Source: Amphiscolops sp. MND2022
Taxonomy: Eukaryota
DNA length: 64,000 bases
Reading direction: 5' to 3'
Assembly: GCA_964187785.1 (NCBI GenBank)
Contig: OZ076409.1
Location: 77,812,001 to 77,876,000, forward strand
Shown: positions 1 to 64,000 of the stretch, piece by piece
Layout: every line of letters starts with the position of its first letter
How positions within the stretch are numbered: position 1 is the stretch's first letter
The notes under the pieces: generated by a model
Databases searched by the model: none
The model's input: only the letters and a program-made list of their open reading frames with translations
Told to the model about the DNA's origin: nothing
Made by a program: the position numbers and the translations under genes

Positions 1-2830
1 AACCTGCAACGCTCATAAGTGTCCGAATCCCTCAGGGTTGATAGACTGGGTAAACTGTAGGCTTTGCACCGGATGTGTTCTTATAAAATGCGCCAATAAA
101 TCAAAAACGGAGGCCGGGAGCCTTGTCGAACTTAAAAGTTGTAGGTGCTCTTTAGTGAACACCATCCCTCAGTCTCACGATGATAGCTTTAGACCAGACA
201 CCCTTTTTAATTCAAACGTTGTTCACTTGAAAAATTCTCAAAAATTCACTGATCCCCCTAGCTGAAAACTTGATACCGAACATTAATGATATTGGTGAAA
301 CCCCGTCAAACAATGCCCTGAGGTGCCTATTGCTCTCCTCTCTATGTTGTTTGTTGCAAAAACTGCCTCAAGTCATCACTCAGTGCAATTGTCAACAAAC
401 GTATTCGGGATGGTGTCATTGAGAAAAAAAACCGAAACGCGACAGAAAATCGCAGCAGAAATGCGACTTAGGTTGACGACTGCGTTCCATTTGCACTAAA
501 TTAGACAAAGATATTGCTAAGGCCGGAATCAGAATCGCAGTAGGCGACGACAAAATTGCAGATCTCACAGTCAACAACTCTGCAGCCCTAAAGCTGAAAC
601 ATCCGCAAAGGGAAACTTGCTCTGTTCCGGACCCCACAGATACCAATTGTTTTGCTATCTCGGAGTTTTTTTTATCTTCAAGGCTCCCTTGGCGAACGGC
701 TCTAGTGCAGGGTTGAATGGCATTTCGCCCAAGTTTTGAGAAGTTTGTCTGCCAAATCGAACGGGCAAACTGGACTGATTTTTCCCAGAGCCTTAACAAA
801 TTTTTTGAATGTGATTCTCGAAGGAAAAGTACCGTTCGAACTTCTGCCGTACTTCGTTGGTGCGAAACTAATTGCGCTAGAAAAGACCAAAGGAGGACTT
901 TGTCCTATTGCTGTAGGCAATACGTTCCGCTAGTTATGCGTAAAAAATGCCGGATACCATCTCTTCGAATCACGTCAAGCACAATACGGAAGTCGACAAG
1001 TAGTTGTAGGCACCAAAAGGGGCGCTGAATTGGCCTCACATGTTATCCGTTGTTTGATAGAAGGCCCCCAATTCAAAAACATCGTAGTTTTGAAAATTGA
1101 CTTTGAAAACGCTTTCAATTTGATAAACCGACAATCCATGCTAAAGAAAACTTTTGAAATACACCCTGAAGTTTATAAGAACTCACACTCGGCGTACAGT
1201 CAGCCAAGTTTTCTTTTTTACGGTGATTCAGTAATCAAATTTTGTGAAGGGACTCAGCAAGGAGATCCTGAGTCTCCAGCGTTTTTTTCGGATTCCGTTC
1301 AGGGTCTGATTGACAGTTTGGAGTGGGAAAAAACTTATGGAACCTTGACGATGGAAATTTAAGTGATGATTACAGGACCGTTTTGAAAGATCTCGAAAAA
1401 AAATTGTTGAAGCGGAAAAAACGCTGGGACTCAACAGTAAACTCTCCAAATGCGAAATTTTTTCCCTGGTGACATCACTGAAAAACGCCGATGGACAATT
1501 TTAGCATCTTTCCAAAAATTTTGCCCCGGGATCAAAACACAAAAGAAAGATGAACTTATCAGTCTTGGTTCACCGCTCGGCCTGAAATCTTAAGCAGACT
1601 TTTGGAAATCAATTATTGAACTGGTAAAAGTTAATGGAATTGTTGAAAAACTAGATGCGCACTACGGTTCTTTGATGTTGAAAAGATGCTTCAGTCTGCC
1701 AAAGTTGTATTTCCTGAGAACCAGTACATGTTTTAATCGTCCAGCTCGCTTGGAAAGGTATGACAAAACCGTATGCAATGGGCTTCCCAAAATGTGTAAC
1801 GTCAACTTCGACAATATTTCGAGTACTCAGCTAGCTCTGCCCGCTGAAATTGGTGATTTTGAGGTCTCAACTGCATCAATATTAGCACTTCATGCCTTTT
1901 GGTCTCAGCCTTCGGTGCGAGTGACTGTCTTACGACGATTTTCTCGGAAATATTCGATAATATTTTGTTTACAAAAGCGCTTGAGAAATGGTTGAGTTTG
2001 ACGAATGAACAAGAAAGTCCTCTCGATAGGACCCAGAAAAATTGGACACAACCAGAAAAATTGGACACAACGTCAAAACGCACAAGAATTGATTTCTAGA
2101 ATGACAAACGTTGGAAAGTTTTTAACGGTCATCAAAGCTAATTCGGGTCTCAATGGCTGGACAACCTAGGCCTCAAACTTGATAATCAGCAGCTTCGGAT
2201 TTCAATTGGGTTACATCTCCCAGCCAGCATTTGTGCCACTGTGATAAAAGAATGGAACGGGACGGTTTACACGGTCTTTCTTGCACCAAAAGTGCTGGTT
2301 GCTTCTCACGTCATGCTACTCTCAATTCTCTCATAAAGCAGACGTTGAGATCTCTCGACTTGCATTCAGTGCTCGACCCGCTTGAACTGTACCGAACTGA
2401 TGGTAAACGCCCAGACGGCGTTACCATGATTTCTTGGAATATGGATGAACAGCTGGTGTGGGATGTCACAGGTGTGGATGCCCTTGCACCCAGTCGCTTG
2501 AATCAAGGCTCTTTATGCAATCCGGGAACCACCACCACCGAGGCTGAACCGCATAAAATTGAGAAGTATCGCAATTTAATAGACAATGGATACATTTTTC
2601 TACCGATGACATATGAAGTACAGGGTTCTTTAGGCAAAAGCAATAAGTTTTCATCAGGCGTCTCTGTAAAATGCTCTGTCGTTCGCACGACGATCAACGA
2701 GCTGGCAGCTTTTTGAAGCAACGAATATCAATGGCTTGTCAGATCGGCAATGCGGCCCATGTTCCAGAAACTGTGAGCGACAGTGATGCGTTCGAAGTAA
2801 TTTATTCCATGTAGTTTCTTTTTTAAACCT
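1..2830 (+). mobile_element. Decayed CRE-like non-LTR retrotransposon (RT plus restriction-like endonuclease), probably cut at the 5' end by the window edge
   Basis: Frameshifted pieces appear in the expected order: GAKLIALEKTKGGLCPIAVGNTFR, KIDFENAFNLINR, GTQQGDP, (W)NLDDG at ~1338-1355 (the YxDD region). These are followed by CHC..HGLSC..SRH, KRPDG..WDVT (RLE) and QRISMACQIGNA, with a stop at ~2812-2814. Confidence 0.85.
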
Positions 2831-4833
2831 TTATATCGTTGCAGCTTTAAACATTTCTACCGGTCGACTGGGATAGTGACTGGTATCAGTATTTTGTTGG
2901 TTGTATTCTCATTACTAGTCTTCAGGGATGGTGGCTGGTATGGTGTTGCAGACATTCGTTGCAGACCACAGGTGTCTGTCTTCTCCCCCCCATCAATATG
3001 ATACTCATGGCACTTGATTAATGACGAAGATCCATGATATCTGATAGGGGCATTATTGTTCGTAATTGGTGCGCTGGCTTACATTTTATCCACTTACATG
3101 TTTAAACTGAGAAAATTTCAGATGAATGAACTCTGAGTACGACGCGAAAAAAAATGCAAAAAAGATCTTGAAAACAATGATTTTGAAAATGTTTGAAGTA
3201 TCGTTTTTCGAAGTATAATCAATTTATCCAAAAGAGCAATATAATCATCAACTAGCAAGCTGTCGCATATATGAAGCAGCTATGTTTACAATACTATTCA
3301 AGATTACTTGAACGTTTCACAAGTTACATGGAAACAAGCAGATTTATTTTTTACAAAACATGGAAAGTCCCGGGAGCATACAAGGAATCAATTTGTAGCA
3401 TTACGGTGCCAAAAGTGGGTTAGCACACTTTTGTGATACTAAATTACCAAAATTTTACCACTAACATACAATTAAACATGTAATTCATTGATTTTCAGTT
3501 ACTTCCGCTGTGGCATGTTTTGGATTTCACTAGCATATCTAGCTAATGAACAACTATGCGTGCACAGGAATCCAATGCTTTTAACTGCCAACTAAAGTGA
3601 ACCAATCGTGTCAGATTATTTCAATTTTCAACTGAAACCGCTGAAAGTAACACTGGAATCAACATTGGCTGGTGGTGTGGATTCCAGTTTCAGTTGTTTG
3701 AGTATTCGTGTTGTTTTAAATTGGCGATGAGACTGTGGTGTTCCGCGCCAAATGTGATATTCGACCACTTGATCTGCTTCGATTTGATTACAATGACCCC
3801 ATTGCCTAGCAACTTTTCAAGGAAAATGACAAATTCCAGCCTTTATTCGACTGACGGAATCATCAGAACACTTACCTTTCAAAACAATCATCTTTGCGTT
3901 GTGGTGTATTCAAATAATCAGTACTTTTGTATTGACTTCACTTTGCTAGCGATTTAAACAATTCTTGTAATAGATACAAATATTTTCGTACAAACAAGAC
4001 CCCGTGATTAGCAATTTCAGCGAACATTTGCAAGGTCTTCATCTATAGCTAGATGAGGTTTCTTTGAGAACAATAAGTTGAATTTCATTCAAGTCAATTC
4101 GAACACTTGGTATCCACTCTCAGTCAATGAGTCAAATGAAATTTGAAAAATAGATATACCTATATTACAGGCCAGAGCTGTGTGAACTATTGGTGCCCAC
4201 CATGAGTCAACCGAAGAGAGAAAACAAGTTACAATCAAACTAAAGCAGTGCGAGTTCGACAAAAAAGCATTGATAGATTTGAAAAATCAGTAGTAGGATG
4301 TTTGAATCATATGAATATGTTTTGAATCGTTCTATTCGTGAAGTTTTTACTGACTGTGAAAATTGAATCGCACAAAGGAGCACGTGAATCTAGAACTTTT
4401 TGAGCTCCGCAAAACATGATATCCTCTTCTTTTGGAGAATTGATAATTTTACTAGGTGGTATGGAATGGAAACAGTGTACTCCACTAAAACGCCGCATTG
4501 AATTCTATTGAGACAATTCAGTGGAATCAGCTGCAAGATTCGCATTTTCAAAGAAATAGATAGTCCAATCCAAGACACGCAGGAAATCTACCAAAAAATG
4601 GAATGGACGAACATCTGAAAAACCCACATTTGGCACTGAAAGTTTTATTATTGCAGCTTCGACTATTTCAATTAAAACTGAAAACTTTTTCACTTTTTCA
4701 CCCTCGCAATCCCTTTGTTTTCACAATTAAGTTTTTCAAGTAGGAACTTTATGTAATTGCCGTTAGTCAAACATCGCGCTGGATATTCCTTTTCATGAAA
4801 ATTGCGGTACTAAACACGCGACCCTTTCTTAAT

Positions 4834-7220
4834 GTCATACACGCATCCACTATGCCAAGCGCTTGTAATTGACCAACATAATTTTCGAACTCTATCTACT
4901 GTCTCGAAACCAAGGACCTGTGTTTCATAATCACGAATTTCCATCATCTCGTCGTACTTGCATTCAATACTGGATTTTGGAATCAACAAAAAATTGATAA
5001 AAATGCGCAATGACTGTCTTTGGATGCAAATTTGGAAACATGATTTTCGAACCATTTTTTGTGCTTTTTTTATCATACTATGCGAGATTGCTTGAAGGTT
5101 TTACATGTTGCATAGAAACATGCAGATTTAATTGTTAACAAAACATGGAAAATCCCGTGAACATACAAGGAATCAATTTGTAGCATTACAGTGCCAAAAG
5201 TGGGTTAGCACACGTTTGTGATACTAAATTAGCAAACTTTTACCACTAACATACATTAAATTATGCAATTCGCTGATTTTCGGTGGTTTCCGCTGTGGCA
5301 TATTTTGGATTCCACTAACATATCTAGCTAATGAACAACTATACGTGCACAGGAATCCACTGCTTTTATCTGCCGACTGAAACGAACCAACCGTGTCAGC
5401 TCATTTCAATTTTCAGCTGGAACCGCTGAAAACTACAGTGGATTCCACTTTGGCTAGTGTGGATTCAAGTTTGAGTTGTTTGAGTAATCGAGCTGTTCTA
5501 CACCGCTGATGAGATTGTAGTGTTTCGCGCCAAATGGGACATTCTACCATTTGAGCAGCTCCGACTTGATTACAATGACCCCATTGCCCAGTAACTTTTC
5601 CAGGAACATGATAAATTCCAGCCTTTATTTCTCCAAAAAGTCACAAAATTCCAAAAAAACTAAAAACAGCACCTTAAAGCTCTCTAAACGTTTTTTTCGA
5701 ACCTACACTTCAAAAAAACTTGTGATGCCTGTTTTTGAATCGAAAAAAACTGCACAGCGCTAATGAAAACAAAATAGGTACCACTTGTTCTCGTTTACAT
5801 TTGTGAAAATGGAAAAAAAATTATGCATCCTGGAGTTCGAAACTGCGCCTCTAACTTCAACGTCATACACGCATCCACTATGCCAAGTGATTGTAATTGA
5901 CCAACCTAACTTTCGACATCTAACTACTGTCTCGAAACCAAGTACCTGTGTTTCATAATCACGAATTTCCATCATCCCGTCGTACTTGCATTCCATACTG
6001 GATTTTGAAATCAACAAAAAATTGATAAAAATGCGCAAAGACTGTCTTTGGATGCAAAGTTGGAAACATGATTTTCGAACCATTTTTTGTGCTTTTTTTA
6101 TCATACTATGCGAGATTGCTTGAAGGTTTTACAAGTTGCATAGAAACATGCAGATTTAATTGTTAACAAAACATGGAAAATCCCGTGAACATACAAGGAA
6201 TCAATTTGTAGCATTACAGTGCCAAAAGTGGGTTAGCACACGTTTGTGATACTAAATTAGCAAACTTTTACCACTAACATACATTAAATTATGCAATTCG
6301 CTGATTTTCGGTGGTTTCCGCTGTGGCATATTTTGGATTCCACTAACATATCTAGCTAATGAACAACTATGCGTGTACAGGAATCCACTGCTTTTATCTG
6401 CCATTTGAAACGAACCAACCGTGTCAGCTTATTTCAATTTTCAGCTGAAACCGCTGAAAAATACAGTGGATTCCACTTTGACTAGTGTGGATTCAAGTTT
6501 GAGTTGTTTGAGTAATCGAGTTGTTCTACACTGGTGATGAGATTGTAGTGTTCCGCGCCAAATGGGACATTCTACCATTTGAGCAGCTCCGACTTGATTA
6601 CAATGACCCCATTGCCCAGCAACTTTTCCAGGAACATGATAAATTCCAGCCTTTATATCTCCAAAAAGTCACAAAGTTCCAAAAAAACTAAAAACAGCAC
6701 CTTAAAGCTCTCTAAACGTTTTTTTTGAACCTACACCTTCAAAAAATCTTGTGAAGCCTTTTTTTAAATTGAAAAAAACTGCACAGCGCTAATTAAAACA
6801 AAATAGGTACCACTTGTTCTCGTTTACATTTGTGAGAATGGAAAAAAAATTATGCATCCTGGAGTTCGAAACTGCGACCCTAACTTCAAGGTCATACACG
6901 AATCCACTATGCCAAGTGATTGTAATTGACCAACCTAACTTTCGACAACTAACTACTGTCTCGAAACCAAGTACCTGTGTTTCATATTCACGAATTTCCA
7001 TCATCCCGTCGTACTTGCATTCAATACTGAATTTTGAAATCAACAAAAAATTGATAAAAATGCGCAAAGACTGTCTTTGGATGCAACTTTGGAAACATGA
7101 TTTTCGAACCATTTTTGTGATTTTTTTATCATACTATGCGAGATTGCTTGAAGGATTTACAAGTTGCATAGAAACATGCAGATTTGATTGTTAACAAAAC
7201 ATGGAAAATCCCTTGAACAA
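4834..7220. repeat. Tandem duplication with a ~1028-bp unit (~2.3 copies), plus a more diverged partial copy at ~3330-3850
   Basis: gtcatacacg(c/a)atccactatgccaag recurs at ~4834, ~5862 and ~6891. catggaaaatccc recurs at ~5143, ~6172 and ~7200. A related catggaaagtcccggg lies at ~3360. Confidence 0.9.
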
Positions 7221-7225
7221 AATCC

Positions 7226-7465
7226 TCTCTCTTACTCTCTCTCTCTCTCTCTCTCTCTGTCTATANNNNNNNNNNNNNNNNNNNNNNNNNNNNNNNNNNN
7301 NNNNNNNNNNNNNNNNNNNNNNNNNNNNNNNNNNNNNNNNNNNNNNNNNNNNNNNNNNNNNNNNNNNNNNNNNNNNNNNNNNNNNNNNNNNNNNNNNNNN
7401 NNNNNNNNNNNNNNNNNNNNNNNNNNNNNNNNNNNNNNNNNNNNNNNNNNNNNNNNNNNNNNNNN
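7226..7465. other. (CT)n microsatellite followed by a 200-N assembly gap (7266-7465)
   Basis: Seen directly in the sequence. Confidence 0.98.
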
Positions 7466-7784
7466 TGTATGTACGAATATATATAATATATTCATATTGG
7501 AATCATATCTGCACTTAAAAAAGAAAACATATTCGAACCATTTTTTTGTGCCAGTTTCATGGTTCATGTAGTGTTTCAAACATATCTTAAGCTGAAGTTT
7601 GATCGTGAATTGATTTTTAAATATCACGGATCTTAACAATTTGAGTTCCCGAATTAGTTTTTGAGGTGATTTTTCTCCGGGCGAAATATTTTTTCTCCAT
7701 AAAGAGTGCTCATGACTTTTTGCACGCGTCTGTTTCAGTGTGCAGAAAATGCTCAGCTGCATGGTATTGCACAGATTTAGTCCT

Positions 7785-8604
7785 TGTCGCTGCCCAGTAG
7801 CTGCGTGGGGACCGAATTGCACCAGTAGTTGAAGGCAAACAGAGACAATCATTGCATAAAAACTCCAAAAACTCTCAATGAGAAAATTTCTTTGCCTTAT
7901 GCATTTTCAAAAAAGTCATGTAAACATCCTAAATAGCAGTTATAATATGAGTCTTGTTTTATACGTTGCAAAGTGCCCAAAGTAGAAGCAGATTTAGACG
8001 CATGTGCTTAACTATTGAACTGATGACTAATAGGTTACATAACAACATCATTTTTCAATTCTAACTTAGCTCAAGAATCATTCATGCTAATGACAATACG
8101 TCATTATGCGGTTCGAGACCTGATGAATACTCAAAACTATAAGTGTTTTATAACAACACTATGCGGCATTCTACGGATCAATGCCTGACGATTACTCGTC
8201 ATTATACATTTTAGTTAAATGCGGTGCTCTGCGTTTTGACAATTGACGATCACTCGTCAACATTCGTTTTTCGCTTGATAGTCATCCAATGTAGTCAGTG
8301 CTGTTATACTTTTGATTTTTATCCCTAATGGTAACTGTTGTGAGGTTTTAAATATCTTTCTGGGTTCCGTAGAATCCAAATTTTGATTCTGCGTGTCAGA
8401 CTATGGAATGTAAATAGTAATGAAGTTTTAATGATGTAATTCGGTTTTCTAGTTCTCACAGTTTTTCAGGTTTTCAGAAACAAAAGTACAATGAATCAGA
8501 ATCAGTCGAGAAAAAAATTTCATCGAAACCAATTGCTCAAAATCATCACTCTCCCTGATAACTTTGTAAAAAGCAGTTTAGTTCAACAGTTGTTCCTTTT
8601 CTTC
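7785..8604 (+). repeat. 5' LTR of the old Gypsy element (3'-truncated)
   Basis: Aligns closely by eye with 21834-~22655 (tgtcgc..cccagtag..gaccgaa..caccagtagttgaaggcaaacagagacaatc...), then breaks off. Confidence 0.85.
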
Positions 8605-9803
8605 AAAAAACTCCAAAAACTCTTGGTTTGTTTCGGAATTTGGCATGGATTCCAAGAAGGAATGAACAAATGAAAAATAATATGACTTCAATCATACAGA
8701 ACCAAGGGGTTAGGGGGATCGAAGTCCGGATCAATTCTAGGATCTCGATCGAAATGAGAATCAGTGATCTCACATTCTTCCACACGGTTTCGCTTCCGAG
8801 GCTTCTTTTTTCTCTGCTGCACTTTCCATTAGCAAACTGTTCAGCAAACGCTTCAGGAATTGGAGCTTCGAAAGCAGGAAGCATCTTCGGCTCTGACCGT
8901 GGGTCAAAGGTTTAATAACTGCCAAGCGACTCCAAAGGAATCAACTTTGACTCATCGGATTTAGATGTGGAACACATTGTCCGAAAGTAGCAGACTACAA
9001 ATCATGATCTTTGCAAGTATGAACTTGATTCTTGCAGTAAATCCTTCCTAGCCAAGCATCACACCCTAACTTTGTCCAATTTCAATGTGATCATAAAACC
9101 CTTGCCCTCAATTGGCTAAGCCCATTTGTGCGTTTTCTACGCATCAAATGCCCTCTCAATTAATAGTATTTACTTTCATGACTCTAGCAATGCACTGCGC
9201 TAATTCAGTTGAATTGCATAAATTATGTAAACGAACAACAGTGCTGTTACGTTCAAGCAACGTTTTCAAACATTTTGATCTAGAACAATGGTGACAAATG
9301 TTGCTTTCATTTGCAAATCTTCCGAATCTAGAAATGCACGTAATGATCCCTGCAAGTGCTACTAATTCATTCCTTCCAACTGAATTCTTCTGAAAGTTCT
9401 CTCATGTATATCCCCAAATTCATGTTTGAATTCGATTATTTAAAAGTAAAAGCATTTGTTATTGTAATTGTTTTGTTTGTTTAATTTCCTGATGAAGTTT
9501 TTGTTGTTAATGATTATGTTATTGATGAGAAGCTGTAATGTTTCTTTTTGTTTTGATTTCACAACCATTGAAGCCTAGTTCTAGTTATTACCCTATCGTC
9601 TAGATAGTGCAGGAACGCTAGTTCTCTTTCTTTGCTGGGTCAGTACCCATTTCGGTGTGCAGGAACGCTCAATAGAAAAGGTCTGGTTTTCTTCTATATG
9701 TCAAGCACAGTGGTTGTCATTTCAAACTCAAACTCAAGTTTGTCTTGGAATATCCAAATCCAAATGGTTCGCCGATCAACTTTTGGCAATCAAAACTGCT
9801 TAC

Positions 9804-10672
9804 TGTCTCAACCCCCTAGGCTGTGGCGGTAACACAATGAGAAACATTATTTGCCTTATGCTTTTTCCAAGAAGTAATGTAAACATTTTAAATAGCAGTT
9901 AAATAACGAGTCTTAACTTAAACGTTGCAAAGTGCTCAAATTAGACCCAGTTTTAGACCCATGTACTTAAATATTGAACTGATGACTAATAAGTTACATA
10001 ACAACATCATTTTTCAGTTCTAACTTTGCCAATACTCATTCATGCTAATGACTGTACGTCATTATGCGGTTCGAGACCTGATGAATACTCACAACTATAA
10101 GTTTTTTATAACAACATTATGCGGCATCCTACGGATCAATGCCTGACGATTACTCGTCATTATACATTTTAGTTATATGCGGTACTCTGCGTTTTGACAA
10201 GTGGCGATCACACTTCAACATGAGTTTTTCGCTGAATAGTCATCCATGGTAGTCAGTGCTGTTATTCTTTTAAATTATATCCCTAATGGTGTAAAATGTG
10301 ATTTTTTGAAAAAAATCTAGAGTCCCTAGAATCCTTTATTTGAATCTGCGTGTCATACTATGGGATATAAATAGCAATGACGCTTTAGTGATGTAATTCT
10401 ATTTTTGTATTTCTCCTTGTATTACTTCCATAGAAACCAGTGTCATGCTCACAGTTTTTCAGAAACAAAAGTGCAGTAAATCAGAAGCATTCGAAAAAAA
10501 CTTTCATCAAAAAATCAGTTGCTCAAAGTCATCACTCCCTGATAACATTGTAAAAGCAGTCTAGTTCAACAATTGCTCGCTTTCTTCAATCTCTTGCATT
10601 TAAAGATACCTTCGTATCATTCAAATTCTTGACTCGACAAAGTTCTATTGTCAGTTGAGCGAAAGGGGAAAC
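9804..10672 (+). repeat. Third, more diverged LTR copy of the same family
   Basis: Starts tgtctcaacc, in the same 'LSQ' frame as the other junctions. It shares blocks such as ttgaactgatgactaat and cattatgcggttcgagacctgatgaatactc. It ends at ttgagcgaaaggggaaac (the gag start) and then jumps to pre-pol sequence. Confidence 0.75.
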
Positions 10673-10949
10673 ACACATCCACTGAGCCCAAAACCCACAA
10701 AAATATCAAAACTTGAAACTGATTAAGCAACGACAAACTCTCAACAATCAACACCAGAAAACCAACCAGAAGACATACACGACCTCTTACATGATGCAAC
10801 AGATCACCAGATAACTACTTTGCAAACCCAAAACAGACAACTCACCCTAACAATGTTTGAACCTACAAAATTCACCACAGTACCCCGCTACCCAACCGTG
10901 TCACAATAAAATTTTCTTGCAGTGACAAAAACAAACTCTTCTAGATGAA

Positions 10950-13900
10950 GATGTCACTGAACGTATACAGTTTGAGAGAGAACGAATTTTGTCATACCTC
11001 CCAATTTCGACATCCTTAACATTGAAACGGAAACGCCACATGTATTACATGCCGATGGACTTGAAAAGTTCACACTTGATGGTGTAATCGACACTGGAGC
11101 TCTAGCCTGTGCAATCTTCGAACAAGACCTCAACAAAATCAAGTTGCTTGCAAACGAAGCAATAAAAGACACTGGCCCCGCCAAACTTCCAAATTATGGT
11201 GTCTAATGGCTATCTAGAAGTTCCGTTCGGTTCGGTACTACTCGAAATTGAAGTGGCGGACTTTATGTTAAAGGGAAAACTTCATAGTAAAAAAATCGCC
11301 TATTGGATTTTGTTTCCTTCGACGGAATACTGCAAATTTCGACGTCACACAAGTCAGCTTAACATTTCTTTTCCCACCAATGCAACTTAAACCCGACACC
11401 CAAACAGCAATTCGACAAGCCACAACCTAGTTTGCAGAAAATACCTACACCCTACAACCAGGCAAAATACTCGCCATTGAAACCGAAATGCACCACTTGA
11501 TGGATCATGAGGCAACCGGAATAGTCACCCAATCACAACAATTTGAAAACCACGATAGCATCTTCATCACAGCGTCACTCAGCACTGTTATTAACGAAGC
11601 TCTCGGGTATCATATCATCAAGTTTTCCGAATTTCCCAATACAATAACTCTTGACACCCATCTAGCAGATTTCAAGGTACCCAATTCAGAACAAATTAAA
11701 CACATTCAACCAGTAGACCCAGCGTTGCTATACTTCATGATACAACATGACGATACAACAGAAGTCTATATCAGCGATCTCCTCAAAGTACCCCAGCCAC
11801 ACTCAGAGCAGGAAACATATTGGTTCCCTACATTTGAAGTACCAGGCGATCCAGCTACATACACCGCAATTCAACAAAGGGTATACAATGATTTTCTCGA
11901 GTTGAAAGAACTCAAAAAACTGAATCCACATGATAACGAAACATCCAGAAAAGATTTCTTTCAAACTTCAAATGGTCCGATACAACACACAGCCCAGACG
12001 AACAGGAAGAAAATAAAGAGATCTTCATCGAGTTTCACGATATCTTTGCTTGACATCTTTTTGATATCGGCACAAATCATCAATTCAAAGTAAACCTAGC
12101 ACCCAATGATGACAGACCCGCTTACAGCCAAAGTCTGCCTACTCCGATTAATCGCAGAGACGACATCACGGTAGAACGTGGACTTCTACCCAAGTATGGT
12201 ATCATAACAACACTACCATTTTCAAAATATGTCAGCCTCATTTTAGCACAACGCAAATCCAATGGGCGCCTCAGACTCCATGTGGATCTCCGAAAAATCA
12301 ACACCCTGATCACCGAAGAATTTGTCAATAATGACCAGCCAGTCATCACCTTATCGGATGTAGTCCAACACATGGAAGGGAAAAAAACACTTTTCACCAA
12401 ATTGGATTGCTCCCACGCTTACAACTGACTACAAATGGCAGACTATAATTCCATTCAAATGCTTGCCTTCGATTTTGCGAGCTGAGCTTTTGCGTACCGC
12501 CGACTCCTTCGAGGGCTTAACAGACCACTCTCTGCATTCTCAAACTTTATGATGACAACAGCATAAAGGCCAAAGACACAAAACTGTCGTGAAAAATATC
12601 AGAACTGTTTTTGAATGCACACGCAAGGCAGAATTGAGATTTTCTATGTCAAAATGTCATTTTCGAGTCAAACAAGTCATTTTGGGACGAACTACCACAC
12701 CCGATGGAGTCGCCCCTCAAGAAGACAAAGTGAAAATCTTCTTGTCAAAACTCGAATTTCCCAAATTGAAAAAAAAGCACTACAACGGAACAGAGAAGTC
12801 CTAAACTATCACCGAACTCACGTTCCATGCGTTTCAGAACGACTAATTCTATTTTTCAAGCTCTTCAAAGAAGTTCGTACCCTCGAATTTAGGAGAAGAC
12901 TTCACAAATCTGAACAAACTCCTCGGAAAGGCTTGCCAATTAGCATCGAAACAACCACCTAAAAAAAACAAACAAATCATAGTCATGCTCAATGCAAGTT
13001 CTACAGTTGCAGGATAAGCCAACATGATAGGAGATGACTCGACCCAAAAACTACAATCCAAGCGCAAAACATACGCACCCATAGCATTTGGCTCAAAAAC
13101 TTTCATCACAAAGGAAACGAAAATGTCAAATTGTGCGAAAGCATTCCTTTCCATATACTTTGCATTTGTCAGTTTGGAAACCTCCTGTGGGGAAGTACCT
13201 TTCCAGTCATCGTGTTTACCGATAGTAGATCAGTAACCCAAATTTTCCAAACTAAAATGATTCCTCCAGCACTTTGGAATGCATGTGATTTTGTATTACA
13301 AAACAATTTTGTATCCGCCCGTGTTGCCCGTTCAATGAACACCGCAGCAGATTTTTTATCTAGCACCGAAGTAGACCCAAGTGAAAAAATCAAAATGACT
13401 ATTCGGAACGTCGTTCACACAAAAGCAATTGAAGCAAGTAGTCAATCATCTGGAATTGTCGAAGAAGTTCAAAGCTACGTTCTCCCAGGCCATGAATTTG
13501 ATAAAAACCAATTTTCGGAAGAAACTCAAACTGTGCGAAATCAACCACAAACAGAAACACACAATGATACAACAAATGCAGCCTCAGAACTTAAACAAGT
13601 CCATAAACCTGCATCAGGATTTCATGCACCTCAAGATACTTCAAGGACAACGCAGGAATCAGACTTGAGCAAAACAACGTCATAGTACTCAGAACCTGAG
13701 AGCCAAAATCGAAGGTCATCCTATCGATGAAATCGGGTTGGGTTCCAATTATCGGTACCAGCATTACCAGAATAGAGATTAAACAGGAAGCCTTTACCCG
13801 AAATTGTTACACAATTACAGGGACCAGATCACACTACCAAATCCTTTTGCCAATACAACTACTAGAAGAAATCCTAAAGGCCCTGCATGGTCACAATTCA

Positions 13901-15324
13901 AACCATCCAGACATTACGAAGATTATACAAGAAGCAAGACAAAAGTATTACTACCCAAATTTTGCAAAATACATCAAAAAATGGGTCAGAAACTGCAAAA
14001 TCTGCATTCAAACCGAACTCATTAACAATGAGTTCCTCAGGACAGAACTCCTCAATCGTCCTGAAGGGGATCCCCTCCCTAAAGATATTTACAGATGGAT
14101 ATTCTACCTAATATTTGTTTGCTTATCCAGTAACTCGCATGACTGCTACGGCCGTATCAAGAGTGATCATGGATATCTTATACAAACATACCTACCTCTC
14201 AACAACCATAATCACAGATCCTGGAACTCAACGCACAAGCAACTGATGAAATTGCAGCAGTTCTTCGAAATGAACAGAAACATGCAACAATGAAACATGC
14301 ACAAACAATAGGACTCCTTGAGAGAACCCATGCATCAGTAAAAACACACCTAAAAGCCGCAACAGGCGCAATCAGGAACAACTACTTCCCATTGGCAGTC
14401 CTTAATCACCATACCACATACCATGCATCACACGGTTGTGAACAGTCACGAGACTTTCATGGTCGAATACCACACAATAAATTGACTACAACTTTGGATA
14501 CAACCTCAATCCTAGATATCAGACACAATCAGACATTGCTAAGAAAACTCAAAAAGAAAGAATATTCTTCTAGACCAAACTCTGAAGAACATAATGCAGT
14601 CTTATCTTAACGACAACGCCTATTATGATCGGAAAGCAAAAGCAGCTCCGCTTGAAACTACCGAATAATTCTACCTGGTAAACCCGAAGGCTGATACACA
14701 AGCAACAAAAATACCGTTTCGCGAAATTGGATAATGCACACCGTATAAAATGGAAAAAATCTTTTCCAACAGTAATTATATACTACAAAGACTTGGTACT
14801 AGCAAAACACAACTGTTACATCGGATTCGCTAACGGAACGTTACTCCGCAAGCACTACTAGCTGACATTTTTGTTCGTAAAACCGATTGGCAAAAAGATG
14901 ATCAGATACAGGTATCCTAAGACGATCTATATGCCCAAACATGGAACACTAACTTTGGATCGATTCCAATTAATATTGGTCTTCCGGATTACTCTCAAAA
15001 TACTGATGACACTCAGAATACATCGGAATTCAAATACCTGAAAATAACCACATACCCTCTCTTGAATTTTTAAAAAGTAGTGAGGGAGCCCAGTGGACCA
15101 CAGAACTAGAAGAATATAATGAGAACAAAATCCCGCAACAAATCAGTTAAGATGACAAAAAGACCCATAAAAACAAAAAGAAACAAATAGTACATCTAAT
15201 AATGTCGATCCCTAAAAACCGCAGAAAACCGTACTGCAAGAAGAACCCATAAATACCCGATGGTGAAAAGTACAACTTACGGCCAAATCCCAACCTAAAC
15301 TACTCTGAATCATACAGATACTAA
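10950..15324 (+). pseudogene. pol: Decayed Gypsy pol (PR-RT-RNase H-IN) with many frameshifts and stops
   Basis: Fragments DGVIDTGA (protease), WFPT, KYGIITTLPFSKY, AQRKSNGRLRLHVDLRKIN, KLDCS, APIAFGSK, PPALWNACDFVLQ, AADFLS, HGHNSNHP..CKIC, KHAQTIGLLERTHASVKT and terminal KYNLRPNP are collinear with the intact pol at 40477-44817. Confidence 0.93.
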
Positions 15325-15545
15325 GAAAACAAATGCAGAGAAACTCTTCTCTTCATCTCTACCTTCTTTAATATGCACTATTGTGTGAACCTAAAGTTTC
15401 CTCGTTAATTTTCAAACTGGTCGGTGCCCAGCCAAATAATTGACTAGTTGCAACGACATACAAAAAATACAGAATAAAAAAAACACAAAAATACAAAATT
15501 GTAAACGAAAGTCAACATTCAGTTATTTTTGCTCTTTGAAGAGTT

Positions 15546-15753
15546 TGAAATCAATCTGTTTGGAGCCTCTTCCTGCTCCGCCTACAAACACCGACTGAGG
15601 TCAACAAAAGTCCTACTCAATGAAGAACCAGGCGAAGGAGTGCTATTTACTAAAAACACTCCTTCGCCTGGTTCTTCATTGAGTAGGATAAATGTTGACC
15701 TCAGTCGGTGTTCGTAGGTGGAGCAGGAAGCGGCTCCAAACAGATAGATTTCA
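15546..15753. repeat. Long inverted repeat (hairpin with ~97-bp arms)
   Basis: tgaaatcaatctgtttggagcc...gaagaaccaggcgaaggagtg pairs with cactccttcgcctggttcttc...ggctccaaacagatagatttca, with few mismatches. Confidence 0.93.
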
Positions 15754-15849
15754 GCAGTGCTAGTACGTCTCACAATACGGGGTTGTTGTAGTAAATGACA
15801 CATTGGGCCTCTCAAGCCGCAAGACAGCTTTCCTGTATTCAGTCTCTAA

Positions 15850-18800
15850 TTTACCTTGAAGAGCCATTTGTCGGGCATGGTTTCCCTTTAAAAAAATCCA
15901 AATTAAAACTTCTTATCCGATAACAATTCAGTCTTCGTCCCAATAGACGGAAAACACGACTGACAGCCTTCGGGTACCGGAACAGGCTTGAAACATGTGG
16001 CACCGTCTGGTAAGAAGTTTGAAGACTGATTATACAGGACTGGAAAGAACATTTATCAGACTCAAGAGCTGGAATCGGTACCTCAAATAAAGATGGCACC
16101 TCCACTAAAGGCGCCAGGCAAAAACATGAATGCCTAAACAATTGTAGCAGTTCTGGTCGGCATTGATATTCGTAATGAGTAGCAATAAACTGAATTCAAT
16201 CATCAAATTCAGGTACTTTGATATGAATGATCGGTATTGAGTGACCATCTTCACCTTGTCACTTGAAGAAAATAACCCAACAATGACGAAATGGGTGAAT
16301 AACTTCTCAATAGGTTCAGTGTAAACGTTTTCAGGACTAACAAGAATTGCGGAAGAATCGAGAGCTGACAGTCCTCGGAGTAAATTTGACTTAACACTAT
16401 CATGAATCGTTAGTTGATTGCAAAATGCTTTACAGAAACTCACGAACTGCTCTATAAATTTACTTGGACGAGGCAGTTTACTGTCAAGTACTAATCGGTT
16501 TAAATCTTCATTTAGTACAAATTCATAAGCTGTCTTGAAGGGTACACTAGTTGAGTCCGAATCCAGCATAAGGAATGTACCCCAATCTGAGATGTTTCCC
16601 AAGTGCAATCAGGTAAAATGTTTTGTAACTGACTATAGACGAAGACCGCGAAATGATTGAATGAATTGAATTCATCGTCAAGTTGCTTTTGAATTTCAAA
16701 GAAGGCTGAATTGTCTAAAACATAACAGAAAATCCAAATACAGTGTCATTATTTTGCATGGTTGATCTTGCCAATGAACTTAATCAAAAACTGTGAACAA
16801 ACAGTGCTAATCACACAAGGAAATACGAGCTGGACTCATACTCTACGTCACTATGCGGAAAACGAACGAGCGTGTAGCGTAGATCGTCATTTCAATATAA
16901 GAATTATGCGGCACTAGGCGGATTGAGGTGTGGTGACTACTAGGCGGTGAAGGCACAGTTGAGTATGCGTCACTTTGCGGATCAAGGTGTGACGTGTCTA
17001 CGTTACTATGCGCGAAAATGCGTATATGATTACACGTGCTGGAATAATGCAAAGAGAATTAACCATACACCATCCTAGATCCAAATACGATACGCAAATA
17101 GGAAAGACTTTCTATTATGAATGATACATGTTCTGATTACCAGCGAAAGAAGCTGCTAAACAAAGTTGTTTGAGAAAAATAGAAATCTCGAAAAAATACT
17201 TGTTAGAGTATGTCGACTCATACTCACGGATATGAGGAACAAAAGTGTCTACTTGAAAAAGAATTATAATAAGCGGAAGTTTTCAAACAGTTAACAACTA
17301 ACAGTGGTCAAGGACACATCTGATGATAAACAGCCTAAGCATAGTCAAATATGCCGTGTCCAGGCAAAAGCACTCATCCAAGGTGTTGGACTGAAAAAAT
17401 TCAAGAAATAAATGGGCAAAACTTAACTACATAAAAAATGAAAACAAGAAGAATAACTTCTCTCATATGTAAACGGGAGGCTGGTAGGCGGGCAACCTGG
17501 TTCAAGTGATCTCGGACGTGTTCCCAGTTACTGGATAGGATTTCTATGAGGCTGGAAGCTTCAGCAAGAAAATATTCTATATGAAGTACAAACTGAAACT
17601 AAATAACAAAATCAACGAAACTTTGAAATTGATCTAAGTTAGACAAGAAATGATAACTACTTTGTTCAAAAGTGGCAATTTTTGCAACCAATCACTACCC
17701 AACGCAGTTCTGAGCTTCAAAAATAAAAATCCAGAATCGTTCTGAAGTCATGTCGTTCGATAAATTGTGCTGTGGGAATGACCAAACAAAGTTATCTTCG
17801 ACAGCGTTTTTTTACCGAGACAAGGAGGAAGATAAGCAGTCATTGATTTTGTCACCAAATCCAATGCGCGATATGCAAGTTGGGTGAGTTTCGAAGAGAC
17901 TTAGGAACGACGAAAACAGAGAATGATATTTTCGAGGAAGTAACATTCCTCGTGGGGCTCCGCCAATACAAACACGTTGTAGCACATTTTTTGATCAAAA
18001 GAAGCATAAATCTTACGACTACTTGAAACTTTTAGCGGAAAAAGAGCTTCAACATTTAATGACAAAAGTTGTGGAACAATTCAATAGAACTTACACAGAG
18101 ACGCTGTTGACTCCAATTATGTACTGACAAACGATCGCTGGAAGTTATTCGCACTAGTTCTTCGTACATTCCTGTTAGACTGGCAATGTTTGTCGTAAAG
18201 GGGCATCCCTGGTACGTCCTTTCGAATCCGGTGCTCTTTGAATAGATGAGAATCAAAACGGTAATGAGAGAACAATTCTAAACTTCAATGGCTCATAAGC
18301 GACAACTCTACACTACCCGACACCACCACCTAAAAGATGACTTGTTTTTGTCCAGGGGAAAACTTCAGAACTGGATGACGTTTGAACATACACCCATTTA
18401 AGGAATATTTATGCCTCCGGCGCTTTCCGCGTGGCATTGTAGGTCATGTAGGACGGCTCCAGTAGCTGCCTGGGCGGCCATCTCCTCTTGGCTTGACGTG
18501 GCAAAAAATATTGTCGGAGTAGTATCATCTACCACAGTGAGCGCCATGGTTTGATTAAGGTCAACTTCTTTTCCTGTATTGAACTCTTGACGACTCATAC
18601 CGAGAACGTTTGACAAGATAAGGACCTCTGGCCTAGTGATGGCAAAATTAGGAAGCCCTGTCTCAGAGAAAGTTACTTCCCTCGGAAGACCTTGAGTGTC
18701 CGGTGGATTTTCCATTCCTCCACAATCGAGAGGTTCTTCTTGCTCATGAGCAAACGAAGTTGTCTGTGCTGTCACTCTATATTTTATGTTGTCGGACGAA

Positions 18801-19500
18801 TTGACTAAATCGCGCATAAGAACGCTGGTTTACATTGGAGGAGTTTGGGTTTTCGAGGAATTTATGGGTAGCATTGCCCAAGGGCTTCTGTATGACTCTC
18901 GAAGCAGCTGTATCTCAACGGTAACAGGATCAGGCAATGGTAAAGGACTCTCCTCGTGTATTGGACCTGTCTTAAGATTCTCTCCTGAAGTTTTGAAAGA
19001 TGTCAAATTATGAGCAGATTTATTCGTTATCCTCTCGTCAAATTGTAGGGGAAGATTGGTTAATGAATCTGTTGTAACAGATTTCTTCGAAGACTGCGGC
19101 GAAGCGTAGAACTTTGCGGGTGAGTTGGATGGAATGACTCAAGCCGATTCTTGTTCAACTAAAACAAATGATCTGTTGCTATAATGAAAAACGAACATAT
19201 TCTGCAAGCGAGAAATGTTCTCTGATTGTCTGAAGCCGGTCCTGCGGACAGGAAAAAAAGAAAAACGGAAGTCGCTTAGAAGTTAGAAACGGAAACGTTT
19301 CAAAAAATTCCGAACTTGACATAGGTATCACATGAGTCATTTTCATTTTGCGGGCCTGATCAGCTTTGCAAAATCGCAAACCCAAACAAAGTGAAATAAA
19401 TTAAAATTATCATGAATTATGTTGAACTTACACGATGAAGCTTCGGGTGGTACATCGGAGCTCCAAAGGTCATCACGATGATGAGGGACGTGGCCTCTTC
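15850..19500 (-). pseudogene. Decayed antisense accessory gene of the old Gypsy element (homologue of 36011-40126); boundaries approximate
   Basis: ~18190-18280 (minus) reads HYRFDSHLFKEHRIRKDVPGMPLYDK, compared with RHFGSDKHWFRDVAYRVQKDLPVYSR. 16105-16608 reads FVSFCKAFCNQLTIHDSVKSNLLRGLSALDS, compared with FRNRCREFVDHLVDVILAQQVVSSDFFQGLYCFCP. An S/T-rich N-terminal part lies at 18398-19150. Confidence 0.7.
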
Positions 19501-19944
19501 GAGATTTTATCCTGGATTTGAATCCATTTACTGTGACTGGTGATAGAATGACCAACAGGCAGAAAACGAACAATTTAAACAATTCAAAGTTAGAATGGAA
19601 ACAATACCATGTAATAAACAGAATAAAGCAGTCTAGATGTGCAATCAAAAAGGTAGAAGCACCGAAAAATTTTATCTGTGAGTCCTGATATTTTTGACAG
19701 AACTAATTTTTTGACTCAGAACGGATCAAATAAAGACTGTGAAACAAAAAGGATTAGCGTAACAAGAACGGCAAAAAGCGAATGATGCAGTTGTGTGCAA
19801 ACGAGCAAAATGCAAGCTAAACTTTGATTTGCTGAATAAATGTCAATCACGTCTGCCAGCGTGATTGATTGACTCATCGCAAGTTTTGAAACCAGTACAT
19901 ATATGTACACGTTGTGGAAAGAATAATTTTGGAACGACCTAATA

Positions 19945-20070
19945 CGCGAGAGTATGCGGCAACATGCGTATCAATTAGTGACGACTATGCGGCAGTTTGC
20001 GGATTTGGAGTGAAGAGTATGCGGCATTATGCGGTTTGACTAATGATGCACACTCGGCATGCTACGGATT
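19945..20070. promoter_or_regulatory. Cluster of TGCGG-N5-TGCG(G/T) motifs; putative internal bidirectional promoter of the old element
   Basis: Copies at 19955, 19988 and 20020 lie between the antisense gene and the sense 3' ORF. The same 10-bp-period motif occurs in the LTR (22146, 22211, 22269). Confidence 0.45.
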
Positions 20071-20820
20071 TCACTACATGCATACAAAGGTTTAGTTCAA
20101 TGCTGTGAATAGTTGAAAATGATTGATTGAAACAGTATTACGTAATCAAACCAGAGAAACTACATACTCTTTATCACAGAAAGACATGTGAAACTGTTAA
20201 TGAAGTACACGTGATTGTTACCCTTTTAATGTAAATTTGTTTGCTAGTTTGATGCTAACGTGAGATTCCATTTTTCCATTTTTGAGGCAAACTCCAAGTG
20301 AATATAACAATGAAACGGGACTTGATTATTCGTTATTAGGTCCCCATTCACTTTTCAAGTTCGGGATTCAACTAGCGCAAATTTGTCAAGAAGAGTCGAT
20401 TCCTTGAAAGTGAAACAACACATTATGCAACATTTTCTCAAATTTTCACATTTCCTCTGGACTTAATCATGCAAATCTGGATAAATATGATTTTAGTGAG
20501 TGTTTTTGTGATGATGTTTTTGTAGTTACTGTTTTGATAGTTAGTGTTTTACATCAGTTAGTGTTTTTATATGATTTTAGTTAGTGTGAACATGAGACCC
20601 CGCAAAACCCGTATAAGGGAATCAGACCATGACACTCAAGTTTTTTGCAAGCTTTTGTCATAGACGAGAGGAATAGGGAAGTCCACCACCATATGGTCTT
20701 CAAGCTAATCAAAAATCAGCTGCTCTAGTCACAACTTCGAAAAATCAATCATCTTAAAATCGGTTCACTCAAACACTCAAATGTAACAATCTACATCAAA
20801 ACTGATAACTCCGTAGAAAA

Positions 20821-21877
20821 ATGGACAATATGCAATTTAGTCTAGACGAGATTTTCGACAACTTCAGATCGTCTCCCTCTATAATAGATGTTTCTAACGA
20901 ATCAGGTGAGGAACTCACCGTGGAAACCGGAGATGCCTAAACGATAAACGAGAGATTTCACGTAGGCGCTCTTAGATCAGATGCCATTGCAGTTTTTGTG
21001 GGAGCCGCAGCTACAGCGCTCTTTCCTTCTCCATCACTTCCCTAACAACTTACGGAAGTTTTTGATACGGGTGGTCGTAACTTGAAAGACAATTGCTCGA
21101 TTTAATGGACGAACAAGAAAGCAACCAGTCATTGTCGCCGTCCGTTTTCATTGACAAGGAGCTTGAGGAATCGACATGTCACTGGACGATGCAAGAGGTT
21201 CCTCTGAACAGTTTCGGTAGACACTCAGCTGCAATCTTATCCACTCCCAACGGAAGAGGCAGAGGAAGAGGGATACTAACACGACGAAGACCAAACTATC
21301 CGCCTGGTTATACACAGAACATGAGTAACATTCCTACAGTAGAGAACAACAGGCCAGATCCCCGAATGGTGAGCACCATCAGCATGGATCATCATTACCA
21401 GAATAATCTCAATGGCCCAAATTTCAATATACCTCCTGAAAATGTCATTCAGCATTTGAATCCGGTGCCACTAATGATACAGATTCAACCGAATATGCCT
21501 AACTACACAGGAGTGCGCCAAGATCTTCCTATGTTCCCCTCTTACCCATCATACAACAGAATTTTACGGCGCACGGAACTCATAGTACAAATATACTTCT
21601 AATGCACTCAGGAGAAAGAGACACATAGAGAATCTCCCCTACGGTATTGCCCCATGTCGCAGTTTTCTGCAACTGGTGTGGTAAAACCTCTGATCAAATA
21701 GCCGTAGAAATATCGGGAGAATATCAACTGTCGACAGCGTATGAAGCCGAGACAGTGAGGTATCGTAATGTTCGATCGCGTGCCTTCATCGACAGGTTCG
21801 AGGCAGCCCAGTTGACTTTGAAAGATGCGGGACTGTCGCAGCCCAGTAGATGCGTGAGGACCGAAGTGCACCAGTAG
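20821..21877 (+). pseudogene. Decayed sense-strand accessory ORF running into the 3' LTR (acidic N-terminus, GRGRG, P/N-rich, CxxC)
   Basis: Made of ORF pieces 21093-21602 and 21647-21877, plus an upstream IIDVSNESGEE. The last piece crosses the LTR start as ...AGLSQPS. Confidence 0.55.
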
Positions 21878-23195
21878 TTGAAGGCAAACAGAGACAATCA
21901 TTGCATTAATACTCCAAAAATTCTCAATGAGAAACTTTCTTTGCCTTATGCATTTTCAAAAAAGTCATGTAAACATCCTAAATAGCAGTTATAATATGAG
22001 TCTTGTTTTATACGTTGCAAAGTGCCCAAAGTAGAAGCAGATTTAGACGCATGTGCTTAAATATTGAACTGATGACTAATATGTTACATAACAACATCAT
22101 TTTTCAATTCTAACTTTGCTCAATATTCATTCATGCTATTGACAATACGTCATTATGCGGTCCGAGACCTGATGAATACTCACAACTATAAGTTTTTCAT
22201 AACAACACTATGCGGCATCCTACGGATCAATGCCTGACGATTACTCGTCAATATACATTTTAGTTATATGCGGTACTCTGCGTTTTGACAAGTGACGGTC
22301 ACTCGTCAACATTCGTTTTTCGCTTGATAGTCATCCAATGTAGTCAGTGCTGTTATACAGTTGAATTATACCCCTAATGGTAATTATTGTGATGTTTTAA
22401 ATATCTTTCTGGGGTCCGTAGGATCCGCATTTTGATTCTGCGTGTCAGACTATGGAATGTAAACAGTAATGACGTTTTAAAGATGTAATTCAGTTTTGTA
22501 ATTCTCCCAGTTTTTCAGTTTTTCAGAAACAAAAGTACAGTGAATCAGAATCATTCGAGAAAAAATTTTCATCAAAATCAGTTGCTCAAAAACATCACTC
22601 TCCCTGATAACTTTGTAAGGAGCAGTCTAGTTCAACAGTTGTTCCTTTTCTTCAATCTCCTGGATGTAAAGATACTCCCGTATATTTCACATTCTTGACT
22701 CGACGAATACCTTTTTCAATTGAGCGAAGTGGGAAACAAGAGAAATAGAGGTCTAGAAGACTATATACGCCATCTCCGGAGAGAGAAGTAGAAAGGACCC
22801 AAGTTGAGACACCTAAAACAGGTAATGAGACTTTAACTAATTATAACACTCTTGTTCAAGGAATTTTAGGTGAAAATAACACGGAGAATCAATTGACTGA
22901 AACTAGCCAAATTAGTAACGAAATTTAAGCTTGGACTCAGATAATCGAGCGTCAAATCCAACGTCCTAAATGAATGAATTACAAGGTACACAACCATCGG
23001 GATCCAAAATAAGTAAGTCTATAAGAGTTCAAGCATCTAATAACGAAGATTCAGACACAGAAAACGAAGATTATCCTCTTAGAGCGTTTAAATTAAAATA
23101 ATTAGGACATCCTGCAAAGCCTTTATACCGTACCGAATTAGACCTAGACGAAACCATAATATCAAATGAAGAATCGGAAGAAGAGGATTATCACA
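21834..23195 (+). repeat. 3' LTR of the old Gypsy element (~1.36 kb), including a decayed gag N-terminus (~22732-23195)
   Basis: TG...CA ends. The last ~460 bp read like a gag start (GNKRNR..TPSPERE..ETP..SNEESEEEDYH), as in the LTR of the young element. Confidence 0.8.
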
Positions 23196-23460
23196 ATCCT
23201 CATCTACCTTACTGGTCTTCGTGGTTTGGCTGACTTGTAACGTTCACTTCAATGCTTCAGCAATAGGGTTTCAAAACACCGGCCGTCGGTATGAAAGAAT
23301 ATGTCCATTCTTCTGATCTTCATTGAAAGGGGAAAATTATAACTGCGAGTGATATCATTTGATGCAGCAAGCAACATTTACCATCAAAATTTTAATTAAA
23401 AAACAATGAATGCCTGTTAAAATGATCTCTTTCGACAACATAGACGGATCAAAAACTTAC

Positions 23461-23662
23461 GATTTTGAGATAACATGCAAGTAGGTTAGCAGTACAGGGT
23501 GCAGAAGTATTTCTTTTGACTCTGACTCTGTAACATCTAGCTCAGATAATTGGATGAACAGGTCTGGTTTTAGAACGGAACAGCAATGATCTGGATTGAG
23601 TTCACTCGTGAATAACGCGAAATCAACCTCCACTTTCAAGTTTGGGTCCTCTTTGCAAAGAC
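23461..23662 (-). CDS. Exon of a putative TRPA-like ion-channel gene (pre-S1 region); possibly a pseudogene
   Basis: Bounded by a tttcAG acceptor and a GTAAGT donor. Translates as GLCKEDPNLKVEVDFALF...KEILLHPVLLTYLHVISK, resembling the TRPA 'LLxHPVxxxYL' motif. It is phase-compatible with the upstream exon. Confidence 0.5.
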
Positions 23663-23994
23663 CTGAAACAAATCTAGGTCAGAAATCTCAACAGTTAGGA
23701 AATGTGAAACGAAACGTTGATAACAATTCTTTAAAATCAAAAAACTATTTTTCAATTACAAAAAAATCCTGATACGGAATATCTAATTGAAGATATTGAC
23801 TTTCCTCGATTTGAAAACATTGTCAGACTTGTTTCAATTTCGCAAAGTAAACAATTTTCTAATTTCAAATTTCCGAGTTTTTCTTGAGTTTTTTGTTTTT
23901 GGGCTGCTTGAATTCCGAATATTGAGAAACCATGTTTAGTAGGTCCGTTTCTCAGGCCAAGATATAGATCTTGGGTCATATTAAAAGAGACTAC

Positions 23995-24382
23995 CTTCAT
24001 AATTTATTTGCTTGTCCAGGATTTTCAAAAGTGTTGCTGGCCATTTTTCCATCAGAATTGGAAACACTCTCTTAACTGCTTGCATGGAAGTTTCTCTGAA
24101 ATCTTCTTCATCTTTAATCAAAAGTGAATCAAAAGCTTTCTCCCCGTCTTTGGTTGGTTGTTTGTCAATAACATCATAGCTTTGAAAATGACCATCCACT
24201 TCGTTTGTTAGAAGAAGCAGTGTCTCTACCATTAAAGGTGTTCTGGCTTCTTTTAATAAACTTGGGTCTTTGAGAAGTGCTTTGGGATTCCGAGAGATGT
24301 AAGCTGCAACTTTCGCAACATCGTTTGCAGCTATGAAATCGCGAATTGAGGGGTCAGCGTTGGGTTCTTCAGAAGCGTTCAT
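23995..24382 (-). CDS. Upstream exon of the same putative TRPA-like gene
   Basis: The ORF reads MNASEEPNAD...ILMEKWPATLLKILDKQINYE. Its phase-1 donor G|GTAG joins in frame to the exon starting at 23662. Confidence 0.5.
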
Positions 24383-26274
24383 CAGAGGAATCGATGTCTT
24401 GAAAAAGTTAAGCTTCAAAAGTATCGACAGTTCAAGTTTCAAAAACAAAACATAATGTGCACAATTTATTTAATTGTTCTACATAGTGAAGGAAGCCAAG
24501 AATTACATGATGTAATAAAGTATACCGTAAAGAGGTATTCTCTGCAGAGGTCGAACATGAACGCGAGATCTAAATCACAAATTCTCTGCATCAATTTGTA
24601 TTTAAAGTTCTGATCCAAAGTTAACCCAAAACAACTACACAAAGGCAGCAATCGAATAATTTATATACAGAAGATGAAGATCTACCAGGAAGAATGAAAT
24701 TTTTAAAAGAAAATCACAATTTAGTCCGCAACGTTTTGCAAGCCAATGGAATCTTTACTTGAAAATGATTACTTAGACATTTTGATTCATTGAGGTTTCC
24801 TCGATTTGTGATTCCTCAGAGGATCATGAGATAAGATTGATTACGAATGTAGTATCAGATTTCATTGCAACTTCATGTCTAACTTAGAAACGAAGTCATC
24901 GATAGGTTCAAAGAAAAACATATTTTAGTTTATTTTTGTTTCGACATTCATCTTTTGTGCAGAAAAATATATTTCAAAATTGAAAAGGGTTTCGCTGTAA
25001 TTTACACATTGAGGAAATTTCGATATAATGAGCACGCTTGATCCATTCAGTTGAGTTTATAACATTCACTGGAAATGAAAAAAGGAGCTTCGCATGAAGA
25101 AAATTTTCCGAATTTAAAAATCAGTTCTAAATTAAAACGCAAAGAACAGAAATTTCAGTTGAGCTTTGGCTGCACCTATCAACCAATCCTTGGTGAATCA
25201 ATATTTAATCTTTATCATTTTCCGTCAATATTGTAAAAAATATTTCCGTCTATATGGTAAAAAATTACTATTCCAAAATTTGCCATGTTCCAAATTCAAA
25301 CCCAAATTATAGAGTGTCGTCCACAGATGTCAACAGCCAAAATCCTAATTTCGTGCCACATGTAAAGACTGATAGAATATTTGAGTCTGACCAAAACGAC
25401 ACCGAAATTGAAAAAAAAATCATCACTTCTTTTTCGAAATTTGACATCTTTCGAACAATTTTTTTGTAGTGAGTTAGAATGTTCAAAATCTCAACAATGA
25501 AGAAATTAGCTATGCAGTTCGTTTTGTGAAGGGAAATTTGCAGTTTGAGTATCTTTTAAGCATACCGTCTTGAGGAAAATGCAGTGTAAATTTTTTGGAA
25601 ATTTCAATGTTCTGAAAAAACAAATTCTCTGAAAAAGAACAAAAGCAAAAACATGACAAGGTGTGTTTTAAATTAATGATTTGTGCTATTTTTGTGCTAT
25701 GATAGTTGCTTTCAGAAGATATGATTAGCCTCCCTATTTGACCGAGGAACTTTGACTAGTCAAACATTTTGTGTACGAGTTTATTCCGACGGAAAAATTA
25801 AAGCATGTCAGGAATTGAAGTGTGGCGAAAATATCAACATTATTTATGTAAGGCATTGAAAAGGGAGAAAAAATTCAGCTTTTCACCGTGTTGAACTTTC
25901 TTGTACACATTTTGGACGTTTCCGTGGCTATCCTTTTTCTAATGTTTTCGTTTGCAAAATCCACATTCAGCTTGTTGTTTAGATTAAAGCGTTGGGCCTG
26001 TGTTAGCGCGGCATCGGATTCACTTCTCTCTCAACTGAGCACACCTGTGTTTTGAACAAGCTCTTAATACTAACTTAATGGTATGGTATGAAAAAAACAA
26101 TTAGGTGAGAAAACAAAATGAAAAAGCAATCACGGTCAGCCAGATCTTTGAGACCTAGAGCGAGTGACTATGGAATCACAGTTTGGAGGTCACCATCAGT
26201 TGATAACGTGGCTGCAACATATTGCTGCTTGTATTGAAGGTATGGCTTTTTGGGAAGAAAGTATTAGGAAATGA

Positions 26275-29200
26275 TGTAACGTCAGCCACCTAGCAGAGTA
26301 CATCATAGAAGTGGGACAATGCCTAGGGTGCTTAGACAGGAGACCGTTGTGTTACTACAGCCCTAGGCATTAGTTCCTAATCCCAAAATGGTCTCCTAAA
26401 AGGGACTTTTCCAATTGTCTAAGGAGTCTCCTCTATTAGAGCTCCGAGGCGACGTGCCGGCGCTCGCAAAGTCCGGACACGTCCCACAAGCCTGTAAAAA
26501 CAATTCCTAATGCTCCTGCGTGTTCCTACAAACCTCCGAGGTCCAAAAACAGGGGTTTAGCCAAAGTGCATTCAATTGGTGAATAACGTCTAAACTGGGT
26601 GAAATAAGGGGTAAAACACCGCCAAACATCTACAAAAACCACAAATATGGTACAACAGGCTAAAGAAACATCAAGCGTCAGTGTCAGCGAGCCTTGGTCT
26701 TGGACCTACTAGGTGGCACATGCAAAATATGCAAACTTCTGAGTTTCTTCATCTCTTTGGCCATTCTTCGGGTTCTGCTGGTAGCTGGGACGTCTTCCGA
26801 GGGAGATGGCACAACACGGCGATTTCGGGGATACTTCTGTGGCGGTGTGTTCTCTCTCGGGCTGGGTGGGGGTGTCTTTGCACTATTTTCCATCATCTTT
26901 TTCAATTTCAAGTACCTGTCAGGTCGGCCATCTTGATTTAGAAATTTTGCTATCGCACATTTCATCGAATTTTTGTGACGTCTTTTGCTGGACGTTACAT
27001 CCTCCCCGGGCCGTAGTTTGTCGTCCTCGACAAATGAGAGTGGATGTTCACGTCTTGGTTGCCATCATCCAGTGATACTGTTGCAACATCTTCAGGAATC
27101 TAAATGGAAGTCGTTGCCCAAAATGTCACTGCTCAAAAAGTCATTGCCCAAAAAGATGAGTTTTTGCAGCTAGCCTAGCAGGCTTCCTCAGATTCCACAC
27201 CAACAATGGGTTCTAGCACTGGAATAGCATTAGCAACTTTAGACACACAGCATTATATTCAAAACGTTTTCAGACTTTTAATTTCGCACCCAAAATTTCT
27301 AGCACTTAATTTTACTGCATCTGTATAAAAAGCACACATCACAACAGGATTGGCATCAACTTCGGTCCTACCTGATAGGTTAGGTTGTACAAAATGCACG
27401 ATAGCACTTGAATAGCGAGGAGTAAAAGTAAGTGCTGTGGTCTTGCAAAACTGTCGTAGTTCAAGGCCAACAGAAACTGCACAAAAAATAGCACCAACGG
27501 AAAAATAGATCCCATAAATCAAAAATATCACCAAAAGTGAGGACCCATTCAATCTTTTGAGTTAGCAGTGTACGCTCAGATAAAGGTGTTGTGTAGGTAA
27601 TATAGGCACCAGTGTATATGTAAACGATGGAAAAAACTGCTTCTCAAGGGGATGATTATGTCGATAGCGATGATAGACTATGACCAACGGAAGTTTAAAA
27701 ATCAGGTATGGTAGATCATTAAAACAATGAAAACAGTCTTTGGCATAAAAAAGCGTTCCCGAGTGTAATCATTGGAGTTTTAAAAGCACGGCCGCTGGCC
27801 AAGCAGTTCTCAGAGCTTCGTAGCTGCAGGTGTTTTATCATGCTTGGTGTTGATTTCTCTCGGGAGACTACTGGTACTCCCCGGGCCAATCTCTTGTCCG
27901 GTGTTTTCACATCTGTATGGTTCACGCAACTGTGGTACCGAGAACCGAGGTTCACCATAGGCATGAATCGACCAACGAACTTTAAATTTTTGAGAAGCCT
28001 GCTTGGCTACAGACGCTGGATTGTCTGAAAAGTCGTTTCGTCACTCATGCTGCCCTGTTTCTGGAGAGCACAAGTAAAAACAAAAATGTGATTAGGGACT
28101 AGGGGTAGACATTGGGGGTGAGTAGGACGAGGGAAACTGAGCTTGAAGTGCTTTCTTGCCTTACAATTGTAGCACGATCAGAAAAAGCGTTCTTTTTCAA
28201 CTATGGTAGTTACTATAGCCTTTGTTGTTTTGTTTTGAGACGCACTGCGTACAAAGTCTAAACATCTAAAAGTGCCTATAAACGCGCTCCAGCACCCGTA
28301 GGGCCCGTATGGCACTGAGTGTGCCTAATCTCAATGAATAGATTGCACTCAAGTGATTTTGATAGCTGTTGAGGGAAGAAACAAGGTTTTTGTGATTTTC
28401 GCTACTACGTCTCGTAGACAGTTTTTCGACGAACCCAAGATCTTAGGGTTGGCCTGGCTCAATTCAAAGTGCTTCAATAGGGCGTGCTATGGGTGCCTGG
28501 TGTATGAATAGGGTTGTTGGAGTCCTCACTAACGACTTCATTTACGAAAAGTATGTTACTTTTCGCAAAAGTTCCCAAAATCAGCAACTTTGTTGCCAAA
28601 TTGCACGTCTGGGAAAGGTGAAAATCACTTCTAGAGCTGGTAGCGACCTGAAAGTTTAACACGGTATACTACTGCGGCCAAATCGTGGAAAAACCACTGC
28701 CGATTGCGCTAAAATTGATTACACGTGACTTGGGGCCGCTTAACAATGTTGTTACGAAAATCGACTATGTTGTGAAATTTACACAAGTCTGTCAAACTCG
28801 CCTTCTAGGCTTCCTAGCTACCCGAAAATTTGTATGCGAGCGTGAATTATGCCCACGTAACAGAAAAACAAAATAGCGGGGTGCTCAGATCAATATTCAG
28901 CAATCCGAGTCGACAAAACTATGATGTACCCTATTGGTTACTTTCTGAGGTTAAAATTCACAAAAATGTCAATTTCTCCAAGTTGGACAGTAGCAAGCTG
29001 CTCAAAATGCACAAATCGTCGGGATCTAGTGCCGTACGTAGAAAAATGCAAGATTTTTAGTGCTGGGGTACCTCCAAGGTATAGCACTATGCTCAACTAA
29101 AACTCGATTTTTTTGACAATTTCGTACAAATTTTGAGCAAAACTGCGGCTAAAATTTCTCAATCACTAGTAATGGTAGCGCTACGAAAATTACACCACTA

Positions 29201-31315
29201 ACGTAACTTTGTACGGTCTGCACGATGGTGCAACTTGTTTTGGGCTACTCTTGCTAAGAGAGATTTCGACCTGTCTCAGGAACACTATTCCAGTGTACCG
29301 ATATTGTCACTGAAATAACGCATTTTTGGCTATTTCTCGGCAACCACTGGTTGGAATCACTCGCGGTTTTCTGCGTTTGCAACGTAATACTTGGTACTAA
29401 CAGAAAATAGGCAATCGAAACCTGGCAGGTTCCAAATAAGGTCTCTCAAAAATTTTTCATGTCACACCTTTTACACTCTGGGATCAATTATGAAAAACAC
29501 GTATTTTCTCTAAGAACCTTTTATTTCTCGGTTCCCAGATGTTCGGGATAGTTCTACCAGTGACGTGTCAAGGTGTAATAATTTTGTTCAGGGGGCTGGG
29601 GTTGTTTCAATTATTAATTTTGATGTTATAACTCTCAGGTCTATGGGGTCCTCTACTCAGATCTATGTATAACAAAAGAAAGTCAAGGATTAAACTATCA
29701 ATTTATAATGGGGAAGGGTAAAAAACGTCTTGGCAGTATTGTTTTGTACTACCAAGCTCGGGTACAACGTTTTTGGGCCGGTCTAAAAACTTGGGAACAA
29801 ACGCCCAAGGCTTCGCCCTTACCAATTTTGGTCTTTTAGGCCAAAATTGATGTTTTTTCTATAAAAATCGCTAAATTTCTCGATGTTTCAGCAATTTAGC
29901 CCAGCAAATTTTTCTGTTCCTGACCTGGCTGGTCTGATGGAACGTTTTTATCGTATTTCCACTGGCCGTACTCTCTTCTGAAAAATTTTGATATTTGAAA
30001 GTAACTGTATCAAGAATCGAGCTATATCAGGTGTTATAGATAACTCGCTGTTTTTTCAGAAAACGATCGGAATACCCAGTGGGTATTTTTCTCAGTTCTT
30101 ACTATTGAGGGTACGCCTGGGAATAGGCTTTTAAAGTCACAAAAACAAAAAGGGAGGTTGTAACCCAGTCGACTTGCAGTTGTTCACCAGGGGGTTAAGG
30201 GGGTGTTGACGTGAAGGACGTCGCTCCGTCGTCACAGCTAGTGGAGGCGCTCACACCACGTCCCTGCAGTTCCCGTACATTACAACTAAGCTGAAATGAG
30301 GCTACAAAACCCTTTAAAAAAGAATCCGGTGACGCCGGATGTTCAATTTCAACAGGTAGAAACGGTTTTTAATCGGTACTCTGCTATAAATCGGGTATTT
30401 CTCATTTCAGACCCTGGAAACATGCAGGAAACGCAGGAAAAACACTAATACAAAGCCTGTAAGGCTCGAAAAAAGCAATAAAAACAATCTAGGACTCTCC
30501 AGAAAGTTTTCCTAGATCCAGACCTAACAGGGCCGGAAAGCAGGAAAAGTTCCTATTATGGCGAAAAGATGGAAAATGTCCCTTGTGGGGCTCCATAAAA
30601 ACTATCCTAGATGTAACGTCAAGCTAGTAGCTACATTCTAGAACTGGGATAATGCTCAGAATGCTTTAACAAGAGACCGGTGTCTTATAACAACCTGAAC
30701 ATCAGCTTTTCATCCCTAAAAGGTCTCAGTAGGGACTTTTCCAGGACGCCGTGGAGACTCCTCATATTAGAGCTCCGTGGCGACGTGCAGGCACACTCAA
30801 AGTCCGGACACATCCCACAAGCATGTAAAAACGTATCCGAAAGAGTTCCTGCGGTCCTACATGCCTCCAAGGTCCGAAAACGGGGTTTTAGTCTGAAAGC
30901 ATTCTATTAGGAAAACAACCTTCAAAAGTACCAGCACAAGGATCTAGCAGATCCTGCATTGCCATAAATCTGCAAATAAAGAATAATAACATCAAGATTA
31001 ATCAAAACTGACATTTCCAGCATTCTTTCATCGATTCTACAGTTTTCCAGTTCTTCTTTGAATATGGGATATCTGGATCCCGGGCCATTTCGTCGCAAAG
31101 AACTTGCAATTTCCGAGTGAGATGGCACAATTCCGGGTCTCACAACGTGTCTCTCAGTTGGTGTGTCGTCTTCTTCTCTTTTTCGTCTAGGGGGGGGGGG
31201 TCTTTTTTGTGCGTTCTCTGCTGTTCTTTTTTGTGATTTCAACGACCTGTTAGGTTTGATTCGCACACTTTTTGGTCCTTGATCGAATTTTTGGTGTTGA
31301 CTGGTGGACGTTACA
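26275..31315 (-). mobile_element. Pol-less (non-autonomous or deleted) LTR element with diverged LTRs at 26275-26999 and 30612-31315
   Basis: Both repeats are bounded by TGTAACGTC...GACGTTACA. A PPT-like GGGGAGGA (minus) abuts 26999. A PBS-like TGGAGCCCCACAAGGGAC (minus, ~30578-30595) lies ~15 nt inside the other LTR. No RT or IN motifs and no clear TSD were seen. Confidence 0.7.
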
Positions 31316-32400
31316 TGAGCCAGTTCCGAAAATGGTAATGGGCCAATTCTGTACCCTGCGTGATTCGGCCCGGACCCTGTATAATTATGGGCATCTGGAT
31401 TCCATATTTTCGACAGTTTACAGGTATTCAGGTATTGGTGTCCACAGAGTCCAATGAAAACACTTAAATTAATTGCTTCCATTCAAAATTGGATAGGATG
31501 AATTGAAAAAAAAACAAGAAATAATTTTCAATTTTTTTGCATTTTCATAGTTCATTGGCTACTCTGGTTCAATAAATTTTATGTCGTTGCTAACACAGTT
31601 TGGGGTGGAAAACACTCCGTTGCTCAGAGGGCGTCTTGTTGAAATCTTTGGCTGATAATTTCACCCTGATACCGCATTTCATCTTGGGGTCTCTAATTCC
31701 CTTCTTCGATTTGCGAATTTATTCTATTTATGCACGCTGCAAAAATAGAGCCTCAATAGGCTCGTTTTCAAAAACAAGCTTCGCGCGATAGATGTACCGA
31801 ACGAGCCACGAGTTGAGAAAATTTTATAGGTTAAAACTTAGCAAACGAGACGAGTCCCAGCTAGCAAAAAAAAACACAATTTACCTGCGAGGTAGCCTGT
31901 TTTCGAAAACCACCTTTCATGATGTCCTTCAACTTCCGCCAGTCTGTTATTGCTAATAATGACGAGCATTGTGCTCAGAAACCCACCGTCTTACCAGCTG
32001 TTAAAAACAAGTCAACGATCAAAAAAGTTGGGATTGCCAAAAATGATATCATTCACAACTCTAAATACTTGCCAAAGCTTTTTCAGTTCAGTTGAACAGA
32101 ACGGAGTCAACTGCTGTAATGACAGTCTGTTGTCAAAAAATTTTGAAGAGATTCAGAGATAAGAAATTTTACCTTTTAATTAGATCCCATTTTCTGTAAC
32201 TTTTATGCATTGATCTTATTATTACGCCATTTGCTCCTGGGGTTGATGTAGACACTCCGAAGCGCCGGTCATGTACTTATGCGCTGCTCAGTAGGCCTAG
32301 TATGAGAGGGCGTTTCATACATCCTTTTTGTCAACGTATGCTGGTCATATTTCTTAAAAAAACATTTGCATATGAATTTCTCTTAAGTGAACTTCGTTAT

Positions 32401-34884
32401 TGTTACGACATGCTATCGAGTCGTTTTGAGTTGAACTTATCCTCACTGACTTTGTAGGGGTATAAAAGTTTCTAGTCTCCTCTTCTACTTCTTCCTCAGT
32501 ATTTTCCTTGATGCTTCCCCTTGTTTCAGGTTTTAGTAGTTTCAACATCTCTCTCTGGGATTCGGCAAGAAGAGTCTTAATTTCCGATGTTATCTCATCT
32601 TTCAAGGATGCCCTTAAACTCTCCAAGAAACTATTTTCAATTCGAGGAGATTTTGGTCTGGAAGGACCCGACACGTCTACGTCCTGGTTTGAAGAACACT
32701 GATTTTCTATCACTATCGGTGAAATAAAACCTTCACTTACGTCCTTGTCGCCTTGTTGCTCATTCCTTCTTTTCTGGCTTCTAGTTGTAGACATTTTGAA
32801 GACAAGCTTTATCTTGAAGAATTGATTTTTCCAAAGATAATTTTCAACAAAGTTAGCTGAGATTAGAATTTAGCGAAATTGAGAATTCAACTGAATTAAA
32901 CAATTGCAAAAGACTGAGTCCCCGAGTCAATGAAAATCATCCTATATATACCCTCCTAGCATCATTTGATCACGATTAAAATCCTAATTTTCCTCGAACA
33001 ATTAGTCATTTCCTGTATTTTCGATGAAAAAATCATTTTGTTCCCAATTTTACGTCGATAACTCGTCAATTTTTGAGACACGACAATTTCAATCTAGCAT
33101 TAGTCATCAACCACGATCATATCATTTCAGCTCGGCGTCCTTTGCTTTCCTCCCAAGCAGGAAGTAGATATTACTTCAGTCTGTCAAACCGGAAATGATT
33201 CCCTGTTTTACTGCTTTGGTTCGTAGGAAAATGACGCGGAGATGACGCTGACGTGAACAACTAATACCTGATTTTGAATTTTTACTTGAAGGAAATACTA
33301 TGACTAATGTTTTCAGCTTTGGAATTTCCAATGATGCTAGGAAAAGTAAAGATAAAGCTATGGAATTAGCTTCAATTTTTGAGTTGAATTCCCAATTCAG
33401 ATAAATAGTAATTAAACCAAATTAACGTAACACCAACGTTTACATTAGAAAACTAGAATGATTTGGCAACAGCTCTTGGCTTCTACAAAATTGGCTGAAA
33501 AAGTGGACGGAGCTATGACGTGTTAAAATCAAAGGTATTAATGAGTATTAATTTCATAATTGAATTCATTCGTACTCGAGTTTAAACTTTGACGTCCTAA
33601 CGTCGTTGGACCGAACTAATAAAAGTGAAACAGTCAGTTGCCAAAAGTGGTATGAAAATGATCACAATGAGATGTATAAAAACAACAACAAGCACAGTTA
33701 TATTGGGGGAGAACACGAATATGAATATTACAAAAATATGACCTCATTATTAAAATATAATCTTTGCTGGTTCATAGCCCATAACTTTTCAGATACGTCA
33801 GATTGACGTCAGGTTACACACAATCATATTTATGGTCTGCTTCAAACAGCATAAAATGTACATTAATAACATTCCCCCTTTGGAATAAACTGTGACTTTA
33901 ATTATGAAGAACATGGAAATCCTAATCGGGTCATTTTACAATGTGATTCCAAAAGATTAGTATTTTTATTGACGGGAACAGGACGTAAATTATCAAGTTT
34001 TATCCTTAACCTCGTAGAGTTCTAAAACATCTTTAAACGTTTCTTTTCCGTCGAATCCGACATATTAATATTCATTCCACTGAATTGGATGGATTAAACA
34101 GACTATTTTGATGGATTTCGGACGTAACGCGGACGTACGTATTAAGATTAGCCTTAGTCCGCTGGTATTTGACGTAACGCGGACGTATTTAAAATAAGAA
34201 TTAGTCCGCGCCTGGAAGACAACACCGTGACGTCACTATGGCGGAAAATTGGAATGATTTTAAGAGGTGCCACTAATATAGGCGGTAAATTGGAATGGTT
34301 CTCTAGTGAGCGCGGACGGAACGGTGACGTCACACTATATACTTTTAAGTCTGCTTCTTACCGACGTTTAATATACATGTATTCTTTATTTTGTTTACTT
34401 AGCGCAGTGCCTACGTCCTAATCCGCACTAATTGCTGTTCAAAGTGCAATTAAGCTGCCTTTCTTAGAAAAGGAGTGGATATCTCAGTGTGTCATCTCGA
34501 TGTACTTTCTATTTTAGATTCAGATAATGTCCTTTTTCCAGTAGTGATTTTGGGTATGTTTTCGTTTAGATCAGTCTATGGTTTTTATTTCAAGACGTAT
34601 GCTTAATTAAGTTTTCAGGTGGCGAATGTTTCTATTTTGACGAGATGAAAACGTCCTGCCGGAAGTGTGTGAAATCATTTTGGCTCATTTTAGTTTCTGT
34701 TCTCATTTTCATTTAAACTCTGCGCACGTTAGACGTACTTTTAGTCACAGTTTATTCTAACATTAGTATGAAAGTTCAAGTCAGTAGCCAAAATACCTTT
34801 TCGAAAGTTTCGCTGTACAGCCGTGTCCTCGTCCGAATCCGATCCGTCTACATCCACAATCCAGTCCGGGAGCGGACTGTGACA
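32401..34884 (-). repeat. 3' LTR (2484 bp)
   Basis: Matches 46340-48822 with about 14 differences counted by eye (~99.4% identity). Confidence 0.96.
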
Positions 34885-35607
34885 GGGCCACTGTCATGGG
34901 TCGTATAACTCTCCCGGGTTGGCAAAACTGGAACGGCTGATATTGATTGTTTTCCTTGTCGTCTCCTGGAGTACGTTTCGTTGTCGCTGACCGTATTGGT
35001 GCTTGTTTTTCCAAGTCATTTAGTGGGCTAATCGGACGTGGAATTACTCTCTTCAGTGGGCCTGGGGGTGTCTCGAAAAGAGAAATATTGTCTTCTTCCC
35101 TGTGGATTTCCTCCAAATATTCGTTGATAATGCAGCTCGTGATCGATTGTGGGCTTGGTGCACGATGTCCTTCCACCACGAACACATCAGGGTTCGATTT
35201 ATTGTCGTCCTCTTCCTGTTCATCCGGACTGTCTGGACTCTCCTTCATTGAGCTGTATTCAGACTTCGGCGAAGCGTTGTCCAGCTCTCCTGATTCTAGG
35301 GATTCGAAAAAAACGAACTCAGCCGCATTCTCTAGCAGTCCGCTTCTAACGAGTCCGCTGAGACGTCGAAATACTCTTCTTCATCAGCTACTGCTCTGGC
35401 GGATGAATTTGAAACATTTAGGATGACTCTAATATTGGGTAGTGACCCACTGGGAAGGGGAGTTGATGATCTCTCCGACGCTTCTGTTTCGTCTTCACTA
35501 GCTGACGAGATGTCTATTAGCTCGTATATTTCCAGTAGATGGGTCATTTTCTTCAAGAAATTCTTTCTTTCTTTGCAGCTGACTTTTATCTTTTGATTGT
35601 TCCTCAA
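34781..35607 (-). CDS. Sense-strand accessory ORF (acidic, S/P-rich, probably disordered), split by one frameshift near 35335-35380 and ending inside the 3' LTR
   Basis: ORF 35332-35607 overlaps the frame of ORF 34781-35248, which is open back to ~35380. It crosses the LTR boundary at 34884 as ...VALSQSAPG. Confidence 0.55.
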
Positions 35608-35699
35608 TGAATTCAGGATTAATTAGGATTAAGGAGAATATTGGGATAAATCCCTCCATTCTGATTGGCTATTCAATCATTTTAATCCTTTTCAATCCT

Positions 35700-35960
35700 C
35701 AGGTGTTGACGTTATTCCAACGCCGCTTTTTATTGGCCGCAAATTAAATTAATCTGCTTAGTCAAGATTGTCAACGTTATGCTGACGTCATTATAGGTTA
35801 TAGGATTAATAATCCAATAACCTTTTTGTCGACGTTATGCCGACGTCAATTTCGCTGATTTTCCAATCAACTTTTTGGTGCTGACGTTATGCCAGCGTCA
35901 ATTTCGTTGGTGATTTGCCAACTTTAGGTTTTGTCACCGTTATGATGACGTCAATTTCGA
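35700..35960. promoter_or_regulatory. Array of five ACGT-N7-ACGT-like motifs; putative internal bidirectional promoter
   Basis: Consensus gACGTtatgc(c/t)gACGTcaat at 35709, 35774, 35832, 35884 and 35937 (~52-65 bp spacing), between the two divergent ORFs. Confidence 0.55.
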
Positions 35961-36010
35961 AGCTTGTTTTCATTGTTTTGCTTCTTTTTCAGATTCCCTG
36001 CTGTTTCGTA

Positions 36011-39000
36011 ATGGATTCTCGTCCATCTGTTTCTGTTGGTTTTGACCCAGGAGCTCAGAGTGGTCATGAGACTCAGTTCTTATTTTCGGAAGGAGATGTG
36101 CGTCGGAGTGACGCAGATGATATTCATGTTTCAGTACGTGGTAAGTTTATCATTCGTTGATCCATTAAGCTTTCGTGAGATATACTGACAACAGATAGGC
36201 CTTTTCTGTATTTGTATTTCCACAGCTTAGATTTTCTTGACGCGTCGATGTTGGAATGATCTTTTTAGGTGCTGGAGCTACTCCTCCTTCCCCTGCTGCC
36301 GATGAGCGTGAGCCACTTCACTCGTCTACTCCTATCGCAGGTTCCTCTTCAGTTCCCGTCCACGTTCCCGTGACGTCTTCTATTGCATTTACTCCCCCGG
36401 TTGTTTCTACTGCAGACTCAGCTTCAACTCTGGGAGGACTTGACGTCCCTCTTACGCAGTCTGTTGTCGGACCTTCTTCTAGGGACGCAGATAAAACTGG
36501 TGGAGTTTCTGCTCACGTAGGTGAGACAGTATGCCCCCCCTCCAATGAGGAAACACTACAGGTAGCAGAGACAACACCATCCTGTGGTGTCGCTGGTTCA
36601 TCGCTGTTCCCTGGGTTCCTTGGTGGATTCGAGAAAACACGGGCGGAGTCGTCCAAGAAACGGGCATCGCAGAAAGGTAATGGATTACTGCTGAGTTATA
36701 TAGTGTATAGTTTGGAGTTTGCTAATCCCACTTTCTATATTGGGTTTATGATTATGTATTTAGTGCCTAAAGAATTGTCTGCGGTGTTGCCTTTTAAGAG
36801 GAGACGACAAGTGCGCGTTTCAACCGCCGATTTGCAGGTCTCACAGTTTACTGTCAGCGGTAATGTTGAATTCTTTGTTTTTAAATTCGTTGTGGCGGTT
36901 GTTGCAGTTGTTGGCTGTATTCGTTTTGTAGACAGTAACAATGATGATTTGGGAGAAGTGTCGGTGGAGCGTGCTCTGCAAGAGGTGTCAGGAGTGAGCG
37001 ACATGGACACGACTGGACTTGCCCATCCCTCAATTGGTCCGTTTCTGGCAAGTACGTGTGGTCTTTCTGTTACTTGGTATTGTTGTAGTACGTTTGGTAT
37101 TCGCCACATTGTCGAGGTAATGCTGCATTGTTTTGTGTTTATTTCTAGGGATGCAAGATTTAGTATCCCGCATGGAGACAAGTTTCGATGCTGCAGCGTC
37201 ACGTGCCCCTCCTGTCAAGAAGTACAGCAGTCGCCACCGATTGCGAAAAGATATGGTGGGAGATCATCCGGTGTACAGTCTTTTCGTCAGTGGGTCGAGC
37301 AGTGGATCTTCGTCCCTCTTCCACTGTATGATCTGTCGGCGAGACGTATCAATGCAGTCTCGGGGTGCGAGGGAATTTGTCCGCCATTTCGGATCCGATA
37401 AGCATTGGTTTCGAGATGTAGCCTATCGAGTGCAGAAAGACTTGCCCGTCTACAGTCGCTTGATGGAGCCCCTCGAGTTGTCGTCTGATGAGCGTGCAAA
37501 GTATCTGAGCCAGGATCCCGTCGAGAAGGATGAGGGTTTCAGTTTTCCGGAGGATCTGCTACCAGCCTGTACCCGAGTAGACTCCACTGTTCCCCTTCTC
37601 ACTATGGTGAATTGCATCGCCGAGCTGTGCCGCTGTGGGGGTAGTTATACCCTCTTACGCAAACTTTGGGGCAACTTTCGTGCTACTTTGGGGCCAGAAG
37701 ATCCGCTCTACAGCCTGTGTTGGAATCGCGCTGAGACTCTGGTTAGTATGTTCCTTTCTCTTTCTAATCTTGGTGTTATCTTCTTTCCCTTTCCCCTTTT
37801 TTGGTCGGAGTATTGGCGCGTATTATGATGTTTTTCGTAAGTGAGTCTGTGCCTCTGTTTAGTCGTTAATCTGTCGTGCCTTGTACCCACGAGTCTTGAG
37901 ATCTGTGGTGTCGCGAGTGACTGCTTTCAACTGCTATTGTGTCAGTTTCGAGGATCGCGATGATGGACAATATTGTTTTGTCCGAACTTGGGAGGGCAAC
38001 AGTCTACTGGAGATCTGCGTGAATGTTGAACCTTTGGGGCAGCGTATTCCACAAAGTGAGTTGTCGTCACTATCGCGGGTCGTGACGAGTTTGCCCTCAG
38101 GACTTATGCCTGTCAGTATCCGCGGGGTTAGCCAACCAGTGTTGCGGGTCCTCAGTGAGGAGCGGAGTGATGGTTGTCGCTTCGTTTACGCCCGGGAGTT
38201 CTCAGTTGACGTCTTTCTTCATTGTTACCGAGTGGCTCACCAGGAAATCTTTGGGCTTTTGGAGACAACTACGATGGTTGACTACCTCATGTTGCGCTTG
38301 CGTGGGGCTCTTCAGGAGCCTTGGATGATCGACCTGCCAAACTTGCGTCGTTGCGTCACTGCTGGACGGGTGTCTTTCGACGAATTACGAGGAGTCATCA
38401 GTGAACTGATCTCGATCTGGGACACCGTGCGAGAGTACGTCCGCTATACGGGACCTCGCCACATTAAAGTCGGTTCGGACAGGGTGAGTTCTATCTTTTA
38501 TGTGTGATTGGTCAGTTTGTCCTTGGTAGGTTGGTTAGGTCGTCGTCATCATTCCAGTATTCATGGCTTTGTGTGTGTTTTAGATGCGTGGCACAGATCC
38601 TCTGGTGTATTCGGAGTCCACGAATAAACTTCGTCTAGGAATGCTTCTCCACGTACTCGATTTGTGTGAGTTGTTCTTTTACTTGTCAGTAGGTTATTGC
38701 TGTTTTCCATCACGTTTTGATTGTAGTATTGGCGTAGGTTTCTGTGTTGTTGTCGTTTCATTGACGGAGAGTGACCTGGGATGTATATGGTCGATTTCGT
38801 TTGTATTTAGATGACTGCACCTTCAAGAAGCAGAAGACTGGCCGTGTGGATTATGCTTTCCATGCATACAATGAAGTGTGCCAGTTCATATACTGTTTGC
38901 TTTCTCGAAGCCGTGTTGTGTCTGGCCTGCCTCAGATGGACGATTGGGAGGCGTATATGGATCCCTCAAAGTTGAAAGATCTGGAGAAGATTTCAAGTGA

Positions 39001-40126
39001 GGACTTTCTGAAGAGCTACGAGTTCGGGACAGAGTTGCATCGGGCCAATACTGGAGAATTGTGCGAGTTCCGGAATCGTTGTCGAGAGTTTGTGGACCAC
39101 TTAGTTGACGTCATCCTTGCGCAGCAAGTTGTCTCTTCGGATTTTTTCCAAGGTCTATATTGTTTCTGCCCGGAGCTACTTCTGGAAGGGGATGATCGCC
39201 ACGTGTTTCAGCTATTTTCTCGTTTGCTGCGCGTACTTGAGAGATGTGGGGTCATTCAAAGTGGAGTTGCGCGCACTAGCCTGGAAGAGTTCACTACTTT
39301 TGTCGTTGATGCCCGAGCCCGACACCGTGATTCAGGTAGAAGCGCAGAAGAGATCCCTGATATTGTCTCTCATTTGTTGGACGACTACAGTTTCATGTCC
39401 CGAAGGGATTTGGCTCGAGTTTTGAAAATATGCAGTCTAGTTGTTGCTCGTCCTCGAATTAGCATGCCCAAGGTTGAGATCGATTTGGATCGCTGTGCCG
39501 TTCCTGCTTCCGTCATTATGTCGTCACTGCGAGGTGTACAGAGTCTTGTGCTGTCCTCAAATTATAAGCAAGGGGCGTTTTCCACACAGGGGACTATGGA
39601 GAGTGTCCGCGACGCCATCGCTAGTAGTCGCCAGTTTATGTCAAGTGCCTCCTTTGATCCTTGGGAGAGTCTGTGTTGTGGTCGCTCATCATTTGTCACA
39701 AAATATTCGTCTGCTTTTGACGACTACCTTGCGCGTAAGAAGAAGGAGGCAGATGAACAATTGCACAACGCCAATCGTGAGCCTCGTCACGTCCGCTTTT
39801 CGGAGTCTGGTGGGTCACGGACTTCAAGTGTGTGTGGTTCCCCGCGATCTGTTGTTAAGCCAGTTGTGTCATGTACGGCTACTTCGCCTGGGGCTATTGC
39901 TACTAGTAGTTCTAAAACGTCGGGACGTCGTCCAATTGTGGAAGACTCTTCATTGTCTGCAATCTTGGAGCGAAAGAAGAGTGTCAGGAGTGCTGCTGCT
40001 GAGAGTAAGGTGGGTGCTGTGAAGAAAAGTACGGATGAGGGCCCTTCCAAGGATGCGAAAAGGGATCCTAAACTCGGGTCGAAGTCTTCTAGAGAGAAAT
40101 CGTCTGTCAAGTCGAAGAGTGTATAA
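36011..40126 (+). CDS. Antisense 8-exon accessory gene (1121 aa): S/P/T-rich N-terminus, CxxC-x17-H-x5-H zinc finger, inactive hAT-transposase-like body, basic S/K tail
   Basis: Exons: 36011-36140, 36269-36676, 36764-36859, 36932-37051, 37149-37741, 37863-38483, 38584-38665, 38811-40126. All 7 introns are GT..AG, T-rich, 72-145 nt long and phase-consistent. The spliced CDS is 3366 nt with no internal stop. The product call is inference. Confidence 0.85.
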
Positions 40127-40369
40127 ACTTTGAAACAGTTATGAACTGAAGTTTGTGATTTTGGTTTGTAGTTTTTAGTCTGATATTTTTTGCTGTTGAT
40201 TTCCGTTGATTCCCTCTGATAAAATGAATGAGTTCTGGAGGAGGGTTATTTGAAAAGAGAAAAGAGAAAAAAAAGAAAAAAAAATCAGAGTAATGAGGGG
40301 CATTGTGTGTCCTGAATTGAAAAATTGTCAGATCGGTTCGGTCTGGACTCCTGATAAAATCTTTTCCTC

Positions 40370-43300
40370 TTAGTGAGTCGTAGTCATAGCGTCAAGTCTT
40401 CTGAAGTCAGGATTAGCGTTGGGTTTGGGATTAGGTCGTAAATTGTATTTCGCTATTTTCCTTGGATTATATCCAACTATTGTAGGCGGCGATTTTGGGG
40501 GAATAGGTGGGTCTTCAATGGGTGGGGGCGTCGTATATATGGATTATCCCCCACGTCTGTAGTAAGATTTGAAAAGTCCGGAGATGGCGGCGCTTTGTCG
40601 TCCGTAGTTTCAGGTTCCTTGTCCAGTATTTGTTGCGTTGCCGTTTCGTCCTGCGTGTTCGCTACCTCTTGTGTGACTGGTTGTTGATGGTTGTTTTCGT
40701 TTTCTCGCGACTCGTACTCGTCGATCTGTTTCCCGAAATCCATTTCCCATGAGACTGCGTACCACTCATTGTGTGAAATTTTGACATCTGGATCGGGAAG
40801 GTAATTGTCGGCTCGTACTGTGACGTCAGGTAAGCGTTGTTCTGGCACGTAAGGTCGTATGCGAATTCTGTGTAGTGTTTGTGTATATCTTGTGCCAAGT
40901 TTGCGTATTGTGTAGTTATTTATGGAAAGCACTTTGATCACTATGTACGGGCCAGTCCATATGCAGTCTTGGAACGCAAACTTCGTCGACTGGTTGTCGG
41001 CTTTCGGATTGAGTATGTAACAATAATCGTTGATCTTCAGTGGAGCTGCAGACGCTTTGCGGTCGTAGTATTTTTTATATTTGAGGTAGGATAGCATTAT
41101 ATTGTCCTTCGCTGTCGCTCGTACCTCGTCTATTTGTTTTTGTATTTGCTCTGCTATGTCCGAGTTGGGCGTTGTTTTCCACTTTGGCTTGATCCCTAAT
41201 TTTAGGTCGAGGACATTGTAGGGTATTCGTCCGTGGAATACTGTAGATGGTTCACAGCCCAGAGTCTCGTGGTATGTTGTATTGTAATTCATTACAGCTA
41301 TTTGGACATACTTGTGCCTCATTGAACGTCGTTCACCTGTCGAAATTTTTAGTGCGGTTTTGATTGACGCGTGTGTTCTTTCTAAAATTCCGATCGTCTG
41401 TGCATGTTTTGTAGACGCATGGCTGATTTGAATCTCGAGTATTTGGGCTATTTCTGTGACGACTTCTGATCGAAATTGTGAGCCTTCGTCTGATAGGATT
41501 AGTGTTGGCAAGTATGCATGTCTTGTCATAACGTCGACAATGCATCGTCCGATTGTTTTCGCTGTGACATTCTGCGTTGGATATGCAAATAGGTAGCGTG
41601 AAAATACGTCGATCATCGTAACGATGTTCTGGTATCCTGCAGAGCTTGGCAAATTTGGTAGTATGTCAATTTCAAGAATGTCCTCCGGACCAAGGACGTG
41701 TTCCGTATTGTTGATCATTTTCGGTCTGATTTGGCTGTTGTTGATTCGTTTGTATTTGATGCAGTCTTCGCATTGCATTACCCACTGTCTGATTCTTTTT
41801 GCTAGGCCGGGGTAATAGTACTTTGATCGGCATTCTTGAATCATTTTTGTAATCCCCGGGTGTTTTCCCATTTGTCCATGTATTGCCTTCAAGAGTTCTG
41901 TAACCAAGTGTTCGGGAATTAATGTTTGGTGGTGGGTAACTTGTCCACATTCGCCGTAGTACTTTCGCATTAATACTCCATCTTTGACAATTAGTCTGCT
42001 TTCGTGGACTAGAAGGCGTTTGGCTGTCGGATCAGTTTGTAATAGGTGTTTGTCATAATCTTCAGAAATCAGTTTCTTTTTGATTGCTTTGAAAACTAGG
42101 TTTGAATCTTGTTCAACTCTGATGCGAGCATCCTCTTTTATTGCTCCAAAGGTATAAGATGCTTTATTTATTGGAATTGGGGTGGTTTCTTTGATGGCTA
42201 GTTTAATTTTGGACGTCTCCTCGTCGCGCGCATTTTGTCTAGCTTGTTCCTTCTGCAATAGGATTTCTTCTTCTGTTTCAATTGTTTCATCCGGAAGGAA
42301 GAAAAGCTGTTCCTCATCCGCGACGTCCGTAGATTGGAGATTCACTTGAATTGGTCTGATTGTAATATCTTCCCTGATTTTTAGCTCAACTCTTTCTTTG
42401 GGATTGAGATCAATTCTTGAGAGGAAATCGGCCGCCGTGTTTTGCGTACCCGCGACGTGCATTATGTGGAAGTTGAATTGTAATACATAATCACATGCGT
42501 TCCACAGAGTGGGCGGGATCGCTTTTGTTTGAAAAAAACGCGTTACTGATCTGTTGTCGGTCATCACGAGAGTTGGTAGGGTTGTTTCCCATAGAATATG
42601 GCTGTATTCTAGAAATGCATGGTAAATTGCTAGGAATTCTTTGCAGTAAATAGACATTTTTAGTTGAGCTGGGGAAAATACTTTCGATCCAAATGCAACT
42701 GGTGCAAATGTCTTCTTTTTTGAATTGAGTTTTTTGTCATTGTCTTCTTCAATCATTAATGCATAGCCGGAGGCTCGAAAGCTGGCATCCGTCATTAGGA
42801 CGTACTGTCGTCCTGTGATTGGTTGTTTGAGTGCCAAACCGCAAGCTTGCGCCAGTGCTGCGTTGATAGCTTTGTAATGGTCAAGTAGTTCTTCTGTGAT
42901 TTTGATTTGTTTATCTGCTTTCAACAATTCATAGAATCCGAGTAATTTTTCAGATAATCGCGGGATGTAATTGCGATAATAATTGACAAAACCAATGTAT
43001 CTTTGTACCTGCTTTTTTGACTTTGGAAATCGTACATTTGCCAGAAATTTTTGTATTTTATGGTCTTGGGGGGCAATTCCTTGTGGAGTGATTGTTCTTC
43101 CGAGAAATTCAACCTCAGTCACCCCGAAATGGCATTTTTCTATAGTTAGTTTAAGCCCTGCTTGTCTGATGCATTCGAAAACGGCTTTGATGTTACGTAT
43201 CAGTTGCGTCACTGAATTGGCTGCGATCCCGATATCATCCACATATTGTGCGCACTGGTCGGCTTTGATCACTTTGTCTAAGTATTCTCTCATGAAACTT

Positions 43301-45300
43301 GAAAATGCCGACAGGGCTCTGCTCAGTCCTTGTGCTAGGCGTTTGTAGGCGAACGTTCTGCTTGCAAAGTTGAAAGCTAGCATTTCGATTGATCGTTGGT
43401 CTGCCATCTGTAGGCAATGATATGCCTGTGAGCAGTCTAGTTTGCAAAACAATTTTTTCCCAGCTAGATGTTGGGCTGCATCTGACAGGGTGCTGACTGG
43501 GTGGTTATTGTTGATGTAATCGTCTGAGATTAGTGCGTTTATTTTTCGCAGGTCGACAAGTAGACGCAATTTGCCATTTGGTTTCCTCTGTGCGAAAATT
43601 GGGCTTGCATACTTTGAAAATGGTAGGGTCGTTATTATGCCGTACCTGTGCATTAGCGCCAATTCGACTGTTAGGTCTTCTTTCAAATTGATTGGTACCG
43701 GCAAACTTTGCGTGTAAATCGGACGCTCGTCTTTCGGAGTTAATTTGACTTTGAAGCTATTGTTGATTCCAATGTCAAGGCGATGACGCGCAAAAATGTC
43801 GTTGTATTCGATTATTGTTTGTTCAAGTTGCTTCCTGTCATTGCCTTCGATTTGGGATCCTTCCCACTGGAACATGTCAAGGAATTTTTGTCTTGATTCT
43901 GGGTCTTTGGTTGGATCTAAATTTTCCTTTTGGATGAGTTCACGGATTTCCTTCAAGATCCGACGTTGGATTGGCGTGTGTTCTTCTTCGTTCCCTGGAT
44001 TCTCGGGTGTGGGGAACCAGAGGTTTTCATCGCTTTGTTCATGTTCATTTGATTTCATAAGTTCGTTAATGTACATGTGTGTGTCATCAGGATCTTCTAA
44101 CAATTTGAGTGCGGCGGCGTCAACTGGTCGTATTTGTTTCGTGTCCTCAGGTTTGAGGATTTGTAGTTCTGCCAGCTTTGTATGATTCTTTATTGTATGT
44201 GGGAAATCCGTTAGATTGGCGATTCTGATGTTGAGCCTTTTGTTATGGGCTGTCGCCAGAGCTGGTGCAACAATAATTGTTGCTGTTTCATCAAATTGTG
44301 GTAGTGGTTGTACCGCACCAGTGACGTCATGCATGTTTGTATTTATGACTATTGCGTTCACTGTTGTTGTCTGTTGAGGCGACAGTGTCTGATGTCCTTC
44401 TGCCATTATTTGAAGCGGTTTTGGGTTGCATTTTTTCATTTCGTCTGTCATGGCTAACGTCATTTCGACGTGCGGGAAATTGATGGTTCCGTTGGCAGTG
44501 TCAATTACTGCTTGATGATTTCTCATGAAGTTCAATCCTATGATAGGGAATGACGTTTTCGATAGGATGACGAAGGTATCCGTGAAGGTATATGTTCCAA
44601 TATTGAATTGGATGTCCGCTGTGGCTATTGGTTGCTCTAGTTGTGCGTTTGCGCATTCGATCTTGATAGGGGGTTGAGGGTATTCTTTTATGACACAACT
44701 ATCACTGTTCATTTCGATTGCGTTGTAGTCTGACCAGGACATGGCATTGATGAACGCGCCTGAGTCGACGAGTCCATCCATTGTTATCTCGCCGAATTCG
44801 AGTGGCAAGTACAGCATTCTCCTTCTATTCTTGAGGACTATGGTGGAGTGGAGTGGTAAGTACGTCTCTCCATCTTTTTCAGTAACATACTCTTTGATAG
44901 AGTTAAGAGATGTGGGGAAATCCTCTGGGAAGATAGGTACTTGGGTGGAGCCGTGGGTATCTTCCTTTGTCTGTGTTGACGATGGTTGGTCGTCGAGGGC
45001 GTTTTCGGTTTGTTCTGTTTGGGTTATGGTGGATTGTGTTGTATTGGTGAGGGGTGGCTGGATGAGAAGATTTGGGTGTTGTTTGTGGTCGTCTCCATGA
45101 TCTTCATCTTGTGTCAGTTCCTTTTCGGTTTGTATGAGGGGTCTTCGTATGGAAGCGAGTGCCTGACGTTTCAGCTAGTCCTCTGTTGGAGTTCCGTCAC
45201 ATTCTATAGTTGTTTCGTTGGTGTATGTAGTAGGGGGATCATTTGGTGAATACGCCCTCGCGTCTACTGTTTCCCCGAAGCGCAGGCGCGGCGTATCTAG
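40370..45300 (-). CDS. pol: Gypsy Pol (protease, RT, RNase H, integrase, GPY/F) in the -1 frame relative to gag; main ORF 40477-44817
   Basis: Motifs LVDSGA (PR), QYVDD (RT), TDAS/KEFLAI/TDN/AADFLSR (RH), HGQMGKH..CEDC with EIDIL/SDEGSQF/ERTH (IN) and WTGPY. The frame is open from the slippery site except for one TAG at 45175-45177. The family C-terminus KYNLRPNP is in another frame, ending at 40370. Confidence 0.96.
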
Positions 45301-45306
45301 TTTTTT
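45248..45306 (-). promoter_or_regulatory. -1 ribosomal frameshift signal (A AAA AAC plus downstream stem-loop)
   Basis: The heptamer AAAAAAC (45306-45300) sits directly before the gag TAG. It is followed by ATACGCC-GCG..CTGC / GTAG..CGC-GGCGTAT pairing. pol is in the -1 frame. Confidence 0.8.
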
Positions 45307-46733
45307 GATTCAATGACAGAGTTTGCTGTCGTTGGTTGGACGGGAACGTCCCTTTTGGATTCCGGGTTATTGTGACGCTTAGGTCGTGGATCGTTGGCAG
45401 AGTTGGCTCCGTTCCAACAATCTTCCGTTTTGTGAGGTTTGCCGCATGTGTCGCATTTAAGCGACTTGCCTGCACTAGAGTTGGTTTGACCATTGTTCTT
45501 CCTGATCTGCATCCATTTATCTCGCTTCATTTTCCTACATTCCGCTTTGTAGTGTCCAAATTTGTTGCAGTAGAAGCAGTATCCTTTTTTGACATTTTGC
45601 GTCGTGCTGTCGACTTGTTTGGGTTCAGTTTTTGTTGGGGCCGGTTCTACTTTATTTAGTGGTACCAGTGTTACTTCATCTGGCGCCCCAAGGCCGTTAA
45701 GCCTCATTTCTCTTTCCAAGTGTAGCACAATGTCATTATATGGCTTGTCTTCGAGATACGCCCTGTTTAGTATCTTTTTTACATGATCTGGCATTTTTGC
45801 GTATATTGCCTTGTCAATGAATTGTTGGGCTTCAGATCCGAAGGCTTCTTTGGCCGTTTTTTGAAGTACGTCTAGGAATTCATGGAGTTTCTGGTTCGAG
45901 GGGTCAAATCTGAGCGCATCCCATTCGCATCTTGCTTTAGCCGTAGACAGGTAGTCCCCGAAACGTCGTTTGAATATCGTCATTATTTCGTCAAGGGAAT
46001 CTTTTTTCGCGTCTTCTATATTGCAAAACGCCTGGAGGGCGTCTCCTCTGAGTAGCGAGTGGAAATAGTTAATTTTCTGTATTTCCGTGAGATGGGGATA
46101 CATTTTTATGTTGTTGCGGAAAAGATCTTCGAATAATTCAAATTTTTCCGATTTCCCGTCGAACGTTGGGAGAGATGCCGTTAGTGCCTTTGGCATGGGC
46201 AGCGTTGTGCTGTCACCTTTTTCCGATGTAAACAGGGTCCTTGCCACAACTGGACGTTCTTTTGACGTTGGCTGACTTTGGGACCGGGCCTTCGTTCTTT
46301 TTGGCTGGTTAGTGGAGTCGGTTAAAACTCCTGTCACCATGTTACGACATGCTATCGAGTCGTTTTGAGTTGAACTTATCCTCACTGACTTTGTAGGGGT
46401 ATAAAAGTTTCTAGTCTCCTCTTCTACTTCTTCCTCAGTATTTTCCCTGATGCTTCCCCTTGTTTCAGGTTTTAGTAGTTTCAACATCTCTCTCTGGGAT
46501 TCGGCAAGAAGAGTCTTAATTTCCGATGTTATCTCATCTTTCAAGGATGCCCTTAAACTCTCCAAGAAACTATTTTCAATTCGAGGAGATTTTGGTCTGG
46601 AAGGACCCGACACGTCTACGTCCTTGTTTGAAGAACACGGATTTTCTATCACTATCGGTGAAATAAAACCTTCACTTACGTCCTTGTCGCCTTGTTGCTC
46701 ATTCCTTCTTTTCTGGCTTCTAGTTGTAGACAT
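45297..46733 (-). CDS. gag: Gag (478 aa) with capsid-like region and two CCHC-type knuckles; starts inside the 5' LTR
   Basis: LPTFDGKSEKFELFEDLF..YFHSLLRGDA (retrotransposon capsid-like), CFYCNKFGHYKAEC and CDTCGKPHKTEDC. Confidence 0.93.
   Translation of the reverse strand: MSTTRSQKRRNEQQGDKDVSEGFISPIVIENPCSSNKDVDVSGPSRPKSPRIENSFLESLRASLKDEITSEIKTLLAESQREMLKLLKPETRGSIRENTEEEVEEETRNFYTPTKSVRISSTQNDSIACRNMVTGVLTDSTNQPKRTKARSQSQPTSKERPVVARTLFTSEKGDSTTLPMPKALTASLPTFDGKSEKFELFEDLFRNNIKMYPHLTEIQKINYFHSLLRGDALQAFCNIEDAKKDSLDEIMTIFKRRFGDYLSTAKARCEWDALRFDPSNQKLHEFLDVLQKTAKEAFGSEAQQFIDKAIYAKMPDHVKKILNRAYLEDKPYNDIVLHLEREMRLNGLGAPDEVTLVPLNKVEPAPTKTEPKQVDSTTQNVKKGYCFYCNKFGHYKAECRKMKRDKWMQIRKNNGQTNSSAGKSLKCDTCGKPHKTEDCWNGANSANDPRPKRHNNPESKRDVPVQPTTANSVIESKN
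46322..46339 (-). promoter_or_regulatory. Primer-binding site (TGGTGACAGGAGT..., tRNA-Leu-like)
   Basis: TGG directly follows the LTR's terminal CA. It resembles the Leu-tRNA PBS TGGTGTCAGGAGT with one mismatch; the tRNA identity is inferred. Confidence 0.75.
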
Positions 46734-48822
46734 TTTGAAGAAAAGCTTTATCTTGAAGAATTGATTTTTCCAAAGATAATTTTCAACAAAGTTAGCTGAG
46801 ATTAGAATTTAGCGAAATTGAGAATTCAACTGAATTAAACAATTGCAAAAGACTGAGTCCCCGAGTCAATGAAAATCATCCTATATATACCCTCCTAGCA
46901 TCATTTGATCACGATTAAAATCCTAATTTTCCTCGAACAATTAGTCATTTCCTGTATTTTCGATGAAAAAATCATTTGTTCCCAATTTTACGTCGATAAC
47001 TCGTCAATTTTTGAGACACGACAATTTCAATCTAGCATTAGTCATCAACCACGATCATATCATTTCAGCTCGGCGTCCTTTGCTTTCCTCCCAAGCAGGA
47101 AGTAGATATTACTTCAGTCTGTCAAACCGGAAATGATTCCCTGTTTTACTGCTTTGGTTCGTAGGAAAATGACGCGGAGATGACGCTGACGTGAACAACT
47201 AATACCTGATTTTGAATTTTTACTTGAAGGAAATACTATGACTAATGTTTTCAGCTTTGGAATTTCCAATGATGCTAGGAAAAGTAAAGATAAAGCTATG
47301 GAATTAGCTTCAATTTTTGAGTTGAATTCCCAATTCAGATAAATAGTAATTAAACCAAATTAACGTAACACCAACGTTTACATTAGAAAACTAGAATGAT
47401 TTGGCAACAGCTCTTGGCTTCTACAAAATTGGCCGAAAAAGTGGACGGAGCTATGACGTGTTAAAATCAAAGGTATTAATGAGTATGAATTTCATAATTG
47501 AATTCATTCGTACTCGAGTTTAAACTTTGACGTCCTAACGTCGTTGGACCGAACTAATAAAAGTGAAACAGTCAGTTGCCAAAAGTGGTATGAAAATGAT
47601 CACAATGAGATGTATAAAAACAACAACAAGCACAGTTATATTGGGGGAGAACACGAATATGAATATTACAAAAATATGACCTCATTATTAAAATATAATC
47701 TTTGCTGGTTCATAGCCCATAACTTTTCAGATACGTCAGATTGACGTCAGGTTACACACAATCATATTTATGGTCTGCTTCAAACAGCATAAAATGTACA
47801 TTAATAACATTCCCCCTTTGGAATAAACTGTGACTTTAATTATGAAGAACATGGAAATCCTAATCGGGTCATTTTACAATGTGATTCCAAAAGATTAGTA
47901 TTTTTATTGACGGGAACAGGACGTAAATTATCAAGTTTTATCCTTAACCTCGTAGAGTTCTAAAACATCTTTAAACGTTTCTTTTCCGTCAAATCCCACA
48001 TATTAATATTCATTCCACTGAATTGGATGGATTAAACCGACTATTTTGATGGATTTCGGACGTAACGCGGACGTACGTATTAAGATTAGCCTTAGTCCGC
48101 TGGTATTTGACGTAACGCGGACGTATTTAAAATAAGAATTAGTCCGCGCCTGGAAGACAACACCGTGACGTCACTATGGCGGAAAATTGGAATGATTTTA
48201 AGTAGTGCCACTAATATAGGCGGTAAATTGGAATGGTTCTCTAGTGAGCGCGGACGGAACGGTGACGTCACACTATATACTTTTAAGTCTGCTTCTTACC
48301 GACGTTTAATATACATGTATTCTTTATTTTGTTTACTTAGCGCAGTGCCTACGTCCTAATCCGCACTAATTGCTGTTCAAAGTGCAATTAAGCTGCCTTT
48401 CTTAGAAAAGGAGTGGATATCTCAGTGTGTCATCTCGATGTACTTTCTATTTTAGATTCAGATAATGTCCTTTTTCCAGTAGTGATTTTGGGTATGTTTT
48501 CGTTTAGATCAGTCTATGCTTTTTATTTCAAGACGTATGCTTAATTAAGTTTTCAGGTGGCGAATGTTTCTATTTTGACGAGATGAAAACGTCCTGCCGG
48601 AAGTGTGTGAAATCATTTTGGCTCATTTTAGTTTCTGTTCTCATTTTCATTTAAACTCTGCGCACGTTAGACGTACTTTTAGTCACAGTTTATTCTAACA
48701 TTAGTATGAAAGTTCAAGTCAGTAGCCAAAATACCTTTTCGAAAGTTTCGCTGTACAGCCGTGTCCTCGTCCGAATCCGATCCGTCTACATCCACAATCC
48801 AGTCCGGGAGCGGACTGTGACA
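46340..48822 (-). repeat. 5' LTR (2483 bp)
   Basis: Reads TGTCACAG...TCGTAACA on the minus strand and is a direct repeat of 32401-34884. Confidence 0.96.
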
Positions 48823-49954
48823 GTTATTTTCATTTTCTGGCACATCAGAACTTTTTTGACTAAAAACCCTTGATAAAAATCTAGGATATTCTTGGCTTTC
48901 TTAGTAAAAATCTTACCAATATACTTACCAAGAAATCCACAAATTTGCAAGATCTTGCAAGATCGTGCCGAGACACTCAAGAAATTCCATGATTCTTATC
49001 AAGAGTTTCACGAAACTTTATAGTTGATCATGGATGAAAACGCAAAAGGACCTAAGTTTTTTTTTATTTTGGTAAACCTTATGCTCTCAAACACCACTAA
49101 AGAAAGAAAGTGGTGAACTGAAATTAGTATACTATAGTCTAAAAAGACTATATGTCATTTCATACTAACGTTGCTTCATATAATTATAACGTTATAAATC
49201 TGATTCAACAAGTTGACTTCAACATTACGACGCCAATCGCGGAATTTTTGATTTTTTCAAGAATTGGGGAAAGTTGGTTTTCGCACCTACCAAATTGTGT
49301 TTTCAAGAATTCACAAAGATGTGCACTTCAAAGTTCCGCCAAAATGATTGAAGAATCCACACACTAATTTTCCCTTGAAGAAAGTTTCCCTGATTTCAGT
49401 TTTGATATTTTTCCATATTTCCGCTGGAAATTGTTTTATAAACAAAATTCGTTCCATACAAACGGATAATTGGTGTTTGATGAAATGCATAAATAACCAG
49501 AGACTTGCCAAATGGAATTTCACCTCCTTGATAAGGATACTGGCAAGATTTTTGTCAAGAAGTTCAAGATTTCTGAAAGAAGTAAGACTTTCCAAGATCT
49601 TATCAAGAAATTCAAGAAGTAGCAGGATTTTGTAAGAAAATCCATGATCTTGGTGAGAAACCCAAGTGTTTTTTACACTGGGAAGCCACCAGAACGCTGG
49701 CCTATTGGGAACATCATCGTTAGCATTTACCAAAAAATTTGCTACAGATGATGATGAGCCGAGCTTTTTTTTAGTCGGCGCTTTTTGACGAAAAGTGCCG
49801 GACTCTTACTGTTTTTTTTTTCTGTTTTTTACTGGGTAGTTTTTTTAGCCGCGTAAGGTCCACTTTTTAGTTCATTTGTTCAACTTGACCAAAACATACC
49901 GGAAACGTCATCCAAATTTTTAGAAACCGACGTCCAGAACCTCAAAAACAACTA

Positions 49955-50325
49955 AGCGATCCCCACTTTGGCTATCTTGATATTTTTAACCTGAATTTTG
50001 TTGGCACTATGAGACTTTTCTGAAAATTTTTTGATTGTACCAAAGGGTCATTCTTCATTTTGTTTGATATTTTGGAACATAATAGTTGTTTGAAAATCCC
50101 AAAGGGTCCACCCTGTCAGATTTTCGGCCCTAAGAGACTGTTCAAAATTCTCATTTTTCATCTGATAATTAGTTTTCTCACTACATATCCACCAATAAGT
50201 GTTTTCAATACTAATCGAAATTTAGACGTAATATCCGGATTGAAGCGCTGTATCCGAATTTTTGACGTTATTTCCGAAGTATATTCCGTTTTACTAAGGA
50301 GGAGGCTGAGGTTCGAAAACAAGCG
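49955..50325. repeat. Interspersed repeat with internal ccaaagggtc...ttttcggcactatg(a/c)gac subunits (related copy at 63310-63490)
   Basis: The subunit motifs recur within this block and again near the end of the window. Confidence 0.55.
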
Positions 50326-50810
50326 CCGGTGGAACACCAGTAACCACCGGTGGAGGCAATTTTGGATAATCAGTCACTACTTCCACCGGTGGTAACCGGT
50401 GGAATTTTTTCTTCAAAAAAAGAATTGTGTCTTATGGAAAATTAATGAAAATTATTATTTCATTTTGGAATTCGAAGGTTTTTCAAATTTTCAAAAATTT
50501 ACTTCGGCACTCAAGAAGTTCTGCAGCAATAAAAACTATTTTGGCACCGCGTGTACGCGAGCCGCGATGTAGGCAATGCTGCAAAACAAATATATAAGTA
50601 GCTAAGGCAAAACTAACAAATTACAAAAGCTGATAGCGCAGAGGTAAATGCTGAAGTGTCATCAAAATCAATGCAGGTTCGCGTCACGGTTTCTGCAATA
50701 TTTTGAATACAACGTAAAACATTTCCACCGGTAGTCCACTGGTGGACCACCGGTGGCCACCACAAACGCTGAGGATGCCACCTCAGTGGTCCATCGGTTT
50801 CCAACCCGGG
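50326..50810. mobile_element. MITE-like remnant with CCACCGGTGG palindrome clusters at both ends
   Basis: Clusters at 50326-50403 and 50725-50790 flank an AT-rich core. Confidence 0.45.
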
Positions 50811-50854
50811 CATCTCTCAATTTCGCTCAAACTAGTCACATAAAACATACATTT

Positions 50855-53800
50855 TGTAACGATAAGCGCTAAGCGATACCTGAAACAAAAGGTGGAGGAA
50901 CCAATACCATGGAAATGGATCCGGGACAAATCCACCATGGCATTAGCCCATTTTACCTCCTAAAAGGAAGGCGGTCACGAGGACGGGGAACCATCTTGTA
51001 GGATGCTCTCTGGCCTGGTCCCAGTCTTTAATTGCTGAGATTAACGGGCATCCGTCTCGGAACTTCGCCTCGGACCACCGTTTAGACAGCCTTTAAAAAC
51101 AATGCCAAGGATAAACAGTGTAAATTTCCATCTTCGGGATGATATCGGAATAATACCTAAAAAGGGGAATAAGATCTAAAATTTCACAAAGTAGCGCTCG
51201 AGCTAGTCTAGACGGCTAAATCCAGCAAAAATACATCAAAGCACACATCAAACTGGCAAACCACACAGCTATGAGCTATGAGCTGGGAAGGAGGGGCTCC
51301 AAGCACCAAACAAGGATAATTAAGCAAAAAGACTCATTTTACCGGTTTCTGCCACTTTGGGTAGCATAATGCTGAAATCGATGAAAACCGGGGTTAGCAC
51401 CTCAAAAAGAGTCGCCCCCTTATTTTAGAGTTCGATAAGCTCTCAGACTATCTCGTTCAACGTGTTCCCGCTCGGTCTCACTCGGTCTGCTCCCGTCCTT
51501 GTTTTGCATTGGAAATGGCGAAACCAGCAAAAAGAGCAATCACATGCTCATTGTCACGTCACACATCGACTTTGACTTTTTGACAAATTTTCTGAACATG
51601 TCAAATTTCCAAAATCGGTTGATTTTGCTGTACCAGAGGGCCCCGTTACATCACTCCCCGGGTCTTAGACATGACGTCCTTGTCATGCGGAGAAGCTGGC
51701 ATTGAAAACATCTCCACATCATCTTTGCAAACCACTGGGTTTGCAAGGGTCCAGTGGCACTGATATCTTTTGCTGATTGGGTAACTAAGATGTCTTGCTT
51801 CTTGCCATCCAGAGAACCTGCAGCGTCCACAAACTGTTGAAACAGACCTAGCGCGCAGGCTAGAAACCAAGTACTCAAAAATGCACCTGAAAATTGATTA
51901 AAACCAAAATTCCATACATCAATCAGAAAAGCACCACTTTGTTAGCACGAGTTTTATGCAAAAATTTGAATAAGATCCTGCTAGCACATTGTTTTCGGAC
52001 GCCTAAAAATTTTTTTATGTAGCTCTCAAGCTCCAAAAGCGAACGTGATTCTCGTCAAAAATCTCTTTTCCACGGCAGTAGATTTTGTTTGCAGCAAAGT
52101 TAAATGTTCTTTTCGCTAAAACTTCTTTTCAGTGGAAACACAACTGTTTAAAAGGAAGGAAGGCCGTTTTTTGATACTGTTTTCACAGTTCGGCTTGGTT
52201 TGAGCAACACGCACGGATGTGGAGCTCCGTACCTGTATACAGTTTAGAAGCATCTGTTAAGGAGCGCATCAGAATCAAACTAAGAACTGCTGATAACAGT
52301 GGGCACTGATGTAAAGTAGGCAAAGGTAGATCAAATCTTGCAATTTGGTTATCTGGAGCGCTCGAGCTCCTCATTTTTCTGGATATCACGTTGATATCTG
52401 AAGGAAAATACTGGAAACTTTGGGGAAAATACGCAAAACAAAAATAGCCCCTTTCGGGCGAAGAGATACATGTAGGGTTTTTGGGTTATTTCATGCGTTC
52501 ATAGAAGTATTTTGAGTCAGACGTCTCAAAGAGGCAAAGATACAAAAATATTACGACGTTTACATCACCAAAACTAAGGCTTCGTTGTCAAGTTTGAAAA
52601 TAGCTGCTTGAAAGAGTGTCACACTGCCAAGTGTCCATTAACAAAGGTAGTGAAATCCTCAGGGCGTTTACCATTTCAATTGAGCTTGACGGGGGTATTA
52701 TTATCCTCCCATGGAGCTCACCGGGCTTTAGTCGACTCCCCGGGCCTTAATCGTTAGGCACCCTCTTTCACATGAGAATAGTGATGAATGGACAAAATTG
52801 AATGCCTGACACAAAAATGCAGCAGGTTAAATTAAGTGTTGACGACACCTCCTCCCCCTTTAAAAAGAAGTGGAGCGTGGCTTGGACTGTAGATAGGCAT
52901 CATTATCCGATAGCAGCAGGGCATGCAACAAGCATCAAGCATCAGGAAATGCAATGAAGAAAACGGTGGAGACTGTGTCTGTCTCAAGACTGGGATAGTT
53001 GTTCGGATGACGTCCACGCCTAAGTCCCTTCGGTCGATGCGACCATGGTAGTAGAATGACTGAGCGTGGTGGACGGCCACGGCGACGTCCATCATAAAGG
53101 GACAACAGACCTTTTTGTCATGAGTGTTCACAGTCTGTGCGCTCGGGTCGACCACGTCTGTGACCAGTTGGTCGAGTTTTAGCTGAAATACCTGGCGACC
53201 ATTTAGTAGAGATTGGCGGGTCCATCTGAACAAATTCCTGTAAACCACGTTTAGCAGAAGGTGGCTCAATGGAGTATTTCAGCAAATTCGGTAGCAACTG
53301 CGAAGTTGATAAAAAGGACTCTGTTCCAGGGAAGTAAGAGTCGCTTACAGAAACCTGCGAGAAGGAAGTGGAGTGTGAGATTGATATCCGTTCAATCTTC
53401 GTATCACTTGAGTAGAGATTGCGCTCGAGCAACCCATTTTCATCGGCGTGATATTCAGGCAAAGTGTCAGCAATACCCATGGTTGTAGTGTCCAAAGACA
53501 TTGGGTCCAAATCCATGTCTTTATTTGACGGTTTCATTAGTTCTGCTTCGGCGTCGTTTGAAATATTGATAGTGGCACTTCTGAGGTGTGCTTGCACATC
53601 TGCATTTATCGCTTTCAGTTGTGCTAGCGCTCGAGCTAGCAGTTTCTCCCTGCGAAGTGCGCTTTGTGCCAACAAGTCTGATATCTCATCCATCTGCTGC
53701 TCCAGGGCCTCTAATTGTTTGTCCTGTGTCTGATAAATCTGAATACTAGTTTTATGGAGAGAGGATCATTTCGACGACGATACTGAACTAGGACTGGAAG

Positions 53801-56800
53801 TCCTTATGCTCCCATCCGGCTCGGTATCCTAAGAGTTAGAATGCATTGATCTAGAAAATTGGAGACAAATTTGAAACTATACTCCAAAGGCCAATTTTCC
53901 AAGTTCAGATCCTCTAACTTCGTCGATCGGTCATGTTCATTTAACATTTGGGATTCAATTTGAGCTTGAACATCATGAACATCAATTGGTTGTGTTGCAC
54001 TGACACCCTCGCCCCCTTACAAAAGGAACGGAGGCGGTGGAAGACTTTCCAACGTTGCAATTCAGCTTTCGAGAATGCGAATTGCTTCACTAGAACCGCC
54101 AGTGTACCCAAATTTAGCGTTAGGGTCAAAGTCAATAGAGGTTCTAGCCATCACAGCGTGCTGAAAACTGCTCAACACTTTGCACACTGCTCGGTAGTTT
54201 AAAAAATGTTGCTCTAGGGCGAATTGCTGCAGCCAAGTGGGATAGTGTCGACCAAACAGTCAGTCGAGCGGTTTGTTAACCTCTCAACCTCAATGGATTT
54301 GGGTATGTTGTGATTATTCAAAAAAGTTCTGTGCAAATTTGACGTGATATTCGGTGCTTGTGCTACTTGATACTTTGGACTAACACCAAATTGTAGCCGC
54401 AGAGTGTTCAGAAAGGTTTCACACTTTTACCCGGTGAAAATTTAGTCACTAGGAGGTTGCTCCTCTCAAAATCTCGTCATTTTGGCTAAGTCGGAACCCT
54501 TAGGGTCTCTTTTGGATATCGAAAACCCTGCCTAGGCTCACAAGGTACCACTTAGAGTTTTTCTTTTGAAACAATGTAGTCCAGAGTGCGTCGTAGGCAC
54601 TTAAAATTGCTGACTTGGGATTTTTCAGGATCAAATTTCAAAGTTCCAGAGGAGTCCAAAATAAATAACCCCTGCTGGCAAATTTTTGAACTGTGGGATT
54701 TGCCTCGTTTGCACCCAGGAAGGTCTGCCAGGCCCTTTCCGTCGGAAAATAGGGCTTTTTGGGCCTGCCTCCTGTACAACGGAAGTATTGAGGTTTTAGG
54801 TTTTCGTTTTTCTGATGGTTTATCGGGATTTTCGTCAAAACGTGTGTCTGAAGAGAATCAAAGTCAGTTCTATCAATCGTACTGGGTAGAAAAATACACA
54901 GGACGTTCTGTCAGGTACACAAAAAGGACAATGACCTCCTCGAGCTGATAATTGCCTCCAGCTACAAGCTAGAGTCTTTTTCAGCGACTTTTGGAATTTC
55001 AATTTTTTTGGAAATTTCTCAAGTGGCTTGTACAAGTGCTGGAAACGTGGTATCGGGCTCCAAAATGGTCCAGCGATCACACGTATAGCCAGGTACACTA
55101 AAATAACAACCAATGAGAACTAAGACTACTGGGCAAATTTTAGATCTGTTACAGGCGATCCGTAGGACCGTTTCTCGACTGACACGATTTTTCAAGTGCA
55201 ATCAACGACTCTCGTCAACAGTGCTGAGCTCTCAAGCACTCTTTTTCTGCAACAGTGCACCAAATAACACTAATAGGAGTAGTCTACAACAATGTGATCC
55301 CAACTCTTCAACAAGGTGCGCCGACCATTCCAAAAAATGATCCAATTTGTTATAATACACAGGATATCACAACTTAACAAAGTAACAAAAGGCTATGATT
55401 CAGCAAAGCAGCCCACTCGATATTGATCAAAATTCACACGTACAGCAATGAACTAACTATACTAGGAGTTCAAACTAGGGGGTTCCACAGGTTTCCAACA
55501 CGTAGAACTGGCTTTTTTCGAACTTTCCCAGTTTTTGTTTCGCTGAAACCTCAAACTGAAACAATGAATATTCACGTCCGAGAAGTGTCGAAAGTAGTTC
55601 CAAAGGTCGTAGCGTGCTTTTCGCGTATACAGCTTTTCACGACTAATGCCCTGACCAAGAAAATGAGAGTCTAGAAGTGGGGTACTAGGATCCAGTCACA
55701 GGTCAGAATTTTTTCAGGTAATTTTTGGGTTTTTCAGATTCACTTGAAAAAAAACTGAAGAGGCGAGCGCTAACGCTAGAAACGTAAGATCGGCTTCAAA
55801 ATTAACCTAGCGAGCTCGCTCACGTATGCTGAGGTACAAGGGAATGTTCAGCGATTCGTGCTGTCGTGACCAGGTGAATTTTCAACACAGTACAGACGTT
55901 CGGTGTCACTGCGTCCCAATATGCACTGTTTTTCACGTGTCAACCCAGATCTTAGCTCACCGCGAAGAGCTCTCAAACTCTTTGTCTCAGCAACGATACA
56001 AAAACTTGCACTGGATACGATACTGAGCAGCAGTTTGGCCCCACTCTTTGAATAAGGCGTTCAGGCAATCCCACAAACATCGAACAACTCGCCCTTCTGC
56101 GCACCTTTTTGGGCAGTTTGTTTTCGTCAATTTCTCAACAGGTACTGTACCAATCAACACCAAACATAGCAGGTGTTGCCAGTAGGCACCAATAACGTTG
56201 TTTTGGTGGTCAGATAAAATCTGGTTGACTCACAGGGGTCTCCCCGATGATTTTTCCCTATGCTCGTCTCGGTGAAGACTTGAGCAAATTGACTTCTTTT
56301 AATGTCCCAGATTTTCAGAAACACGTTTTAATGCTCGTAGGCTGTTCGTACTTGCACAAAGCTTTCTCACAAGCACACAGGGCTGGAAAATTTACCTGGT
56401 TTGGAATGTTTAATCTCCAGGCACTAACAGAACACTTTTATAAGAATTTTACGTTTTTCCAAAAACTGCGTTGCAACGCGCAAGTGGCTCGTGTTTGCAC
56501 TAAAAGCGTCAGATCGAGCCCCAAAATGACCAGTAATTCTTAGATACACGTAGGTTTACAGAAATGAACACAGATTTGAGCTGCACTCCTTCTACACAAT
56601 TTCACCTAGGTACAGACGTGCGGTATCACCCTGTACAAAAAGACACTGTTTTTCACGCCTTTTTCGATTGCGATCTACTGGAAAGAGCTAGCAAGCTCAA
56701 ATTCTCTGCAACAACGTAATAACTAGTACAAGCTACGATAGTGGGCTGCAATATAGCCCCACTCTTCAGCTAAGGTGTCTCGGTGAAAACGCAAAAAAAA

Positions 56801-59219
56801 ACAGACTTTTTGAACATGTTTTTGTGCCACACGTTTTTGCTATTTTCTCAACAAGTGCCGCACAAATCGGCACCAAACCTCGTACTCTATGCTAGTGAGT
56901 GTCCACAAGTCCACTGAAATAGTAGCACTATTTTTTGCAACTTTTCTCACAAATTGGCCACGAGGATCACCTCCGAATGTGGTACGGCAGGCAAAATAGG
57001 ACCAAAGAGTTGCCCCACTATATGTAGCACCTCCAATTTGTTTACCCGTTAGGTATAAGGCACCGACAGTCCTGCAGTTTTGGTTTGTTTTCGGCACCAA
57101 ACTTTCGGCACTAACGTTCATTTTAAAGGTGGTTGCAAACATGCAACCACTTTTTGCCTAGGGTTCAGGAATCAACGACCCGACCCTAACTCAAAGACAG
57201 TCCTGTTTTAAGGAAAATTGATCAAATTCAGTGCGTTTTTCCACTTTTCTCAGCACTGAATGGGAGTTTTTACATGCGATTTTCACCACCACATGTTTAT
57301 TTTTCTATAACAACAGAAAATGACAACGCGCAGGTTCCCAGATGGAAACACTGACTGCCCCAGAGGTTTTAATGATGTACTCTGGCACTCCTGAAACTGG
57401 CCAAAAATCAAAGGTTTTTCGACCTGTTATAACTAAGAAGACGTTACAAACTCTCTTAAGTCCTATTTTTGGCACTATGGAATGTGCTCCAAACTACTAG
57501 CAGCACTGTTGGAAGAGGCAGTTACATCACAATCCAGCACTCTCCCAGTGGCATTACATAGTGGTTTTTTGCCAACTTCGCCAAATACTGAGGTTCTTCA
57601 TACAAACTGTGTCTCAAAAAGGACTCCAACGGCCTTTCTGGTACTCGTTACGTTAAGTAGCAGAACTCTAGAAGTCTTGAGCTGCTTTCCAAAACTTTTT
57701 CCAACTTCTGTGGCTACTACTTAGAGCGCTCCAACTTGTACCAAAAAAAACTCAAAAAAACCAAAAAAGACGCTTTTGCTACTTTTGCACCTAAATCGGA
57801 CTTTTCTCACTAAAAACAGCTGCAAAAGCACACAATGAGTTGCAACAAGGAACAACTAGCATGATCAAACGATTCCTTATGAAAAAATACGCAATCGAAA
57901 ATGTTTTCATACCACACTCCAAAATGCCGATTATTCCGGATTGAGGAGTGGTACCTTCGACGTCTTTTTTCTCAACATCCAGACCATATAAGACAAACGA
58001 ATTGGACTGTCGGCAACGTCAGTGCTTGCTCTACCTTTCAATTAAATCCCATTCTTCTATGACGTCTGTAGGAGAAATGAGAGAGGAGAGTCGGGATTAC
58101 TCGTTTCGGCTCATCTATCGGTCAGATGGAATGTAGTTCAACCATATCAATTTAACCTCTCGTACAAAAACGCAAATCACTGAAAACAGCTGAAAAAACC
58201 TGTTAAACACCAGTAGCGACGTGGTACTGTTCACTACGCTTCTAAAATGAAAATTTTCTGTCAAAACATACCTTAGGTACTCTGAAAAATACCTGAAAGA
58301 ATGGAAAAACACCAAAATATAACATCATACCATCTAAAAAACTTGGATAAACTCTGGGTAAACGTCTCCTTCCAGAGTCCAATCGTTCTTGGCGTCAAAC
58401 ACCAGGGGGCCAGATCTTTTAAAAACAGCAAGGGAAAGCTTCCCAAGACGATCCCTCTGTGGTCGCCAAAAATTGAGTGCCCTTGTAACGATAAGCGCTA
58501 AACGATACCTGAAACACGAGGTAGAAGAACCAATACCATGGATATGGATCCGGGACAAATCCACCATGGCATTAGCCAATTTTACCTCCTAGGGAAGCCG
58601 GTCACGAGGACTGGGAATCATCTTGTAGGATGCTCTCTGGCCTGGTCCCAGTCTTTAATTGCTGAGATTAACGGGCATCCGTCTCATAACTTCGCCTCGG
58701 ACCACCGTTTAGACAGCCTTTAAAAACAATGCCAAGGATAAAAAGTGTAAATTTCCATCTTCGGGATGATATCGAAGTAATACTTGAAATGGGGAATAAG
58801 ATCTAAAATTGCACAAACTAGCGCTCGAACTAGTCTAGACGGCTAAATCCAGCAAAAATACATCAATGCACACATCAAACTGGCAAACCACACAGCTATG
58901 AGCTATGAGCTGGGGTGGAGGGGCTCCAAGCACCAAACAAGGATAATTAAGCAAAAAGACTCATTTTAAAGGTTTCTGCCACTTTGGGTAGCATAATGCT
59001 GAAATCGATGAAAACCGGGGTTAGCACCTCAAAAAGAGTCTATTTTAGAGTTCGCGAAGCTCTCTCCTTGTTTTGCATTGAAAATGGCGAAACCAGCGAA
59101 AAGAGCAATCACATGCTCAGTGCCACGTCACACATCGAAATATACTTTTTGACAAAATTTCTGAACATGTCAAAGTTCCAAAATCGGTTGATTTTGCTGT
59201 ACCAGAGGGTCCCGTTACA
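50855..59219 (-). mobile_element. Pol-less (LARD-like) LTR element with LTRs at 50855-51650 and 58484-59219
   Basis: The direct repeats TGTAACGATAAGCGCT...CCCGTTACA are highly similar apart from indels. A PPT-like GGGGAGTGA abuts 51650. The PBS TGGCGACCACAGAGGGAT (minus, 58451-58468) resembles the complement of the tRNA-Arg(TCG) 3' end. No RT or IN motifs were seen. Confidence 0.85.
52940..53750 (-). pseudogene. Coiled-coil ORF with RRGRP (AT-hook-like) repeats inside the pol-less LTR element; one in-frame TGA
   Basis: ORF 53118-53693 extends upstream as QTQDKQLEALEQQ. Past the TGA it continues QKGLLSLYDGRRRGRPPRS..LRRGRHP. Confidence 0.4.
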
Positions 59220-62200
59220 TATGTTAGCACAGCACATGCCTTACAGAAATGAATAAATGAAACTCACTTGGTACTCCAACTCAGTATAATTTTTTTCTGA
59301 AACTTCAATTTTCACAATCCACTACATAAATCTCAATGCTTTTAGGAAGACTACTTCGAACCGGCCTGGTGCGAAAAGTTAGCCTTAGAGTTGGAACAAC
59401 AAAAACAAGCTATTAAAAGCCAACCTTTGGGGACTGCTATGTGCAAAAAGGAAAATTAACCTTGAAATACCGCTTGGATTTTCGTGCCTTTCTAGCAATT
59501 TTTTTGATGTTTCACAATTTCAAAAAAAGAAACTAGAAATTGCTTTATAAATACATGTACTTATAACCCAGAAGAGTCAATGCTTCAAATGCACAGTTAA
59601 TGCAGAGCATGAAGGGAATAATAAAAACAACGCAGCAGAATGACCCTGAGAAGAAGTATCGGTCACCAAAGCATTGGTAGACAACCGGGGGGAAAGCAAA
59701 ACAAATTTTGACTGTTACTTCTTTAATAGTTTTGGTAGCAAAAAGCAAGGTTCAACTAATTAAATGTACTGGTCTAGAAAGCTGTACACAAAAAAGCATC
59801 CTTGGGTTGTGTTTAACAAAAAGCCAGTTAATTTGAAAACCTTTAGGACATACCTGACAGTTATTTTCTGGTTCTTCAGACAAAAGAATGAAGATAATTC
59901 AAACTAAGAATTATTTAGTACCGGGAGGGTTCTTCTAATTACAGAAGAAACTTTTGAGGAATTTGAAAGTTTTAGGTATCGTGTAAAGTCCTTCAAAAAC
60001 AATCTCCGTAATCTTTGTCTTCAAAAGGAACTTCAAGAATTTGTTCTGAAACTCTTGGTTCTTTCATACCGGGAAAGCTCCCTCTAAGAATTTATGTTCC
60101 CTCTTCCTGAAAGATTCAGTATGCATTAGAGAAAATGAAAATGCTATGGTGAGTGAGATAAAAACGTAATCAGTGTTTGCAACTAAAAATCTATGAATAT
60201 TTATCAGTCAAACTTACCATAGTGCTGCTTCGTGGAATGTAAAGTAATTGCACTCACACCGTCTAATGCAGGTAACGCAAAAAGTGATAATTTTCCGATG
60301 CGAGATTTCTGGTCAGGTGGTTGCGTTCTGGTATCTCTTAATTAATTCAAGGGTTCTCCTTTTCACCTGCGCAAAAATAACCAATATTTATAAGTGGGTT
60401 AATAACCAGTGGACGAAGATAAATCAATACAGGTGTGCCGGGGAGTATACAATGAGGCAGGTATACAAACAAGAAAAAATCAATCAGACAAAAAGCTCTC
60501 AAACAATATGCCTCCTAAATGAAAGCATTGCGTGGTAATAACTTTTCAAAAATATCAATTATGTAAACCTATTTTTCAGATCATGCTTTGAGGTGTATAA
60601 AATCGATTTTTCTTACGGTGAAATCAAAACGGACATTTTGATGTTCACAGCTGCTTTATGTCGCGGTTTGGAAGAAATTGTGATTGCGTTTCTAAGGAGA
60701 GATACTCGACTAAACATTGCTTTTTGTCACTCAGGTGCTGTGCAAAGTTGCACGAAACTTTGCATAGCATTTAAGAGACAGAAAAACCAGAATACATTAA
60801 AAATTGATCACGTTTATCAAAAGAAATGTTACAAAATTGAAACCTTCTGAAGCTTTTGAAAAAAATTCAAATGAATTCGCAGTCGAAAGAAACAACTTCG
60901 TATGTGTGTTGTTTCAGGCAACGCGCGAAATTGAAGTGGAAAATAACTGAATGGAAAGAAGAGAGGTCAAAAAGTTGATATCTGGAAACAAAGTCATGAA
61001 ACGTTCGGAATATTCAACTGACTTTCTAAATTTTGTCCAATAATCGAGAATTTTGTCCAATAATTCAAAAATTTAGTTACAACGAAAAAATGGAAATTTG
61101 ATGAAAATGTCTTGAAAATGTTCTTACTCAGGCTGAGACTCTAAAACACTTGCAAATATTTTTGAAGCTCCGTAAACAAGCTACTAAAACTGGTCGTTCA
61201 TTTACCTCAATTTGAAAAGAAAATCGGAACGCTTTTTACTCCGAGTTCAGTTAACCTAGTTTTTCTTATAACATCAATTCGATAATTAATGACAAATAAA
61301 GGCTCAAATTAGTTTTTTTCTCAAATATTGACGTTAAGCCCCTGTCTCCAGAAAGTCGTCGAGTCTCACCTTTAATAGTCCTACACAGGAAATAATTGTC
61401 TGAAAATAACTGTCGAAAAACCTTTTTTTGTTTACGACATTTATCAAGTCAATATTGGAATTGACAAAAATTGTACCGTTTTCAACCTACTGAGCGCCAA
61501 TGATTGGGAAAAATTCTGCAACAATAGTTGATCATTTCCTTTGTCTTCCTTCTGTTGATTAGTTTTTCCATCTTTTCATTTAGAAAAAAAAATCATTTCT
61601 TCAAGTTTAAAACTTCCTTATGATGGAGATTTTAATTATTAATTATTGATTTTTCCAACTTTTCTGAAGCAATGTTTAAAAATTGTGTAGTTTTTGGCCA
61701 GAAATTTCATAATATGCGGTCATAATGTCTTTCGCTAAGAGTTGTTAAAGTACGATCGTTGCCTTGATATGATGCCATCATGTCGCGGCAAAACCTTCAC
61801 AAGGTCATACGGAATGTAGTCACAAATTTAGAATGCGATATTCGTTTCGGGCCAACCCGGGTTAGCATTAGAAGCCAAAAATTGACAATTCACGCATCAA
61901 TGATGCCAAGCAAAAACTGTTCAATCAAAATATTGTGACACTTCAAAATACTCAACATTCAAATACCAAAATTAAAGACACTTACACATTCCGCTGCAAA
62001 ATTTGAAATGAATTCACAATGAAAGGGATGATATCAAAAACGTTGTTCGAGTCTGCATTAATTGATCAATTTGTGCTGATAAATCTACACCACATTTTCA
62101 AAACACCATACATTGGGTTTCCAAGAACTATTGGACTTACTTGGTAGCATCAGTTAAAGAGAGATAACCATAACAACTAGCGATTAAAATAGTCTCAGAA

Positions 62201-64000
62201 TATCAATTTTCATCTACTAGGCTTTGTTGTCTTCAAGTTCTCACTCAATGGATTTCGCTCTGGACCAATTCTAAGATATCACAGCTCGTAGATTTTGTTT
62301 GCAAGTGATGTTCTAAACATGACTATTCACCTAACTATTATTAGGCATTGTTGGTGCCAGTCAACTACATGACGAGGTAATCAAACCCGAGCAAGCTGGA
62401 TGAAAATTTTAACTCGAAACTTTTCGAAACTCTTGATGAAGTTTCAACGAAAATCACAGGAGACCAAATTGGAAACCCCCAAACATGTTTTGTCGAAGAT
62501 TGTTAATCATGAAGACCCACACATGCAAGTACCCAACACTAACATTCCTGCCAATCTTTAAGGTCATCATCACCTTTTAACCCCCTTTGCCCTTCACACG
62601 TGTGGTATTCAAGGTCATTGAACCAATGTAAAATAATGGTGATTCGCCCATATGACCTCAAAGAGAATGTAACTCTATCAAAACAGGTTACATTTACGTG
62701 TGTATAGATACCATCAGACCATTTAACCAACATGCAAGACCCATTTCATAGTTTTAATACCAGCCAATAACTTTCATAAAATATTTGAATGTAATACATT
62801 TATTTTATATTTTGACTTATACTTATCGAATAAGTATAAACGAAATGTATACCATAACTAGTTAGACACAAGACGATTGGAACGTTGTATTCAAGTTTTG
62901 TCTTAGGGTCACCATAGTTCTCACTTAACTTCTTCGGCTCTTTTCGACTTTTCGTCGGGACTTGGAGCAATTAAGTTAGTTACTCTCAACTCGTGGAGAG
63001 TTGGAAGTTTCAAGAAACAAGGAAGAAGCAATTCCGGATGATTAGATCCTACTAAGCCACGATACAGTCCTTTTATTCTCACAAGCAAGTACTGTTCAGA
63101 AGCGGTCTGCATTACTGGGCACTGTATTCAGGGCAGAGTGACGTTTGGTCAGGTGAGGGAATCAAAGAGCCGTTACAAGATTTTCCAATTTTTTGTTCAT
63201 TTGTTCATCTTCTTGGCCAACTAATTTTCTGTTGTCTAAGAAGCAAGAGAAGAACGTGGGTTCGACTCTCGCACTAAACCACAATTTTTCTATGCTCCTA
63301 AAAATATAGTGGAAACCAAAGGGTCACCCCCTTGCGGTTTTTTTCGGCACTATGCGACATTTTCCCGAAGTTTTGAATTCTTTAAAAGGGTACCCCCTTG
63401 AATTTTTTGGAGTCTTCGGTTTGTAAAAAAGAATTAATGAGCCTAAAGGGTCTCTTTTTGGGTTTTTCGGCAATATGCGACTTTTTTAACAAATACTTTT
63501 TTTGAAAAAAAATTCCAAATGTTTCCAATTGCCAATAATAATTGAAAATAACTTGATTAACTGATGGGTTTGTCAAAATAAACTTTACGACTCAAAAGTT
63601 TTAGAAATGATTCCACTTTAGGAAAATAATACAGAAAATGCGACATGGGGAATCCAAAACTCAATTTATATTAACTAATCGGTTTTCCATTCTAAATGCA
63701 ACTTCTCTCAACCGATTAGAGAATCAAGGATTGAAATGAAACAATTTTTAAAAGTTGGCAACAAATCCGACTGCTGAAAAAATTTACAAGACACTTGGAA
63801 TCAAAAACGAAACAATACCCAGCTCCTAAATTGAATCTATAACTGGATAAAAAACAATTTTAAGTGATTTACGAAAAAACAAGCCAAAATTGCTCTATTG
63901 ACCTTCCACAAAACTTCGACAATCATGATCATAAGTGTTAGAACTTGCGTTTATAGTTGTGTTGAGTGCTTCGCTACAACTTGTCAAATTGTCAGTCAAA

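What the first reader, a model, noticed from the sequence alone, without database searches (positions are those of the whole stretch)
15850..21877. The same accessory architecture is present in a second, highly divergent element
Seen: the old + strand element has the same order after pol: a decayed antisense homologue (HYRFDSHLF..PLY; F..C..F..L..V.S..GL), then a motif cluster, then a sense acidic ORF crossing the LTR start in the same C-TG-TC 'LSQ' frame. No nucleotide similarity to the young element's cassette is visible. Inference: the cassette is an old, vertically inherited trait of the family, not a one-off capture.
Basis: partly seen in the sequence, partly recalled or inferred. Interest (0 to 1): 0.72.

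Follow-up and report, generated by a model that had tools for sequence, protein, structure and literature searches.

The report
Retrotransposons carrying a disarmed DNA transposase
Two very distantly related LTR retrotransposons in this window both carry, backwards after pol, a spliced gene for a protein shaped like a cut-and-paste DNA transposase that seems to have lost its cutting residues, suggesting one kind of jumping gene long ago turned another's enzyme into its own regulator.

Summary
The decayed + strand Ty3/gypsy element carries, antisense after pol, a true homologue of the young element's six-exon accessory gene. Direct alignment is not significant, but nine intact relatives of the old copy match young-family profiles at 51-103 bits (decoys at most 7.7), and the profile-profile E is 8e-21 at 18% identity. 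Both genes converge on pol 200-250 nt from its end and share the last intron's position and phase. A predicted structure of a full-length relative matches Hermes hAT transposase (Foldseek E 3e-5; Z 13.1, next 6.6), but the inferred DDE and CxxH positions are not conserved. Motif clusters are real and element-specific; the old one is repeated in the LTR, upstream of the gene and in its last intron. The sense-ORF claim is only partly right: no homology is detectable, and the old LSQ frame is not the acidic one. Best reading: an anciently captured, catalytically dead hAT transposase kept as a DNA-binding regulator of the element. RT-versus-accessory tree congruence, expression and function were not tested.

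The parts
7785..8606 (+). Old element: truncated 5' LTR, preceded by GTCCT (7780-7784)
   Evidence: 93% identical to 21834-22655, K2P 0.069
9835..10673 (+). Second, more diverged LTR-like copy directly before pol; gag is missing
   Evidence: 82% identical to the 3' LTR, K2P 0.147; no gag hit in the old element
10992..15324 (+). Old element: decayed pol (protease, RT, RNase H, integrase)
   Evidence: tblastn with the young pol
15519..16714 (-). Old accessory gene, last exon (insertion domain and C-terminal part of the hAT-like fold); broken by frameshifts near 16605, 16215 and 15900 and by the inverted duplication
   Evidence: 57-68% identity to eight intact relatives and 50% to a ninth; old-subfamily profile covers positions 2-373 here; acceptor at 16714
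15546..15753 (.). Fold-back inverted duplication of the gene's 3' coding end (not a MITE)
   Evidence: 102-nt arms, 90% complementary; both arms match profile positions 331-373
16840..16920 (+). Two TATGCGG motifs inside the inferred last intron
17440..17729 (-). Decayed middle exon(s), including the segment with the family-invariant Trp
   Evidence: collinear weak hits; not significant alone
18216..18308 (-).
   Evidence: best upstream segment, 21 bits, reached by 6 of 150 shuffles
18400..19140 (-). Ser/Pro/Thr-rich open stretch, the likely counterpart of the young low-complexity exon 2
   Evidence: composition and position only; inference
19432..19527 (-). Candidate first exon (MDSNP..., GTAAGT donor)
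   Evidence: ATGGATTCnnnTCCA occurs twice in the window: here and at the young start codon; pattern chosen post hoc
19945..20060 (+). Internal motif cluster, a diverged copy of the LTR's motif array
   Evidence: 4 TATGCGG; 69% identity over 107 nt to LTR 22209-22308, E 3e-6
20821..20937 (+). Acidic 38-aa sense piece with an IIDVS (SIM-like, recalled pattern) core
21105..21602 (+). 165-aa Pro/Asn/Met-rich sense ORF ending before the LTR
   Evidence: single-member cluster
21629..21877 (+). 82-aa frame that crosses the LTR start as LSQ (68 codons before the LTR)
21834..23195 (+). Old 3' LTR (TGTCGC...ATCACA) with 3 TATGCGG, followed by ATCCT (23196-23200)
   Evidence: the right end is inferred from the CA terminus and the 4-of-5 target-site match
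32401..48822 (-). Young Ty3/gypsy element, 2.48-kb LTRs 99.5% identical, target-site duplication GTTAT
   Evidence: Pfam RVT_1, RT_RNaseH, rve
36011..40126 (+). Young antisense accessory gene: six GT-AG exons, 1049 aa, open throughout
   Evidence: exon model; exons 3-6 map end to end on a profile of uninterrupted relatives
35703..35960 (.). Young internal motif cluster (CGTTATG..GACGTCA units)
   Evidence: densest 300-nt window for ACGTCA in the window, 7 against a mean of 0.34
34781..35547 (-). Young sense acidic ORF crossing the LTR as LSQ; this copy is broken by a frameshift near 35308
   Evidence: 111-member cluster; LSQ 31 residues from the end in 14 of 14 listed relatives

Best explanation
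[quoted passage not shown] SHOWN: homology of the two accessory genes; Hermes-like predicted fold of a family member; no conserved acid at the inferred DDE positions; shared position, orientation and last intron; element-specific motif arrays in non-coding DNA. FOLLOWS FROM ESTABLISHED KNOWLEDGE: antisense introns survive reverse transcription because the genomic RNA is the other strand, and the gene needs its own internal promoter (as maize Grande gene23; PMC7264820). INFERRED: the protein is nuclear, binds the element's CpG-containing motif arrays in the LTR, internal promoter and intron, and so activates or de-silences its own subfamily, with protein and motif co-diverging.
For: Old relatives versus young profiles 51-103 bits, decoy maximum 7.7 of 909; hhalign probability 99.3, E 7.9e-21. 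AlphaFold model pLDDT 82; all 8 Foldseek hits at E<=0.001 are Hermes; VIA Z 13.1, 399 residues, rmsd 5.1, next Z 6.6; ESM Atlas leads under 0.9 include hAT/ZBED families. Inferred first D: 0 of 28 rows Asp; second: 4 of 28; last E: 0 of 24; CxxH in 1 of 28; Trp368 in 28 of 28; zinc ligands in 25-27 of 28. Intron shared. No terminal inverted repeat with an 8-bp duplication around the young gene. 14 of 16 TATGCGG lie in the old element, all on +, none in its pol or accessory last exon. Precedents: VANC motif arrays in non-coding regions and introns, same orientation (PMC5735166); transposase-derived regulators losing catalytic residues (bioRxiv 10.64898/2026.08.24.746577).
Against: No expression or binding data. 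DDE positions were placed from predicted strands and a recalled hAT pattern, not from a residue-level structural alignment. The full fold was modelled for P0213, whose carrier element is unknown; the young N-terminal exon alone gave no clear fold match. Upstream exons of the old copy are marginal (chain score reached by 7 and 9 of 100 shuffles). Motifs were picked post hoc and could be host transcription-factor sites (ACGTCA is a CRE-like word; recalled). The old element is rearranged (two unlike 5' LTR pieces), so its pol and cassette could be a chimera of sister insertions.
Confidence: 0.55

Rival explanations
1. Same ancient capture, but the protein acts at integration or nuclear entry rather than transcription: it tethers the intasome or cDNA ends (LTR motif arrays) to chromatin, or carries them into the nucleus.
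For: The whole transposase scaffold is kept, more than a DNA-binding regulator needs; basic tails (7-12 K+R in the last 40 residues of 7 proteins); motif arrays lie in the LTRs; nuclear-import roles are proposed for plant antisense ORFs (PMC7264820).
Against: Arrays also lie internally and in an intron, where regulatory binding is the simpler reading; no interaction data.
Confidence: 0.17
2. The cassette is a module exchanged between lineages by recombination, or was captured more than once from a related intron-bearing host or transposon gene; it is not strictly vertical.
For: Deep split (19% identity, branch 2.66) against 30-47% in pol; a group with an uninterrupted core exists whose carrier is unknown; rotifer ORF3 types were acquired repeatedly (PMC5408684); the sense ORFs are unrelated.
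Against: Same site, orientation, spacing, last intron and start motif; faster evolution than pol is expected for an accessory gene.
Confidence: 0.15
3. It is a negative regulator: the protein (a dominant-negative or repressor like some domesticated hAT proteins) or its antisense transcript restrains the element or host hAT transposons.
For: A convergent transcript ends about 200-250 nt from pol; dsRNA control is proposed for antisense ORFs (PMC7264820); dead transposases can poison active ones (recalled).
Against: Long conserved reading frames in many recently amplified copies argue for a protein useful to the element; the sequence is too distant from known hATs for any Pfam match.
Confidence: 0.09
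4. A nested hAT DNA transposon, inserted by chance and carried passively.
For: hAT fold; nested insertions are common.
Against: No terminal inverted repeats with a target-site duplication; catalytic positions not conserved; the same site in two 19%-identical subfamilies; open frame over 1049 codons.
Confidence: 0.04

Closest known systems
Plant Retand/Grande/RIRE2 antisense additional ORFs (TRP28)
   Same: Ty3/gypsy, long pol-3'LTR region, conserved antisense ORF with its own promoter, family-specific repeat arrays, proposed DNA-binding regulator (PMC7264820 main text; PMC11963269 passages).
   Different: There the origin is stated as unknown and TRP28 is confined to flowering plants; here the protein has a full hAT transposase fold, five introns and no TRP28 match.
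Hermes / hAT transposases
   Same: Predicted RNase-H-like core with helical insertion domain, N-terminal C2H2-type finger, invariant Trp.
   Different: DDE and CxxH not conserved; no terminal inverted repeats; 8-13% identity; no Pfam hAT domain; encoded inside an LTR retrotransposon.
Transposon-encoded regulators VANC (VANDAL) and TnpA (Spm)
   Same: Element-specific short motifs arrayed in one orientation in non-coding regions and introns (PMC5735166 passages); TnpA derives from a transposase (bioRxiv 10.64898/2026.08.24.746577, abstract and passages).
   Different: Those are plant DNA transposons regulating themselves; the preprint's main text has no whole-word 'retrotransposon' or 'LTR'. 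No sequence relation was tested and binding is untested here.
Domesticated hAT proteins (ZBED1/DREF, ZBED6, FAM200, Kat1)
   Same: hAT scaffold re-used; ESM Atlas leads to ZBED/FAM200 clusters at 0.81-0.84.
   Different: Those are fixed host genes (roles recalled, except Kat1, PMC4763223); this one is multi-copy cargo of a retrotransposon.
Bdelloid rotifer LTR ORF3 captures; Oikopleura Tor elements
   Same: Animal LTR elements with non-standard third genes (PMC5408684 passages; PMC4402516 listing only).
   Different: Those are env-like, GDSL or DEDDy genes; 'transposase' and 'intron' do not occur in the rotifer paper's main text.

Membership tests
Ty3/gypsy LTR retrotransposon | pol order protease-RT-RNase H-integrase | tested here: met
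   young pol Pfam order; old pol collinear with it
Ty3/gypsy LTR retrotransposon | TG...CA LTRs with 4-6 bp target-site duplication | tested here: met
   young GTTAT/GTTAT; old GTCCT/ATCCT, 4 of 5
Ty3/gypsy LTR retrotransposon | gag upstream of pol | tested here: inconclusive
   present in the young element, deleted in the old
hAT transposase | RNase-H-like core with helical insertion domain (Hermes fold) | tested here: met
   for relative P0213
hAT transposase | DDE catalytic triad | tested here: not met
   positions inferred from predicted strands and a recalled motif; for the old subfamily only the last exon is available
hAT transposase | CxxH motif | tested here: not met
   1 of 28 rows; motif's role from PMC4763223
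hAT transposase | Conserved Trp of the insertion domain (Hermes W319) | tested here: inconclusive
   invariant Trp368 at a fitting place; equivalence not shown by superposition
hAT transposase | N-terminal BED zinc finger | tested here: inconclusive
   C-x2-C-x16-H-x5-H conserved; the BED domain of ZBED1 appears only at E 3.8
hAT DNA transposon | Terminal inverted repeats with 8-bp target-site duplication | tested here: not met
   8 chance 8-bp pairs, best with 5 of 12 inverted matches
Retand-type antisense ORF | TRP28 (PF04195) domain | tested here: not met
   no Pfam match
VANC/TnpA-like self-regulator | Element-specific motif arrays in non-coding regions, one orientation | tested here: met
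   (old element; motif chosen post hoc)
VANC/TnpA-like self-regulator | Protein binds the motif and de-silences cognate copies | not testable with these tools
   needs binding and expression assays

The most novel reading that the evidence does not exclude
A class I element domesticated a class II enzyme: this Ty3/gypsy lineage encodes a dead hAT transposase as a sequence-specific anti-silencing or trans-activating factor whose zinc finger co-evolves with subfamily-specific CpG motif arrays (TATGCGG in the old subfamily, GACGTCA units in the young), together with a fast-evolving acidic partner carrying a SUMO-interacting-like motif, both driven from one internal bidirectional promoter. It would be a VANC/TnpA-like system in an LTR retrotransposon.
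Probability: 0.3. Interest if true: 0.88.

Novelty: new variant of a known kind. Interest (0 to 1): 0.7.

Why it matters
The origin and role of antisense extra ORFs in LTR retrotransposons is an open question; a 2020 review says similarity to other transposons was lacking (PMC7264820). Here one is traced by fold to a hAT transposase, kept across subfamilies only 19% alike, with introns that only an antisense gene can keep. It comes with candidate binding sites that differ by subfamily, so specificity can be tested directly by swapping proteins and motif probes. If it activates its own element, it extends transposase-derived self-regulation from plant DNA transposons to retrotransposons.

Tried and rejected
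Direct tblastn of the young protein on the old element: best E 0.46-1.1; 16 of 123 identical. Collinear-chain test of the old upstream exons: not significant; a frameshift-aware score gave 25.2 against a maximum of 24.1 in 60 shuffles, marginal. Sense ORF homology: none; ESM Atlas lead of the old LSQ piece to Cu-oxidase_4 at 0.79, below chance-level cut-offs. Pfam: nothing for any accessory or sense protein. PDB sequence search with the family profile: nothing. Fold search of the young zinc-finger exon alone: no clear match. Related loci: none in metagenome contigs or viral contigs. No RNA holder listed. No genome held. Earlier findings: none. The 15546-15753 inverted repeat as a MITE: rejected. 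env-like reading: no support sought beyond fold; the fold is a transposase. A host taxon recalled from memory (acoel flatworm) was used only as a paper search term and is untested. The careful tree did not finish; the quick tree was used. Papers on a hAT-derived gene in an LTR element: 0; none evident in the listings; subscription papers, Repbase and supplements were not seen.
Full report
Setting. The window is eukaryotic repeat-rich DNA; no genome is held and no call names the host. It holds a young Ty3/gypsy element on the minus strand (32401-48822; LTRs 99.5% identical, duplication GTTAT) and an old one on the plus strand. The old element has a truncated 5' LTR at 7785-8606 and a 3' LTR at 21834-23195 (K2P 0.069, flanks GTCCT/ATCCT), a second, more distant LTR piece at 9835-10673 (K2P 0.147), no gag, and a decayed pol 30-47% identical to the young one.

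The young accessory gene. Six GT-AG exons at 36011-40126, antisense to pol, give an open 1049-aa frame. Exons 3-6 map end to end on a profile of relatives with an uninterrupted core, which supports the exon model. The last exon alone finds 490 clusters at 50% identity with E<=0.001, of which 150 were listed. None of the members read carries a name, and no Pfam family matches.

Is the old copy homologous? Directly, no significant alignment exists (best E 0.46-1.1; 16 of 123 identical). A young-family profile, however, ranks 16605-16222 and 16210-16016 on the minus strand as the two best non-self hits among 642 chunks (iE 0.003 and 0.013). A frameshift-aware score gives 45.8 against at most 26.1 in 40 shuffles and 25.2 or less in the 26 other tiles outside the young gene. 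The old ORF finds nine intact relatives at 50-68% identity. Three young-family profiles built before these were fetched score them at 51-103 bits, against at most 7.7 for 909 reversed or shuffled decoys. Profile against profile gives probability 99.3, E 7.9e-21, 18% identity over 240 columns. The old last exon runs from 16714 to about 15519, broken by frameshifts and by a fold-back duplication of its own 3' end. Its acceptor falls at the same aligned residue and phase as the young last intron. Both genes end about 200-250 nt from the end of pol. A candidate start, MDSNP at 19527, mirrors the young MDSRP (post hoc).

What the protein is. AlphaFold on a 55-row alignment of relative P0213 gave pLDDT 82. 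All 8 Foldseek matches at E<=0.001 are Hermes hAT transposase (best 3.2e-5, probability 1.0). VIA-align ranks Hermes first of 48,161 chains at Z 13.1 over 399 residues (rmsd 5.1), with the next at 6.6; the tool warns that helical proteins can reach such Z by chance, but the two programs agree and the match spans model residues 196-699. ESM Atlas leads, all under 0.9, include hAT/ZBED clusters. In 28 full-length rows the zinc ligands C-x2-C-x16-H-x5-H are kept in 25-27 and Trp368 in 28, whereas the inferred first Asp is Asp in 0, the second in 4, the last Glu in 0 of 24 non-gap rows, and CxxH appears in 1. These positions rest on predicted strands and a recalled hAT pattern; the roles of DDE, CxxH and W319 are from passages of PMC4763223. 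The finger's type is unsettled. No terminal inverted repeat with an 8-bp duplication flanks the young gene. The family works like a domesticated hAT protein; it is not a hAT transposon.

Depth of the family. A quick maximum-likelihood tree of 50 rows (the careful search did not finish) puts the old window copy with its nine relatives at support 100 on a branch of 2.66, and the young copy among young-type rows; mean identity old to young is 0.19. Several subfamilies have tens of near-identical members (36, 21, 18 old-type; 21, 26, 28, 59 young-type; up to 104 in the uninterrupted group). A protein without catalytic residues amplified so often needs a vehicle; in this window the vehicle is the retrotransposon, twice. 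For the other copies it is unverified, since no loci could be fetched.

Motif clusters. TATGCGG occurs 16 times in the window, 14 in the old element, all on the plus strand: in the three LTR copies, four times at 19953-20028 and twice in the inferred last intron, never in pol or the last exon. The internal cluster is a diverged copy of the LTR array (69% over 107 nt, E 3e-6). The young internal cluster is the window's densest ACGTCA stretch (7 in 300 nt, mean 0.34), and its LTRs hold the next densest. So each element repeats its own word in LTR and internal promoter region. The words were chosen after seeing them.

Sense ORF. In the young family it is real: 111 members, mostly 254 or 274 aa, LSQ 31 residues from the end in 14 of 14 listed. 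In the old element the acidic piece, the long ORF and the LSQ frame are three separate frames, and none resembles the young protein. LSQ follows largely from the shared LTR terminus, though 68 open codons before the LTR hint at a decayed gene. The architecture is similar; homology is unshown.

Mechanism. Most likely (0.55) an old capture of a hAT transposase, disarmed and kept as a DNA-binding regulator of its own subfamily through those motif arrays. The parallels are VANC, which binds same-orientation arrays in non-coding regions and introns (PMC5735166, passages), and transposase-derived regulators (bioRxiv 10.64898/2026.08.24.746577, abstract and passages; its supplements are closed). Rivals are intasome tethering or import (0.17), exchange or repeated capture (0.15), repression (0.09) and passive nesting (0.04). 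Binding, expression and tree congruence were not tested; no RNA run was listed.

Comparison and novelty. Antisense ORFs after pol with repeat arrays are known in plant Retand, Grande and RIRE2 elements, with origin described as unknown (PMC7264820, parts 1-2 of 3 read; PMC11963269, passages). Rotifer LTR elements captured enzymes as ORF3 (PMC5408684, passages). Searches for a hAT-derived gene in an LTR element gave 0 papers and nothing evident in three listings; subscription journals and repeat databases were not searchable. Verdict: a new variant of a known kind, interest 0.7; the boldest reading has probability 0.3 and interest 0.88.

Noticed in passing
window 45297-46733 and 32401-32794: The young gag starts inside the LTR: its first 131 codons are repeated in the 3' LTR and the frame reads through the LTR end and primer-binding site. 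The old 3' LTR also ends in an acidic, ORF-like stretch.
   Followed up: partly
window 34886-34915 and 21805-21833: Neither element shows a clear polypurine tract before the 3' LTR; the stretch is coding in both.
   Followed up: no
window 40373-40543: The young pol's tail motif shared with the old pol lies in a different frame from the long pol ORF, so the young pol has a frameshift near its end.
   Followed up: no
window 34230, 48168, 16845, 22147: ACGTCA(C/T)TATG occurs in both elements' motif arrays (young LTR, old LTR and intron), in opposite orientation relative to the element; an 11-base match is not significant alone.
   Followed up: partly
window 20881-20895 and 35523-35509: Both sense regions begin with an acidic stretch holding an (I/L)ID(V/I)S core, a SUMO-interacting-like pattern (recalled); alignment p 0.17; present in 12 of 14 listed young relatives.
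   Followed up: partly
   Followed up: no
P0116, P0208-P0233: A group with an uninterrupted 500-890 aa core, clusters of up to 104 members, implies intron loss or gain inside the family.
   Followed up: partly
window 8607-9834: 1.2 kb of unexplained sequence between the two 5' LTR-like pieces of the old element.
   Followed up: no
window 50854-59220 and 26273-30908: Two further direct-repeat pairs starting TGTAAC (87% and 75% identical) look like LTRs of other elements; no pol or accessory hit between them.
   Followed up: partly
window 934-1362: Reverse transcriptase fragment (RVT_1, E 2.7e-5).
   Followed up: no
window 3279-7219: Tandem repeat of about 1,028 bases next to the 200-N gap at 7266-7465.
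   Followed up: no

Follow-up and report, generated by a model that had tools for sequence, protein, structure and literature searches.

The window analysed here is a stretch of 64,000 nt from Amphiscolops sp. MND2022 (GCA_964187785.1, contig OZ076409.1, 77,812,001-77,876,000, forward strand). Two direct LTRs lie in it, a 5' LTR at 46340..48822 (2483 bp, minus strand) and a 3' LTR at 32401..34884 (2484 bp, minus strand), which had been described as about 99.4% identical and are 99.48% identical, with 12 substitutions and one gap over 2485 columns. Together with a 5-bp target-site duplication, GTTAT (left 32396..32400, right 48823-48827), they identify an LTR retrotransposon, and since the LTR ends are TG..CA and the duplication measures 5 bp, the insertion would have been made by integrase. 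Pfam matches on the minus strand comprise gag, RT, RNase H and integrase, and the order of gag followed by PR-RT-RH-IN is that of Ty3/Gypsy elements. Pol has at least 120 homologs, and all of those listed are unnamed. The gag gene (45297..46733, minus strand) encodes a capsid-like protein with a CCHC knuckle and starts inside the 5' LTR, which also holds a sense TATA-like box (46882-46889); the 3' LTR contains the first ~131 gag codons and the 3' end of a further sense ORF, called ORF X here. The pol gene (PR-RT-RH-IN; 40477..45306, minus strand) is open at 40477-45174, while the in-frame stop at 45175-45177 is missing from six of six sister copies and thus particular to the window copy. A slippery heptamer at the gag stop (45300..45306, minus strand), followed by a conserved GC-rich block and kept in 7/7 copies, forms a putative -1 frameshift signal. 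Separate or spliced expression of pol was considered and rejected, because the gap between gag and pol is due to the copy-specific stop and the sisters overlap by a -1 frameshift. A putative primer-binding site (46320..46339, minus strand) starts with TGG and abuts the 5' LTR. No polypurine tract abuts the 3' LTR, the 25 nt before it being mixed and lying inside ORF X; the only purine-rich stretch there is a short GGGAGAG, some 25 nt upstream.

Between pol and the 3' LTR, antisense to gag-pol, lies a further gene. Its location and structure agree with the preliminary description: seven introns, all GT..AG, occupy 36141-36268, 36677-36763, 36860-36931, 37052-37148, 37742-37862, 38484-38583 and 38666-38810, and the eight exons join into 3366 nt that encode 1121 aa without an internal stop and end in a single terminal one. 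Four plus-strand stop-to-stop frames of at least 200 aa cover the gene region. The introns are T-rich (T 0.41-0.50) with a GC content of 0.31-0.41, compared with 0.46-0.54 in the exons. Coding exon 1 (36011..36140; aa 1-43) is conserved across alleles, and exons 2-4 (36269-36676, 36764-36859, 36932-37051) encode an N-terminal region that is rich in Ser, Pro and Thr, changes fast and has a basic motif at aa 189-194. Exon 5 (37149..37741; aa 252-449) carries a C2H2 zinc finger and a helical linker. In exon 6 (37863..38483; aa 450-656) the strands of an RNase H-like core are predicted, a helical insertion begins and no catalytic Asp is conserved; after the short exon 7 (38584..38665; aa 657-683), exon 8 (38811..40126; aa 684-1121) would supply the helical insertion domain, a degenerate hAT C-terminal region and a basic Ser-rich tail. 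The number of eight holds for coding exons. As a total it is probably too low, since an acceptor-like TTTCAG (35986..35992, plus strand), 18 nt upstream of the ATG and invariant in 11/11 aligned copies, makes an upstream non-coding exon likely, and thus an additional intron in the 5' UTR probable. Likewise, the gene had been called intact; its frame is indeed open, but the window copy is not fully so, given the stop in pol and an interrupted ORF X.

ORF X (34781..35547, minus strand) is a sense accessory ORF that runs into the 3' LTR. In sister copies it encodes 232-301 aa, is acidic and Ser/Pro-rich, and has a Cys/His motif at its C-end; dN/dS is 0.10-0.33 in unsaturated pairs, while dS is saturated between lineages. 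It represents a fourth gene, divergent from the antisense gene across a conserved promoter-like block (35626..35778) with GGATTA, GGGATAAA and two ATTGG/CCAAT boxes, in which blocks are invariant in 11/11 copies; TGACGTCA-type repeats follow. We infer that this is the element's own internal, probably bidirectional promoter, from which both the antisense gene and ORF X would be transcribed. TGACG-type motifs, several of them invariant, reach about 10 per kb in the LTR and promoter region, compared with 1.4-2.1 per kb in the flanks, and are candidate cis sites. ORF X, the hAT-transposase fold and the allele swapping treated below all go beyond the preliminary description.

That description likened the gene to HBZ, a small bZIP protein of HTLV-1. 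The comparison is loose: an antisense gene in the 3' half is common to both, but the promoter looks internal here, and plant Retand/Grande ORFs are a closer precedent. We consider an HBZ-like promoter in the 3' LTR less probable: a CRE and a TATA-like site lie there at 34325-34345, but the TATA part is missing in 2/18 copies and ORF X intervenes. The element does share with complex retroviruses a sense accessory ORF entering U3, as in HIV, where nef overlaps the 3' LTR, and CRE-like LTR motifs. In contrast to them it has an internal-looking promoter, an unrelated protein and no env-like or transmembrane ORF. For this last reason an env-carrying, errantivirus-like element was rejected: the antisense protein reaches a maximum hydropathy of 1.3 without a transmembrane segment, and ORF X has no Pfam env match.

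The gene is found throughout the family. Among the copies examined, which are the top-scoring ones of more than 7000 candidates, an antisense pol lies beside it in 54/54 gene-first loci (20/20, 14/14 and 20/20), and the gene is present at 14/14 integrase-first loci; an adjoining gene match also accompanies each of 54 integrase matches of at least 95% identity. Gene-bearing copies span three lineages with pol identity down to 53%, and the gene and pol trees contain the same three deep clades. Splice sites recur at the same positions even where the proteins of two copies share only 40-68% identity, each intron occurs in 14-26 different lengths, and read-through would keep the frame open in just 2 of 136 intron instances, all of which places the introns beyond chance. 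In 38/40 intron-bearing copies, introns 5 and 6 occupy the same codon positions; introns 1-3 are placed less exactly than introns 4-7, owing to the poor alignment of exons 2-4. Moreover, a single-ORF homolog, P0125, aligns uninterrupted over junctions 5, 6 and 7 (27%, 842 columns, E 2e-87). P0125 and the proteins P0195, P0196 and P0144 lack a close match in this genome. In the core, dN/dS amounts to 0.12-0.20 in five close pairs and 0.05-0.21 in other unsaturated pairs, while exons 2-4 are under weak constraint (0.2-0.8 where measurable). A stop or frameshift disrupts the core in 15/41 intron-bearing copies. Conserved intron positions and dN/dS far below 1, the two checks proposed at the outset, thus bear out the claim of a selected cargo gene and hence of a complex retrotransposon. 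Comparison of the copies demonstrates that the antisense gene is clade-wide, has conserved predicted splice sites and is under purifying selection, and the element falls among the LTR retrotransposons with an antisense additional ORF (aORF-3R).

The predicted structure points to the origin of the protein. With a model of P0125 (pLDDT 80.5), the top 10 Foldseek matches were all Hermes (E 1.4e-4 to 1.4e-3, probability 1.0), and the VIA comparison with the Hermes hAT transposase gave a Z of 12.8 over 402 aligned positions at an rmsd of 5.6, against a Z of 7.0 for the next best match. The best match in the viral library was a hAT-family protein (E 3e-4), and language-model searches, taken as leads only, pointed to the FAM200/ZBED5/EPM2AIP1/ZBED1 clusters (0.81-0.84). 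The window protein thus appears to possess the hAT fold, an RNase H-like core into which a large helical domain is inserted, as carried over from the P0125 model by alignment at 27% identity. At the sequence level Pfam gave no hAT link for exon frames or 20 homologs, including no Dimer_Tnp_hAT match, and nothing scored above cut-off in these, in 36 exon-5 sequences or in ORF X. A PDB sequence search with the family alignment A1 gave 0 matches, an hhalign comparison of A1 with five hAT transposases of the host found none (probability 0.1%), exon 8 had no homolog among longer proteins and no usable match in the ESM Atlas, and metagenome scans and one viral scan detected no relative.

Like Hermes and other hAT transposases and the domesticated ZBED1, ZBED5/FAM200, EPM2AIP1 and ZBED6, the protein has an N-terminal C2H2 finger and, as modelled, the RNase H-like core with helical insertion; unlike them it shows no DDE and no CxxH. 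D, D, E and CxxH are invariant in five host hAT ORFs, but are not conserved at the corresponding positions in 55 antisense-gene copies, as mapped visually with motifs and secondary structure as guides rather than by residue-level superposition. An acidic residue is retained in at most 43/55 copies at aa 474-482 (mixed D/E), 11/55 at aa 531-541 and 34/55 at aa 893-910 (mixed). W603, kept in 54/55, corresponds in position, by manual mapping, to the hAT 'RW' motif. The transposase therefore appears to be disarmed, its triad not conserved and its catalysis dead.

The fold suggests a nested-TE origin of the gene. One might also suppose that the gene goes back to a hAT transposon insertion in an ancestral Gypsy element and persists as an active transposase or as a neutral passenger, which would fit the fold and the abundance of genuine hAT elements in this genome (2215 candidates). 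However, the lack of a conserved DDE speaks against activity, neutrality is ruled out by a dN/dS of 0.05-0.21 where synonymous divergence is saturated, the gene was never found apart from pol in 54/54 loci, and no inverted repeat of at least 40 nt surrounds it within the window. This explanation is largely refuted and in our judgement highly improbable.

Our favoured interpretation, to which we assign a probability of roughly 0.55, is that a domesticated, catalytically dead hAT transposase serves its element as a nuclear regulator or anti-silencer. The introns would be retained since the genomic RNA carries them in reverse orientation. The protein would enter the nucleus, a role toward which we count basic clusters at aa 189, 689 and 992 and the basic tail, bind element DNA as a non-cutting scaffold in the manner of domesticated hAT proteins, and keep the element transcribed, by trans-activation or relief of host silencing, as spreading demands. 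hAT-derived ZBED factors act as regulators (PMC10027918).

The zinc finger leaves room for a different target. Its residues C311, C314, H331 and H337 (C-x2-C-x16-H-x5-H) are kept in 53, 52, 55 and 55 of 55 copies. Structural matches of the exon 5 model (pLDDT 76.9) are weak and mostly to U1/matrin-type fingers of RNA-binding proteins (Z up to 3.8), so that RNA binding is as possible as DNA binding. The finger and the dead RNase H fold might bind element RNA or components of a small-RNA pathway, and protect or export the genomic RNA. Matches to SF3a, TUT1, TUT4 and Prp11-type fingers (Z 3.1-3.8), weak Pfam matches to the SF3a60/Prp9 C-terminal in 11/36 members (best E 0.012) and a deep allele divergence consistent with host-defence conflict would agree with such an RNA-level suppressor. 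Nevertheless, all these matches lie under any reliable threshold, a BED-type finger (ZBED3) is likewise among the weak Foldseek rows, and the domesticated hAT proteins known to us bind DNA. We regard this as rather improbable.

A role on cDNA or the particle was weighed as well: bound to the LTR ends or to the integration complex, the dead transposase would aid entry into the nucleus or the choice of target. Binding of element ends is established for hAT transposases, and the fold match spans both the catalytic and the insertion domains. The alleles can replace one another on a single LTR with invariant ends (TGTGACA block), and nuclear import has been proposed for plant antisense ORFs (PMC7264820). 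However, the protein would come from a separate opposite-strand transcript and not be packaged with Gag-Pol, and deep allelic divergence is not predicted; we consider such a role unlikely.

The divergence in question is considerable. Alleles A, B and C are only 50-70% alike, yet reside on near-identical LTR/pol backbones: 54 near-identical integrases comprise 2 copies with A, 36 with B, 13 with C and 3 typed only by another query. Synonymous sites of the gene are saturated between alleles, while pol dS is 0.19-0.65 in the same pairs; L033-L035 show the reverse (gene dS 0.06, pol dS 0.38-0.50). The same mosaic occurs in a second lineage, where L068/L071 share 94% identity in pol and 65% DNA identity in the gene. 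For alleles B and C, the swapped cassette has its left edge at the acceptor-like site at 35986..35992. We suppose that the population of copies maintains very old alleles, which template switching at conserved flanks moves between LTR/pol backbones. Allele-specific recognition of LTRs was rejected, as LTRs bearing A, B and C are 88-99% identical to one another and do not co-vary with the alleles.

One might speculate that the alleles are specificity types in a contest among copies or against the host, through exclusion, incompatibility or poison-antidote behaviour, and are kept by frequency-dependent selection. The contrasting dS values, the three alleles among 54 near-identical integrases and the repeated mosaic are in line with this. 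However, a fitter pol/LTR backbone sweeping through older families would leave the same pattern without allele selection, the core is without sign of positive selection (dN/dS <0.25), and no second isoform or antidote was identified, so that we judge specificity types quite unlikely. More tentative than the nuclear regulator itself, though better placed than the alternatives, is its extension to an element with four genes, a complex retrotransposon in which a domesticated DNA transposase became an obligate anti-silencing or trans-activating factor, with very old interchangeable alleles under balancing selection, through conflict with host defence or between copies, similar to retroviral env swaps.

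Antisense accessory ORFs are already known in plant Ty3/Gypsy elements of the Tat/Retand group (maize Grande gene23, rice RIRE2, Silene Retand) and in Botrytis Boty, where, like here, a family-wide antisense ORF lies between pol and the 3' LTR and a regulatory role has been proposed; Grande in addition has its own upstream promoter and a nuclear protein (PMC7264820, PMC11963269, PMC4408406). The antisense proteins of Retand/Grande are nuclear or are predicted to bind DNA (PMC7264820; PMC11963269). The gene described here differs in comprising 1121 aa with seven coding-region introns, whereas the accessible text of PMC11963269 does not mention introns. It further differs by its divergent sense partner, its swapping alleles and its apparent hAT fold; the plant ORFs are TRP28/PF04195 or plant mobile domain proteins, and neither PF04195 (TRP28) nor PF10536 (PMD) matched the window exon frames or homologs at E 0.1. 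For plant antisense ORFs, no similarity to other TEs was reported, which was taken as an argument against a nested-TE origin (PMC7264820). In the literature searched, the main texts mostly of freely available papers, we found no LTR retrotransposon whose antisense coding gene derives from hAT or has several introns; element tables in supplements could bear on novelty.

Other accessory genes offer partial parallels. VANC of VANDAL Mutator elements is an element-encoded, fast-diverging accessory protein that, like the protein here, is proposed to counter host silencing (PMC13547354), and co-evolves with its target motifs (title cited in PMC13547354). Its fold and element class are different, and in our case LTRs do not follow the alleles. 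Bdelloid rotifer LTR elements show that LTR retrotransposons of animals have captured extra genes too: their non-env ORF3 (GDSL, DEDDy) lies downstream of pol and is described as having spliced messages and retaining its catalytic residues, and the text available uses neither 'intron' nor 'transposase' (PMC5408684).

Host domestication of DNA transposases is well known. Whereas domesticated hAT proteins were tamed by a host, each at a single locus, in this family the taming seems to have been done by another transposon, a retrotransposon with thousands of copies, which took a hAT transposase as helper. Reviews call the origin and function of LTR-element antisense accessory ORFs unknown (PMC7264820, PMC11963269). 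The gene described here adds a case whose source can be traced and whose selection is clear, with candidate copies in the thousands and alleles that occur naturally, so that the function of such ORFs becomes testable by knockdown and binding assays. Such genes are liable to be annotated as host genes, or missed if elements are annotated by ORFs only.

Finally, this is a retroelement that keeps spliceosomal introns and sometimes loses them exactly. Intron 7 is precisely absent, without indels, in two separate sublineages (5/20 copies), a pattern that would be expected from recombination with spliced cDNA and thus an indirect sign of expression. Intron 1 in turn contains the palindrome GACGCGTC (36239-36246), which is present in 49/55 copies in the matching 1.4-kb stretch, compared with 5 occurrences in the other 473 kb.

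The antisense gene of the window (36011-40126) has exactly the structure proposed for it in the preliminary description: seven GT-AG introns separate eight coding exons, which join into 3366 nt encoding 1121 aa with one stop. Its placement was likewise borne out, as the gene lies on the + strand and the Gypsy element around it, with target duplication GTTAT, PBS, gag and pol (PR-RT-RH-IN), on the - strand. The LTRs (32401-34884 and 46340-48822) are nearly identical as claimed, differing in pairwise comparison by 12 substitutions and 1 gap. The element as a whole is not fully intact: the copy is young (LTRs 0.5% diverged) and its antisense frame is open, but pol and ORF X, a sense accessory ORF, are interrupted. 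The stop in the pol frame (45175-45177) is absent from 6/6 sister copies, and gag and pol are joined in the sisters via a conserved slippery site (7/7 copies). Since an open antisense frame in one copy of 0.5% divergence is little proof alone, sister copies were compared.

Searching the 1.07-Gb assembly with exon 8 delivered 7129 candidates, of which 132 were scored, in identity tiers of 96-100%, 69-76% and 59-62%. The gene-first sample (n = 54) comprised 20 of these 132, 20 more diverged loci from two further searches and 14 of the 51 scored hits of P0125, a single-ORF database homolog employed as genome query; all sampled loci are top-scoring copies and not a census. Pol is arranged tail-to-tail with the antisense gene in 54/54 gene-first loci. 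Loci picked by integrase contained the gene in 14/14 cases, and integrase hits of at least 95% identity had an antisense-gene match alongside in 54/54. The antisense gene is a family trait of these Gypsy elements. Its capture is old, because gene tree and pol tree have three deep clades in common, between which pol proteins are ~53-68% identical. The low best matches of P0125 and a second database homolog, P0144, in the Amphiscolops genome (29-49% identity) suggest that the gene exists in other genomes as well. Two loci show rearrangements: in the core of L098 a segment of the gene is duplicated internally, and L089 has an internal deletion.

Judged by sequence, the introns are real splice units. 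A spliced aligner, guided by the window protein yet requiring GT and AG at precisely these positions, assigned intron 4 an identical codon and phase in 19/20 copies, introns 5 and 6 in 38/40 each and intron 7 in 34/40, so that the conservation of intron positions suggested for checking was found for introns 4-7. Introns 1-3 are placed less consistently, and intron 3 was not found in 7/20 copies. Lengths range from 66 to 347 nt, each intron occurring in 14-26 different lengths; translation through the intron would stay open in 2/136 instances. A third lineage lacks introns in the core (14/14 loci) and has + strand introns further 5'; the alignment of P0125 runs unbroken over junctions 5-7. Intron 7 is precisely missing, with 17 codons in 51 nt, from L094-L095 and L098-L100, and because these groups nest in different clades, two losses occurred. 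Such exact losses are the trace expected from recombination with spliced cDNA and might thus point indirectly to splicing. Intron 1 harbors the palindrome GACGCGTC, which recurs in 49/55 copies over all three lineages, 21-30 nt upstream of an acceptor in 44/49; it may be a branch point that coincides with a protein site or with an RNA dimer signal.

For five close pairs, dN/dS over aa 280-990 came to 0.12-0.20, and the remaining unsaturated pairs gave 0.05-0.21, all below 1, the check proposed in the preliminary description. Constraint is weak in exons 2-4 and the tail of the protein. The core is without stops or frameshifts in 26/41 intron-bearing copies and broken in 15/41. Between alleles, pS is about 0.75-0.79 (saturated) and pN 0.15-0.29; the 54 closest integrases accompany alleles of types A (2), B (36) and C (13), with 3 typed only by another query. 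Five loci (L036-L038, L046-L047) share 88-98% DNA identity with the window in LTR segments and 92-98% in pol, whereas in the antisense gene identity falls to about 70% or no alignment is possible. With antisense-gene dS saturated, pol dS is 0.19-0.35, and L033-L035 display the reverse pattern. In alleles B and C, divergence starts immediately 3' of an invariant acceptor-like site at 35992. This fits template switching between backbones with old alleles retained, but the same pattern would result if a fitter backbone had swept. Alternatively, the alleles might be specificity types in conflict. Allele-specific LTR recognition is argued against by near-identical LTRs that carry strongly diverged alleles.

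Pfam scans, a PDB sequence search and hhalign gave no match for the antisense protein. An AlphaFold2 model of P0125, built from 53 sequences, reached a confident pLDDT of 80.5. With this model, the top 10 Foldseek rows were all Hermes hAT transposase, and VIA returned Hermes at Z 12.8 (402 residues, rmsd 5.6), the next match at Z 7.0; the best match in a viral library was also a hAT protein. Language-model leads pointed to FAM200/ZBED-type clusters at 0.81-0.84, below the tool's 0.9 mark. By the model of its homolog, the cargo protein would have a hAT fold. The ligands of its C2H2 finger are each kept in 52-55 of 55 copies, and the finger's own model weakly matches U1/matrin-type fingers. Basic clusters are present, and there is no membrane segment. 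Five host hAT transposase ORFs (L120-L124, 597-697 aa) have invariant D, D and E with intact DDE motifs; at the catalytic positions, which were assigned from motifs and secondary structure, the cargo protein has no invariant acidic residue and very likely lacks cutting activity. We put the probability that the cargo gene is real, under selection, spliced and derived from a hAT transposase at about 0.9.

For Arabidopsis Copia elements, antisense transcripts with several exons have been described as non-coding (bioRxiv 2024.04.02.587720). Extra genes of other kinds are present in rotifer and planarian elements (PMC5408684, PMC6431247), and the words 'antisense' and 'transposase' are absent from a survey of env-carrying metazoan elements (PMC13524379). 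Literature searches covering the main texts of freely accessible papers listed no LTR element with an antisense coding gene that derives from a hAT transposase or contains several introns. Starting from what is established here, i.e. the gene, its selection, the homolog's fold, the lost DDE conservation and the allele swapping, we lean slightly toward a scaffold protein of the nucleus as the most likely role. The gene would be expressed from a promoter, its product would act in the nucleus and bind DNA without cutting it, and the DNA-bound scaffold would maintain transcription of the element. Rival roles are those of a cDNA or integration helper and of an RNA-level suppressor.

ORF X, the fourth gene (34781-35547, sense), and the antisense gene start head-to-head; the end of ORF X falls within the 3' LTR. 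From its first ATG it comprises 232-301 aa in 15/20 sisters examined and is interrupted in the other five, as in the window; dN/dS is 0.10-0.33 in unsaturated pairs. A counterpart of 208-219 aa occupies the same place in 7 of the 8 third-lineage loci listed. The block between ORF X and the antisense gene holds two CCAAT-type boxes, invariant in 11/11 copies. Within ORF X lies the 3' LTR junction (34885-34925), which forms a short inverted repeat; a canonical polypurine tract abutting the 3' LTR was not found there.

Gag starts inside the LTR (46340-46733; 32401-32794), so that the 3' LTR holds a second copy of ~131 gag codons, and a sense TATA-like box ~150 nt upstream of the gag start implies a U3 of about 1.9 kb. 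A donor-like GTAAGT on the - (sense) strand at 46679 (and 32740), near gag codon 18 and kept in 10/11 copies, could be used in a spliced sense RNA, e.g., one joined to ORF X. Acceptor-like + strand sites inside the LTR (34517, 34618, 34744; conserved in 10-11 of 11 copies) hint at antisense transcripts into or out of the LTR; those from the 5' LTR, if made, would run into host DNA. LTR blocks that are invariant in 11/11 copies, at 34429-34443 and 33076-33340, include the 15-mer TAATTGCTGTTCAAA as well as GGAA- and TGACGC-containing motifs. Next to the pol stop, in the intergenic gap, 40315-40477 is 75-86% conserved in 40/55 copies with an invariant CGGTTCG-like core, possibly an RNA signal or a low-level coding tail. 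The related pol proteins P0279 and P0296 carry dUTPase family PF00692 in precomputed Pfam annotation.

Elsewhere in the window, an older decayed Gypsy-like element (about 7785-22738, + strand; repeats 7785-8606, 9744-10673 and 21834-22738; pol remnants 10992-14959), its pol 28-48% identical, gave no antisense-gene match. A tandem array at 3279-7219 repeats every ~1028 bp with 84-96% identity, and an inverted repeat at 15546-15753 has 102-bp arms, 90% complementary, around a 4-nt loop. Direct repeats at 50854-51651 and 58483-59220, 7.6 kb apart and 87-95% identical, may be LTRs that belong to a further old element.
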